Below are positions 1-64,000 of a stretch of 64,000 nucleotides of DNA, piece after piece. The translations under genes were made by a program, and so were the position numbers. Below the pieces are notes generated by a model. That model was not told the origin of the DNA. It searched no databases and worked only from the letters and a program-made list of their open reading frames with translations. Numbering within the stretch: the first letter of the stretch is position 1; each line of letters begins with the position of its first letter. The stretch lies in the NCBI RefSeq assembly GCF_963921235.1, contig NC_086097.1:7006001-7070000 (forward strand). Reading direction: 5' to 3'. Origin of the DNA: Mobula hypostoma. Lineage: Eukaryota.

Positions 1-645
1 CCCTTTATCCTCAAACTGTGACCCCTTGTTCTGGACTTCCCCAACATCGGGAACAATCTTCCTGCATCTAGCCTGTCCAATCCCTTTAGGATTTTATAGG
101 TTTCAATCAGATCCCCCCTCAATGTTCTAAATTCCAACGAGTACAAGCCCAGTTCATCCAGTCTTTCTTCATATGAAAGTCCTGCCATCCCAGGAATCAA
201 TCTGGTGAACCTTCTTTGCACTCCCTCTATGGCAAGGATGTCTTTCCTCAGATTAGGGGACCAAAACTGCACACAGTACTCCAGGTGTGGTCTCACCAAC
301 GCCTTGTACAACTGCAGCAGTACCTCCCTGCTCCTGTACTCGAATCCTCTCACTATAAATGCCAGCATACCATTCGCCTTTTTCACCGCCTGCTGTACCT
401 GCATGCCCACTTTCAATGACTGGTGTATAATGACACCTAGGTCTCATTGCACCTCCCCTTTTCCTAATCGGCCACCATTCAGATAATCTGTTTTCGTATT
501 TTTGCCACCAAAGTGGTTAACTTCACATTTATCCACATTAAATTGCATCTGCCATGAATTTGCCCACTCACCCAACCTATCCAAGTCACTCTGCATCCTC
601 TTAGCATCCTCCTCACAGCTAACACTGCCACCCAGCTTCGTGTCA
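1..645 (-). mobile_element. CR1 LINE, 3' fragment (RT C-terminal region), runs off window start
   Basis: The minus strand carries typical CR1 ORF2 C-terminal coding (LVRPHLEYCVQFW-type motif, reverse complement of 'ccaaaactgcacacagtactccaggtgtggtctcacc'). The frame is broken. Confidence 0.85.
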
Positions 646-1186
646 TCCCTCAGCCAATGGACTCAATTTCAAGGACTCGTCATCTGACGTTCTCAGTAAT
701 TATTTACTTATTTACTATTCTTTTCTTCAGGTTTTTTTTAAATTTGCACAGTTTGTTGTCCTTTGCAAATTGGTTGCTTCTCAATCTTTATTATTATTAT
801 TATTATTACTATTTATTATTTGTGGTGCAACTGTAACGAAAACCAATTTCCCCCGGGTTCAATAAAATATGACTATGACTATGTATGGTTTTTCCATTGA
901 TTCTATTGTGTTTCTTTGTATTTACTGTGAATGCTTGCAAGAAAATCAATCTCAGGATAGCATATGATGACATGCATGTATTTCGATAATAAATTTACTT
1001 TGAACTTTCAACTTAGAAAATCTATCCAACAGCCAAAAACAATAAAATCAATTGTTCAGTCATTAGTCTGATTGATAGTTGTGGGATTTCATTGACTCAA
1101 GTCATTGGCTGAGATTTCTATATTACTGGCAGCACACTGGAATGCCCTCCACTTGCTCTATTGGCTCTCAAGAGTGGAGTGCCAGG

Positions 1187-1446
1187 AGCGTACTGTTTAG
1201 CACGGCATATTAAAGCTTGGGGTGTTGGAGTTCAGAATTCAAATCCGGCACCCTCTGCAAACGGGTGTGTACGTTCCTTCCCATGTGCACATGGGTTTCC
1301 CCTGGGTGCTCCCGTTTTTCCCCACAGATCAAAGCCATGTCGATTAGTCGGTTAATAGATCATTGTAAACTGTCCTGTGATTAGGCTGGGGTTAAATCGG
1401 TAGATTGCTGAGCAGTTGGCTCAAAGGGCCAGAATGCTGTATCTCT
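1187..1446 (+). mobile_element. V-SINE (HE1-like), representative of about 20 copies in the window
   Basis: V-domain 'gggtttcccctgggtgctcccgtttttccccacagatcaaag' follows a degenerate tRNA-like head. Similar copies lie near 3.9, 12.1, 16.9, 17.3, 20.9, 21.5, 26.2, 28.2, 28.5, 32.5, 32.7, 37.3, 39.4, 47.4, 48.0, 52.1 and 55.6 kb. Confidence 0.75.
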
Positions 1447-1454
1447 GAGTGAAT

Positions 1455-1511
1455 GAATGAGGGAGAGGGAGAGAGGGGGAGAGAGAGAGGGGGAGGGGGT
1501 GAGAGAGAGAG

Positions 1512-1556
<45 letters not shown>
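1455..1556. repeat. (GA)n / purine-rich microsatellite
   Basis: Directly visible GA run with G-rich interruptions. Confidence 0.95.
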
Positions 1557-1559
<3 letters not shown>

Positions 1560-2519
1560 TGACTCTATCCAAAACAAAGAGCCTTGTTTAATTAAAATCC
1601 AATCCACACCCTAAACATTCATTCATGAAGTCATGCTGAGTTGGCAAATCTGGGTACAAAATTAGTTTGCTCATAGAAGATGAGAATAGAGGTGAAGGAA
1701 TGTTTCTCTGACTTGAGGTTTGTGGCCAGTGGTATTCCACAAGGTTCAGCAATGGCACTTCTGTTGTTTATGGTGTTTTTATAAATGGTATGGATTAAAT
1801 GTGGATTAGTAAATTTGCAGGTGAGATGAAAATTGATTGGGTTAGAGTCATAGAATCATAGAGCACTACAGCACAGAAACAGGCCCTTCAGTCCATCTAG
1901 TCCATGCTAAACCATTAATCTGCTTACTCCTATTGACCTGCAGTGGGGCCATAGCTCTCCATATCCCTCCCATGCATGCATCTATCCAAGTTTCTCTTAA
2001 ACATTGAAATTTAAATCGCATCTACCGCTTCCACTGGCAACTCATTCCACACTCTCACCACCTCTGAGTGAAGAAGTTCCCCCTTATGTTCCCCTTTTCT
2101 ATGTCTTACGATCTTAAACACTTCACCTTTCACCCTTAACCAATGACCTCTAGCTGTAGTCTCACCCAATCTCAGTGGAAAAAGCCTGCTTGCTTTTACC
2201 TTATCTGTACCTCACATAGTTTTTTATATCTCTATCAAATCTCCAGTCAGTCTTCTACGTTCTAGGTAATAAAGTCCTAACCTATTCAATCTTTCCCTAT
2301 AACTCAGGTCCTCAAGTCCCAGCAACATCCTTGTAAAGGATTTTGTTAAGTATTAAGTGGAGGACTAGTGGGATGTTGCTGCTACACGCACAAGTCCATG
2401 AGGTGCTCGTGGTCCAAGATTTGTGGAGGTACTCTGGGGGAAAGATTAACATTGTGATCGGTAAATCGTTACCTAACCTACCCTGTTTATTGTCCAGAAG
2501 TCAGGGCCCAGGCCTAGCT

Positions 2520-3660
2520 TGAAGTAAATTTATTATCATTACATATATGTCGCCACATACAACACTGAGATTCATTTCTTGCACGGAATCACAGTAAATA
2601 CAAGAAGCACAGTAGTATCAATGAAAGACCACACCAATCAGGACGGACAATCAATCAATGCGCAAAAAAATCAATAAACTGGAGAAATACAAAAAAGAAA
2701 GATACATAATAATAATAGTAAATAATTAAGCAATAAATATTGCCAACATGAGATGTAGAGTCATTGAAAGTGAGTCCATAGGTTGTGGGAACAGTTTAGT
2801 GATGAGGTGAATGAAGCTGTGTGTGGTTATCTCCATTGGTTGAAATGCTTGGTGGTTGAGAGTAATAACTGTTTCTGAACCTGGTGGTGTAAGTCCTGAG
2901 GCTCCAGTACCTTCTTCCTGATGGCAGCAGCAAGAAGAGGTAATGGCCTGGATGGGCAGGGGGGTGTCCTTGATGATGGATACTGCTTTCCTATGACAGT
3001 GCTCCATGTACATAGATATACTCAATGGTGGGGAAGGCTTTATCCATGATGGACATGGCCATATCCACTACTTTTATAGGCTTTTTCATACAAGGGCATT
3101 GGTGTTTCACAGAGCAGTACATCACACAAACCAATCTTCCGTCCTTGGACTCACTTTACACCGCACGCTGTCGGAGCAGTGCTGCCAGGATAATCAAGGA
3201 CACGACCCATCCAGCCAACACACTTTTCGTCCCTCTTCCCTCCAGGAGAAGGCTCAGGAGCCAGATTTCTATTCTCAGCTCGTACGGTCAGATTTGGGAG
3301 CAGCTTCTTTCCAACTGTGATAAGACTGCTGAACGGATCCTGACCCAGATCTGGGCTGTACCCTCCAAATATCCATACCTGCCTCTCGGTTTTTTTGCAC
3401 TACCTTACTTTCCATTTTTCTATTTTCTATTTATGATTTATAATTTAAATTTTTAATATTTACTATCAATTTGTAATCCAGGGAGCAGGAAGCACAGAAT
3501 CAAATATCGCTGCGATGATTGTACATTCTAGTATCAATTGTTTGGTGACAATACAGTATAAAGTATAAAGTATACCAGGCTGTGATGAAACCAGTAAATA
3601 TTCTGTCCATCACACATCTATAGAAGTTTGTCAGAGTTTTAGATGACATGATAAACCTTT
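2520..3660 (-). mobile_element. Rex1/Babar-like LINE 3' fragment, with a second LINE 3' end nested on + at ~3113-3572
   Basis: The minus strand encodes a degenerate 'LPSGRRYWSLRTYTTRFRNSY' motif and 'SSKTLTNFYRC'. The nested piece ends in an (AAAGTAT)n tail. The same family recurs at ~4.6-5.3, 14.2-14.8, 15.5-16.4, 26.5, 41.3, 48.4, 54.6-55.3 and 63.2 kb. Confidence 0.7.
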
Positions 3661-6600
3661 GGCTGACTCTCAAAGCCAATGCCTTCAGGTAGCATCTATC
3701 CATCACCTTGTGATCAGCCAGCTGTCAGTTCAGATGAAAGAGGCTGGGATCAAGATCCACTTCTCATCTTCAGTTCATAGTCAGGCCCTATTGTTGCTTC
3801 AGTATCAAACCCTTCTCAAAGTAACCATCACTCTCTTTCAACTTCAATATACTATACCAACATACAATGAAGAAGGAAGCAGCAACTCTACTTCAGAAAG
3901 GAGAAAAAGCATGCAATAGGCCCTTTCGCCCCTTTGAACTGCCCCACACAGCAACCTCAAATTCAACCCTAGCCTAATCATGGGACAATTTACAATCACC
4001 AATTAACCTACTAACCGGTATGCCTTTGGACTGTGAGAGGAAACCAGAGCACCCAGAGGAAACCCAAGCCAAGAACCAGTTTTTAAAATATATTTATAAA
4101 GAACTATCCTGGGCCAGCATAATGCAACCCAAGTTCAAGAGCTGAAGTATTTTAGAAGCAAACTGAACTAAACCAGTTTCATATAGTTGGTTCTGATTAT
4201 ACTTGGCACAGTTAACCAAGCTCTATGCCAGACATCAGCCTGAAATGCAAAATCACCACAGTTCCTTCATCATTACTGGTTCAAAATCTGGATACTCCCT
4301 GTTCATGAGCACAGTGAGAGAACTGTCGCCAGCAGAATTCAATGATTTATTGGTAATTGGGAATAGACAACAGAGACCACAACTGAAAATGAAGAATAAA
4401 AAAAAAATTACGGTGCTGACGACACTGCAAAAGTACTTGCTTGTTAACACCTTTGGATTCTACAGGTAGTGAAAAACCCCATATAAATGTCAGCATATTT
4501 ATTCAGCTGTCTGAAGTATGTTTGGTTCTCAAGCTGAGTGTTATGGCTTGGCATTAACTGATGGCAGAATGCCCAAAAATAACCTGAGCACTGTTGCAAA
4601 GCATCGAAGTAATATTTGTTCAAAGTACATATATGTCACCATATACTACCCTGAGATTCATTTTTTACAGGCATTCACAGTAAATACAATGAAACACAAT
4701 AGAATCAATGAGAAGCTGCACACAACAGAGATGGTCGAACATCCAATGAGCAAAGAACAACAAACTGTGGAAATGCAAAAAGAGAAAAAAAAGTAATTAA
4801 TAATAAAAAATTTAAAAAAAACAATTAATATTGAGAATATGAGTTCCAGAGTCCTTAAAAGTGAGTAGGTGTGGAATCAGTTTGGTGTTGTGGTGAGTGT
4901 ACCTATCTCTCTCAGTTAAGGAGCCTGGTGGTTGAGGGGTAATAACTAATCCTGAACCTGGTGGTGTGGGACCTAAGGCTCCTATACCTCCTTCCTGATG
5001 ACAGCAGTGAGAAGAAGGCATGGCCTTGATGTTGGAGGTCCTTGATGATTAATGTTGCTTTCTTGTGACAGCTTTACCCATGATAGACTGGGCTGTATTC
5101 ATTACTTTTTGGTGTTTCCATACCAGGCCATGAAGAAACCAGTCACTATACTCTCCTCCACCTATCTGCAGAAGTTTTGGATGACAAATCTGTGCAAACT
5201 TCTCAGAAATTAGAGGAGCTGCAATGCCTTCCTTGTAATGGCAATTACTTGTAGGACCCAGGATAGATCCTCTCAAAAGATAATGCCAAAGAATTTAAAG
5301 TTACTGACATCTCCACCTCTGATCCCCTGATGAGGACTGACTCATGGAGTTCCAAGTGCAAAGTTCCAAGAAATGAAAGGATTTAATTGACTACATACAG
5401 ACAAAACATTTCCTCTGGTCATATTCACCCGAAGCAGACTGGAAAATGAGCAACTTGTCCAAACAGCCCGATATGTTGGTTTAAGAGGGGGAACAATGAG
5501 CTTTACTTCCTTTATGATCTCAGAATATCTGGATCAGTGTTGTGTAAATGAGAGGAGGTGCAGTTCTGATTGAGTAGAAGAAGTCTGTAGAGCTGATTGT
5601 TCCCATTTTCCTATGCAGTTACAGTATTGTTTGGTGAGGTTATACACTGGGTTGCATTTCATCCAACATCATTATACAGATTATACAACAGTCTGCAAGT
5701 GTGCAGGAGGAGTATCCAAACAAGCTGCATCACTGATTGGTATCAAAACTGCACTGAAGGACGAGAAGGCTCCACAACAAATCACCAGTGCCAGTCTGCT
5801 TACCATCAAGGATGTACATACAGAAAGGTGCCAGAAAAGGGACAGAAACATCAAGGAGGACTGTTTGTCCCCCTCCCATCAGTGAGGAGCATCCACCCCA
5901 AGACCACCAAACTCAGAAACACTTACTTTCCCCAAGCAGTAAGACCGAGCAACACCTCCACCCACTAACTCCACCACTACTTCATTATTTCCTGTCAGTC
6001 ACCTTATGTACAGCCTCACGTCACTTTCTGAACATACAATCAATCTATGTGTATAAATTATCTTTTGTATTTATATTGTCTTTTTTATATCAGAAAAAGA
6101 ATCAGAATCATGTTTAATATCACTGGCATGTGTCATGAAATTATTTGTCTTTGCAGTGGCAGTACAATGCGATTCACAATAATAGGAAAAAAAATCCATG
6201 AAGTACAGTAAGTAGATAGTTAAATAAGTAGTGCAAAAATATATACGCTCTAAGTACATATTTATATTTATTGTGTTTTTTAGTATTATGTTCTTTATCA
6301 TTTGTGGGTTTCTTTTTGTGCTGGAGTAGACTGAAAAACGGTTACTTTCCCCAAACAGTAAAGCTGATCAAAACCTCCACCCACGAACCCACCACGACTA
6401 TCACTTCCTGTCAGTCACTTTATATATAGACACTCCTCTGCCTATTGTTACTTTATGGATATACAGTCCATCTATGTATAGTACCTATAAAAAATATTCC
6501 CCCTCCCCCGCCAGAAGTGTTCATGTTTTATTGTTTTACAACATTGAATCACAATGGATTTAATTTGGCTTTTTTGACACTGATCACCAGAAAAAGACTC

Positions 6601-6869
6601 CTTCATGTCAAAGTGAAAACAGATCTCTGCAAAGTGATCTAAATTATAAATATAAAACACAAAATACTCGATTGCATAAGTATTCGCCCCCTTTAATATG
6701 ACACACCAAATCATCACTGGTGCAGCCAATTGGTTTTAGAAGCTACATAATTAGTTAAACTGAGATCACCATGTTGCATTCAAGGTGTTTCAGTTGAATG
6801 GCGTAAAAATACATCTTTATCTGGAAGGTCCAACTGCTGGTGAATCAGTGTCCTGGCAAAATCTACACC

Positions 6870-8533
6870 ATGAAGACAAAAGAACACTCCAAGCAACTCC
6901 ACCAAAAGTTATTAAAAAGCACAAGTCAGAAGATGGATACAAGAATATTTCCAAACCACTGAATATTCCTTGGAGTACAGTCAAGTCGATCATCAAAAAA
7001 TGGAAAGAATATGGCACAGCTGTAAGTCTGCCTAGAGCAACCATTCTCAAAAAAAGAGTGACTGTGCAAGAAGAGGACTAGTGAGGGAAGCCACCCAAAA
7101 CATCTGACAACTCTGGAGGAAATACAAGCTTGAGTGGCTGAGATGACAGAGACTGCACATACAACAACTATTACCTGGGTGCTTTATCAGTTGAAGCTTT
7201 ATGGGAGAGTGGCAAAGAGAAAGCCACTGTTGAAAAAAAAACTCTCATAAAATCTCTGCTGGAGTTTACCAGAAGGCACATGGGAGACTCTAGTCAGCTA
7301 GAGAAGATTCTATGGTCTGATGAAACCAAAATTGAGTTTCTGGCCATTAGGCTAAATGCTATGTCCAGCGTAAGCCAAACACTGCACATCATCAAAAACA
7401 AACCATCGTGACTGTGAAGCATGGTGTGGGGATGCTTCACTGCAACAGGCGTGTGAAGGCTTGCGAAGGTAGAAGGTAAAATGACTGCAGCAAAATACAG
7501 GGAAATCCTGGAGGAAAACCTGATGCAGTCTGCAAGAGAACTGCAACTTGGGAGAAGATCTGTTTTCCAGCAAGACAATGACCCCAAGCATAAAGCCAAA
7601 ACTACACAGTAATGGCTTACAAGAAAAGGTTAATGTCCTGGAATACCCAAATCAGAGTCCAGACGACAATCCAATTGAGAACTTGTGGCTGGACTTGAAA
7701 AGGGCTTTTCATTCAAGATCCCCGTGCAATCTGCCAGAGCTTGAGCAGTTTTGCAAGGAAGAATAGGGAAAAATTTGCAGTGTTCAGATATGGAAAGCTG
7801 ATAGAGGCCCATCCTGTTACAACCATGGATTCAGCAGTGCAGCAGATGCGGCAATTGCGCTTGTGAATTTGCTTGTGTCAGCTAATTATTATTTAATCGT
7901 GTTAGTATTTAACTCCATACTTGTCATCGTAGTGCTTGTCGAGACTTGGACAGAGCACAGCAACGCTTTGCTGCCTTCCCTGAGAAATTGGACTTACGAG
8001 TCAACTGATTCTGAAGACTAGCGGTATCCGTTTAATGTTTAGATTTTCTTTTCAGCCGCAGTGTAGGCTTAGTTTCCCATTTGAGAGTTTGTTAATGGCC
8101 CTGTGTGGCCTAGCGTTTATTGTTTATTTTGCCTTTAACACTGTTCACATTAAAGTTTGTGAACTATCAACCTGCTTCAGCGTCTCTCACTCTGCACTTG
8201 GGCCATATCCGAACCTGGTAACAGCAAGTCTCGACCACACAAAGATGGACCCAGCAGAGAGAGTGCAGCTGACCTTGGCCGTGAGATTCATTGGCCAGGT
8301 AGGAGACAAGCAAACAGGCAGCTCTGTCTCTGTGCTCTGTCCGAGCCTCGACAAACACTACGATGACAAGTACGGAGTTAAATACTATCACGATTAAATA
8401 ATAATTAGCTGACACATACAAATTCACAAGCACAATTGCTGTATCTACTGCGATGCAGAGCCCATGGTTGTGATATATCCCTACAGACTCAAGGCTGTAA
8501 TTGCTGCCAAAGGTGCATCTACTAAGCACTGAC
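6870..8533 (+). pseudogene. Tc1 DD34E transposase pseudogene (frameshifts, stops, interrupted at 7815-8475)
   Basis: Starts MKTKEHSKQL, then GYKNISKPLNIPWSTVKSIIKKWKEYG (HTH). Catalytic motifs WSDETKIE, FQQDNDPKH and PNQSPDDNPIENLW follow. The C-terminus RLKAVIAAKGASTK resumes after the insert. Confidence 0.92.
7815..8475 (+). mobile_element. LTR-retrotransposon-derived insert: one complete LTR, gag start, and an inverted partial LTR
   Basis: TGTTAC...GTAACA unit at 7815-8223 with ATTAAA near 8149. ATG at 8245 gives MDPAE. Segment 8330-8475 is the reverse complement of 7815-7960. Flanks are catcc/tatcc (5 bp). Confidence 0.7.
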
Positions 8534-9468
8534 TTGAAGGGGGTGAGTAATTATGCAATCAATTATCTTGTGCTTAATAATTGTAATCAATTTAGACCAA
8601 TTTATAGAAATTTGTTTGCACTTGGAGACAAAAGAGTCTTTTTCTGTTGATCCGTGTCAAAAAAGCCAAATTAAATCCACTGTGATTCAATATTGTAAAA
8701 CAATGAAACATAGAAAATTTGAAAGGGGAGTGAATACTTTTTATAGGCACTGTATATAAGCTCTCTTACGTATTTATATTTATTGTTTTCTTTATTATTA
8801 TGTTCTTTAACATTTGTGGGGGTTTTTTTGGTGCTGCGTCATATCTTGAGAAACAATTATTTTGTTCTCCTTTACATTTGTGTACTGGAAATGAGATTAA
8901 ACAATCTTGAATCTTGTAGTTATGAACAATCTGATTATGAGCTGGCCAGTGTCACTCTTTGGTGTGACTAAGATAGTATGACTTATTCTGGTTTGCATTT
9001 GACAGCCATCTCACAAAAGTTTCCATAGAGTTTGGATTCAAATAAAATAACTGTACTTTTTGAGCCAACATTCCACGGAAAATTAGCACAGCAGAAGAAC
9101 AACTCTAGTTGGCTTTAAAAAAAATCCTCATTGTTATTTTATTTTTTAGTCTAGCCAAAGGTCCACATTAACAGATGTAAGCAGTTACTTCATATGTTAA
9201 ATATTGTGTATGGCTCATCACCAAAAGATGAAAATTGCTTTGGATTTGTTTTACAACTTGCCCAGACATTGCAAAGAGTAGGTTACAGGAAATCCCATTG
9301 GCATTTTATCCCATCAACTTGTTCACATCAGTTGTAACTCAAGTGTTAGAATTTCAAAGCTGGCACAAATAATACTTGAGACCTTATTTATACTCTGAGA
9401 TCCAAGCAAACAACCCTACGACATCACCAAAGAGGGACAGGGAAATCCCAACTCCAATTCAACGAATA

Positions 9469-10155
9469 GAGTGGATCCCAGTTAACTGGGACACATCAGG
9501 CCCATTTCATTTTGGCCCAATTAGCTGAAGTTTTATGGAAATAATTAAAAAGCTATAAAAAAGACAAATTATCGTTCAACTGAGTAGCAAATTATGTATG
9601 TAAATGAAATATAGAACAAATTAGAATATTACCATAACTCCTACAATGCTATATAAATGTGTATTCCTTCATTATATGATCAACAGAGGAATTCATCCAG
9701 TGTACACTACCGCATTCTTTTAATTGACTGTAAATGAACAAAATCAGTGCACAGACCTAGGGCATTTTTTTTTTTGCTGGTGTCAAAATCTCTTTATGGC
9801 ATCTTGGCAAGGGTCTGAACTGTTATAAAGTCAAAATAAAAAACAAATTTATCTTGGGATCACCGCTTTTTGAATCGGCGTCCGTCAGGCCAAATAGATA
9901 ATATAACACAAGCACAAACAACTGACACTATTAAAAAACTGTTTGCTCTAAGCACAGTGTAGTGTCTAACGGCCAGGCAATTATACATGACTGACACTAG
10001 TCAGAAACTGCTCGGCAACAGTCTCCTGTCTCAATTAAGAGGCATAGTGTCCCAAATAATTAAAAGAATCCTGCTAGTTTCTCAATTAGCTTTTGTTCTT
10101 TAAGACTTCTCCCAAATAAGAAGCTGCCCTGGTTAACTAATAGCCCAAATAACTG
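9469..10155 (+). mobile_element. Non-autonomous Tc1/mariner-pogo-type element (MITE), copy 1
   Basis: Termini resemble 'cagtggattccagttaattggg...cccaattaactg' after TA. The interior is colinear with 49925-50697. Confidence 0.6.
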
Positions 10156-10329
10156 TATAAGAATTTTCTTGACATTGATTTCCATAGAATCTTTATTTTT
10201 GTGATCTGTTGCTATGCCAAATCACTCAGTGGCAGTCACATTTTAAAATGATTTCTCTGGCTGCAAAGCATCCTATAATATAAATGCAAACTGCGTGCTT
10301 AAAAAGAAATGAAAATTTGCATAAAGCCT

Positions 10330-11107
10330 CATTCTCAGGATGAGGCTTTTCATTCCAGGATGAGGGAGATGTCCTTTTTTAAAGAAAGGGGCTTCCCTTC
10401 CTCCACCATCAGCTCTGCTCTCAAACGCATCTCCCCCATTTCACCCACATCTGCTCTCACTCCATCCTCCCGCCACCCCACTAGGAATAGGGTTCCCCTG
10501 GTCCTCACCTACCACCCCACCAGCCTCCGGGTCCAACATATTATTCTCCGTAACTTCCGCCACCTCCAACGGGAGCCCACCACTAGGCACATCTTTCCCT
10601 CCCTCCCCCCCGTCTTTCCGCAGGGATCGCTCCCTACGTGACTTCCTTGTCCATCCGTCCCCCCCATCCCTCCCCACTGATCTCCCTCCTGGCACTTATC
10701 CTTGTAAGCGGAACAAGTGCTACACATGACCTTACACTTCCTCCCTTACCACCATTCAGGGCCCCAGACAGTCCTTCCAGGTGAGGCGACACTTCACCTG
10801 TGAGTTGGTTGGGGTGATACACTGCGTCCGGTGCTCCCGATGTGGCCTTCTATATATTGGCAAGACCCAACGCAGACTGGGAGACCACTTTGCTGAACAC
10901 CTACGCACTGTCCGCCAGAGAAAGCAGGATCTCCCAGTGGCCACAGATTTTAATTCCACATCCCGTTCCCATTCTGATATGTCTATCCACGGCCTCCTCT
11001 TCTGTAGAGATGAAGCCACACTCAGGTTGGAGGAACAACACCTTATATTCCATCTGGGTAGCCTCCAACCCGATGGCGTGAACATGGACTTCTCTAACTT
11101 CCACTAA
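10330..11107 (+). pseudogene. PLE ORF C-terminus: RT thumb plus GIY-YIG endonuclease (frameshifted)
   Basis: 'SQDEAFHSRMREMSFFKERGFPSSTI...RVPLVLTYHP', then 'FTCELVGVIHCVRCSRCGLLYIGKTQRRLGDHFAEH...RLEEQHLIFHLGSLQPDGVN'. These are the YIG, R, H, E and terminal N motifs of PLE GIY-YIG nucleases. Confidence 0.9.
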
Positions 11108-11400
11108 TGCCCCACCTCCCCCTCGTACCCCATCTGTTATTTATTTTTATACACACATTCTTTCTCTCACTCTCCTTTTTCTCCCTCTGTCCCTCTGACT
11201 ATACCCCTTGCCCATCCTCTTGATTCCCCTCCCCCCCGTCTTTCTCCCTGGGCCTCCTGTCCCATGATCCTCTCATATCCCTTTTGCCAATCACCTGTCC
11301 AGCTCTTGGCTCCATCCCTCCCCCTCCTGTCTTCTCCTATCATTTTGGATATCCCCCTTCCCCCTCCCACTTTCAAATCTCTTACTAACTTCCTTCAGTT

Positions 11401-11436
11401 AGTCCTGCTGAAGGGTCTTGGCCTGAAACGTCGACT
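11401..11436 (+). ncRNA. Minimal type-I hammerhead ribozyme motif, core mutated (CTGCTGA)
   Basis: agtc-CTGCTGA-agggtcttggcct-GAAA-cGTC-gact. The conserved A6 is changed to C, so it is probably inactive. Confidence 0.6.
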
Positions 11437-11596
11437 GTACCTCTTCCTAGAGATGCTGCCTGGCCTGCTGCGTTCTCCAGCAACTTTGATGTGTGTTGCT
11501 TGAATTTCCAGCATCTGCAGAATTCCTGTTGTTTGCATTTGCATAATGGAGCAGATTTCAAGACATCCCAAGCACCTTAAAACTAATGGAGTACAG

Positions 11597-11839
11597 TGTT
11601 GTGTTTTGAAACTTCAAAACATTAAACTAATTCAAAAGAAGACATGAGAGTCTGAAATATGGGTCTAACTTTATGTTTACTTTAAGCAAGGAGTGCACGT
11701 ATCACATGGTGGTGTGATGATGTATGTAATTCACATAATTTATACATATCTCATCATTAGTTCAATGAATAAGAATGCTTAATCAATTAATTTTACTCAA
11801 CAATTACTCAAATATGACTTATATATTAAATACACAACA
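11597..11839 (-). mobile_element. Putative short solo LTR
   Basis: TGTTGTG...CACAACA termini, and reverse-complement similarity to 31174-31396. The TSD is not clean. Confidence 0.45.
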
Positions 11840-13507
11840 TAGATAGCTGTTGCTATATAGGAAACTCTACCTAGAACAAGGACCTACTCAGATCACCAAA
11901 GTGAAGACAAAGAGGATAATTTCTGGCCAGGATATCAATGATGTCACCCAGCTCTCCACAAAATCATACCTTAGAATAATGTGTATCCGCCAGAGATGGG
12001 AGATTATCAGGATGGCATTCTCAATGGAAGTATCTTTTTCATTTAATTATGTTATTTTTATTTAGATAGGGAAAAAAGTGCAGAACAGGCCCTTCTGGCC
12101 CAACGAGCTGCACCACACGACACAGAAATGCACCTATTTAACCCCAGTCTAATCACAGGACAGTTTACAATGACCAATTAAACTACTAAATTGTTCATCC
12201 TTGGACTGTGAAAGAAACCAGAGCTGCCAGAGGAAACCCATGCGTTCATGGGGAGGACGTACAAACTCCTTACAAATGGCATTGGAATTGAATTCAAACT
12301 CCAGCACCTCGAGCCGTAATAGAGTTGTGTTAACTGCTATGCCACCATGACACCATTCATGTACCTTCATGGTAATACTATCATCATTTATACAATCATC
12401 ACTGTTCCTTCTTTCTGCAGTTGCATGGTTTGTTGTCATCTGCAGTCTGGTTGAAAGCCCCATTTGGGCAGTCTTTTACTGATTCTGTAATGGTCATTAT
12501 TCTATAGACTTGTTGAGTATGCCCACAAGGAAATATATTTCAGGGCTGTATATAGTGACATATATGTACTGTGATAATAAAATGTACTTTGAACTGAATA
12601 TATACTGACCTCCTTGGATATTTTCCTTCCAACTTTTGACAATTATATAAAATTACCTATCTATAATGTGAAATCAATGTTTACGGTGATGAATCTAGGT
12701 TTATGTGTAACCTGTGAGTGAAAATGTAAGCCTGTGATTCTAAAAGTGGGTTTATTTTCCCTGAGAATTTGAGCCAAATTGCACATTTCCACAGAAAACA
12801 GCTTTAGTGCAAACATCAGCATGTTCTGTACTTGCATGCCTGCAGAATTTAGCTTGGAAGTTCTGAACGCACTGTTCGTCTGATCTCCCGTCACAGGCCT
12901 GGACCTGGGACTGAGGCCAGGGATGATCCCATAAGGTTTCAAACTGAGGGGAAACTATACATCACGACTAGCTTCTCAGCTCTTTACCCTTCAGTTGTTC
13001 TGCTGAGTGGATTTGTTGATCTCAAAGCTTCATTAAAAATTTATCTTAATTTTTAAAAATCTGTTAATTCATGTGTGCTGAATGCATTTTAATGAATTTC
13101 CAACATTTTAATCATTTTTGAAAAGATTCACTTATTTAAATGTTTTCAATGCTTTCTAGATAACTCCATCATGGACTGTCCCAGTGCCATCTGTTAAAGG
13201 AGGATTGGGCTCAGGGCGAGCAACTCCATCCCGTTAAAAACCCAGAGCTACAGAAATGCCAGCAGAAGCTCCAAAGGCATCATCCCTGGGAGAGGAAAGA
13301 TCTGTGAAGATGGGTTACATCTGGGGACAACTTAAAGACAAACCTAGGACAGAGAACACTGGCGAGCTGCTGTCGGGCTTATGCCCCAGTAGGGCTGATG
13401 GACCTAACTAAGAAAGTAAGTAATGTTTTCTAGATATCTCTGACCATACAGTCTGTAGGTGTATCATATCATTTGGTCCAGTTACCGCTCTGCCTTAGAT
13501 TCTAGAG

Positions 13508-13587
13508 CAGTGATTCCCAGACTGGGCTTCACAAACTCCTTGGTTAATGGTAGGGGTCCATGGCATAAAAAAAGTTGGGAGCCCCTG
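13508..13587. mobile_element. 80-bp hAT (Charlie-type) MITE
   Basis: TIR 'cagtgattccca' / 'tgggagcccctg'. Perfect 8-bp TSD ttctagag at 13500-07 and 13588-95, matching the NTCTAGAN Charlie target. Confidence 0.85.
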
Positions 13588-13871
13588 TTCTAGAGGGATC
13601 TAGCATGGAAACAGGCCCATCAACCCACTTAGTCTGTGCTGACCGAGTACCCATGTTTGCCATTAATCCAACTCTAACCCACTTACATTCCAATCAACCC
13701 TTAGATTCTTCTCTTACCTACACACTACGGGGTACTTGTGTCAGTCAAGTAACTCAGCAAGTTTATGGGAGGGGAAAATGAGCACCCTGGAGAAATTTAT
13801 GCAGTTACAGGGAAAGTGTACTAAACTTGGATGTGGAGATTAATCACAGGTCACTGCTGCAACTTTACTCT

Positions 13872-14199
13872 CTGTGAGTATGTGCCTTGGGCAAGAGGGT
13901 ATCTACTAGCTGTGCCTTGGGAGAGAGGAGATTCACTCGCTGTGAGTATGTGCCTTGGGAAAGAGGAGGTTCACTTGCTGTGAGTATGTGCCTTGGGCAA
14001 GAGGAGATTCACTGGCTGTGAGTATGTGCCTTGGGGAAGAGGAGATTCACTCACTGTGAGTATGTGCCTTGGGAAAGAGGAAATTCACCCGCTGTGAGTA
14101 TGTGCCTTGGGGAAGAGGAGATTCACTCACTGTGAGTATGTGCCTTGGGGAAGAGGAGATTCACTCACTGTGAGTATGTGCCTTGGGGAAGAGGAGATT
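13872..14199. repeat. 38-bp minisatellite, ~9 units
   Basis: Unit ctgtgagtatgtgccttggggaagaggagattcactca starts at 13872, 13910 (shortened), 13940, 13978, 14016, 14054, 14092, 14130 and 14168. Confidence 0.95.
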
Positions 14200-15850
14200 T
14201 GGAACTATCTGACCACCAAGTGGCTCTACTTTCTTAGAAGTCTGTGCAGGTTTGTCATGTCATCTAAAACTTTGAAAAAGCTTCTATATATACCCAGTGG
14301 AGAGAGTATAGTGACTGGTTGTTTCACAGCCTGATATGGGAACACCAATGCTCTTGAACAGAAAACCTACAAAAGGAGCGCTGTCTCAGGAAAGCAGAAT
14401 CCATCATCAGGGACCCCCACCATCCAAGCCATGCTCTCTTCTCGCTGCTGTCATCAGGAGGGAGGTACGGGAGCCTCAGGTCCCACCCCAACTGGTTCAG
14501 AGAGTTAATATTCCTCAATCATCAGGCTGTTGAACCAAAGAGGATAACTTCACTCACCCCAACAATAAGCTGGACATGAATTCACTCTTAACAAATCTAC
14601 AACTTGTGTTCTCAATATTTATTGCTAATTTATTATTTTTGTATTTGCATAAACTGTTCCCTTTTGCACATAGCTTCTTGTCCATCTCTGCCATGTGCGG
14701 TGTTTCATTGATTCTATCACGTTTCTTTGTATCTACTATGAATGCCTGCTTGAAAATGAATCTCTTAACAGCATATGGTTATATATGTACTTTGGCAAAT
14801 CTTTTTACATTTTACATTTTTCTTACTGACCTCAAATGGGGATTGTTTTCCCTCCCAAGACTAGCATTTCAGTAAAATGCCAAGTAATATTGGATGTTGA
14901 AAGGCCTAGATAGAATGCCCACGGAGAGGATCGATAGTGGGTGAGTCTAGGGCCAGGGGACACATTTTCAGAATACAAGGACATCCTTTAGAACAGAGAT
15001 AAAGAGCAATTTCTTTAGCCCGAGGGTGGTGAATCTGTGGAATTCATTGCCACAGACAGTGTGGAGGCCAAGTCAATGGGTATATTTAAGGCAGAGGTTG
15101 ATAGGTTCTTGATTAGTAAAGGATTGAGAGGATAATAAATCAGCCATGATAGAATGGAGAAGACACACTGGGCCGAATGGCCTAATTCTGCTCCTGAGCC
15201 TTATGGTCTTATAGCAATGCCGAGCCCAACAGTGGATAAGCACTGGTCAGAATTGGCTCTCTGCAAGAAAGATGCAGACTCAGTTTTTATTAAGAGAAGT
15301 CACCTTTTTCGGTAAACCATTGCAAATTTACATGCACCTCAATAATCCCAATGTTTCAAAACAATTTTACTCACCATAACTACTTGAAAAGATTCATGTA
15401 AGACTTAAAAAGGAGGAGAATTCTGTTTTTTATTGGTGGCGCGATGTGCACACAAGTGTTGTGCATGGCCACCGCCCGGGCCACGCTCTCTTCTTGCTTC
15501 TGCAATCAGGAAGAAGGTACAGGGGGAATCAGGCCCCACACCTCCAGGCTCAGGAACAGTCATTACCCCTCAACCATCAGGCTCTTGAACCAATGGTGAT
15601 ACTTCACTCACCCTGACACTGAAATGATTCCACACAGTATGGACTCACTTTCAAGAACACTAATGTTCTGGATATTTATTTCATATTATATATATATATT
15701 TTTATTTTTTGTATTTGCAAAATGTGTTGCCTTTTACACATTGGTTGTCAGTCCCTGTGTGCAGGTTTTCATTGATTCTATTGTTTTCTTTGTATTTACT
15801 GTACATGCCTGCAAGAAAAAGAATCTCAAGGTTGTATATGGTGACATATA

Positions 15851-16394
15851 GAGTACTGTGCAAAAGTCTTAGGCACGTATACAGTATATTGTTAGGGTGC
15901 CAAAGACCTTTGCACAGCACTGTAGTAACTTTATGCATTGCACTGTACTGCTGACACAAAAAACTTATATGACATATGTGAGTGATGATAAACCTGATTC
16001 TGATATGGATCTCTATTGTGAATTGAGAGTGGGAAGGGGTCAGGGAGGGGGAATCATGGTTGAGAAAAGGGCGAGGGAGAGAGCGGGAAGCACCAGATAG
16101 ACATTCTGTCATGCTCAATAAACCAATTGTTTCAAATCAAATTACCTCGCCTGGTGTCTCAGGGCTGGGTGTGTCGGCATCTCTGCTGCCTTGCTCCCCC
16201 CTCTCCCCGGCACTCCTCTCTGCCACCAGTCCCACACCCCTCCCGTGGCACTCCACCTTCATCATTCCCAACATCCTTTGCTCCTGCCAGATTTACAAAC
16301 TTGCTCTCTGCCCCACATTGACAAATGCAGTACCATGCAAAAGTCTTAAATACCCTAGCTATACATATGTGCCTAAGACCTTTGCACAGTACTG
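15851..16394 (+). mobile_element. Tc1/mariner-type MITE (TIR cagtactgtgcaaaagtcttaggcac)
   Basis: TA-flanked, with inverted termini and internal TIR copies. It is inserted in a Rex-like 3' UTR. A truncated copy lies at 29974-30398 and a mini-copy at ~23226-23280. Confidence 0.8.
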
Positions 16395-17459
16395 TATGTA
16401 CTCTGGTAATAAATTTACTTTGAACTTTGAACTTACTTTCTGCAAATTCATTGTGATTATCAACAGTTGAGCTAATTGTGTGAACCATTGCTCTCCACTT
16501 TGGCACCCTCTAAGCAACAAAGTTGATTTCTACCCAGTGGTTTCCTACGACTCATGGCTAATCCAATTAGGTTCTCTGGAGTTCAAGTGACAGCACACAG
16601 ATCATGTTGTACATTATGCTTAGCTTGTTTGTAATTAGTATCAGCTTTTTTGTTCATTTTTCCATTTAGCCAATGTTACTTATCCTTGACCCTGAGAAAA
16701 GTTTTCTTGGCTGAATTTAGAGACTCTTTATTTAGCATTTGAATTTAAGAACACGCAAAACTCAAAAGCAAATCCACCATTTAGAAAACTGAATTGTTTG
16801 GACTCTATACTGCTGTTCTCAAAGTGACACATTTTTCATCCTCATGGATGATATTTATTTATCATCACAATTTATTTATTTATTGAGATACCGCACAGAA
16901 TAGGCAGTTCTGGCCCTTCGAGCCGCACCACACAACAATCCCCTGATTTAATCCTAGCCTATTCACGGGACAACTTAAAATGACCAATCAACCTGCCATC
17001 CGGTATGTTTTTGACTGTGGGACGAAACTGGGCCACTCGGAGGAAACCTACACGGTAAAAAGGAAAGTGTAAATATTCCTTACACGCAGCGGTGGGAGTT
17101 GAAACCGAATCGTCCGTACTGTAAAGTGTTGTGTTAACCACTATGCTACCATGCCACCTCATAGCTCAGTTCCTCACTCCTGTATCTGTCCCATGAAGCA
17201 GAATGGGTGATGTGCAACAATAGACCAAGAATGTGGCCTTTTTCAGGGGTGCCATGGAAGCGCAGCAGTAAGTGGTGACGCTATTACAGTTCAGGGGTCC
17301 GAGTTCATAGTTCATTTCTGATGTCATCCATTAGGAGATATAAGTTTCTTCCCATGAACACGTGGGTTTCCAATGAGTGCCCCAGTTTCGTCCCACATTC
17401 CAAAGATGTTCTGGTTAGTCAGTTAATAGGACACTGTTAATTGTCCTGTGATTACATAT

Positions 17460-19022
17460 TAAGACCATAAGACCGAGGAACAGAATTAGGCCATTTGGCC
17501 ATTGAGTCTAGCCTGCCATTCTATCATAGCTGATCCTTTTTTTCTCGCCTCAGCCCCACTCCCCATAACCTTCGATGTTGTGTCCTATTCTCCGGCCTTC
17601 TCCCCGTAACCTTTGATGCCATGTTCAATCAAGAACCTATCAAGCTCTGCCTTAAATATACCCAACAACCTGGCCTCCACAGCTGCCCGTGGTAATAAAT
17701 TCCACAAATTCAGCACCCGCTGGCTAAAGAAATTTCTCTGCATCTCTGTTTTAAATGGACGTCCCTCTATCCTGAGGCTGTGCCCTCTTGTCTGAGACTC
17801 CCCCACTGTGGGAAACATCCTTTCCACACCTACTCTGTCTAGGCCTTTCAACATTCAAAAGGTTTCAATGAGATCCCCCCCTTATCCTTCTAAATTCTAG
17901 TGATTATAGACCTAAAGCCATCAAACATTCCTTGTATGATAAACCTGTCATTCCTGGAATCATTCTTGTCAATCACCTCTGGACCCTCTCCAATGTCAGC
18001 ACATCATTTCTCAGGCGAGGAGCCCGAAACTGTTCACAATACTCAAGGTGAGGTGATAAAGCATCAGCATCACTTCCATGCTCTTATATTCAAACCCTCT
18101 TGAAATGAATACTAACATTGCATTTGCCTTCCTCACCATCGACTTAACCTGCAAGTTAACCTTTAGGATGTTCTGCACAAGGACTCCCAAATCCTTTTGC
18201 ATTTCAGATTTTTGGATTTTCTACACATTTAGAAAACACATTTATTTCTACTACCAAAGTGCATGTTTTGAGTTTTGCACGGTTTAAACTTCAAATGTTA
18301 CGTAAAGAGTCTCTAAACTCAGCCAAGAAAACTTTTCTCAGGGTTGAGGGTAAATAACATTGGCTACTTGGAAAAATTAACAAAAAAGCTGACACTAATT
18401 ACAGAGTAAGATAAACATAATGTGCATTTTCCAACATAATATTTCATTTGCCACTTTCTTGCCCATTCTGCTCATCTGTCAACGTCCTTCTGCAGCCTTT
18501 CTCTTTCCTCAACACTACCTGCCCCTCCACCAATCTTCATATCATTTGAAAACCTGGCGCCAAAGCCATCTGTTCCATCATCTAAATCATTTATATACAG
18601 CATAAAAAGAAGTGGTCCGAACACCAACCTCTGTGGAACACCACTATTCACTGGCAGCCAACTAGACAAGGATAATTTTATTCCCACTTGCTGCCTCCTA
18701 TCATTCTGTCAATGCTCTAACCATGTTAGTAATTTCCTGTAATACCATGAGTTCTTAAGCTGGTAGGCAGCTGCATGTGTGGCACCTTGTCAAAGGTCTT
18801 CTGAAAGTCCAAATATACAAAATCCATTGCATCTCCTTTACCTGTCCTACTTGTAATCGCCTCAAAGAATTCCAACAGGTTTATCAGGCAAGATTTTCCC
18901 TTAAGGAAACAATGCTGACTTTGTCCTATTTTGTCCTGTGTCACCAAGTACTCCAAAACTTCATCCTTAACAATTGACTCTAAAATTTTCCCAACCACTG
19001 AGGTCAGGCTAACTGGTCTATT
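17460..19022 (-). mobile_element. CR1 LINE 3' portion (RT domain remnants), with a foreign insert at 18265-18423
   Basis: Minus-strand ORFs 'SQHCFLKGKSCLINLLEFF...VYLDFQKTFDKVPH', 'SGVPQRLVFGPLLFMLYINDLD' and 'RNFFSQRVLNLWNLLP'. (ACCATAAG)-type tail at ~17460. Confidence 0.9.
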
Positions 19023-19319
19023 AGTTCATTCTTTACGTGCCCTGTCATATGATATGGGTGATCATGGGCTTTCCATGACCGTGATTGTTCTTGGCAATTT
19101 TTTTTACGGAAGTGGTTTGCCGTTGCCTTCTTCTATGCAGTGTCTTTACAAGACAGATGATCCTAGCCATTATCAGTACTCTTCAGAGACTGGTCTGCCT
19201 GGCGTCAGTGGTCGCATAACCAGGACTTGTGATATATACCATCTGCTCATACGACCATCCACCAGCTGCTCCCAATGTTTCACGTGACCCTGATTTGGGG
19301 GGGGGGGGGTGTGGTCTCA

Positions 19320-20012
19320 GGCTACGTCCACACTACGCCGGATAATTTTGAAAATGAAACGTTATAACGCGCAGTCGGTGTGAACGGCGTGAGTGTTAAA
19401 TTGTAAAGTGAGCTTTTTTGACTAGATCCCCTAAATTGATTTGATTGAGTCTATCTTTAGAAATATTAACGTCAGAAATACTGTGCAGGTCTGGCAGCAG
19501 AAGATTCCACTCTCTTGTTGATCTTGGGTAGAGGACGGCTTCATGCATGTGTTGTTTACTTTATTGTCTACGTTAATAGCTTGTTTGGAATTAAACATCT
19601 CCACGTTCTCCACTGCTGCGCTGACTTTGTAGTCGTTTGTAACTCGCAGAAACAACTCGACTTCATTGTCTGTCTAAACAAAGAAGTCCGGTCTAATTTT
19701 TCCAGCAGAGGTTTTCTTTGTATTCCTTGAAGACATTGTTGAAAACTTTCTTTCGCTGTTGTTGTTGGTACTCTAGTTTTTGGCCAATGGAAATAGCACA
19801 ATGCCGCCGCGGAAACGTAAATATTATACTGTTTCCTCTTCGCTTGTTTTTTTCCTGTAGATGTGTCTGCACATGCCCAGTAGGAATAGATTTGCCCAAA
19901 TATCCGTTTTAGTGTGGACAGAGATATTTTGAAAAACGCCTAGTGTGGACGCCTGCCGATTTTACTCGAAACCGGTGTTTTCAAAATTATCTGGTCTAGT
20001 GTGGACGTAGCC
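19320..20012 (-). mobile_element. PIF/Harbinger non-autonomous element with a Myb/SANT-like remnant
   Basis: TIR 'ggctacgtccacactac..ggataattttgaaaa' / 'ttttcaaaattatctgg..tagtgtggacgtagcc'. 3-bp TSD tca at 19317-19 and 20013-15. The minus strand at ~19600-19695 reads PDFFV*TDNEVELFLRVTNDYKV. Confidence 0.85.
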
Positions 20013-21672
20013 TCAGTCTGCAGGCCAGCAGAGGGAAGGAGCATCTTACACCACCTTTGATAGAGACATATCTCCACTCTGCCACCCAACCTCTGATTAG
20101 GCTAGTTTAAAAACGTGGGTTGTTGGGTGGTTCAGCTCGTTGTGCCAGAAGGGTCTATTCTGTGCTGTGTCTCTAAATAAAATAGTTACCACAGAGAAAC
20201 CAAACACTGTTTGGGCCATCACTATGCAGAGTGTCAGCACTCAATCTGCAACAGTGATCCAGAATTTCTGGTTGTCTCCACTTTAATTCTCCATCTCCAC
20301 TATCTGTGACATTTACCAGAAGAGTTGTATATGAAGGGCCCAAAGCACCCTATCATCCAACCCACAATCTCTTTGACCGTTTACTGTCAGGAAGGAGGTA
20401 CAAGAGCCTCCAGACTAGGACAGCCAGACTGGGTAACAGCTTCTTCCATCGGCCTGTGAGACTAATGAATACCCTGCCACCTCCAAGGTCTCATCACTCA
20501 GACAGTGAGCTGTTTGCTGTTTATTTGTGCTGCGCACTACATGCACTTTGAATTATATTTTATTAACACATTTGCAGTTATATTTTGTTTTGTGAGCTGT
20601 GTATGATACATGTTTTGTGGGTGCACTGTGGCCCAGAAGAGCATAGATCCGTATGGTTGTGTGTGTGTCTGTATATGCATATACAGTCAGATGACAATAA
20701 ACTTGAACTTCAACTTGAACATCCCTCTCCAACTCTGACCTTGTACCATTACTTGACCCAATGCTGATTTGAGGAGCAACACCTTACCTTCCTTCAGGGA
20801 ACATTGCAGCCTACAGAAATCAATGCTAACCTTCTAACTTATATCTTTGCAATGTGGGAGGAAACCAGAGAACCCGGAGGAAACCAATGTGTTTCATGGG
20901 AAGGACATACAAACTACTTACAGATGGTGTCTGAATTAAACTGTGAATTCTGACACCCCGAGCTCTAAAGTGGTATGCTATGCAAACTTCTCTTTATCGT
21001 CGAAATCAAAATCACATCCACCACTTGCACCGGCCGCTCACTCCAGACTTACACCACCCTCTGAGTGAAGAAGTTCCCACTCATGTTCCTCTTAGACATT
21101 TTACCATTGACCTCCAGTTGTTGTCCCACCCAACCTCTGTGGAAAAAAGCTTGTTTGCATTTATCCTGTCTACGCCACTCATAATTTTGTATACCTCAAT
21201 TTTAGAAATTTTAGAAATTAAGTACAATTAATTGGTGTCATTCAAATTAACTGATTCATGTTCTTCCATTGTCTGAGGCTGGCATGAAACTGAGATCCAA
21301 TAGAAGAACAGATAAACAGAGACACAAGGGGTGGCAGATGTTGGAATCTGGAGCACAAGGAGTCCGCTGGAGGAACTCAAGAGGGTCAGGCTGCATCTAT
21401 GGGATCCAGTGAAGGCAATGGTCAATGTCTTTGATCAAAAGCAATTTTATTTTACTGAAGATACAGCTTGGAATAGGCCCTCGTGGCCCGTTGAACTGCC
21501 CCACCCTGCAACCCCTGATTCAACCTTAGCCTAATCATGGAACAATTTACAATGATCAGAAAACCTACTAACCCAAACAACAGGAATTCTGCAGATGCTG
21601 GAAATTCAAGCAACACACATCAAAGTTGCTGGTGAACGCAGCAGGCCAGGCAGCATCTATAGGAAGAGGCGC

Positions 21673-21708
21673 AGTCGACGTTTCAGGCCGAGACCCTTCG
21701 TCAGGACT
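21673..21708 (-). ncRNA. Minimal type-I hammerhead ribozyme motif, intact core
   Basis: Minus strand reads agtc-CTGACGA-agggtctcggcct-GAAA-cGTC^gact. Stem I is agtc/gact and stem III is the palindrome ACGT. Confidence 0.75.
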
Positions 21709-22494
21709 AATTGAAGGAAGAGTGAGTAAGGGATTTGAAAGCTGGAGGGGGAGGGGGAGATGCAAAATGATAGGAGAAGACAGGAGGGGGAGGGATAGAG
21801 CCGAGAACTGGACAGGTGATAGGCAAAAGGAGATACGAGAGGATCATGGGACAGGAGGCCTAGGGAGAAAGACGGGGGGGGGGGTGACCCAGAGGATGGG
21901 CAAGAGGTATATTCATAGGGACAGAGGGAGAAAAAGGAGAGTGAGAGAAAGAATGTGTGCATAAAAAGGAGTAACAGCTGGGGTACGAGGGGGAGGTGGG
22001 GCCTAGCGGAAGTTAGAGAAGTCAATGTTCATGCCATCAGGTTGGAGGCTACCCAGACGGAATATAAGGTGTTGTTCCTCCAACCTGAGTGTGGCTTCAT
22101 CTTTACAGTAGAAACTCAGGTTGGAGGAACAACACCTTATATTCCGTCTGGGTAGCCTCCAACCTGATGGCATGAACATTGACTTCTCTAACTTCCGCTA
22201 GGCCCCACCTCCCCCTCGTACCCCAGCTGTTACTCCTTTTTATGCACACATTCTTTCTCTCACTCTCCTTTTTCTCCCTCTGTCCCTCTGAATATACCTC
22301 TTGCCCATCCTCTGGGTCACCCCCCCCCCGTCTTTCTCCCTAGGCCTCCTGTCCCATGATCCTCTCGTATCCCCTTTTGCCTATCACCTGTCCAGCTCTC
22401 GGCTCTATCCCTCCCCCTCCTGTCTTCTCCTATCATTTTGCATCTCCCCCTCCCCCTCCAGCTTTCAAATCCCTTACTCACTCTTCCATCAGTT

Positions 22495-22530
22495 AGTCCT
22501 GACGAAGGGTCTCGGCCTGAAACGTCGACT
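22495..22530 (+). ncRNA. Minimal type-I hammerhead ribozyme motif, intact core
   Basis: agtc(22495)-CTGACGA(22499-505)-agggtctcggcct-GAAA(22519-22)-cGTC^gact. Predicted cleavage is after 22526. Confidence 0.75.
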
Positions 22531-24533
22531 GCGCCTCTTCCTATAGATGCTGCTTGGCCTGCTGCGTTCACCAGCAACTTTTATGTGTGTTGCTTGAACC
22601 TACTAACCCATATGTCTTTGGACTGTGGGAGGAAACCAGAATGCCTGAAGGAAGCCTAAGCTTTTATGAGGATTTGTTTTCACTTAAAAAATAAACATTA
22701 TTTTTAACAATAAACAGAGGAACTGCAAAAAGTGCGCGCCTCTCTTTACATTAATTGTGCCATCAAAACAACTTTTTTGCCCAATGTTTCCTCTTGGAGT
22801 AGTTCACACGTGAAATGTTTGGCCACATACTACACTCTCATAGGCTACAAATGCAGAGCAAAATGTATTAGTCTTCCAAGAGTATGCCATTTCTGCTCTA
22901 AAGAATAGAAGTTTCATAAAACAAGAAAGTCTGCAGTGGACCTTAGGAGAAGGGGAAGGCAGAGTGGACAGAAGGGGAGGTGACAAGCAGGTGAGAAGAG
23001 GCCAGAGGCCAGAGTGGGGAATAGCAGATTAGCAGCGGGGAAGGGAATTTTTTTAACTGGAAGGAGAAATTGATATTCATCCCATCAGGTTGTAGGCTAC
23101 TCAGACAGTATGGTTTTATGCTTCAAAAGCAGAGTGCTTTACTATGTGAAGAATGCTGATAAACAGCCTTGACAGGGCTACTTATCATAGATATAATAGA
23201 CCGCTCCACATTAACTAATACGCTACAGTACCGTGCAAAAGTCCCAGCTATATATATTTGCTTAAGTCTTTTGCACAGTGCCAACACATCAGGGGATATT
23301 AGTTACATCCTCACTTCACGGGATGCCAAGGACACAAACAACAAAAGATACTTGACCTCACTTGTTCAAATTCTAACAAACAGCTGGTTTTGCTCAAGGC
23401 AAGTAACAAAGTGGAAACATTTGTTATAAATAAGCCGAAGGTTATTTATAAATTTCACAATCATAATTTAAATAGGAAAAACGCTTGGTGTCCTCCGCAT
23501 TAAATATGATCTTTTATGGCTGAGAGTACGTGTTGTGGAATTAAAGACAGAGAATACATACAGTGAGCATACAAAGTAGTCATGGAGATCAGAACTAATG
23601 TAAGTAAAACCATATAAACACCCCGGCTGCAAAAACAGGACTGAACCCTGAATTTATTGAACAGTACAGCACAGGAACAGGCCCTTCGGCCTACAGTGTT
23701 GAGCCTAACCAATTAAATTAGTAATCAAATTGCCAACCAAATTAATTTCTTCTCCCTAAACAAATGTCCAATCCCTCCATATCCTCATATTCATGTGCCT
23801 ACCTAAACATCCCTTAGAAGTCTCTAATGTATCTGCCTCTGGCACCACCTTAGGCAGTGCATTCCATGCACCCATCACTCAGCGTAAAAAAAACTTGCCC
23901 CTAACATCTCCTTTGAAATTACACCCACTCACTGTAAATGCATGCCCTCTGGTTTTAGACATTTCAACCCTGGATGAAGATGCTGTCTGTAACCCTTATC
24001 TATGCTTCTCATGATCTTATAAACCTCTATCAGATCCTCTGCCGCTCCGGAGAAAACATCGCAAGTTTGTCCAACCTCTCGTTACAGCACATGACCTTTA
24101 ATCCAGGCAGCATCCTGGTAAAGTCCTTCTGCACCCTCTCCATTACCTCGCCATCCTTCCTGTGATGGAGCGATCAGAACTGTATGCAGTACTCTTAGTT
24201 CAGCAGCTCCTGTCTCGCCTTTTCACTCCCTGAATCCTTTCTGTCAACTGCTGAGTCAAAACTGTGACAGGATGTTCACCACTTGCCTGGTCGGCAATAA
24301 AGAGGCTGCCAGGGTTTCCAATTTCTGGACATTGAAAATCAGATTTCACACAAATTTCTATCGTACATTTTTAATATGCTTATATTGTTTGAAATGTTTC
24401 AGATTGCTTGTTAATAACTAGATACTGTATACATTCCATTATTTTAATTATGGGTTATATGTGGATGATTATTCAATGAAATGGAAGCTTTTTAAGATAA
24501 GCTTTATTTGTTGAATGTACATCCAAATATAGA

Positions 24534-25040
24534 GTGTCCCATTCCTGTTCCGACCTGTCGGTCAATGGCCTCCTCCTGTGTCAAGGTGAGGACACCCTCA
24601 GGATGGAGGAGCAACACCTTATATTCCATCTGGGTACCCTCCAACCTGATGGCATGTGTATCGATTTCTCCTTCTGGTTAAATAAAAATTCCCTCCCTTT
24701 CCCCTCTTCTTCAATTCCCCACTCTGGCATCTTGCCTCTTTTCACCTGCTATCACTCCCCTTTAGGTCCCCTCCTCCTACCCTTTCTCTTTAAGTTCCAC
24801 CCTACACTCTTGTCGGATTCCTTCCTCCAGCCCTTTACCTTTCCCACTCATGGCTTCACCTATCACCTTCCAGCTATCCTCCTTCCCTTCCCCCCTTCAT
24901 GTTCTGGCATCCTCCCCCTTCCTTTCCAGTCCTGACGAAGGGTCTCGGCCCAAAAAGTTGGTATTTATTTATTTCCGTAGGTGCTGCCTGACCTGCTGAC
25001 TTCAGCATTTGTGTGTGTGTGTTGCTCTGGATTTCCAGCA
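24534..25040 (+). mobile_element. Older PLE subfamily 3' fragment
   Basis: 'LRMEEQHLIFHLGTLQPDGM' GIY-YIG tail, a degenerate hammerhead at ~24928-24960, and terminus 'ttccagcatctgcagaatttctcatgttt'. Confidence 0.8.
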
Positions 25041-28000
25041 TCTGCAGAATTTCTCATGTTTATACTGTGAAATGTATTGTTTGTGTCAAATGAAATCAGT
25101 GATGATTATGCCGAGCAGCTGATAAGTATTGCCATGCTTCCCGTGCCAATTTAGCAGGCCCACCACTTCGTAATCCTAACTGTATGTCTGTGGAATGTGA
25201 GATGTGGGAGAAAGCTGCGGCACCCATGAGTTCAGGGGAGAATGTACGAGGTCCTTACAGATGGAGGTGGGAATCGAACCCCAATCTTACAGCTGGTGCT
25301 GTAAAGCATCGTACCAACTGCTACACTACTGTGCAACTGCATGCAGAATGATATAGTATGAGGAGCTTCTTGTTTATGTAGTAATCAGCTTCACAGGGAC
25401 ATATTCCTTAAAGAACATGGGGACTGCCTCTGCCCAAGAACATCTGGGATAAGGAAATCCACTTGAAATAAATCCATCATTGCAAGCTGTCACTCCTCTG
25501 TCATCTCATGCATTCCATTACTGGTGCACTGTGTTCACCATCAACACATTGTTCAGATTTTTTCCACAGTATTTCCCAGGTCTGCTACCTCTGCCAACTG
25601 AAGAAGGGGGGGGGGGGCAGAAGGAGAAGGCTAACACACCACGAACGCTAAATTTCACCCCAAAGTTGTAGGCCATCCTGACTTAAACATATGTTGCTGT
25701 TCTGTTCTATTGGTCAAAATCCTGATTGTGGTCTTGACCTGAAATATTGTGCATGATGCAATTTATGGTTTAATGCAAGCATCAAGACAGGTGCCTTGCT
25801 GGCTGGTGTGGCCTGTTCCGCCAGCGCGCTTGTTCCGTGCTGTATCTAAAACACTTATACAAATAAAAAAATGCAAAAAGTAATTTCTTTAGTTAGATGG
25901 TGGTGGATCCCTGCCACCAGTGACTGTGGAGGCCAATCACTGGGTATATTTAAAGCGAAGATTGATAAGTTCCTAATTAGTAAGGGCATCAGAGGTTACG
26001 TGACGAAGGCAGGAAGACAGTGTTGAGAGGGAAAATAAATTGGCCGTGATCTGTGATGTTTACGCTCATGCAAATTAAGAGTTAATCTTGTGTCAAGTAT
26101 TTATTAGGATGAAACAGAAAGGTATAGTTACTCATCAAAGGAATCTACAAATTTAACAATTTACCTAATACCTGGAAATTAATACAGTAACAAAGTAATG
26201 GCTTGACATGGTGGTGACATGGTGGTGACACGGTTAGTATGACGCTATTTCAGTTTGAGACATCGGAGTTTGTCTCCGGGTGTCGTCTGTAAGAAAGTTT
26301 GTATGTTCTTCCCATGTGCTGTGAGTTTCCTCCGGGTGCTCCAGTTTCCTCCCACATTCCTCCGAACATACCAGTTAGTAGGTTAGCTGGTCATTGTAAA
26401 ATGCTCTGTGATTAGACTAGGGTTAAGTAGGTGGGTAGTGCAGCTTGTTGGGCTGGAAGGGCCTGTTTCACACTGTATCTCTGAAATAAAATTAAAAATA
26501 ATATATACTTATAGTATAATTCGCATCATCTATTTAGAAATCTGATTGCAGAGGGGAAGAAACTGTTCCTGAAATGTTGAGGCTCCCTGAACCTCCTCTT
26601 GAAGGTAGCAATGAGATGAGGGCAGGTCCCAGGTAAAGGGGGTCGTTCATGATGGATGCTGCCTTCTTGAGGCTTCGCCCTTTGAAGGTGTCCTCAACGT
26701 TGGGGAGGCTGGTGCCCGTGATGGGGCTGGCAGATTTTACAGCTTTTTCCTGATCCTGAGCACTGGCCCCTTCATTCCAGACAGTGATGCAACCTGTTAG
26801 AATACTCTCCACACAGGTACAATAAACCAAGTGGCAGGGAAGCTCTTTAAACAATTAGTCTGTAGAATCTTCAGTGAGAACCATGAACAGCAATGCAGGA
26901 GTCATCACAGGACATATTAGATATATTCTGAGGAAAGGAAATGAGATAGATGTTCATACATATACATGAATTGAGAGAGTGTACTGCAAGATTACAGCTG
27001 GAATGTTTAAGTCAGTCTTGTTAATTTTCTTTTGCTGGAATGAAACAAAGTTCAAAGTTCAAAGTAAATTTATGATCAAATTACATGCATCTCACCATAT
27101 ACAACCTTGAGATTCATTTCCTTGCAGGCATTAAGTAGAAAGAAACACAATAAAATCAATGAAAAACTGCTCATGACGGAGATGGACAAGCAACCAATTG
27201 CAAAGGACAACAAACTGCGCAAATTCAAAATGAAAAACTTTAAAAAAATAAAAATAAATAAATAAACAATAAATATTGAGAACATAGAAGACTAAGGGGA
27301 GATTTGAGGGGTATAGGTAGGGTAAATGCAAGCAGGCTTTTCCAACAGAGGTTGGGTAGGATTACAATTAGAGGTCAGGGGTTAAATGTAAAAGGTGAAA
27401 TGTTTAAGGGAAACATGAGGGATAAATTCTTGACCCAGAGGATTGTGGGAATGTGGAATGAGCTGCCAGTGCAAGTGGTACATGAGAGTTTGATTTAAAC
27501 ATTTAAGAGAAGTTTGGATTGATACATGGATGCTAGGGGTATGGAGGGCTATGGTCCCAGTACAGGTTGATGGGAGTAGGCAGTTTAAGTGGCTTGGCAT
27601 GGACTAGTGGAGTGAAGGGCCTGTTTTTGTGCTGTACTTTCCTCTGATTCTACAACTCTAACAAGAGTTGTAGAGTCCTTAAAAGTAAGTCCATAGGATG
27701 TGGAACACTTTTGGTGTTGGGGTGAGATTGAGGGGGTGATAACTGTTGCTGAACATGATGGCGTGGGACTTGAGGCTTTGGTACCTCCCAATGGCAGAAC
27801 TAAATCTGTTATCCAGTGACAATTAGTAGATTATTTTAAAAAATCATCTAAGCCTGATCGAACAACCCCTAGAGATTTCTTTGGGCTTTAATGAGAAAAT
27901 ATGTGGGTAATTAGCATGGTTTTATAGTTCGACCAAGAAGTATTTTACAGGAATCTGAGGTGCTGACAGCATCAACATTAAGAACACAGCAAAATTTGGG

Positions 28001-28966
28001 CCAGAATTCCTTTTAGAAACTTGTACATAAATGGATGGACGTAGTAGTAATATTGATTCGCAAATGTCAGCACAAATGCCGAGTGGGAGTTTTGACTAGT
28101 TTGAAATGGGACTACTATATCTCCTGCTACATTATTTAATAGCCAGAAAACTTAATTCTGTTTATATATTTTTTATTTTATTGTGATACAGTGGAAAATA
28201 GGCCCTTCTGGCCCTTCGAGCTACGCCGCTCAGCAATTCCCAATTTAATCCTAGACTAATCACAGGACAATTTACAATGACAAACTAACCTACTAACCAG
28301 TATGTCTTTGAACTGTGGGAGGAAACTGGAGCACGCGGAGGAAACGCACACAGTCCACGAGGAGAACATATAAACTCCTCACAGGCGGTGACAGGAAAAG
28401 AACCCGGATCACCTGTACTGTGCTAACCACTATGTAAAATGCCGCCCCTATTTAAGATGCAACGCGGAGCAGGATCTTCTGGGCCAATGAGCCACACCAC
28501 CCAGCAACCCACCGATTCAACACTAGCATAGTCACCGGACAGCTTACAGTGACAATGCCAATCCCTATGCTATTTTATTCAATCAATTAACTTAGTAGCT
28601 GATAGTCTTTGGACTGTGGGTGGAAACCGGAGCACCCGGAGTAAACCCGCAGGGAGAACGTACAGACTCCTTACAGATGGTACCAGAATTGAACGGCAAA
28701 CGTGGATGTGCGGAGCTGTAATACTGCCTCACTAAATGCCACGCTACCGTTACCTAAGACAAATAAGCAGATCTCTTACAAGTGGTGCTTGATGGACGAT
28801 TAGTGCTTCGTCTGAGACTTCGGATACTGGAGATACAGATCCCTTTAGCAATGATAAGCAAACTGAAAACAATTTTACAGGCCAGTGCTGGCTTAGTGCC
28901 CCTCTTATACAGGTATTAGTTTGGAAGACATGCTGTACGTGACAGAAATGCTGAGGAAAAATAGAC

Positions 28967-29598
28967 AAGCAACACACATCAAAGTTGCTGGTGAACGCAG
29001 CAGGCCAGGCAGCATCTATAGGAAGAGGTACAGTCGACGTTTCGGGCTGAGATCCTTCATCAGGACTAACTGAAGGAAGAGCTAGTAAGAGATTTGAAAG
29101 TGGGAGGGGGAGGGGGAGATCCAAAATGATAGGAGAAGACAGGAGGGGGAGGGATGGAGCCAAGAGCTGGACAGGTGATAGGCAAAAGGGGTATGAGAGG
29201 ATCATGGGACAGGAGGCCCAGGGAGAAGGAAAAGGGGGACTGGGGGAAAAACCCAGAGGCTGGGCAAGGGATATAGTCAGAGGGACAGAGGGAGAAAAAG
29301 GAGCGAGAGAGAGAGAGAGGGAATGTGTGTATATAAATAAATAATGGATGGGGTACGAGGGAGAGGTGGGGCATTAGCGGAAGTTAGAGAAGTCAATGTT
29401 CATGCCATCAGGTGGAGGCTACCCAGACGGAATATAAGGTGTTGTTCCTCCAACCTGAGTGTGGCTTCATCTTTGCAGTAGAGGAGGCCGTGGATAGACA
29501 TACGAGAGATGCTGCCTGGCCTGCTGCGTTCACCAGCAACTTTGATGTGTGGTGCTTGAATTTCCAACATCTGCAGAATTCCTCGTGTTTGCGGTTTC
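28967..29598 (-). mobile_element. PLE 3' end (minus) joined to a short inverted terminus (plus), with 12-bp TSD
   Basis: Minus arm ~28967-29502 and plus arm ~29503-29593. 'aaaatagacaag' occurs at 28958-69 and 29599-610. Confidence 0.85.
29032..29067 (-). ncRNA. Minimal type-I hammerhead ribozyme motif
   Basis: Minus strand reads agtc-CTGATGA-aggatctcagccc-GAAA-cGTC^gact. Stem II is weakened. Confidence 0.65.
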
Positions 29599-30675
29599 AA
29601 AATAGACAAGTCGTATTTTCTAATGTTTACTAATATTTTCAGTATTTGCATGCATTATGAATCACTGAGTAATACGGGCCATTCAGCTTAAATTGTACAT
29701 GCTAATCAAGGTGGCACTGTATCGTTTGCCTGCATTTGACCCACAGCCCTCTAAATCTTTATGATCCATGCACCTGTCCAAATGCCTTTTAAATGTTGTA
29801 AGTGTCCATGTCTCTACCAGTCACTGTGATTGCTTGTTCTAAATACACAGCACCCCACTGCACGCTGTGTGAAACAACAGCCTCTTAAGTTCTCTTAAAT
29901 TGACACTTTCAGACTCAAAAACCCCGGGAGAAAGACTGTGACTATTGATCTTATCTATGCCCACATGATTTTACAGTACTTTGTAAAAGTCTTAGGCACA
30001 TACATATATAGCTAGTGCGCCTACCACTTTTACACAGTACTGTGGTAATTTTATGTATTGCACTGTATTGCTGCCACAAAACAAAACAAATTTCATGACA
30101 TATGTGAGTGATGATAAACCTGATTCTGATATGGGTCTCTGTGGTGGACTGAGAGTGGGAAGGGGCAGGGAGAGAGGAATCATGTTTGGGAAAAGGGGAA
30201 GGGAGCGGGAAGCACCAGAGAGACATTCTGTAATGGTCAATAAACCAATTGTTTTTATAATCAAATGACCTTGCCTGGTGTCTCAGGGCTGGGTGTGTCT
30301 GCAGTCACACTAACCCCTGCCCCTGGCATTCCTTCTCTGCCACCTGTCCCACACCCCTCCACCCTCATTATCTCCAACATCCTTTGCTCCTGCCAGATAT
30401 ATACGAGGGGTGATTGATAAGTTCGTGGCCTAAGGTAGAAAGAGTCAATTTTAGAAAACCTAGCACATTTATTTTTCAGCATAGTCCCCTCCTACATTTA
30501 CACACTTAATCCAGCGGTTGTGAAGCATATGGATCTTGGACCTCCAGAAAGTGTCCGCAGCAGGGGTAATTGATAAATTCATGGCCTACAGTAGAAGGGG
30601 ATGTGTTATACAGCAACACACATAAAAAATGCTGGTGAACACAGCAGGCCAGGTAGCACCTATAGGATGAGGTAC

Positions 30676-30711
30676 AGTCGACGTTTCGGGCCGAGACCCT
30701 TCGTCAGGACT
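30676..30711 (-). ncRNA. Minimal type-I hammerhead ribozyme motif, best-formed copy
   Basis: Minus strand reads agtc-CTGACGA-a-gggt-ctcg-gccc-GAAA-cGTC^gact. Confidence 0.78.
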
Positions 30712-30772
30712 AATTGAAAGAAGAGAGAGTAAGAGATCACTTTCAAATCCCTTACTATCTCTTCTTTCAGTT

Positions 30773-30808
30773 AGTCCTGATGAAGGGTCTCGGCCAGAAA
30801 CATCGACT
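30773..30808 (+). ncRNA. Minimal type-I hammerhead ribozyme motif (AUC triplet)
   Basis: agtc-CTGATGA-agggtctcggcca-GAAA-cATC^gact. Confidence 0.6.
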
Positions 30809-31173
30809 GTACCTCTTCCTATAGATGTTGCCTGGCCTGCTGCGTTCACCAGCATTTTATGTGTGTTGCTTGAAATTCCAGCATCTGCAGATTTCCTCAT
30901 GTTTGAGTTATTAACTGATGAGTTATTAACTTCAAGCTTTCTGCATAATCACTCAAAGAGTTGACCTGCATGTGCATGTAACAAGAGCCGTATAACTCAT
31001 CCCCTTCTACCTTAGGCCACAAACTTCATGGAGGGAAAGTAACAGTCAATGTTTTGGGCTGAAACTCTTCGTTAGGACTGGCGAGGAAGGGGACAGGAGC
31101 CAGAATAAGAAGGTGGGGTAGGGGTGGAGTACCGTGTGGCAGGTGTTAAGTGAGGGGACAGGTGGGTGAGTGG

Positions 31174-31396
31174 TGTTGTGCATTTAATATTTCAGTTATA
31201 TTTGAGTCAGCTTATATATAGCTTGATTAAGCATTGTTGTTTGTTTAATTAATGATGGGTTATATGTAAAAATATATTAATTGTATATGTCATCGCACTG
31301 CCATGTGATACGTGCTTAAACTCGAACTACACCCATATTTTCAGATTCCCGTCTTCATTTGAATGAGTTTAATGTTTTGAAGTTACAAACATAACA
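31174..31396 (+). mobile_element. Putative short solo LTR nested in an old PLE fragment
   Basis: TGTTGTG...CATAACA termini. Same family as 11597-11839. Confidence 0.45.
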
Positions 31397-33940
31397 GGTG
31401 AGGAAGTGGGTTGATGTGAGAAGCTGGGAGATGACAGGTGGAAGAGAAAAAAGGGCTGAAGAAGGAAGAATCTGGTAGGAGAGGCCAGTGGATGTTAGCT
31501 TAAGGGAAGGAGACCCTGATGAAAGTTATCAGTCCAAGGCATTGACAGTTTTAGTTCCCTCGATAATACTGCCAGACCTGCTGAATTCCGTCAGTATTTT
31601 GTGTGTATTGTTTGAGAGCACAGGCAGAATTTCTTGTATCTCTAAATCCAGGGTGGTTTGTGGAGTGGGAAGATAGAGGTCACTGATGGATTTGTATCAC
31701 CATGGAAGCCCTGTGCAATTTGCCTTCTGCCTGTCGCCATGAATCAGGAACATAGGAAGCCCATTCACCCCTTGTGCCTACACTGACTCTTTGTAACAAG
31801 AATCTAATCTGGACTTTCCCATACTCCGTTCTGGCAGCCTTGCAAAGTTCTTCCATTGTAATTAAGATTTCTAATTAATATCTTGAGCAGCTCCATCCAA
31901 TTTATTGGGACTGTCGTCCAATCCTTTCCATTTGGTTTAATCCACGGTCACTGACCAGGTAGCCTCAGTCGTTTCTACGACAGGATCCAGAGATAAATGT
32001 CTGACTGATTTAAAGCTTTTACAAGGTAACAAAATTTTATTAATGGCAATTGAAGCCATTGTTAATGAAAAGAAACCAATAAAAAGCCAAGCTTCTAAAT
32101 CAGCCACTTCTTAAAGACTGTGAAGCATGAGGTGTGTGTTAGATTAATTTCATTTGGATATAAATAATAATTATTGTCAATAAATATGTATGTAGTTACC
32201 CAAGCACTGTAAAAAACTTACCAAAAATTCTTCTTCACAGAATTAAGCATTATCAAGTTGAAGTTGAAGTGTCAGGTTTAATTATCATTCAACTGGTATG
32301 GTAGCATCGGGTGGCAAACTTGCAATTTCTTTAGCATTTAACTGTGTTCTTAAAGAGACCAAGTTGCTAGCTTGATGCATAACCCAGAACAGATGGAAAA
32401 TGTGTAAAGAACCGACCAGATTCAACCCCGGGACCCCTCACCTCGAAGTCTAACCTAATAACAGGACAACTTACAATGACCAATTAACCCACCAACCGGT
32501 ATGTCTTTGGACTGTGGGAGGAAACCGGAGCACCCAGAGGAAACCCACGCGGTCACAGGGTGAACGTACAAACTCCTCACAGAGAGTGATGGGATTTGAA
32601 CCCGGGTCATTGGTACTGTAAAGCGTTGTGCTCACCACTACGCTACTGTCCCCCCCTTACTACACTACCATTAGTGCGACGCTATTTCAGCTTCGGGCAT
32701 TTCCAGAGTTCGGAGTTCTATTCCAACGTTGTTCTGTAAGGGGTCTCTGTACATTCTCCCCATGGAATGCCTAGGTTTTCCCCGGGTGCTCTGGTGTTCC
32801 CACTTCCTCCACAGTCCAAAGGCCTGCTGGGAAGGTTATTTGGTTTTATAAATTAGATTTGGGTTAATTGGGTTTGTGGGGGGTTGTTGGGGCAGTGCGA
32901 CTTGAAGGCCTGGAAGGGCCTACTCCATGCAGTATCGCTAAATAAATAAATACATACATACATACATACACCATAGATGAATATAGCCAAACAAAACGTT
33001 TCTCTGAGGCCAAGGTCTAAAACATATTACCAACAGCACACAGCCTGAATAACACATACGGTTGTGAATTCGGAAAAACATGCAATCACAAAAAGTCATA
33101 GAGCCCAAGTCTCTGAGTGACATGGCAGCAGACTTATGGGAAGTTGTCCTGGTCCAGCTTGTTCTTCCACTGAGCAAACACTAGAGGGCAGCACCAAGTA
33201 GTTGCTCCATCTTTGCTTATTTTTCCTGATTTTACAACCAAGACTTGGATCAAATGCGTCTGCCTGACTTGACAAAGTTACTGTGGACTCAGCTCCTGAA
33301 GAGTCGCAAGGAGGAGGTTTACGAGAATGATTCTGGGAACAAAGGGGTTAATATAATGATGAATATTTTATGGCTCTGGGCCTGTACTTGCTGGAGTTTA
33401 GAAGGATGGTGGTGGGGGTGGGGGTGTGGGTGGTTATCTCACTGAAACCTCTCAAATATTGGAAGACAAACAAAATCTGCAGATGCTGGAAATCCAAGAA
33501 ACACACATAAAATGCTGGAGAAACTCAGCAGGCCAGGCAGCATCTATGGCAAAAAAGAAGACAGTACAATTGATGTTTCGGGCTGAGATCCTAGATAGAG
33601 TGGATGCTTCCTATAGTGGGTGAGTCTAGGACCAGAGGGCACAGCCTCAAAATAGAGGGTCATCTATTTACAACAGAGATGAGGAGGAATTTCTTTATCC
33701 AGTAGGTGGTGAACCTGTGGAATTCATTACCGCAGACAGCTCTGGAGGCCAAGTCAATGGGTGTATTTAAAGCAGAGGATGACATGTTCTTGATTAATCA
33801 GGGTGTCAAAGGTTACAATTATGGAGAGAAGACTTGAGAATGGGGTTGAAAGGGATAATAAATCAGTCATGATGGAAAGATGGATTGGCAATGTGCTGAA
33901 TGTTCTAATTCTGCTCCTTATGCCTTATGGTCTAGTATAG

Positions 33941-34262
33941 GTATCCGTTGGTCTCATGAGACCATGGATTTGCGCCTTGAAAAGTCTCCAGGGCGCAGGC
34001 CTGGGCAAGATTGTGTGGAAGACCGGCAGTTGCCCATGCTGCAAGTCTCCCCTCTCCATGCCGCAAGTCTCCCCTCTCCATGCCATCGATGTTGTCCAAG
34101 GGAAGGGCATTAGGACCCATACAGCTTGGCACCGGTGTTGTCGCAGAGCAATGTGTGGTTAAGTGCCTTGCTCAAGGACACACACGCTGCCTCAGCCAAG
34201 GCTTGAACTAGCGACCTTCAAATCACTAGACGAACGCCTTAACCACTTGGCCACGCGCCAAC
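33941..34262 (-). mobile_element. tRNA-derived CORE-type SINE
   Basis: The minus strand has A box tggccaagtgg, B-box-like agttcaagcc, then CORE-like 'gtgtccttgagcaaggcacttaacc'. An internal 22-bp tandem duplication lies at ~34041-34084. Confidence 0.8.
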
Positions 34263-34926
34263 ACTATGGTCTAATGGTGGCTTGGCAAAGAGAATGACCT
34301 GTGGCTGAAAGGCTCGCTAGCTATTGAAGCATCTGGAAAAGCAGCTGTTCAAAGCAACATCACCTAAGTACAATGCAGTCATGTGGTGGCCCGTTGATCC
34401 TTCCAGGCCCCTTTATAATGGGTGTTCATTGAGTGTACCAGCATGGTAACCTGGCTGGTGTCAGTGGTCACATAACCAGGACTTGCGATATCCACCAGGG
34501 GCTCATACAATTATCCACTACTTGCTCCCATGGCTACACATTACCTTGATCGGGTGCTACAGCTTGCCCAAGAGTGATCTGCAGGCCAGCAGAGGGAAGG
34601 AGCACCTTACACCTCCTTTGGTGGAGACATATCTCCACCCTGCCTTTGAACAGTGTACATTATGCAAGTTATAATGTTATTAATTTAATGATGGCTTGCC
34701 ACATACTGCTGCCTCATCTGAGCTAGTATTAGTCCTGCTTTGCAGTCCAACCTTTAGTTAAATATTAAATCCGTTCCCAAGTATTTTGCCATTTGGAATA
34801 AAACACATGTCCTGAGGGAAAAATAATGCAAATTTAGTTCAAATCAAATCAGTGGAAAACTTGACCTTAAAATCTCCTGAGTATTCTCCAAGTACAAAAG
34901 AGAAGAATAAATGTAGAGATAAGCTA

Positions 34927-35484
34927 CACTTAGTGCCCACTTTATTAGGTACACCTGTACACCTGCTTATTAATGCAAATATCTAATCAGCAAATCATGT
35001 GGCAGCAACTCAATGCATAAAAACATGCAGACATGGGTCAAGAGGTAAATTTGTTGTCGGACCAAACACCACAATGGGGAAGAAATATGATCTAAGTGAC
35101 TGACCATTGTTGGTGCCCGATGGCGCTGTTTCAGTATCTCAGAAACTGCTGACCTCCTGGGATTTTCACGCACAACAGTCTCTAGAATTTATAGAGAATG
35201 GTGCGACAAACAAAAATCATCCAGTGAGCAGCAGTTCTGTAGGCAAAGACACCTTGTTAATGAGAGAGGTCAGAAGAGAATGTCAGACTGGTTCAAGCTG
35301 ACAGGAAGATGACCAAAACTCAAATAGCTACACGTTACAACAGCGCTATGCAGGAGAGCATCTTTGAACGCACAACAGATCAATTCTTGAAGCAGTTGGG
35401 CTACAGCAGCAAAAGATCAAGAACATACACTGAGTGGCCATTTTATTAGGTACAGGAGGTATCTAAAAAAGTGGCCACTGGGTG
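34927..35484 (+). mobile_element. Internally deleted Tc1-like element retaining the transposase N-terminus
   Basis: TA-flanked TIR 'cact.agtggccactttattaggtac'. Degenerate MGKKYDLSD...SISETADLLGFSRTTVSRIYREW (HTH). A rearranged second copy lies at ~53713-54245. Confidence 0.82.
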
Positions 35485-38400
35485 TAAATATTGATTGACT
35501 GGAGTCCTGTCTGCAAACGTGTCCATAGCTATGTTGCCTAGCACCCTTTGGTATGATGTGCAATCACAGCTTCCTGTACCAACAGTAACATTTGTATTAT
35601 TTGATGCTAAAATCACTTGGCTTGTTCATGAGTCAGCTATTGCTTGCAGGGATATCTTTGTTTAGACACATACTGAAGGAACGAGTCAGCAGCTTAACTC
35701 ATTAACACAATTTAAACAGCAAATTTGCAAAGGAGTGCACAATTACTGCCAAGGACATTCTGGAGCCTCTTGGTTACAAGAGTCTTCCCTTTTTTGAGCA
35801 ACACACACAAAATGCTGGAGGAACTCAGCAGACCAGGCAGCATCTATGGAAAAGAGTACAGTCAACCTTTCGGGCTGAGACCCTTCAGCAGGACTATCCC
35901 TATTTTTGACTTCCTTATCAAGTTTTTTGACTGGATTTGACACCAGATGATGTCCAATGCTGCTTGTATTCCTTTTTTACATCGTTGCATTAATTAGACT
36001 AACTTCCTCCAGTAGCAAGTTTTGTCTTTTGATGTGTGCCAGAGTGATAGCATGCAAAACCAAACCAGCACAATTTTTATCGATCTACCCTAGAAAGCAT
36101 CCCATCTGGATGCATCACAGCTTATGACAACTGTTCTGACCAAGACCACAAGAAACTGCAGGTCACAGAAACCAGCATCCCCACCATGGACTCTGCATAA
36201 GCTTCACACTGCCTTAGTAAAGTAGCCAACATTTTCAAAGCCCCCACCCGTCCAGATATTTAAAGCCCAATCTCCAGCCAGCTTAGTTCTCCAGGTCACT
36301 GAGGCACGCAAGCACCCAAACCATGACGAGATCAGAATCTGGTTTAATATCATTGGCATATCTTGTTAACTTTGTGGCATCTGTACAATAATAATAGAAA
36401 AAGGCTGTGAATTACAGTAAGTATATATATATGTATATATTAAACAATTAAATTAAAAAAGTGCAAGAATAGAAATTAAAAAGTGAGGTAATGTTCACAA
36501 ATTCAATGTCCATTCAGAATTGGATGGCAGAGGGGAAGAAGCTGTTCCTGAATCACTGACTTGTGTGCCTGCAGGCTTCTGTATCTCTTTCCTGATGGTA
36601 GAAATAAGAACAAGGCATGGCCTGGGTGATGGGAGTCCTTAATGATGGATGCCGACTTTCTGAGCTGTCGTTTCTTGAAGATGTTTTGGTTCTCTTGAGA
36701 AGAAACTCATGCTCGGCCAAATTTCTTCCCTATATTGTATGTAGGCTCTGAAAGGATTAGGATTCAGTGCCTTCGTGACATTACAACAAAATGGAGCTGT
36801 TATAATTTTTGCCATTAACAATTCACTTTTTTTCCTCGAGTTTGACATAACTGATAAAAGTCCTGATTAGAATAGCATCAACTAATCGCATACCACAATG
36901 AGCAATTTATTTATTCAGTGCTACCTAAATTGAATCCTCCCCAGTGAATGCAGTCTGATGATTTAATTGTGGTGCTCTGAAGGACTTTTCCCCTTCCCCT
37001 GCCACTCCACCCAAACTCTGCCCCTTAGTTGAATATCTAGTTGATGGTCCCACAACTTATTTAAGTCAAAAGTTGCTGAAAGGTTAAATCCTGCATCATT
37101 TTTTAAAAATAGGAGTTTTTTTAAAATCCAAGAAGCATGTTCAATTAAGTCCTCATCAACACTTAAGAACATAATCTGATTAAGGTGGAGGTTGGTAGGC
37201 TTTTGATTAGTAGGGCATCAAAGGTTACGGGGAGAAGGCAGGTGAATGGGGTTGAGAGGAATAATTAATTAGTCATGTTGGAATGGTAGGGGGCGGCATG
37301 GTAGCGTAATGGTTAGCATAAAGCTTTATAGTACAGGCGACCCGGTTCAGGTCCTGCTACTGCCTGTAAAGAGTTTGTAAGAGTGACCACAGGGGGTTTC
37401 TTCTGGGTGCCCTGGTTTCCTCCCACAGTCCAAAGACGGTTAGTAGGTTAATTGGTCATTATAAATAGTCCCATGATTAGGCTAAAAAGCTTTATAGTAC
37501 AGGCGACCCTGTTCAAGTCCTGCTACTGCCTGTAAAGAATTTGTAAGTTCTCCCTGTGACTGCATGGGTTTCCTCTGGGTGCTCTGGTTTCCTCCCACAG
37601 TCCAAAGATGGTTAGTAGGTTAATTGATCATTATAAATAGTCCCATGATTAGGATAACATGAAATTGGGAATTGCTGGGGGACGTGACTTGAGGGGCTGA
37701 AGAGTCTGTTCCATGCTGTATCTCAATAAAATGGAGGAGCCCGCTTGATGAACCAAATGGCTTAATTCTGCTCCTATGTCTCATGGTCCAATGGCCTTAT
37801 ATTCTCTCTTCAATCCCACCTCCAACCTCATCAGACAAAAGATACGCACACACCACCAGGCTAAAGAACAGCTTCTGTCCTGCTGTTAGAAGACTATTGA
37901 ACATTTCCTTAGTACAATATGATGGACCTCACGGTCTATCTCATTATGATCTTGTGCTGCCCTTTCTCTGTAGCTGTTTCACTTTATTCCGCATTGCTAC
38001 TGTTTTACCTTTTATTCTACTTCAATGCACTGTGTAATGACATGATCTGTCTGAACAGTATGCAAGACAAGTATTCAATGTTTCTCCATACATGTGACAA
38101 GAATAAAATAATAGCGATTTCCAATTCCAGTACCTTATTACGACCTTGCACCTCCCTGTTAACCTGCACCGCACATTCTCGGTGATGTAAATCTTTATTC
38201 TGCACTCTACTACCTCAAGGTACAGTGATAATTAGTTGATCTGAATGCAAGGCAAGGTTTTCACTGTACTGAGCTATATGTAATAGTAATGAGCCAATTT
38301 ACAAATCTAGTGCAACACACACAAAATGCTGGAGGAACTCAGCAGGACAGGCAGCATCCATGGAAAAGAGTAAACAGTTGACGTTTTGAGCTGAAAAACT

Positions 38401-40232
38401 TTATCAGGACTGGGGAAATTTAAAGTTCTTCAGGGTAGGCATCCCTGGAAGAGAGTTCACAGTGTAGTAGTAGAATCATAAACATGAGAAAGCCTGCAGA
38501 AGCTGGAAATCTAGGGGAACACACACAAAATGCTGGAGGAACTCAGCATGCCAGGCAGAATCTATGGAAATGAATGAACAGTCAATGAATCGGGCCGAGA
38601 CCCTTCATTAGGTCAGCACAGATCAAAGTTCTTGTCGAAGGAACCCAAAACGTGGACTGTTTATTGATTTCCATAGATGCTGCCTGGCATACTGAGTTCC
38701 TCCAGCATTTTGTGTGTGTTTTTATTCTTATGTGTTGAAATGTACTGCTGCCACATAACAATAAATTTCATGACATGTGCCGGTGATATTAAACCTAATT
38801 CTGCTTCTGAAAGTGAAGATCAATTAAGGACATGGATGGATCTACTGACATTAGGTGAAGAGAGCTAGAAAGCTTGAGTAGAATGTGTATGGTGACGTTA
38901 TTCAGTTAGGCAAAAAGGTCTTGGCCATTCTGTTTAATTGTATGAATACCCGGAGGCTGTTCTGTTGACGCTTTGTTCCTTCCTGCTGAGAATGATCACA
39001 TCAAGACTTTCACTATTCAGACTTAAACCTGCAGAAATACACAGTGGGGCAGACAGGGGTTGGGTGTGTGGTCACTGGCAGTTATGGTTCTGTACCCTGA
39101 TGGTTAAAGGGAATCACTAACACATGGTGCAGTATCTCAAGTGAAATGATTTCAGGTGAGTTCATGATATGGATTTCTGATTTTAGACCTTTAGTCATTG
39201 GAGAATGGGGAATTAGCATTAGCCAACTCTGTGATCAAAACTCCCTTGAAATCAGTGGTTCCAAACCTGAGGTCAACAGACCTCGTGCTTAATGGTATCG
39301 GTCCATTAAAGTTTAAAATCATTTTCCCCTGTGGGTCATAAAATCACTTGACCGGCACGCAATTCCACAGAGTGCCAAAGTAGAACTTTGGGGCAGCATG
39401 ATAGTGCAGTGGTTAGCACAATGCTTTACAGTAAGGAGTTTGTCCACTCTCCCCCCATGACGAAGGGTCACGGCCCGAAACATCGACTGTACCTCTTCCT
39501 AGAGATGCTGCCTGGCCTGCTGTGTTCACCAGCAACTTTGATGTGTGTTGCTTGAATTTCCAGCATCTGTGGATTTCCTCGTGTTTTGAGTTTCCTCTGG
39601 GTGCCCCGGTTTCCTCCGCAGTCCGAACACAGAGGTTAATTGGTCATTGTAAGTTGTTCTGTGATTAGGCTCAGATGAAAGTGTGATTACTGGGTGGTGT
39701 GCCTCAAAAGGCTGAAAGGGCCTATTCTGTGTGAAATAAATAGTCATGACGTTGGGTCTCATTGCAAGGCAGGAAGTTGAACTCCAGTGTTGCTCCCATG
39801 ATGTATGCCTCATTTACTCCATTCCTCTATTACTCAAATACACTCTGAGAGGCGGGAAGCTCATTGAGCTGCAGTGCACCTACGCTCGTGGTATATCCGA
39901 AGAGTTGGGCTTGGGCAGTCTATCCTGAGGTCTCACCCCTGGAGTGCAGCTTTTGAGCAGTAAATTCAACTCCAAGATAATCTTCATCCATGAGATCGCC
40001 GGGATCTTTTAACACAAAGTAAGCAACAAGATTGGAAGTGATCAGGGATGCTGAATAGTAATCTTTTCTGTAAACTGCACCGAAAAGAAAATTAAGGCAG
40101 AAATTTGTGATCAATCATTAGTCCCAAATTTACTATTTTACACTATTCCAGAAAGATCATACTCATTTTATGATATTTCTCCAGGGGACTGTAATTGATA
40201 AAATCAGTGTGGAATTAGAAAGGGTCAAATTA

Positions 40233-40518
40233 GGGCCGGCTGGTGGCGCAATGACATCAGCGCCGGACTCTGAAACGGAGGTTCCCGGGTTCGAACCCAG
40301 TCGGGTCCGCTCCCGAGCATGCTTTCCATCCGTGCTGGGATGAGTGTTGAGGTCGCAACTTGACCTCGTAAAATACAGGGAAAAATACTGCGAAATGTCC
40401 GTGTGAGGAGTGGCGCACCACACAGTCTCTCTCTCTCGCGGAGGCGCCTTGTAAGGGCATGAAAAAGACATCGTCCCGCCAACATCGCACACGCACGCAA
40501 GCACACACACACACAAAA
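40233..40518 (+). mobile_element. Young tRNA-derived SINE with 16-bp TSD
   Basis: A-box-like 'tggcgcaatga', B box 'ggttcgaaccc', CpG-rich body, (CA)n-A tail. TSD agaaagggt(c/g)aaatta at 40217-32 and 40519-34. Confidence 0.88.
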
Positions 40519-43500
40519 AGAAAGGGTGAAATTAAACAGTGGAAGAGGGGGTTTTGAAGACAACAGCTAGCTGTTGAATTCTCGAGGAAAAGGCAACATT
40601 CTCTGCAGAAAGTGGATTATTTTTATGGCAGAACATGAAAGACTCTGAGGCCTTACACCCACCTAACGCTCAAAAATCTCAAAACTATCCCCAGTGACCA
40701 CAACTGGCCTTGACTTCAGGATTGTGGAAAGTAATAAAGTGGTATTAAGCTTAAAATGTTCAACTATGACTTACTTTTCAGGATGTGGAATTTCTTTGAT
40801 CTCAGTGGCAAAGTAATAGCTTTTCTATCCAGAGGTTGATAATATTATGAATTCTACCCTTGGCCAAGTATTTCTGGAGTGCTCTCTCTTGCAAGCTCAC
40901 AACTAATACCTTTTATCCCAACTCTTACTACCCTTCTTGGATAAACATGGGGGGGTTTGCTAGGGGAACGGAGGGTCGGTGCAATATTTCTTGGATAAGC
41001 ATGGGGGGTTTGCTCGGGGAAGGGTGGCCAGTGAAATATTTCTGCTTATTATAAGGCTGAGTGGAGGTGAACTGAGATTCTCTTCATAGTTTAGTTTCAG
41101 GGGCAGCAATACAAGTTAAGCAAAACCTTGTGAGCATTTAGAAGCTATATATTTTGTTTTGAGCTATTTCCCTCCATTGGAGAATAAATTCTGACATCCA
41201 GAGCTTCAAGGTCATTTCTCACTTTTCAATAAATCTTCAACAGACCAATACCCTTCTGGAAGCAGAATGCAGGACATCAAGGCCATGCTGTCTTCTCACT
41301 GCTGCCATCAGGAATGAGGTACAGGACCCTCAGGTCCCACACCACCAGGTTCAGAAAGAGTTATTTCCTCCTAGTATCAGGCTCCTGAGCCAGAGGGGAT
41401 AACTTCACTCATCCCAACAACAAAATGTTCCCACAACCTATAGACTCACTTTCATGGACTCTTCTTTTCATGCTCTCGATATTTATTGCTTATTTATTCA
41501 TTATAATTTTGCCTGTTTTTTTGTTATTTTTGTTTCCTTGCATTTACTGTGAATGCCCACAAAAAAATGAATCACAGGGTGTAGATGGTGACAAATACGT
41601 ACTTTGATAATAAATTTACTTTGAATGTTGAATGCCTGCAATATTATAATTACAGTCTGACTGATGACCAGATCATGAAAATAAAGGTTGCTTCACCTGT
41701 AATGATGTTAGTAAAGATTAGCTTTCTTTGTCAGATGTACATCCAATCATCAAAACATACAGTGAAATGCGTCAATGACCAATGCAGTCTGAGCATTGTG
41801 CTGGCGCAGCCTACAAATGTAGCCACACTTCTGGTGCCAACATAGCATGGCTAAACTCACTAACTCTAGCCCCTACATCTTTGGCAAGTGGAGGAGACCA
41901 GGGTACCCAGAGAAAACCCACGTGGTCATGGGGAGAATGTACGAACTCCTTAAAGGCAGCAGCGGGAATCGAACACTGATTAGTGATTGCTGGTGCTGTA
42001 AAGCAACCGTGCCGCCCTTTTGATTACTGAACTTTTCACTTTTGACATTTTGTTTTAATGTGACATCTGCCTAGCCCACAACCTGGCTGCAGCATCTACA
42101 GTACTCCCTACCTGAGCTCGTTGTGCCCAAATACTGCATGTTAGTTCAGTCCAGAAAGTTAGATCATATGACATCCAGAGCAAACTAGCCTAACGGATGC
42201 AAAATCAACTTGATGGTAGAGGACAAAGGGCCGTGGCGGAGGATTGTTTTCAGACCAGAGGCCAGAAGGGCAAATAGTGTTCAACTCATTACTCTGTGAG
42301 AATTTACTTGCACCCTGTGCTCAACTGACTCTTTGCCTGTGGCCTGCAGTCATCAACACTCTCCTCAGCACTAAACTGACTCCGTGACTGTGGACTCACT
42401 TTCGGGGGCACTATGGCTCTCATGTCCTATACCTTATTTCTTCACTTTTTTACTGTTTACGTAATTTGTTCTTTTTTTGAAAATAGGATGTCTGGTGGTC
42501 TTAGTTGAGTGTTTTTTTTCATGGATCCTATTGTGTTTCTTTGTTTCGTGGCTGCATGCAAGAAAATGAATCTCAAGGTTGTATAATTTATAAATACTTT
42601 GATAATAAATGTACTTTGAACTTTGTGACCAGCAGTGTGTCACAGATATCGCTGCTGTTTGTCATTTATATTAACGATTTGGATGAGAACATAGGTGGCA
42701 TAATTAGCAAAAATATGGATGTCACTAAACTTGGTGGGAGAGTGGACAGTGAAGAAAGTTTTCTAAAACTACAATGTGATATTAATCAGCTGAACCAGTC
42801 ACCAAGGAATGGAAGATGAAGCTAAATTCAAATAAATGTGAGGTGTTGTATTTTTGGCAAGGCAGAACTTGTAGAGTCAGTGGTAGGGCCCTGGGAAGTG
42901 TACATGTATAGCACCAAATAAAACAATGTTCTTCCTGACCAAGGTGCAAAATACAGTACACACTATAACTCACACACACAACACAAAGTAATATTATCAG
43001 AAATAAATTAACAAATAATTGACGATATTCCAGAAGATTGACATTCAGCATAAGGTGCATTTACGACACATTTCCTGTCAGCCACCTTATATAGTCCTGT
43101 GCCTAGCGTCACTTTATGGACACACAGTCAATCAATGTACGGAAGCTATTTTATGTATTTATATTTTTTATATTCTTTATTGTACTGTTTTTTTGTGCTG
43201 CATCAGATCTGGAGTAACAATTATTTCATTTTCCTTTACAATTGTGTACTAGAAATCATATTAAACAACCCTGACTTGACTTGATTAAACAATCTTGACT
43301 GAACGAGTTACAAGTAAGCACTATAGCATTACTGGGAACACACACAAAATGCTGAAGGAACTTAGCAGGTCAGGCAGCATCGAAGGAAATTAATACACAG
43401 TTGATGTTTCAGGCTTAGACCCTACATCTGGATTGGAAAGAAAGGGGGAAGAAAATAGTGTGGGGAGGGGGAAGGGGCTAGCTGGAAGGTGATTGATGAA

Positions 43501-44752
43501 GTCAAGTGGGTTGCTTTGTAAGTGATGAGACCCAGGAAAACAGGGGGTTGTACATGTTTGATATTGACACATTATGACCTTATATGTTTTGCTAAATGTA
43601 CCATAAAACGGATCAAGTTTTAGGTTGGTCTGCAGATCAAAAATTCTTCTGTTTATTCATAATTCAGTTCAGAGCATTAGCACCTTGCTGCAGTTCAATG
43701 GTATGCATACTTTGTCCACAGTAGACAATGTCTTTTTGTCTCAATGCCTTGAGACAGACTGAGTAGAAAAGAAGATTAAGCCGTCCGCCCATGGTTTTGA
43801 GAATGTTAAAATTCGGAGATTTGACAAGTATTTGGAACAAGATTTGAAACATTTAAAAAATATTGGAATGCAGCAAGTTTAAGGACACTGGAGCAGGATT
43901 AAAATTTGCTGACTTAACTTTCTCATCTTAATTAAACTACAAACGATGACATGTATGCTAAAGAAAACAAGAAACCATTGTTGACTGTCCATCCAAAGAT
44001 AGGGAAGTGAAATACATCTGCCAATTTTCCCCACAAATTAATAGTTTACACACAACACAATCAGTATGGCAGAGTGTCTCATTGATAATTCATTGAGGCA
44101 TTACCAGCAAAACTCAACTCCAGCATGAGATCTCACAGCTGCTGATAAACTAAAATTCGAGATATTTCTTAAAACTTGGTCAAATAGGAAAGAGAAGAGA
44201 TCTGAAGTCACAGAAAGCTTTGCGGACGGAGATTAAGATACGGGTAGCTGCAGACTTCATCATGAATTTTGAAACAAATACATTTGGAGATAGTCAAATG
44301 GATCTACAAATGCAGGAATAGTCTATGCTGCACTTCCAGTTATCAGTGACACCGTATTCCACACAAAACTTCATCCAATCTTATGAACACATTCTTCCTT
44401 TCAATTCCAATATAATTTCCAGTTTCCAATATCCAAGATCCATCGCTCCATTGAGGAACAAAGCTTCTCACAACCCAGCCATCCGCATGGAAAAACAGAA
44501 TTTACTTTCAAATTCCATATTGCCTCAGTATTTGAATTCCCCATGAGGTAATACCAGAGGTGTGGGGAAGTCTGGGACTTTCTGTTCATGACCACATTAC
44601 AAGGTGTATTTTAACTGCAGGGATAGTTTGTCACTATAGAATAGACCTCTATAACAAGTATAAACACGAGATTTTGCAGATGCTGGAAATCCAGAGCAAC
44701 ACACACAAAATGCTGGGGGAGCTTAGCAGGACCAGCAGAGTCCATGGAAATG

Positions 44753-45051
44753 AATAAATAGTTGACATTTCATGCTGAGACCCTTCTTTAGGACCAAGAA
44801 ACAGTTAATGTTTCAGGTTGACCCCCTTCATCAGCACCAATAAAAGTCAAAGTTTCAGTCTGACCCTCTTCATCAGGACCAATAAACAGTCAATGTTTCA
44901 GGCTGACATCCTTCATCAAGACCAATAAACAGTTGAAGTTTCATGCCAAGACCCTTCATCAGGACCAATAAACAGTCCACATTTCAGGCTGAGACCTTTC
45001 ATCGGGACCAATAAACAGTTGATGTTTCGGGCTGAGACCCTTTTTCAGGAC
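44753..45051 (-). repeat. Tandem array of seven 42-43-bp units, each one hammerhead-ribozyme motif
   Basis: Units start at 44753, 44796, 44839, 44881, 44924, 44967 and 45010. Minus-strand consensus is ggtc-CTGATGA-agggtctcagcct-GAAA-c(a/g)t(c/t)(g/a)actgtttatt. Confidence 0.85.
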
Positions 45052-45421
45052 ATAGAACATAGAACATAGAATAGTACAGCACATTACAGGCCCTTTGGCC
45101 GACAATATTGTGCCAACCCTCAAACCCTGCCTCCCATATAAGCCCCCACCTTAAATTCCTCCATATACCTGTCTAGTAGTCTGTTAAATTTCACTAGTGT
45201 ATCTGCCTCCACCACTGACTCAGGCAGTGCATTCCACGCACCAACCACTCTCTGAGTAAAAAACCTTCCTCTAATATCCCCCTTGAACTTCCCACCCCTT
45301 ACCTTAAAGCCATGTCCTCTTGTATTGAGCAGTGGTGCCCTGGGGAAGAGGTGCCGGCTGTCCACTCTATCTATTCCTCTTATTATCTTGTACACCTCTA
45401 TCATGTCTCCTCTCATCCTCC
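45052..45421 (-). mobile_element. Young CR1 3' end inserted at the edge of the hammerhead array
   Basis: Open frame 'RRMRGDMIEVYKIIRGIDRVD...RFFTQRVVGAWNALPESVVEADT' and an (ATAGAAC)n tail at 45052-45070. Confidence 0.9.
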
Positions 45422-45628
45422 TGAGGACCACAAGAGAAGGTCCCGATGAAGAGTCACGGCATGAAATGTTGACTGCTTATTGATCCTGATGAAGGGTCTC
45501 AGCCCAAAATGCTGACTGTTTATTATTTCTGAAGAAGGGTGCCATTTCCATGGATGCTGCTTGAGCTGCTGAGTTCCTTCTATAGAAATATAGTTAGTTT
45601 GTATGGTGGCCTACTGAACTTGCAGGTA

Positions 45629-47305
45629 CAATCAGACCACGTATAACGCTACCCTGCATAGCGCTGATTCGTTACAACGTGGTTATTCAATTCTCTATTG
45701 AAATTTTTAATAATGACAAAAAAATCATTCTAAACGATACTTAAAATTTCTCAAGAGCATTCACCATTACAACAAACATTCAATCAGCCAGTGAGAGCGC
45801 TTTATGTATGATCTGAGCCTTCCATAGCCAATCATGGATTACTTCATGCTCTGCCTCCGCCACATGGGTAAACGTCCGTGCTTCCTCTCCAACTTATTCC
45901 ACTCTTTCACACAAAATGTCTGGAAAATGGCCTGCAACTTCCAGTGAGGGTAGCAGATCTCAGAGATCTAGGGAAAGCATTGGCATGGATGTGAAACTGC
46001 ATTCTCATGGTGAGAGCCTTAGTAGCGAAGAGCTTCGAGAATTGGCGGAGCAGTGCATCCTGAGTGAATCTGAGGGCATGGATGGAGAAGAGGAAACACC
46101 AGTGAGAAACCTCAGCGTAAAAGTCCCACCATCACCACGATCACACAAATCATGGACCAGTTCATCGATAATGACCCTGGGAATGAAGCAATAAGGCAAA
46201 GAGGGATATTCTCAATGTGAGTCCCTGCTACCGAGAACTGCTTTATGAAAGGAAACTTAAGAGAAGGCAGTCAATTCTCGATGCCTACTTGAAGAGGAAG
46301 CCAAAGTAATAGGGAGGGGAGGAGAAGATGGCGGCGCAACGCAGCGCGCACGGTCACTCTGAAATGATATTGTATTTGTTAAGTAGGGGCTGTGCACAAT
46401 CCTGATTTGATGGAGATAGACGTGAGAAGCACGCAGGAACATCTGGAGAAACTTCTGAAATGTCTGCTTTGCTGCGGCTGCTACTGTGCAATTGAGAATC
46501 TCCGGAGGGGAAGGCCCCAGATCCTCGGCTTTGCCTATTACCTGTTGTCGGGGCTGGGGTCGACGCGCTCGGCAGAGATGATGCTCGGTGCTCGGTGTCG
46601 GAGGGCTGGTCGGAGGCTTGAATTTTTCGGACGGACTCAAGAGTCGGCTGTGGTCGGGTGCTTCCAGGGTGCTGCATCGGCAAGTTTGCGGCGCTGGAGA
46701 CTCATGGCAGGAGGAGAGCTTCTCTTCCTTCTACCGTCTGCGTGAGATGATGGGACTTTTGAGAGACTTTGAGACTTTTTTTTACCATGCCCATGGTCTG
46801 TTGTTTATCAAATTACGGTATTGCTTTGCATTGTTGTAACTATATGTTATAATTATGTGGTTTTTTCGGTTTTTTCAGTCTTGGTTTGTCTTGTGTTTCC
46901 GTGATATCATTCTGGAGGAATATTGTATCATTTCTTAATGCATGCATTACTAAATGACAATAAAAGAGGACTGTGTGTCCTCATAATCTAATCTTAAAAA
47001 AAAGTTAGAGGAGGCCTCACAGCCTGGTCCCTTCTCTAAGATGTGACCTCTACCCGCTTCGCTCCACTGCTGCTGTGATGTGTTGCTGCTCCACTGATGC
47101 ACAGGTTGGGCCTACTTGCGTGTTTGCTGCTCCATGAATTACTGTGTATACATAAAGTATCACATCATATACCTCAGGCTTGATTTTTTTTAAATCATGC
47201 ACACATGTCCGTTTATGTAATGTTATAATGACCCTGCATAGCGCAGACCTACATGGCACTCCATCTCCGTGGAACACATCCTCAGCGTTAAGTGGGACTT
47301 GAGTG
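45629..47305 (+). mobile_element. Tigger/pogo-like deleted DNA transposon with a nested retroelement
   Basis: TA-flanked diverged TIRs (caatcagaccacgtataacgct / agcgttaagtgggacttgagtg). 'LHSHGESLSSEELRELAEQ...EEETPVRNLSVK' resembles the acidic C-terminus of Tigger transposases. Confidence 0.6.
46322..46994 (+). mobile_element. Non-autonomous, non-coding retroelement (LINE-like 5' end, AATAAA, (AATCT)n tail)
   Basis: Begins 'ggagAAGATGGCGGCg'. The 5' two-thirds are CpG-rich and the 3' part is T-rich. It ends 'acaataaaagaggactgtgtgtcctcataatctaatct'. Confidence 0.6.
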
Positions 47306-48837
47306 TATTTTTATTCTTTGAATAAAGGGATAAAGGTGAAATGTGATGACTACAGCATACCAGCTGTAGGGCGCCATGGTAGCATTGCGGTCAGTGCGAC
47401 ACTACTACAGCTCCGGACATCGGAGTTCGGGGTTCAATTCTAGCACCATCTGCAAGGAGCTTGTACGTCCTTCCCATGTCCACATGGGTTTCCTCCAGGT
47501 GCTCCAGTTTCCTCCCACAGTCCAAAGCTGTACTGCTTAGTAGGCTAATCGATCATTGTAAATTGTCCTGGGATTAGGCCGGGATTAAATCGGAGGGTTG
47601 CTGGGTGTGAGGCTCATTGGACCAAGTGGACCTGTTCTGTACTGTATCTCTAAGTAAATAAATCAATCAACCAGCTCCAGGCCAGAAAGATGAATCGCAA
47701 TACTGATTTAATGTGCACATCAGTTTATTCACTTTTTATTTAATAAATGTTTAATTCTAACCAGGGTGCAAGGCAAATTAGATAGGTTGATCTGCATCAT
47801 GTCCAGATGAGAATCAGAATGGAAAGAAGGCAACACAGTACTCATTGTCACAGTGTGGCTCCAGTGTATGTTAGAGCAACCTAGCTCGTACCATCCACTC
47901 ACCCTCTCCCCTTCATCTTAAAAAAATGATTTCCTTTTAATATATTTATATATATTTTTAGGAGATGCGGCGTGCAACAGGTCCTTCTGCCCAACAAGAT
48001 GCATTGCCAACCAACCCATCAGTTTAACCCTAGACTAATCATCGGACAATTTACAATGACCAATTAACCTACTAATCAGTACGCCTTTGGACTGTGGGAG
48101 GAGACTGGAGTACTGAATGGAAATCCACGTGGCTAGGGGAAGAATGTACAAGTTCCTTACAGACAGCTACAGAATTGAACTGCAATCACTGGGAACACCC
48201 TGAGCTGAAATAGCATTGTGCTAACTGTTACACTACTAAAGGGCACAACTTCCCTGGTTCATGACCATTCCCACAAAGGGACTAGTGTCCTACTATCTAT
48301 ACATTCAATAATTTTAAATTACTTTCTTAACATTATCTACCGGTCTGTTAAATTTAAATATTCTCCAAGCGCTGACACAGGAAAGTAGAATCCATCATCA
48401 TGGACCCCCCACCACCCAGATCATGCTCCATTCTCACTGCCGCCATCAGGACGAAGGTACAAGAGCCTTAGGATCCAGGTTTAGGAACAGTTATTACCCC
48501 TCAACCATCAGGCTCTTGAACCAAAGGGGATAACTTCACTCAACCCCATCACAGAAAATTTCCAACAACCCACGGACTCACTTTCAAGGACTCTTCATCT
48601 CATGTTCTCAGTATTTATTGCTTATTTATTTATTTATTATTATTTATTTCCCTTTTATATTTGTACAGTTTGTTGTCTTTTGTACATTTGCTGTTTGCCC
48701 GTCCTGTTGGTGTAGTCTTTCATTGATTCTATAATGGTTCTTGGATTTACTGAGCATGCCTGCAAGAAAACAAATCTCAGGGTTGTAGATGCTGATATAT
48801 ATGTACTTTGATAATAAATTTACTTTGAACTTTGAAA

Positions 48838-49090
48838 AGATAATTGGCAGATCAGCTTTTTTGGACTATGTTCCTAAACTGTGGAATTCAATACCTAAAA
48901 CTGTAAGGGATGCAGACTTAGTGGACACTTTTAAACACCAGCTCAAATCCTATTGATTTAAGCTTGCTTTTAATTAACATGTTTTTTATCTTTTATTTTT
49001 ATGTTTGTACTTTATCCCATTGTAAAGCACATTGAACTACATCGTCTGTATAAAATGTTTTCTATAAATAAGTTATTAATATTATTTATA
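48838..49090 (+). mobile_element. L2 LINE 3' end
   Basis: Reads SAFLDYVPKLWNSIPKTVRDADLVDTFKHQLK, then 'tgtaaagcacattgaac...ataaataagttattaatattatt', a typical L2 terminus. Confidence 0.75.
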
Positions 49091-49924
49091 ATAATAACAT
49101 CCTCTGCTTCAAGAGGAAAAACTCTACCTTTCCAATGCATACACACAGCAGTCCCTCATCCCTGGTATCTTCAGTAAATCTCTTCAGTATGGTTTCTAAA
49201 GCCCTCACACCTTTGCTAAAGTGTGGAGCCCCAGAACTCGATAAAATACTCCAGCTGGATCTGAACCAGTATTTTATAAAGGATAATGATGACTTGCTGA
49301 ATTTTATTTATGAAACCCAAGATTATGTATGATCTTTCTAAAACACCATCTTGACTTTCTAGTTTCAAAGAATAATCCACAGAGTTTCTGTGTTGGTAAC
49401 CTATTTCTTTATATATGTAGTGGTAGTCCATGGTGTCCATCGATGACCGGAAACCAGTGCGGAACAATTTTTAAATCAGAAAAGCCAATGCACTGGGGTG
49501 GTCCTTCTCTCTCAAACTCAGAAGGTCCGGGTACAGTGGTATGAACAAGCGTCACAAACTGGGTCTTCCTTGGTTGCAGTGGATGACCATGACATCTTCT
49601 GTGCCTTGTCATTGCCCTTTGCCCTCCACAGAGTGTTGCAATACCACCATCCTGGCTGTTGAATCACCTGAGCAGACTTCATATTTAAATTAAATTAAAT
49701 AACTAGTGCAAAAAGTGAGAGAAAAGTAGTGAATTAGAGTACATAGGTTCATTATCCACTCAGAAATCTGAGGGCAGAGGGGAGGAATCAGTTCCTAAAA
49801 CAGTGAGAATGTGTCTTCAGGTTTCTATACCTCCTTCCTGATGAGGAGAGGGCATGTCCTGGGTGATAGGGGTCCTAATGACAAATGAATATTGCATTTC
49901 ACATTTTTCTTACCAACATATGTA

Positions 49925-50697
49925 CAGTGGAATCAGTTGGGAGTTCGACACTTTGGTCTAATTATTAGGCTGCTCCAATTAGCCCTGAAATTTCATAGAA
50001 ATGTTTAAAAAGGTATAAAAAGGACAAACTGAGAAACAAATTATATATTTAAGTGAAATACTGAACAAATTAGAACACTGCAGTACTATGAAATTTTGTA
50101 TTAGTTCCTAATATTTATCGAGGGATGAATTCATCCAGTCTACACAATGAACAAAATCAACGTAGACACCTAGAGCAAAAAATGGACTACTTTCACATCA
50201 TGATGGCCTCCTCCAAATCTTCACTTGCACTGTAACATTCAAGATGATTGACGATACCTTCAAATTCTTCGTAGTTCTTAATTTGTTGACGTAGTGAAAT
50301 CGTTTAATTTTCACTCCTAGCTGTTTCTGACACCTCCAAGCCTGACTGGAGATCATCTCCGAGCAAAACAGTTCTGAACTGACTTATTGTTTATTTCTCA
50401 CCAGCTCTCAGTAATAAAAACCATTGCTTTTTGGACACAAACAACCGCAACTGATGCTACTTAAAAACCTCATTGCTCAAAGTACAGTGCAGCGCCGAAT
50501 GGCCACACAAGTGTGTGCAACTGATGCTAATTAGAACCTGATCAACAACAGTCTCCTGCCCCAATCATGTGACATAAAATCTCAAATAAATGAAGTAAAT
50601 CCAGTCTATTTTCCAGAATAGTGTTTGTTCTTTAAGGTTTGTCCCAAATAAGCGGCTACCCTGATTAACCGATAGCCCAATTAACTGGAATCCATGG
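49925..50697 (+). mobile_element. Non-autonomous Tc1/mariner-pogo-type element (MITE), copy 2
   Basis: TA-cagtggaatc... to ...cccaattaactggaatccatgg-TA. Homologous to 9469-10155. Confidence 0.6.
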
Positions 50698-53600
50698 TAC
50701 TTCACATTTTTCATGAATATGCATCACTTGCCAGCCTTCTGCTGATTTCACCAGCCACACTGTATCTCCCTGAGCCTACAATTGTTCTCCACATCGCCAC
50801 TGCACCTTTAGCTTTGTGAACCTGCAGACCTGGAAATTGGAAATTGTGCCCTCTGTACAAACTCCTAAATGATTTGTCTTTATTAAGAAAAATCAGGGAC
50901 AACTACTCCGATTAAAAAAACATCTGATGGAGGACCATTTGGCCCATTGAATCTGCTCTACTATTCTATCATGGCTGACTTATTATTATTCCTCTCAATA
51001 CCATTCTCCCGCCTTCTTCACATAACTTTTGATGCTGTTTAAAATCAAGGATCTAGCAACTTCCACTTTAAATATACCCAGTGACTTGGCTTCCAGAACC
51101 ATCTCTAGCAATGAATTCCACAGATTCACCACCCCCTGGATAAATAATTACCTCCTCATCTCTGTTCTAAAGAAATGTCCCTCTATTCTGATGCCTCTAT
51201 CCTCTGGTCCTCAACTCCCCCACCATAGGAAATATCTTGGCCTTTCAATATTTGATAGGTTTTGGTGAGATACCTCCTCATTCTTCTGAACTCCAGTATA
51301 GATCCAGAGCCATCAAACACACCTCTTGTATTAACCCTTTCATTCCCAGGAACATTGTCATTCAAGTTCAAATTTCAAAGTAAATTTATTTTCAAAGTAC
51401 ATATGTGTCACCGTATACTAACCTGAGCTTCATTTTCTCATGGGTATTCACAGTAAGTACAAAGAAATACAACACAATCAATGATAAACCATACACAACA
51501 AATACAGACAAACAACCAATGTGAATAAGACACAAAACTTTGCAAATACAAAAAGAGAAAAAAGAAACCAAATAATAATAAATATCAAGAGGTTGAGTTG
51601 TAGAGTCCTCGAAAGTTGTAGTCTCGTGAACCTCCTCTGGACCCTCTCCAATGCTAGCATATCCTTAGATAAGGGGATCAAAACTGCTCAACACAGTACT
51701 CCTAATTGCAGTCTGACCAATGCCTTATGAAACCTCAGCATTACATTCCCGCTTGATTTCCTTAAGGAATCAGAACCTAATCTGCCTCCAGGTATCCTTA
51801 GCTCCACCTGGGCTTTCCATGCACCCACCCATCTGCAGGCTACCGAAAATCCATTGTTACCACTTTGCTCTCCCACTCAGCCTCAAGTTCTCAACACTCC
51901 ACTCCACTCGACTTCTCTTCTCCCTCTTGCAACACCACTCTTACCTTCTGACCTCATATCTCAACTCCAGCCCATACCTTGCCTCAGCGCCAACCCCTGC
52001 CTGGTCTAGCAGCTGCAGTCTCCAATTCACTATTACATAGTATGTTTGTTTGTTGTTTGGTTGTTTATTGATTGATTGATTGATTGAGATACCGTGTGGA
52101 AAAGGCCCTTCTGGCTCCCCGAGTCATGGTGCACAGCAATGCCCTGTTTAACACTAGCCTAATCACAGGACAATTTACAATGACCAATGAACCTAGCAAC
52201 CGGTACGTCTTTGGACTGTGGGACCCGGATTTCAGTGCAGAGTTGAGTAAACCTCGTGGAGCAGTGAGCTGAACCTCACCTCTGGCCCCAGTATCCTGAC
52301 CTTTCCAATCTGGCCCAGTGCTTAAATCGTCCAAACCTCAGGTCATTGCTCACGCTCGGACCCAGGTCCTACCAGTTTGATATGCTCTTGGGCCTGAGCT
52401 CTGCAGCCTCGATTTGGCCTGTATCCAACCTTTCCCATCTGGCCCGGTGCTTAAAATCAGCCAACTATCTCTCTTACTCTCGCACGTGGGCCCCACCGCT
52501 TCACCTCGATCTACCTCTTCGAGTTAGCTCCAAGTTGTTCCAGCAATGGCCATATATTGGCTCGTTCCTCGTTCTCTGTGATTAACAAAGTAGTTAGTAG
52601 TTTTGTTTGTGGCCAGTAAGTTGTCACTGTCTTTCACCAGTGCCATTGTAAACCTTACATAATTTTTACTTTCCTCAAGCAAGAACGCTGATCAACACTT
52701 CCACCCACTAACATCACCTCACCACATCCCCCCGAGCCATCACTATGTTATCATTTCCTGTCAGAGTCACCTCATGTACAGACACTCCTGGGCCTAGCAT
52801 CACTTTATGCACCTATGTATATAAACTATCTTCTGTATTTATATTTATTGTGTTTTAATATTTTTTTTTAATCTTATTGTGTCTTTTTATGCTACATTGG
52901 ATCTGGAATAATGATTATTTCATTCTCCTTTACACTTGTGTACTGGAAATGACATTAAGCAATGCTGAGTTTTGAATTTTGAATCTAAAAGCACTGCAAA
53001 GTACAAAAGGCATCCTATTAGAGTTTATACTTCATACTTTGTACTTTATTGTCGCCAAACAACTGATACTAGAACGTGCAATCATCACAGCGATATTTGA
53101 TTCTGCGCTTTGTGCTTTTGGGTAATTTGCAATTTCTTTTGGTGGAATCATAAGGTTTAGATGTTAGGTTTTAAACTTTTGAGTCAGAGTTGACAAATTG
53201 TTCTGTTTGATTTCTTTACGTTGTCCATTGTTTTCTCCTCACTGGCTAAAGAGTGGTTTTTACGAGTGGTGGCTAACAACTTGTCAGCAATCCAGGATTG
53301 GAGTGTACACTGTGCAGCTCCAGATGTAGGAAATACTTGTTTCGAGCTTCCCGCCAATGGACCTCTCAAGTTACTTGGTAGCTAGTTCAATGGGAAATAA
53401 TTATTTAAGAACCCTTACCAGTTCTGGGCTGCAGCAGAGATCACACAGGATGTGAACAGGTCAGCAGGTATTACCTTCATGGTTAATGTGTTTTCTTGAA
53501 CTGGTTTTGTTTCAAAGAAACAAGGCACCGTGATCCCTCAGACTAACATGATGGTAACAAGCCAATTCATTTTTGGTAATTGTGATTGAGGTATAAATGT

Positions 53601-56106
53601 GGGTCTGGCACAGAATATGAGCGTACAAGAGTCTGATTCAATCAGTCATTCAAATGACTGATGTTCCAACATTGCTGCACTCCCTTGGAATTCACTGAAA
53701 TGTTTATTCTATCCTCAGTGGCCACTTTATTAGGTGCACCTCTACACCTGCTCATTAATGCAAATATCTAATCAGCCAATCATGTGGCAGCACGTATTGC
53801 ATAAAAGCATGCAGACAAGGTCAAGGGGCTCAGTTGTTGTTCAGACCAAACATCAGAATGGGGGAGAAATGTGATCTAAGTGACTTTGACCGTGGAATGA
53901 TTGTCGGTGCCAGACGGGGTGGTTTGAGTAACTCAGAAACTGCTCATCTTCTATGATTTTCACGGACAACTCTCTCAAGTTTACAGAGAATGGGAAACTG
54001 AGCACAGAAATCGACACTCAGTGGCCAAGTGAAAAGGTACCTGTTCTACCTAATAAAGTGGCCATCCTCCTCACAGTCCACACAGTGTTGTGTGCTCAGA
54101 GGTGCTTTTCTGTACACCGCTATTGTAAAATGTGAGTTACTGTCAGCTTGAACCAGTCTAGCTATTCTCCTCTGACCTCTCTCAGTAACAAAGTACTTTT
54201 GTCCACTGGATTTTTTATTTTTGTCTTTCACATCATTCTCTGTAAGTTCCCATAATAATCAGCATGACGATGACGAGAAATTGTGGTTTGATTTTGTGAT
54301 ACTAATAGAAGGACAATTAATTTTCAGGATTAGAGTGGTTAAAATAAATCAGCGTCAGGCAATTTCTTATTTACAGCTCTTTTAATTCATAAACATCATA
54401 GTTTAGTCACACAGCAACTCACTACCAACTCATCAAATTTAAGTTCTCAGCCTAGTATTCTTGGTTTAAAATACTCATTACAGATCCGCCCATCTCATTA
54501 ACAGCTATCCCACCCCACTGGTACATTTGAATTAAAAAGCCTGCTAAAGGTAGTGGATATGTCCCAGTCCATCAAGGAGACAAGGAACTTAGGTCTCACA
54601 CCACCAGGTTCAGGAACAATCATTACCCCTTCAACCATCAGGCTCTTGTACCATAGTCATAGTCATACTTTATTGATCCCAGGGGAAATTGGTTTTCATT
54701 ACAGTTGCACCATAAATAATTAAATAGTAATAAAACCATAAATAGTTAAACAGTAATATGTAAATTATGCCAGGAAATAATTCCAGGACCAGCCGATTGG
54801 CTCAGGGTGTCTGACCCACCAAGGGAGGAGTTGTAAAGTTTGGTGGCCACAGGCAGGAATGACTTCCTATGACGCTCTGTGTTGCATCTCGGTGGAATAA
54901 GTCTCTGGCTGAATGTACTCCTGTGCCCAACCAGTCCATTATGTAGTGGATGGGAGACATTGTCCAAGATGGCATGCAACTTGGACAGCATCCTCTTTTC
55001 AGACACCACCGTCAGAGAGTGACCAGAGGAGATAACTTCACTCACTCCAACTCTGAACTGTTCCCACAACCTATGGACTCACTTTCAAGGACTCTGCAAC
55101 TCATGTTTTTGATATTTATTGTTTGTTTGTTTGTTTGTTTGTTTAATTATTTATTTATTATGATTTTTAAAATTTCTATTTGCATAGTTGTCTTTTGCAC
55201 ATTGTCTGTCTGTCTTCATCATGTGCGTTTTTTTTTCATTGATTCCCTTGTGTTTCTTTGCATTTACTGTGAATGCCTGCAAGAAAACAAATCTTGGGAT
55301 TGTATATGGTGACATATAGGTACTTTGATAGTAAATTTACTTTGAGCTTTGAACCCCATTCTCAATTCTACATGGTGACTTGTACAAAAGCCCACAACCT
55401 TGTATACCTTTCATTCCTGTGCATTCTCTTCACCCATCTGTAAGTTCCAGTTGGTTATCTCTTGTTTCACCAATGAAATAGACACATTGTGGTTGCACAA
55501 AGTGGAGTTCACCATACTTCTGTACCTGTTTACACTGATTCTTAAAGCACTATAGAAAGGGTGGCATGGTAGGTGCTGGTCAGCACAACACTTTACAGTA
55601 GCAGTGACCTGGGTTCCATACACACCGCTGCCTGTACGGACATTTTCTGTTCTCCCCATGGAAGTGTGGTATTACTCCGGATGCTCTCGTTGCCTCCCAC
55701 AGTCCAAAGGCGGTCTGGCTGGAAGATGAATCGGTCATTGTAAACTGTCCCATAATTAGGCTAGCATTAAATTAGGGGATTGCTGGGCAGTGCAGCTCAA
55801 AGGGCCAGAAACCCTACTCCATGCTGTACCTCAATAAATAAAAAAAAAACATTGTTCAAGTAGGCACAGTAACTTAGCAACAAAACTCCAGCCAGTCAGG
55901 TCCTCTATTACACTAGCTTGATAGCATTTCCTTTTCTACTTGCATCTTGTAACAGAATAGGTTTATACACACAGAAATCTCCATTGAAGCATAGTAAATC
56001 GCATCTCCCAACACATTTTATCCTTGACCCATTTTCGTAAACCTCAACAAACTGCCAGAAAAATGTTCTACATTAGTATTTTTTGTGTATTGAAGGTATG
56101 TTTATA

Positions 56107-56350
56107 CAGGTCAACCTTCGTTAATCCGTCACCATTGGGATCTGTGGAGTGCTGGATTAGTGAAAATGCCAAATTACAGAAGGATCACATGAAGCAATAG
56201 CTAAACTTCACTAATCCAACACCATTGGCACCTGTGGAGTGCTGGATTAGTGAAAATGCCAAATTACAGAAGGATAACATTAAACATAATTAGTGCTGGA
56301 TTATCAAAGGAACCGGATTACAGATAGTCGGATTAGTGAAGGTCGACCTG
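56107..56350. mobile_element. Tigger/pogo-like MITE with an internal ~90-bp tandem duplication
   Basis: TA-flanked TIR caggtc(a/g)accttc..taatccg / cggattagtgaaggtcgacctg. The block 'accattgg...ggattagtgaaaatgccaaattacagaaggat' occurs at 56131 and 56221. Confidence 0.82.
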
Positions 56351-56514
56351 TACTAGCAACAGAACTTTCTTATGTATTGTAAGTATGCTTGTATAAGTAT
56401 GTTTAATCATTGCAACAAAGATATTAATTACAGGTCCCTCAGCTAAGCTAATTTCCACAATTCGCTTTATATAGACGATTAGGAAGATGATCGAAGTTTC
56501 CAAAACAGATTTTA

Positions 56515-57165
56515 GAGTCATACAGTCATAGAACACTACGGCAAAGAAACAGGCACTTCGGCCCAACTAGTCCGCGACCCATTAAACTGCCTAGACCCAT
56601 TGACCTGCACCTGAACCATAGCCCTCCATACCCCTCCCATCCATGTACCTATCCAAACTTCTCTGTAACTTTGAAATTGAAATCATATCTATCACTTTGG
56701 CTGGCCCTTTCACCACTATCTGAGTGAAGAAGTTTCCCCTCATGTTCCCCTTTTTCACAGAGGGGAAACTTCTTCACTCAGAAGGCCGTGAGGATGTGGA
56801 ATGAGCTGCCAGCAAAAGTGGTGCATGCGAGCTCGATCGCAACACTTAAGAGAAGTTTGGATAGGCACATGGATGGTAGGCATAATGAGGCCTATGCTTC
56901 CAGTGCAGATCGATGGAAGTAGGCTGATTAAATGGTTCAGCATGGACTAGATAGGCTGAAGGGTCTGTTACTGTGCTGTATTTTTCTATGATTCTATGAC
57001 TCTAAACATTTTGCCATTCACCCTTAACCCATGATCTCTAGTTGCAGACCCACCCAACCGCAGTGGAAAAAGCCTGCTTGCATTTACCACCTACACACCA
57101 CAAAATGTTGTATACCTCTATCAAATCTCCCATCAATCTTTTAAGTTCAAAGGAGCATAGTTCTA
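56515..57165 (-). mobile_element. CR1 3' end (minus) with a second CR1 3' end (plus, ~56755-57003) nested in it
   Basis: Two opposed CR1 termini with (GAGTCATA)/(TTCTATGA)-type tails. Confidence 0.7.
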
Positions 57166-59201
57166 AATAATAAGAATCAAGTCTTAAACTATTTTTGTTT
57201 TAGAACAGTGTTAGACAGGTAACAAACTTCAGGAAGTTAGTTTGCCAAGCTTAAGGTCTGGTCAGCTAATCACATATTTGCCAAGAGTGGATTGATTACA
57301 CTCCGCGATAAAATAGACCAGAATTAGAAGCTCGCAATCTCCTCAGAATCATGAGTAGTGAAGGAAATTACATGGAGAGATCTGAAAATATTTCAGCAAA
57401 ACTATTATCATGACTTCCTGTACAATAAGGGCTGAATTATCACATTAGAGTAATTGAAAAACTACTGTTTTTTTTTGCTGAAAACTTGGATGTAGATAAA
57501 ATCTTCAATCCAATTAAACTGCTAGGTATTTTTAACAAGCTGCTTAGCTTTGCAATGCAGGCATCTGTTCTCACTCTTTCAGAATACAGTCTCCTATCTT
57601 CAAATCTGCTGCAGATTCACACAAACCTGTCACACAGAACATTAACATCTACAGTATTGATTCCCAATGAATTTTCAGATGTTAATGTGTACCAGCATCT
57701 TGAATATAATATTTGACCATAGTTGCGAAGGCCATGACTTTAAAAATAACTGAACACGCCTGCTATTGAGGAATAAAATCCACTCAGGCAAAATTCAAAT
57801 GCTCTTCTGACACCCAATGATTTTTCAGATCTTAGTATGTCCCAGTTTCTTGACTACACATCTGACCACTGTTGAAAAGCCATGGGTACAATGCCAGTTG
57901 GGTGGCAGGGTGGAATTACATCTTTACCACAGGAGATATAAGGTGCTCCTTCCCTCCAACAGCCTGCAAGGGACCCGTGGGCAAGGTACAGTACCTTCTT
58001 AGCCCCCTGATCAGGGTCATGTGGAGCCACAGGAGCAGGTAGTGGATAGTCGTATGAGCAGCTGGTGTATATCACAAGTCCTGGTTATGTGACCACTCAC
58101 GCCAGGTAGATGATCCTTGAAGAGTATTTGATAATTGCTGGTGTCACCTATTATGTAAAGACATCGCCCAGAAGAAAGAAACGGCAAACCATTTCCGTAC
58201 AAAATTTTCCCAAGAACAATTATAGTCAGGAAAGGTCTCTCTCATCTTACAAGATGGCACCTTAAAATAATGCCAATCTTGGAAAATGACTGAGCATGCC
58301 TGCTATCCAGGAATGAAATCCTCGCGGGCAAAATGCCAATGCTCTTTTAAATAACATCACAAAAGTTAGTGCACCCTTCCTTTGTTCACCATTTTGAGAT
58401 GGGATTTAAAAGATTTAAAGAAATAGTTTGTGAAGGAACAAAAGGGAAGTGCTTTGACAAGAGCAAAGCTACCACGTAGAGATCTAATTACAATCTCTCC
58501 TGGTGAAGCACAGTTTTAGCGTCTGCATTTTACTATCTGTTGAATTTAAGAAATGGAGTTTATAGCCATCTCCAAGGTAATCTGTATCCTCATCTATACC
58601 ACCAACCTGTGTTCATTTCCCCAGCCTACAACTCTACAATCAACCTTTCTTCCTTCCACGATTAGTTCCTCCAAATATTTCTTCATATCATTTAGAGGTT
58701 GGGTTGCTGATAGAACATAACTGAGTTTAAATTGTTCCACATGCCCGATAATGATGCAAATCCTGCTTTTCAATTAATACTCATCTTCACCAACTTTTAC
58801 TCATTCTCTCTTTTAACTTGCCAAATCCAACATCAAAAGGAAATGGATTTATGAAAGGGAAATCATGGTTAACAAATATGCTGGAGTTCTTTATGTCTGT
58901 ATCAATGTTGATATTCTGTGTTTCATGTTCCCTTTCTGTCCCCCCACCACTTCCTCATCAACGTCAACATATTTCTCCAAACCTTTGTACTTGCGTTATG
59001 CCGTAATCTTTCATGAGCCTCCTTATGGGAAAGGAGGTGGCAAAGAGGAGGAAAGAGATTCAATTCACACCCTGTGTTTGGATTTACAAACCCGGAGAAG
59101 GGAAATGATAGATTACCATTTTATCAGAATTGGAATCAGGTTAGTTTCACTGACATATGTCCTGAAAGTTCTTGTTTAGTGGCAGCAGCACATTGCAACA
59201 C

Positions 59202-59234
<33 letters not shown>
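59202..59234. repeat. (TAA)n microsatellite
   Basis: Directly visible. Confidence 0.95.
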
Positions 59235-59239
<5 letters not shown>

Positions 59240-59495
59240 TGCTACAAATTACAATAAGAACATATATATGTAAATAAGTTAAATAAATTATGCAAAAATA
59301 GAGGAAAAATAGAAATAAATAGCAATGTAGTGTTAATGGGTTCATTGTCCATTCAGAAATCTGATTGCAGAGGGGAAGAATTATTCCTTAAACACTGAGT
59401 GTGTGTCTTCAGGCTCCTATACCTCCTCCTTGATGGTAGCAATGAGAAGAGGGTATGTCCTGGGTGGTGAGCGTCCTTCATGATGGATGCAGCCT

Positions 59496-60080
59496 CAGAC
59501 ATCCCACCCTGCAAAAACTCATTTCAGGGAGGTAGCACCATCAATTTGCGGGAGACTCCTGGAATTTATGGGGGAGGTGGGATGTCTGCAATAGAGTAGC
59601 TCCTTAGCAGCCAGCCAGCTAGTTTAAATAACGTTAGTTATGCTAATGAACGAATGACACCTGTTAAACTCACCTCAACATGTCTTTTACAGTCATTTAA
59701 CCCACCATGGGCAATAGAAAAGTCACTGTTGCAAACAGTGCAGCGAGCAACACTGTCATTATTTTTGACCCCTATTAGGTAGGGGTACACTTTAGTGTAG
59801 TCTGGGGTGACGTACGTTTCATATTTTCTTTTTTTGGAACACTCTTGCTCTCTCTGTCTCGCGCGCTTGCTTTCTCGCTCTCGCGCTCTCTCTCGTGGTC
59901 GCTCTCTCGCACTTGCTTTCTTGCTCTTGTGCTCACTCTCTCGCCCTTTCTCGCGCGTTCTCTCATGCTCGCTCTCAAAAAATTCAATTTCTGGGACATT
60001 GTATATAATTTGCGGGCATCAGGGAGCCACTATTAATATGTGGGAGACTCCCGGAACTTCTGGAAGAGGTGGGATGTCTG
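59496..60080. mobile_element. Non-autonomous TIR DNA element with a 6-bp TSD (possibly hAT-related)
   Basis: 12-bp TIR cagacatcccac / gtgggatgtctg. 'cagcct' occurs at 59490-95 and 60081-86. An internal copy of the right end finishes at 59588. Confidence 0.75.
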
Positions 60081-62288
60081 CAGCCTGTTTGAGACATTAC
60101 CATTTGAAGGTGTCCTCAACGCTGGGGAGGCTAGTGCTTATGATGGAGCTGCCTCAGCTAGCAACTGTCTGCAACTTTTGTCTGATCCTGTGCATGGCTC
60201 CTCCATACCAGGCAGTGATGTAACTAGTTAGAATGCTCTCTATGGTACATACGCAGAAATTTGCTAGAGTCTTCGGTAACATACCAATTCGCCGGAAGCT
60301 CCTAATGAAATAGAGCTGGTGTGGTGCCTTCTTTGTAATTGCATCTATATGTTGGGCCCTGGATAGATCCACAGAGATGTTGACACGTAGGAACTTGAAA
60401 CTGCTCACCCTTTCCTTTGATGAGGACTGGTGTGCGTTCCCTCGACTTTCCCTTCCTGAAGTTTACAATCAGTTCCTTAGTCTTACTGACATTGAGTGCA
60501 AGGTTGTTATCGCAATACAGTTCAATAACTAAACCACCAACCACCACTTAACCACCAACTAAAAACAAGAAATACCTGGGGCTTTGAGTAGAATTTTGAC
60601 TTTATGGGATATAAGGATATGACCAAGGGATGAAAGGGAACATGATACAATTATCGGTATCCAGACCAAGCGAGTGACATTAGTCTAATAACAGCCTTTA
60701 CTACAAAGGGAATGCAGTATAAAAGCAGCAGGAAAAAAAATATATAATTTTGCACTGCTGAGGCTACTGCTGTTGTTCTACAGTACTTACAACGTTAGTT
60801 TCCATATTTGGGGAAAGATATATCAATTTTGTCTTCCAGTTAACAAACTTCCTTCCCCTTCCACTCTGACATTTTACTTTTTCTCACCCGCCTATCCCCT
60901 CCCCCTGGGAACCCTCCTCCTTTCCTTTCTCCCCTGGTCACTCTCCTCTCCTGTCAGGTTCCTTCTTCTCCAGCCCTTGACTTCTCCCACACATCTGACT
61001 TCACCTATCATCTTCCTCCCCCACCTTTTCATTCTGGCATCTTCCCTCTTCCTTCTCAGTCCTGAAGAAGGGTTTCAGCATGAAATATCGACTGTTTATT
61101 TATTTCCATAGATGCTGCCTGACCTCCTGAATTCCTCCAGCATTTTGTGCATCTTACTTTGGATTTCCAGCATCAGCAGAGTTTCTTTCGTTTAGGTTGT
61201 TCTTATATTTGAAACAATCAGAGAGGAATTATTAGACTGATTACTGGGCCGAAGGAATGCCCATCAGTCTGGGCTTGTATTCACTGGGGGATTGAAGAAT
61301 GAGAGATGATCTTATTGAGATTCCAAGGCCGAGATGTTTTCACTGATGAGGATATCTGGAATATTGGGTGTCGATTCTGATAAAGGGTTTGTCCATTTTG
61401 TCTAGATTTTAAGAGGAATTTCTTCTATCGAACTGTTGGAAATCTTCAAATCTCTTCATACCAGAAAGTGCTAGAGTTGGCTATTGAATATATTCCAGGT
61501 GGAGATTGATTGGTTCGCTTAAATTATAGGAACAAGACAGACAAAATGCTGGAGGAACACAGCAGGGCAGGCAGCTTCTATGGAGTAGAGGAACAGTTGA
61601 TGTTTCATGCCAGGACCCTTCATCAATTACAAATGTGGATAACATGGAAAGATGATGTTGACAGCAAAGTTGGTTCAGGCAAGATCTTGTTGAAAGGCTA
61701 GGAACATCTTGAAGGACCCTAACGACCCTGCTCATGGACTGTTTGTCCCATTCCCATCAGGGAGGAGGCTATGTATCATCCACATCAGGACCACCAAACC
61801 CCAAAAAAATTTGCTTTCCCCAAGCAGTAAGGCTGATCAACATCTGTAACCACTAACCCACCCCTCCACTCCCAGAGCCATCATGACTTTATCATTTCCA
61901 GTCAGAGTTACCTTACGTACAGACACTCCTGTGCCTAATGCCTATTTATGGCCATGCAATCGATCTATGTATATAAGCTATCTACGTATTTATATTTATT
62001 GTGGTTTTATTATTCTTTATCTTTGTGTGTTTTTTGTGCTGCATTGGATCCAGAGTAACAACTATTTTGTTCTCCTTGACACTTGTGTCCTGGAAATGAC
62101 ATCTTGAACCTTGACATCCTCACTTGACTCATTCCGAGCTTTGCTTACAGTGGTTTTGCTTTTCTACCTGGCTGATACTCTTCATGTCCAAGCCTGCCCT
62201 CCCACCCCCTTTCGTTTGTTCTTCTCTTTCTGTACCTTTCGAAATATTCCCACAAATTTTCGCTTTGAGCATTGTTTCAGTCACGTAC

Positions 62289-62407
62289 CTTGAGTTGAAC
62301 AATGCTCGGTCTCGATTCTTTCCCTGAGCTCAGAGCGATTATTCTGCGACAATCCTCCTTTAAAAATGCAACTTGTTGAAATAATTTTCTCACAGTAGTT
62401 TCAAAGC
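62289..62407 (-). other. Candidate host exon (119 nt), product unknown
   Basis: Acceptor 'tacattattttctttgcag|G' and donor 'CAAG|gtacgt'. One frame is open: FETTVRKLFQQVAFLKEDCRRIIALSSGKESRPSIVQLK. The context is non-repeat-looking, but I recognise no homology. Confidence 0.25.
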
Positions 62408-62544
62408 CTGCAAAGAAAATAATGTAGAAATCAATATCTGAAACAACTGTCCACATTAATAACATTAATGACATCAGTTTATGTAGTTCTGTATAATATA
62501 AAAACAGTTTCAAGTTCCCGGGTGTCAACAACTCTGAAGATCTA

Positions 62545-63176
62545 AACATGAGAAATTCTGTAGATGATAGAAATCCAAAGCAGCATATATCAAATGCCAG
62601 AGGAACTCAGCAGGTCAGGCAGCATCTGTGGAAATGAATGAACAGTCAATGTTTCGGGCCGAGGCCATTCATCAAGGATGGAAAGGAAGGGAGAAGAAGC
62701 CAGAATAAGATGATAGGTGAAGCCAGGTGAGTGGGACGTCCATGGCCACCTCTTGTGCCAATATAAGGCCATCCTCAGGATGGAGGAGTAACACCTTATA
62801 TTTCATCTGAGTAGCCTACAACCTGATGGCATGAATATCAAATTCTCCTTCGGTTAAAAAATATGTCCCCACCCCTTCTCTTCCTCGATTACCACTCTGA
62901 CCTTTTACCTCTTCTCACCTGCCTATTACTTCCCTCTCATCTTTCCCTTTCTCTGATGGTCCACTCTTCTTTCCTATTAGATTCCTTCTTCTCCAGCCCT
63001 TGAACTTTCCCATCCAGCTGGCTTCACCTATCACCTTCCAGCTAGCCTCCTTCCCCTCCCACCCATCTTTCCCCTTCCTTCTCAGTCCTGATGAAGGGAC
63101 TCGGCCCGATATGTTGACTGTTTTTTCATTTCAATAGATGCTGCCTAACATGCTGAGTTCCTCCAGCATTTTGTGT
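62545..63176. mobile_element. Older PLE, inverted pair of termini
   Basis: Minus arm ~62545-62735 and plus arm ~62737-63176 with a GIY-YIG tail remnant. Degenerate hammerheads lie at ~62644 (-) and ~63084 (+). Confidence 0.75.
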
Positions 63177-64000
63177 CTGAAGATCTATTCTGGGCCCATG
63201 TTTTTGCAATTACAAAGAAGGCTATGTTTCTTGAGGTGTTTGAGGACATTTGGAGCAGATATGTTACCAAAGACTCCAGCAAATTTCTACTTATGTACCA
63301 TGGAGAGCATTCTAACCAGTTGCATCACTGTTATGAGGGGCCACAGCACAAAATCACAAAATGGTGCAGAAAGTTGCAAACCCATCCAGCTTCATCATGG
63401 GCACTAGCCTCCTGCAGCATCAAGGACATGTTCAAAAGACTATGCCTTTAAAAGGACCCTCATCATGCAGGGCATGCCATTTTCTCATTGCTACTATCAA
63501 GCAAGTGGTACAGGAGTCTGAAGACACACACTCAACATTTTACGAGCAGCTTCTTTCCCTCTGCCATCCGATTTCTGAACCAACAATAAATTCATGTACA
63601 CTATTTTTTTGAAAAAAAGAAAGAAAGAAAGAAGGAAAAAAGAACCCCTACTAACTAAAACAAAAAAACTCCTGCTAACAAAAAAAAACTGAAAAAAAAA
63701 CCCATTGGGAGCACAACCCCGGAGCTATACGCCATACAAGCTTCCATAAAAGGAAAACGTCAATCCGCCAACTGAAATCCATTTAAACAAGAATCAGAAG
63801 GAAACTATCTTAATTAATTCAAATCAGCTGTTTTAACACTTTATTTTGTTTCTTCTTATTATTGATATATTGTTTAGCTTTGTTAATCAGTTATTTGGTA
63901 ATTTAATTTCTCATTGTACATGTTGACATGTTGACTTGATTACTTTAATGTATTTTTTTTGTTGATCTTCAACAATAATTAATAAAAAAGATTTAAAAAT

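What the first reader, a model, noticed from the sequence alone, without database searches (positions are those of the whole stretch)
44753..45051. Minisatellite whose repeat unit is exactly one hammerhead ribozyme (7 x 43 bp)
Seen: seven 42-43-bp tandem units lie inside an old PLE terminus. On the minus strand each unit spans one minimal type-I hammerhead (stem I, CTGATGA, stem II, GAAA, NTH, stem I') plus a ~7-nt linker. GAAA is kept in all seven units. CTGATGA is exact in units 2, 3 and 5, and altered in the others (TTGATGA, CCGATGA, CTAAAGA, CTGAAAA). Known: PLEs carry minimal hammerheads with a palindromic stem III that are thought to cleave as dimers. Hammerhead-containing tandem repeats (newt satellite 2, non-LTR retrozymes) have much longer monomers. 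Inference: tandem spacing would supply dimer partners in cis and could release ~43-nt monomers, making this a near-minimal retrozyme-like unit amplified by repeated RT template jumps or rolling-circle copying. Plain DNA slippage is the alternative. The units are well diverged, so the array is probably a fossil.
Basis: partly seen in the sequence, partly recalled or inferred. Interest (0 to 1): 0.75.

Follow-up and report, generated by a model that had tools for sequence, protein, structure and literature searches.

The report
Fossil hammerhead minisatellite in retroposon tail
Seven 43-letter repeats, each a worn-out copy of the small self-cutting RNA motif carried by Penelope-type jumping genes, are really there, but they look like a copying stutter inside a dead element, not a new mini-replicon.

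Summary
Window 44753-45050 (minus strand) holds seven 42-43-bp tandem units (TRF: period 43, 6.6 copies, 79% match). Each unit is one Penelope-type minimal hammerhead (min-HHR) plus a 5-nt linker.

The motif belongs to a very large repeat family in a 3.5-Gb cartilaginous-fish-like genome (18,929 exact pattern hits, control 0).

All seven units are dead. Only 3 of 7 keep CTGATGA, and 0 of 7 keep the ACGU palindrome needed for dimeric helix III. The damage is mostly CpG decay.

New here:
- A second, inverted 2.4-unit array with the same junction lies at 45440-45541.
- The two arms are split by a young LINE fragment (96.4% identical to a full copy), so the array's upstream neighbour is a LINE, not a PLE.

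Elsewhere in the genome, hammerhead-containing tandem duplications have periods of 32-62 bp and differing junctions, and some reach 12 or more units. Tail-only duplications are also common. Every array I read ends in the normal element tail.

This favours ribozyme-independent template switching or slippage over release of 43-nt monomers and rolling-circle copying.

Tandem min-HHRs in PLEs and PLE-derived hammerhead minisatellites (51-972 bp) are already described. The scan has also noted shark min-HHR families in other genomes. This is a low-novelty fossil.

The parts
44662..44752 (-). 3' tail of the minus-strand arm. This is the roughly 91-nt module that follows the hammerhead in family copies and ends ...CAGCATCTGCAAAATCTCGTGTTT.
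   Evidence: Read. About 78% identical, as a mean over local alignments, to the tails of 20 other family copies.
44753..45050 (-). Array of seven 42-43-bp units (U7 to U1), each a decayed minimal hammerhead plus a 5-nt linker.
   Evidence: TRF. Unit spacing. Pairwise identity 66-84%, mean 77%.
45008..45050 (-). U1. Core is CTGAAAA (G8 lost). Helix III box reads ACAT. It is the only unit that keeps C11.1 (GCCCGAAA).
44965..45007 (-). U2. Core is CCGATGA (U4 lost). Reads GAAATGTG, so position 17 is G.
44922..44964 (-). U3. Core CTGATGA is exact. Helix II is weakened (GGCAT). Helix III box reads ACTT.
44879..44921 (-). U4. Core is TTGATGA (C3 lost). It shares a C-to-G transversion in helix II with U5 and U6.
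44837..44878 (-). U5 (42 nt). Core is exact. Helix II is broken (GAGGGTCAGAC). Helix III box reads ACTT.
44794..44836 (-). U6. Core is exact. Helix III box reads ACAT. It shares two transversions with U5.
44753..44793 (-). U7. Core is CTAAAGA (G5 lost). It runs straight into the tail.
45052..45422 (-). Young, 5'-truncated fragment of an APE-type LINE: the ORF2 C-terminus plus 3' UTR, ending in (TTCTATG)3 at 45052-45071. It is inserted between the two hammerhead arms.
   Evidence: 344/357 = 96.4% identical to full copy L097. The L097 ORF of 964 aa carries Exo_endo_phos and RVT_1. The protein search gave 616,289 first-look candidates, and the scored ones were 86-97% identical.
45423..45439 (.). 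17-nt spacer between the LINE 5' end and the plus-strand arm. It is probably the original centre of the head-to-head pair.
45440..45541 (+). Second, inverted array: unit A 45440-45481 (CCGATGA), unit B 45482-45524 (CTGATGA), partial unit C 45525-45541 (CTGAAGA). The junctions TTATT|GATCC and TTTATT|ATTTC are of the same kind as in the minus-strand arm.
   Evidence: Found (hits at window 45471 and 45514). Read.
45542..45580 (+). Partial tail of the plus-strand arm (CCATTTCCATGGATGCTGC...).
   Evidence: 28 of 35 aligned positions match the minus-strand tail.

Best explanation
The array is a dead by-product of copying errors inside a short Penelope-type retroposon. It is not a ribozyme-defined replicon.

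The parent element carries one minimal hammerhead about 90-110 nt from its 3' end: helix I 5 bp, CUGANGA, one unpaired A, helix II, GAAAC, GUC, and no loop 3.

Proposed steps:
1. A 43-bp segment spanning that hammerhead, from 4-5 nt before the core to 10-11 nt after the cleavage site, was duplicated head to tail. The cause was polymerase template switching or slippage at a short T-rich microhomology. All four CpGs of the unit were still intact at that time.
2. At least three units were present when the head-to-head pair of arms formed, because both arms carry the same junction.
3. The minus-strand arm then grew stepwise in place to seven units.
4. Every unit decayed, mainly at CpGs.
5. Much later, a young LINE fragment landed between the two arms.

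Shown: the anatomy, the decay pattern, the inverted partner, the LINE insertion, and the variety of periods and junctions elsewhere in the genome.

Inferred: that the first duplication happened during reverse transcription or in a source copy rather than in place, and that later growth happened at the DNA level.

Present function: none.
For: 1. Genome survey.
- Pairs of hammerhead cores 29-59 bp apart: 283+324 hits, control 4+5.
- With GAAA also required: 207+180 hits, control 9+15.
- In the first 100 rows I read 21 rows at 17 loci, outside the window, as a second core in hammerhead context. Their periods are 32, 35, 40, 44, 48, 49, 50, 51, 53, 54, 56, 58 and 62. None is 43. Periods of 32-36 are shorter than a whole hammerhead (38 nt).

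2. Arrays fetched.
- L081 is 56 bp x at least 12, L082 is 54 bp x 3, L083 is 50 bp x 5, and L094 is 43 bp x 2 in another subfamily with a different phase.
- Each has a different junction, and each ends in the normal tail.
- The L083 junction lies in a shared TTTCCA, and the array has a 100-bp higher-order pattern.

3. Tail-only tandem duplications of the same element are at least as common. On contig C1 I count 10 such loci, against 6 hammerhead-core loci.

4. Age and order of events.
- Across units, each of the four CpG sites shows both TG and CA derivatives. The founding unit was therefore undecayed.
- Mean unit-to-unit identity is 76.5%. Random family pairs are 75.2% identical, the target tail against other tails about 78%, and tail against tail between the two arms 28/35.
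- U4, U5 and U6 share nested transversions, which indicates later stepwise growth.

5. No sign of selection on the ribozyme.
- Core changes are 4/70 against 16/140 at non-CpG positions, p=0.22.
- 0 of 7 units keep ACGU.
- The array RNA folds no better than shuffles, z=-0.34.

6. The LINE fragment is 96.4% identical to a full copy, so it is much younger than the array.

7. Literature.
- PLE reverse transcription starts internally about 85-90 nt downstream of the hammerhead cut, uses uncleaved RNA, and extends both DNA strands (Frangieh 2024, PMC11167929, main text read).
- Li et al. 2026 (preprint; methods, results and discussion read) propose that PLE termini give rise to tandem repeats that expand by unequal crossover.
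Against: - The same TTTAT(T)|(A/G/C)AGTCC-type junction recurs in both arms of this locus and at L002, L023, L028 and L029, with a 10-nt remnant in L031. One search adds two unread candidates. This could mean that a source RNA carrying 43-nt tandem units was itself mobile, which a purely accidental local stutter does not require.
- The junction closes helix I with a 5-nt loop. Two adjacent undecayed units could therefore fold, without a pseudoknot, into the double hammerhead known to be the active form (my base-pairing argument, not a computation).
- The 56-bp array L081 keeps all 12 cores: 0/110 changes against 21/330 in the linker, p=0.003. I cannot fully explain this, although the array was found by searching for intact cores, its helix II is broken, and position 11.1 is T in every unit.
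- I cannot tell reverse-transcriptase switching from DNA-polymerase slippage.
- Most periods come from matched strings only. I fetched and read only four of the surveyed arrays (L081, L082, L083, L094).
Confidence: 0.7

Rival explanations
1. Near-minimal retrozyme. Tandem hammerheads cut the transcript into 43-nt monomers. These were circularised and copied by rolling-circle reverse transcription or repeated template jumps, and the multimeric cDNA was integrated.
For: - The unit is one hammerhead plus 5 nt.
- Helix I would be closed by the junction, and adjacent ACGU boxes could pair in cis (my reading of intact family copies such as L090:129-171).
- Metazoan type I hammerheads work as dimers, and retrozymes make circular RNAs (PMC4209133, main text parts 1-2 of 4; PMC7229834, passages).
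- Hammerhead tandem repeats with consensus lengths as short as 51 bp are reported.
Against: - The array sits in the ordinary element context and runs straight into the normal tail. So do L081, L082, L083 and L094.
- Periods and junctions differ from locus to locus, and some units are shorter than a hammerhead.
- Hammerhead-free tail duplications are equally common.
- The core is not better conserved than other positions.
- A 43-nt circle has no room for the internal RT start site, which lies about 85-90 nt downstream of the cut in the one PLE studied.
- Min-HHRs cleave poorly even as dimers or trimers in vitro.
- Efficient cleavage would destroy the template that has to be copied across the cleavage sites.
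Confidence: 0.06
2. Selected cis-dimer variant. A small lineage of the retroposon carried two or more tandem hammerheads in its RNA because a built-in dimer partner improved processing. The window holds an old, later-expanded copy of that lineage.
For: - Both arms of the head-to-head pair carry the same junction.
- Four other loci share it, and some begin with a partial unit, as 5'-truncated copies of a multi-unit template would (L028, L029, L031).
- The founding unit had intact CpGs.
- Axolotl PLEs are said to carry minimal hammerhead copies in tandem (PMC7229834, passage read; the supplementary figure could not be read).
Against: - Only a handful of loci share the junction, against 18,929 exact family hits, so there is no sign of success.
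- The tails of those loci differ, which fits recurrent origin as well as descent.
- In vitro, hammerhead cleavage was not needed for PLE insertion.
- Other periods are at least as frequent.
Confidence: 0.12
3. Purely local DNA event. A single-hammerhead copy inserted, and all units arose afterwards by replication slippage or unequal exchange. The inverted arm is a later DNA-level inverted duplication of part of the array.
For: - Nested shared transversions in U4-U6.
- The higher-order pattern in L083.
- L081 units share the decayed ACAT box, so that array expanded after decay had begun.
Against: - Units differ from each other as much as random family copies do, and as much as the two arms do. 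Most units therefore date from about the time of insertion.
- Head-to-head pairs are a general feature of this family. Most of the listed hits are such junctions, and one search shows more. This points to formation at insertion.
Confidence: 0.2

Closest known systems
Minimal type I hammerheads (min-HHR) of metazoan Penelope-like elements (Cervera & de la Pena 2014, PMC4209133; parts 1-2 of 4 of the main text read)
   Same: Conserved CUGANGA and GAAA boxes; one unpaired nucleotide between A9 and 10.1; a G10.1-C11.1 pair; a short helix I (5 bp); no loop 3, with a palindromic ACGU box that implies action as a dimer; massive copy number; mostly solo or inverted-pair copies.
   Different: Here the motif is multiplied head to tail with a 43-bp period, and every unit in the window is mutated beyond plausible activity. 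No RT/GIY-YIG ORF was found next to any copy I examined.
Non-LTR retrozymes: hammerhead-bearing tandem repeats of animals (Cervera & de la Pena 2020, PMC7229834, passages read; Li, Clavereau & Pollet 2026 preprint, 10.64898/2026.07.22.740005, methods, results and discussion read)
   Same: A tandem repeat with one type I hammerhead per unit. It derives from a PLE terminus. Seven units is typical: 75% of families have a maximum of seven units.
   Different: The monomer is 43 bp, against about 150-450 bp (2020 paper) or 51-972 bp (2026 preprint). The hammerhead is minimal and lacks loop-loop contacts. The array is embedded in its parent element instead of standing alone. There are no two consecutive complete motifs today, and no RNA evidence.
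Double-hammerhead (dimeric) cleavage of newt satellite 2 and ASBVd RNAs (Forster et al. 1988, as described in PMC6155905 and PMC6765202; passages read)
   Same: A weak or absent helix III is compensated by pairing between two hammerheads on one multimeric RNA.
   Different: In those RNAs the partners are about 330 nt (newt) or a genome length apart. Here they would be 43 nt apart and joined by a 5-nt loop. Activity was not tested, and the palindrome is lost in all seven units.
PLE insertion architecture with internal RT initiation (Frangieh et al. 2024, PMC11167929; main text read)
   Same: The hammerhead lies a fixed distance of about 90-110 nt from the 3' end of insertions. Copies are 5'-truncated with target-site duplications. 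Both target strands are extended, which could yield head-to-head pairs.
   Different: That work describes an autonomous Poseidon element of Anolis. It reports no internal tandem multiplication of the hammerhead.

Membership tests
min-HHR of metazoan PLEs | Catalytic boxes C3-U4-G5-A6-N7-G8-A9 and G12-A13-A14 | tested here: met
   Family: in 93 copies the core columns are invariant or at least 90% kept, except N7, which is T, A, C or G. Array: GAAA in 7/7 units, exact CUGAUGA in 3/7. The other four units each carry a change at C3, U4, G5 or G8.
min-HHR of metazoan PLEs | Unpaired nucleotide between A9 and 10.1, and a G10.1-C11.1 pair | tested here: met
   The extra A is invariant in 93/93 copies (A15). 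The 10.1-11.1 pair is GC in 43, GU in 43, AU in 3 and unpaired in 4 of 93, as expected from CpG decay of CCCG. In the array only U1 keeps C11.1.
min-HHR of metazoan PLEs | No loop 3; palindromic 15.2-16.2 (ACGU) allowing a dimeric helix III | tested here: met
   The family majority reads GAAACGTCGAC (tool consensus), and intact examples exist, such as L090:129-171 and window 29028-29070. In the array 0/7 units keep ACGT (ACAT x3, ATGT x2, ACTT x2).
min-HHR of metazoan PLEs | Helices I (4-5 bp) and II supported by complementarity and covariation | tested here: inconclusive
   82.8% of 836 cells are paired, against 17.9-46.0% in registers slid by 1-3 columns. Covariation is no better than in shuffles (242/500 reach the observed score).
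min-HHR of metazoan PLEs | Self-cleavage | not testable with these tools
   No experiment was possible. No RNA run was listed.
Rfam hammerhead families | Match to a curated covariance model | tested here: not met
   0 matches at gathering score over the whole window. At E<=10 on 44300-45500 there are 5 matches, none to a hammerhead family. From my own knowledge: these models expect a helix III hairpin, which min-HHRs lack.
Penelope-like element terminus (pLTR) | Adjacent ORF with telomerase-like RT and GIY-YIG endonuclease | tested here: not met
   0 of 41 window ORFs (>=110 aa) carry RT or GIY-YIG. 0 of 81 ORFs (>=130 aa) from the family loci carry GIY-YIG, and 5 carry RVT_1. PF01541 in the whole genome gave 0 matches at E<=1e-5, but only 150 of 27,350 candidates were scored, and Pfam's model may not see the PLE domain. 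Absence is therefore not shown. The copies look non-autonomous.
Penelope-like element terminus (pLTR) | Hammerhead at a fixed distance of about 90-120 nt from the insertion's 3' end; 5' truncation; target-site duplications; tandem or inverted partners | tested here: met
   The tail is 91 nt here and of similar length in other copies. Target-site duplications, read by eye, flank L085, L087, L090 and L093. Head-to-head pairs are seen in many loci. Compared with Frangieh 2024.
Non-LTR retrozyme | Tandem repeat with at least two consecutive units carrying complete hammerhead motifs (Li et al. 2026 criterion) | tested here: not met
   U5 and U6 have exact cores, but helix II is broken or weak and there is no ACGU box. 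No adjacent pair of units is complete.
Non-LTR retrozyme | Free-standing array of monomers (150-450 nt, or 51-972 bp) expressed as linear and circular RNA | tested here: not met
   The monomer is 43 bp and the array is embedded in the parent element with its normal tail. RNA could not be tested.

The most novel reading that the evidence does not exclude
A small lineage of Penelope-derived retroposons in this fish was transcribed and copied with three or more 43-nt hammerhead units in tandem. This would be the most compact natural cis double hammerhead, with helix I closed by a 5-nt loop and helix III formed between neighbouring ACGU boxes. The window holds one old, inverted-pair insertion of it. 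If active, such an RNA would be close to the smallest conceivable unit of a self-cleaving concatemer.
Probability: 0.1. Interest if true: 0.55.

Novelty: new member of a known kind. Interest (0 to 1): 0.25.

Why it matters
If the tandem units had been an active, self-defined 43-nt replicon, they would set a lower size limit for retrozyme-like elements and give a natural cis-dimer hammerhead to study.

The evidence instead shows an ordinary fossil. It illustrates how the hammerhead region of Penelope-type retroposons is prone to three things: internal tandem duplication, inverted pairing, and 5' truncation at the motif. This agrees with the recent proposal that hammerhead minisatellites (non-LTR retrozymes) are born from PLE termini.

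It also carries a caution for annotation pipelines that call 'retrozymes' from TRF plus hammerhead motifs. Arrays of this kind can arise, and persist, without any ribozyme activity.

Tried and rejected
- Rfam at gathering score and at E<=10 gave no hammerhead family. This is uninformative, because min-HHRs lack helix III.
- Search for a PLE ORF:
  - Pfam on 41 window ORFs found no GIY-YIG.
  - Pfam on 81 ORFs from the fetched loci found no GIY-YIG.
  - PF01541 over the genome found none either.
  - The PLE link therefore rests on hammerhead type and insertion architecture only.
- One search was mis-specified: the pattern had one N too many. It gave 62+78 hits against control 99+109 and is discarded. 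One search repeats it correctly and gives 6 hits against control 3. Three are in the window, one is L028, and two were not read.
It was shortened.
- RNA evidence: no RNA holder was listed for window 36000-45900. Only small-share contig runs were offered, so I did not lay reads.
- Folding the array RNA and the L081 array RNA gave z=-0.34 and +1.43, so there is no excess structure.
- Covariation of helices I and II in 93 family copies showed no excess over shuffles.
- I considered that individual units came from different template RNAs, because single units match other loci at up to 98%. I rejected this as evidence. With tens of thousands of copies decaying at the same CpG sites, near-identical matches are expected by chance.
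- I considered that the LINE and the array were made in one event. I rejected this because the LINE fragment is 96.4% identical to a full copy, while units and arms are about 77-80% identical to each other.
- Papers I could not see:
  - Lunse, Weinberg & Breaker (RNA Biol; PMC5785218) is not held.
  - Supplementary Figure S7C of PMC7229834, on tandem min-HHRs in axolotl PLEs, cannot be read.
  - Supplements of the 2026 preprint are closed.
  - Any of these may describe short-period min-HHR tandems.
- Literature searches for a described hammerhead minisatellite of this size found none shorter than 51 bp.
Full report
**Observation.**
- Tandem Repeats Finder reports an array at 44768-45051: period 43, 6.6 copies, 79% matches, no indels, score 323.
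- On the minus strand, the GAAA[C/T] boxes are spaced 43, 43, 43, 43, 42 and 43 nt apart. This gives seven units, U1 (45050-45008) to U7 (44793-44753).
- GAAA is kept in 7 of 7 units. CTGATGA is exact in U3, U5 and U6.
- The pattern CTGATGA-N8-20-GAAA occurs 6 times in the window against 1.24 expected, and none of 100 shuffles reached 6.

**What one unit is.**
- A well-kept family copy, such as L090:129-171 or window 29028-29070, reads as follows:
  - (T/C)AGTC, the helix I 5' strand
  - CTGATGA
  - one unpaired A
  - GGGTCTCGGCCC, which is helix II (4 bp closing a tetraloop)
  - GAAAC
  - GTC
  - GACTG, the helix I 3' strand
- There is no loop 3. A15.1-C15.2-G16.2-U16.1 form the palindrome ACGU.
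- These are the features that Cervera and de la Pena (2014; PMC4209133) list for the minimal hammerheads of metazoan Penelope-like elements:
  - an extra nucleotide after A9
  - G10.1-C11.1
  - a short helix I
  - palindromic 15.2-16.2
  - activity expected only as a dimer
- In the array the 43-bp unit is this 38-nt motif plus a 5-nt linker (TTTAT). The 3' strand of helix I of one unit is therefore joined to the 5' strand of the next.
- On paper, two neighbouring undecayed units could fold without a pseudoknot into a double hammerhead. This is my base-pairing argument, not a computation.
- Rfam finds no hammerhead here, even at E<=10. That is uninformative for a motif without helix III.

**State of the units.**
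- None is plausibly active.
- Four units carry a change at an essential core position: U1 at G8, U2 at U4, U4 at C3, U7 at G5.
- The three units with exact cores have weak or broken helix II.
- 0 of 7 keep ACGU. The box reads ACAT three times, ATGT twice and ACTT twice.
- The array RNA folds no better than shuffled sequence, z=-0.34.

**The family.**
- The window lies in a 3.48-Gb, 200-contig genome.
- The pattern CTGATGAAGGGTCTCNGCCNRAAA has 18,929 exact hits, control 0.
- In 93 copies not taken from the array:
  - The core columns are invariant or at least 90% kept, except N7, which is T, A, C or G in different subfamilies.
  - The two helices pair in 82.8% of cells, against 18-46% in slid registers. 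Covariation does not exceed shuffles.
- Copies consist of the hammerhead followed by a tail of about 90-110 nt. Some also have a CT-rich stretch of about 300-400 nt upstream.
- Many are 5'-truncated at or near the hammerhead and flanked by 9-14-bp target-site duplications. I read these by eye in L085, L087, L090 and L093.
- Many are head-to-head pairs.
- This matches the PLE insertion signature described by Frangieh et al. (2024; PMC11167929):
  - Reverse transcription starts internally, 111-118 nt into the ORF.
  - The hammerhead cut lies 26 nt after the start codon.
  - Both target strands are cleaved and extended.
  - Uncleaved RNA is the main template.
- I found no RT/GIY-YIG ORF beside any copy. 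The PLE assignment therefore rests on ribozyme type and architecture, and the copies look non-autonomous.
- Earlier notes of this scan on other shark genomes reached the same family assignment.

**The locus.**
- First, picked up a second array on the plus strand (read).
  - Unit A is 45440-45481, unit B is 45482-45524, and a partial unit C is 45525-45541.
  - A partial tail follows, to 45580.
  - Its junctions (TTATT|GATCC, TTTATT|ATTTC) are of the same kind as in the minus-strand arm (TTTATT|GGTCC).
  - The locus is therefore a head-to-head pair, and each arm carries a multiplied hammerhead.
- Second, the sequence between the arms (45052-45422, minus strand) is not PLE.
  - It is the 3' end of an APE-type LINE.
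  - The 118-aa ORF has 616,289 first-look candidates in the genome, and the scored ones are 86-97% identical.
  - A full copy (L097) encodes a 964-aa protein with Exo_endo_phos and RVT_1.
  - The window fragment is 344/357 = 96.4% identical to L097 and ends in (TTCTATG)3.
  - It is far younger than the array and simply split the old pair.

**Age and order of events.**
- Mean identity between units is 76.5-77%, range 66-84%.
- Random pairs of family copies are 75.2% identical (sd 8.2).
- The target tail is about 78% identical to 20 other tails.
- The tails of the two arms match at 28 of 35 positions.
- Units, arms and the family at large are thus about equally diverged.
- At each of the four CpG sites of the motif, the units show both TG and CA derivatives. 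The founding unit was therefore undecayed when it was multiplied.
- U4, U5 and U6 share a C-to-G transversion, and U5 and U6 share a further T-to-G. Part of the minus-strand arm therefore grew later, stepwise, in place.

**Is the 43-bp unit special?**
- Core pairs 29-59 bp apart give 283+324 hits, control 4+5. Many of these belong to unrelated satellites.
- With GAAA also required, there are 207+180 hits, control 9+15.
- Among the first 100 rows:
  - Four are the window's own.
  - 30 others begin with a family hammerhead.
  - In 21 of those 30, at 17 loci, I read the second match as a hammerhead core in context.
  - Their periods are 32, 35, 40, 44, 48, 49, 50, 51, 53, 54, 56, 58 and 62. None is 43, and some are shorter than a whole hammerhead.
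- Fetched examples:
  - L081: 56 bp x at least 12
  - L082: 54 bp x 3; its unit includes 23 nt of upstream flank and ends 3 nt after the cleavage site
  - L083: 50 bp x 5; its junction lies in a shared TTTCCA, and it has a 100-bp higher-order pattern
  - L094: 43 bp x 2 in a different subfamily with a different phase
- All of these run into the normal tail.
- Other junctions fall in shared GATG or CCTG.
- Tandem duplications of the tail without the core are at least as frequent. On contig C1 there are 10 such loci, against 6 with repeated cores.
- The same 43-bp junction does recur at L002, L023, L028 and L029, with a remnant in L031. A strict pattern finds 6 hits, control 3: three in the window, one at L028, and two I did not read.
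- The array is therefore not unique, but the phase of such duplications is not fixed either.

**Selection on the ribozyme.**
- In the target, essential core cells differ from the column majority in 4/70 cases. The figures are 16/140 at non-CpG positions (p=0.22) and 18/56 at CpG-derived positions.
- In L081 the core is untouched: 0/110 against 21/330 in the linker, p=0.003.
- However, that array was found by searching for intact cores. Its helix II is mostly mismatched, position 11.1 is T in every unit, and all units share a decayed ACAT box.
- I leave the L081 result as unexplained.

**Most likely mechanism.**
- The hammerhead region of this retroposon is a hot spot for polymerase switching. 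This would explain three things at once:
  - 5' truncation at the motif
  - snap-back head-to-head pairs whose junction lies in or beside the motif
  - tandem duplications of variable phase
- The 43-bp unit arose once or a few times by a switch between T-rich microhomologies, just outside helix I on either side.
- Because both arms carry it, at least three units existed when the pair formed. That was either in the template RNA or on the first cDNA.
- Later DNA-level slippage or unequal exchange added units to one arm.
- CpG decay killed all units, and a LINE then landed in the centre.
- I put this ribozyme-independent account at about 0.7.
- Alternatives:
  - A selected cis-dimer lineage, 0.12. 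This and the mobile-template part of my account are not mutually exclusive.
  - The 43-nt retrozyme or rolling-circle model, about 0.06.
  - A purely local DNA history, about 0.2. This overlaps with my best account in its later steps.

**Comparison with what is known.**
- Minimal hammerheads in PLE termini were described in 2014 (PMC4209133).
- Cervera and de la Pena (2020; PMC7229834, passage) state that axolotl PLEs carry minimal hammerhead copies in tandem. I could not read the supplementary figure.
- Li et al. (2026 preprint) detect hammerhead tandem repeats with TRF plus minimal and canonical descriptors in vertebrates, including one chondrichthyan.
  - They report consensus lengths of 51-972 bp.
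  - Most families have at most seven units.
  - They propose birth from PLE termini followed by unequal crossover.
- The present array is a shorter (43 bp), embedded and fully decayed example of that phenomenon.
- My searches found no shorter unit in print. I could not see Lunse et al., the 2020 supplement or the preprint's supplements.

**Verdict.** The retrozyme-like mechanism is not supported. This is a new member of a known kind, of low interest.

Noticed in passing
window 45440-45580 (+): An inverted partner of the array, not reported by TRF: 2.4 hammerhead units with the same junction type plus a partial tail. It makes the locus a head-to-head pair.
   Followed up: yes
window 45052-45422 (-): A young, 5'-truncated APE-type LINE fragment, 96.4% identical to a full copy, ending in (TTCTATG)3. 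Its family has more than 600,000 first-look candidates in the genome. It splits the two hammerhead arms.
   Followed up: yes
L081 = G000:C5:192648350-192649150: A 56-bp x at least 12 hammerhead array in which all 12 CTGATGA and GAAA boxes are intact (0/110 core cells changed, against 21/330 in the linker). Helix II is mostly mismatched and all units share a decayed ACAT box. The core conservation is unexplained, and ascertainment may contribute.
   Followed up: partly
alignment A2 (93 family copies; window 21669-21711, 24925-24967, 29028-29070, 30672-30714, 30770-30812, 31040-31082, 38372-38414, 61055-61097, 61591-61633 among them): Nine further copies of the hammerhead family lie in the window, including a head-to-head pair at 30672-30812. 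Across subfamilies the only freely varying core position is N7 (CTGATGA, CTGAAGA, CTGACGA, CTGAGGA).
   Followed up: partly
G000:C1:61736956-61736995 and other rows: Tail-only tandem duplications of the same element. Some units start exactly at, or within a few bases of, the predicted hammerhead cleavage site (...GCCTGG|GACTGTACC). This is what a jump from the 5' end of a cleaved template would give.
   Followed up: no
G000:C2:164069428-164110862 and G000:C4:507-16369 (rows): A 42-bp satellite with thousands of hits. Its unit matches a stretch of the LINE ORF2 3' region seen in L097 (row 2 of alignment A1), so the satellite was apparently born from LINE coding sequence.
   Followed up: no
rows such as G000:C12:72156534, C18:53809580: Many family copies are head-to-head pairs whose junction lies inside the hammerhead core (GACCCTTCAT|TAGTCCTGATGAAGG), as if the cDNA had snapped back on itself at the motif.
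   Followed up: partly
window 13911-14199: A 38-bp x 7.6 minisatellite, 93% matches, TRF score 487 (higher than the studied array). Unrelated sequence.
   Followed up: no
window 37320-37657: A 172-bp x 2 direct repeat whose unit contains a tRNA-like box (GGTTCAAGTCC). Possibly a duplicated SINE.
   Followed up: no
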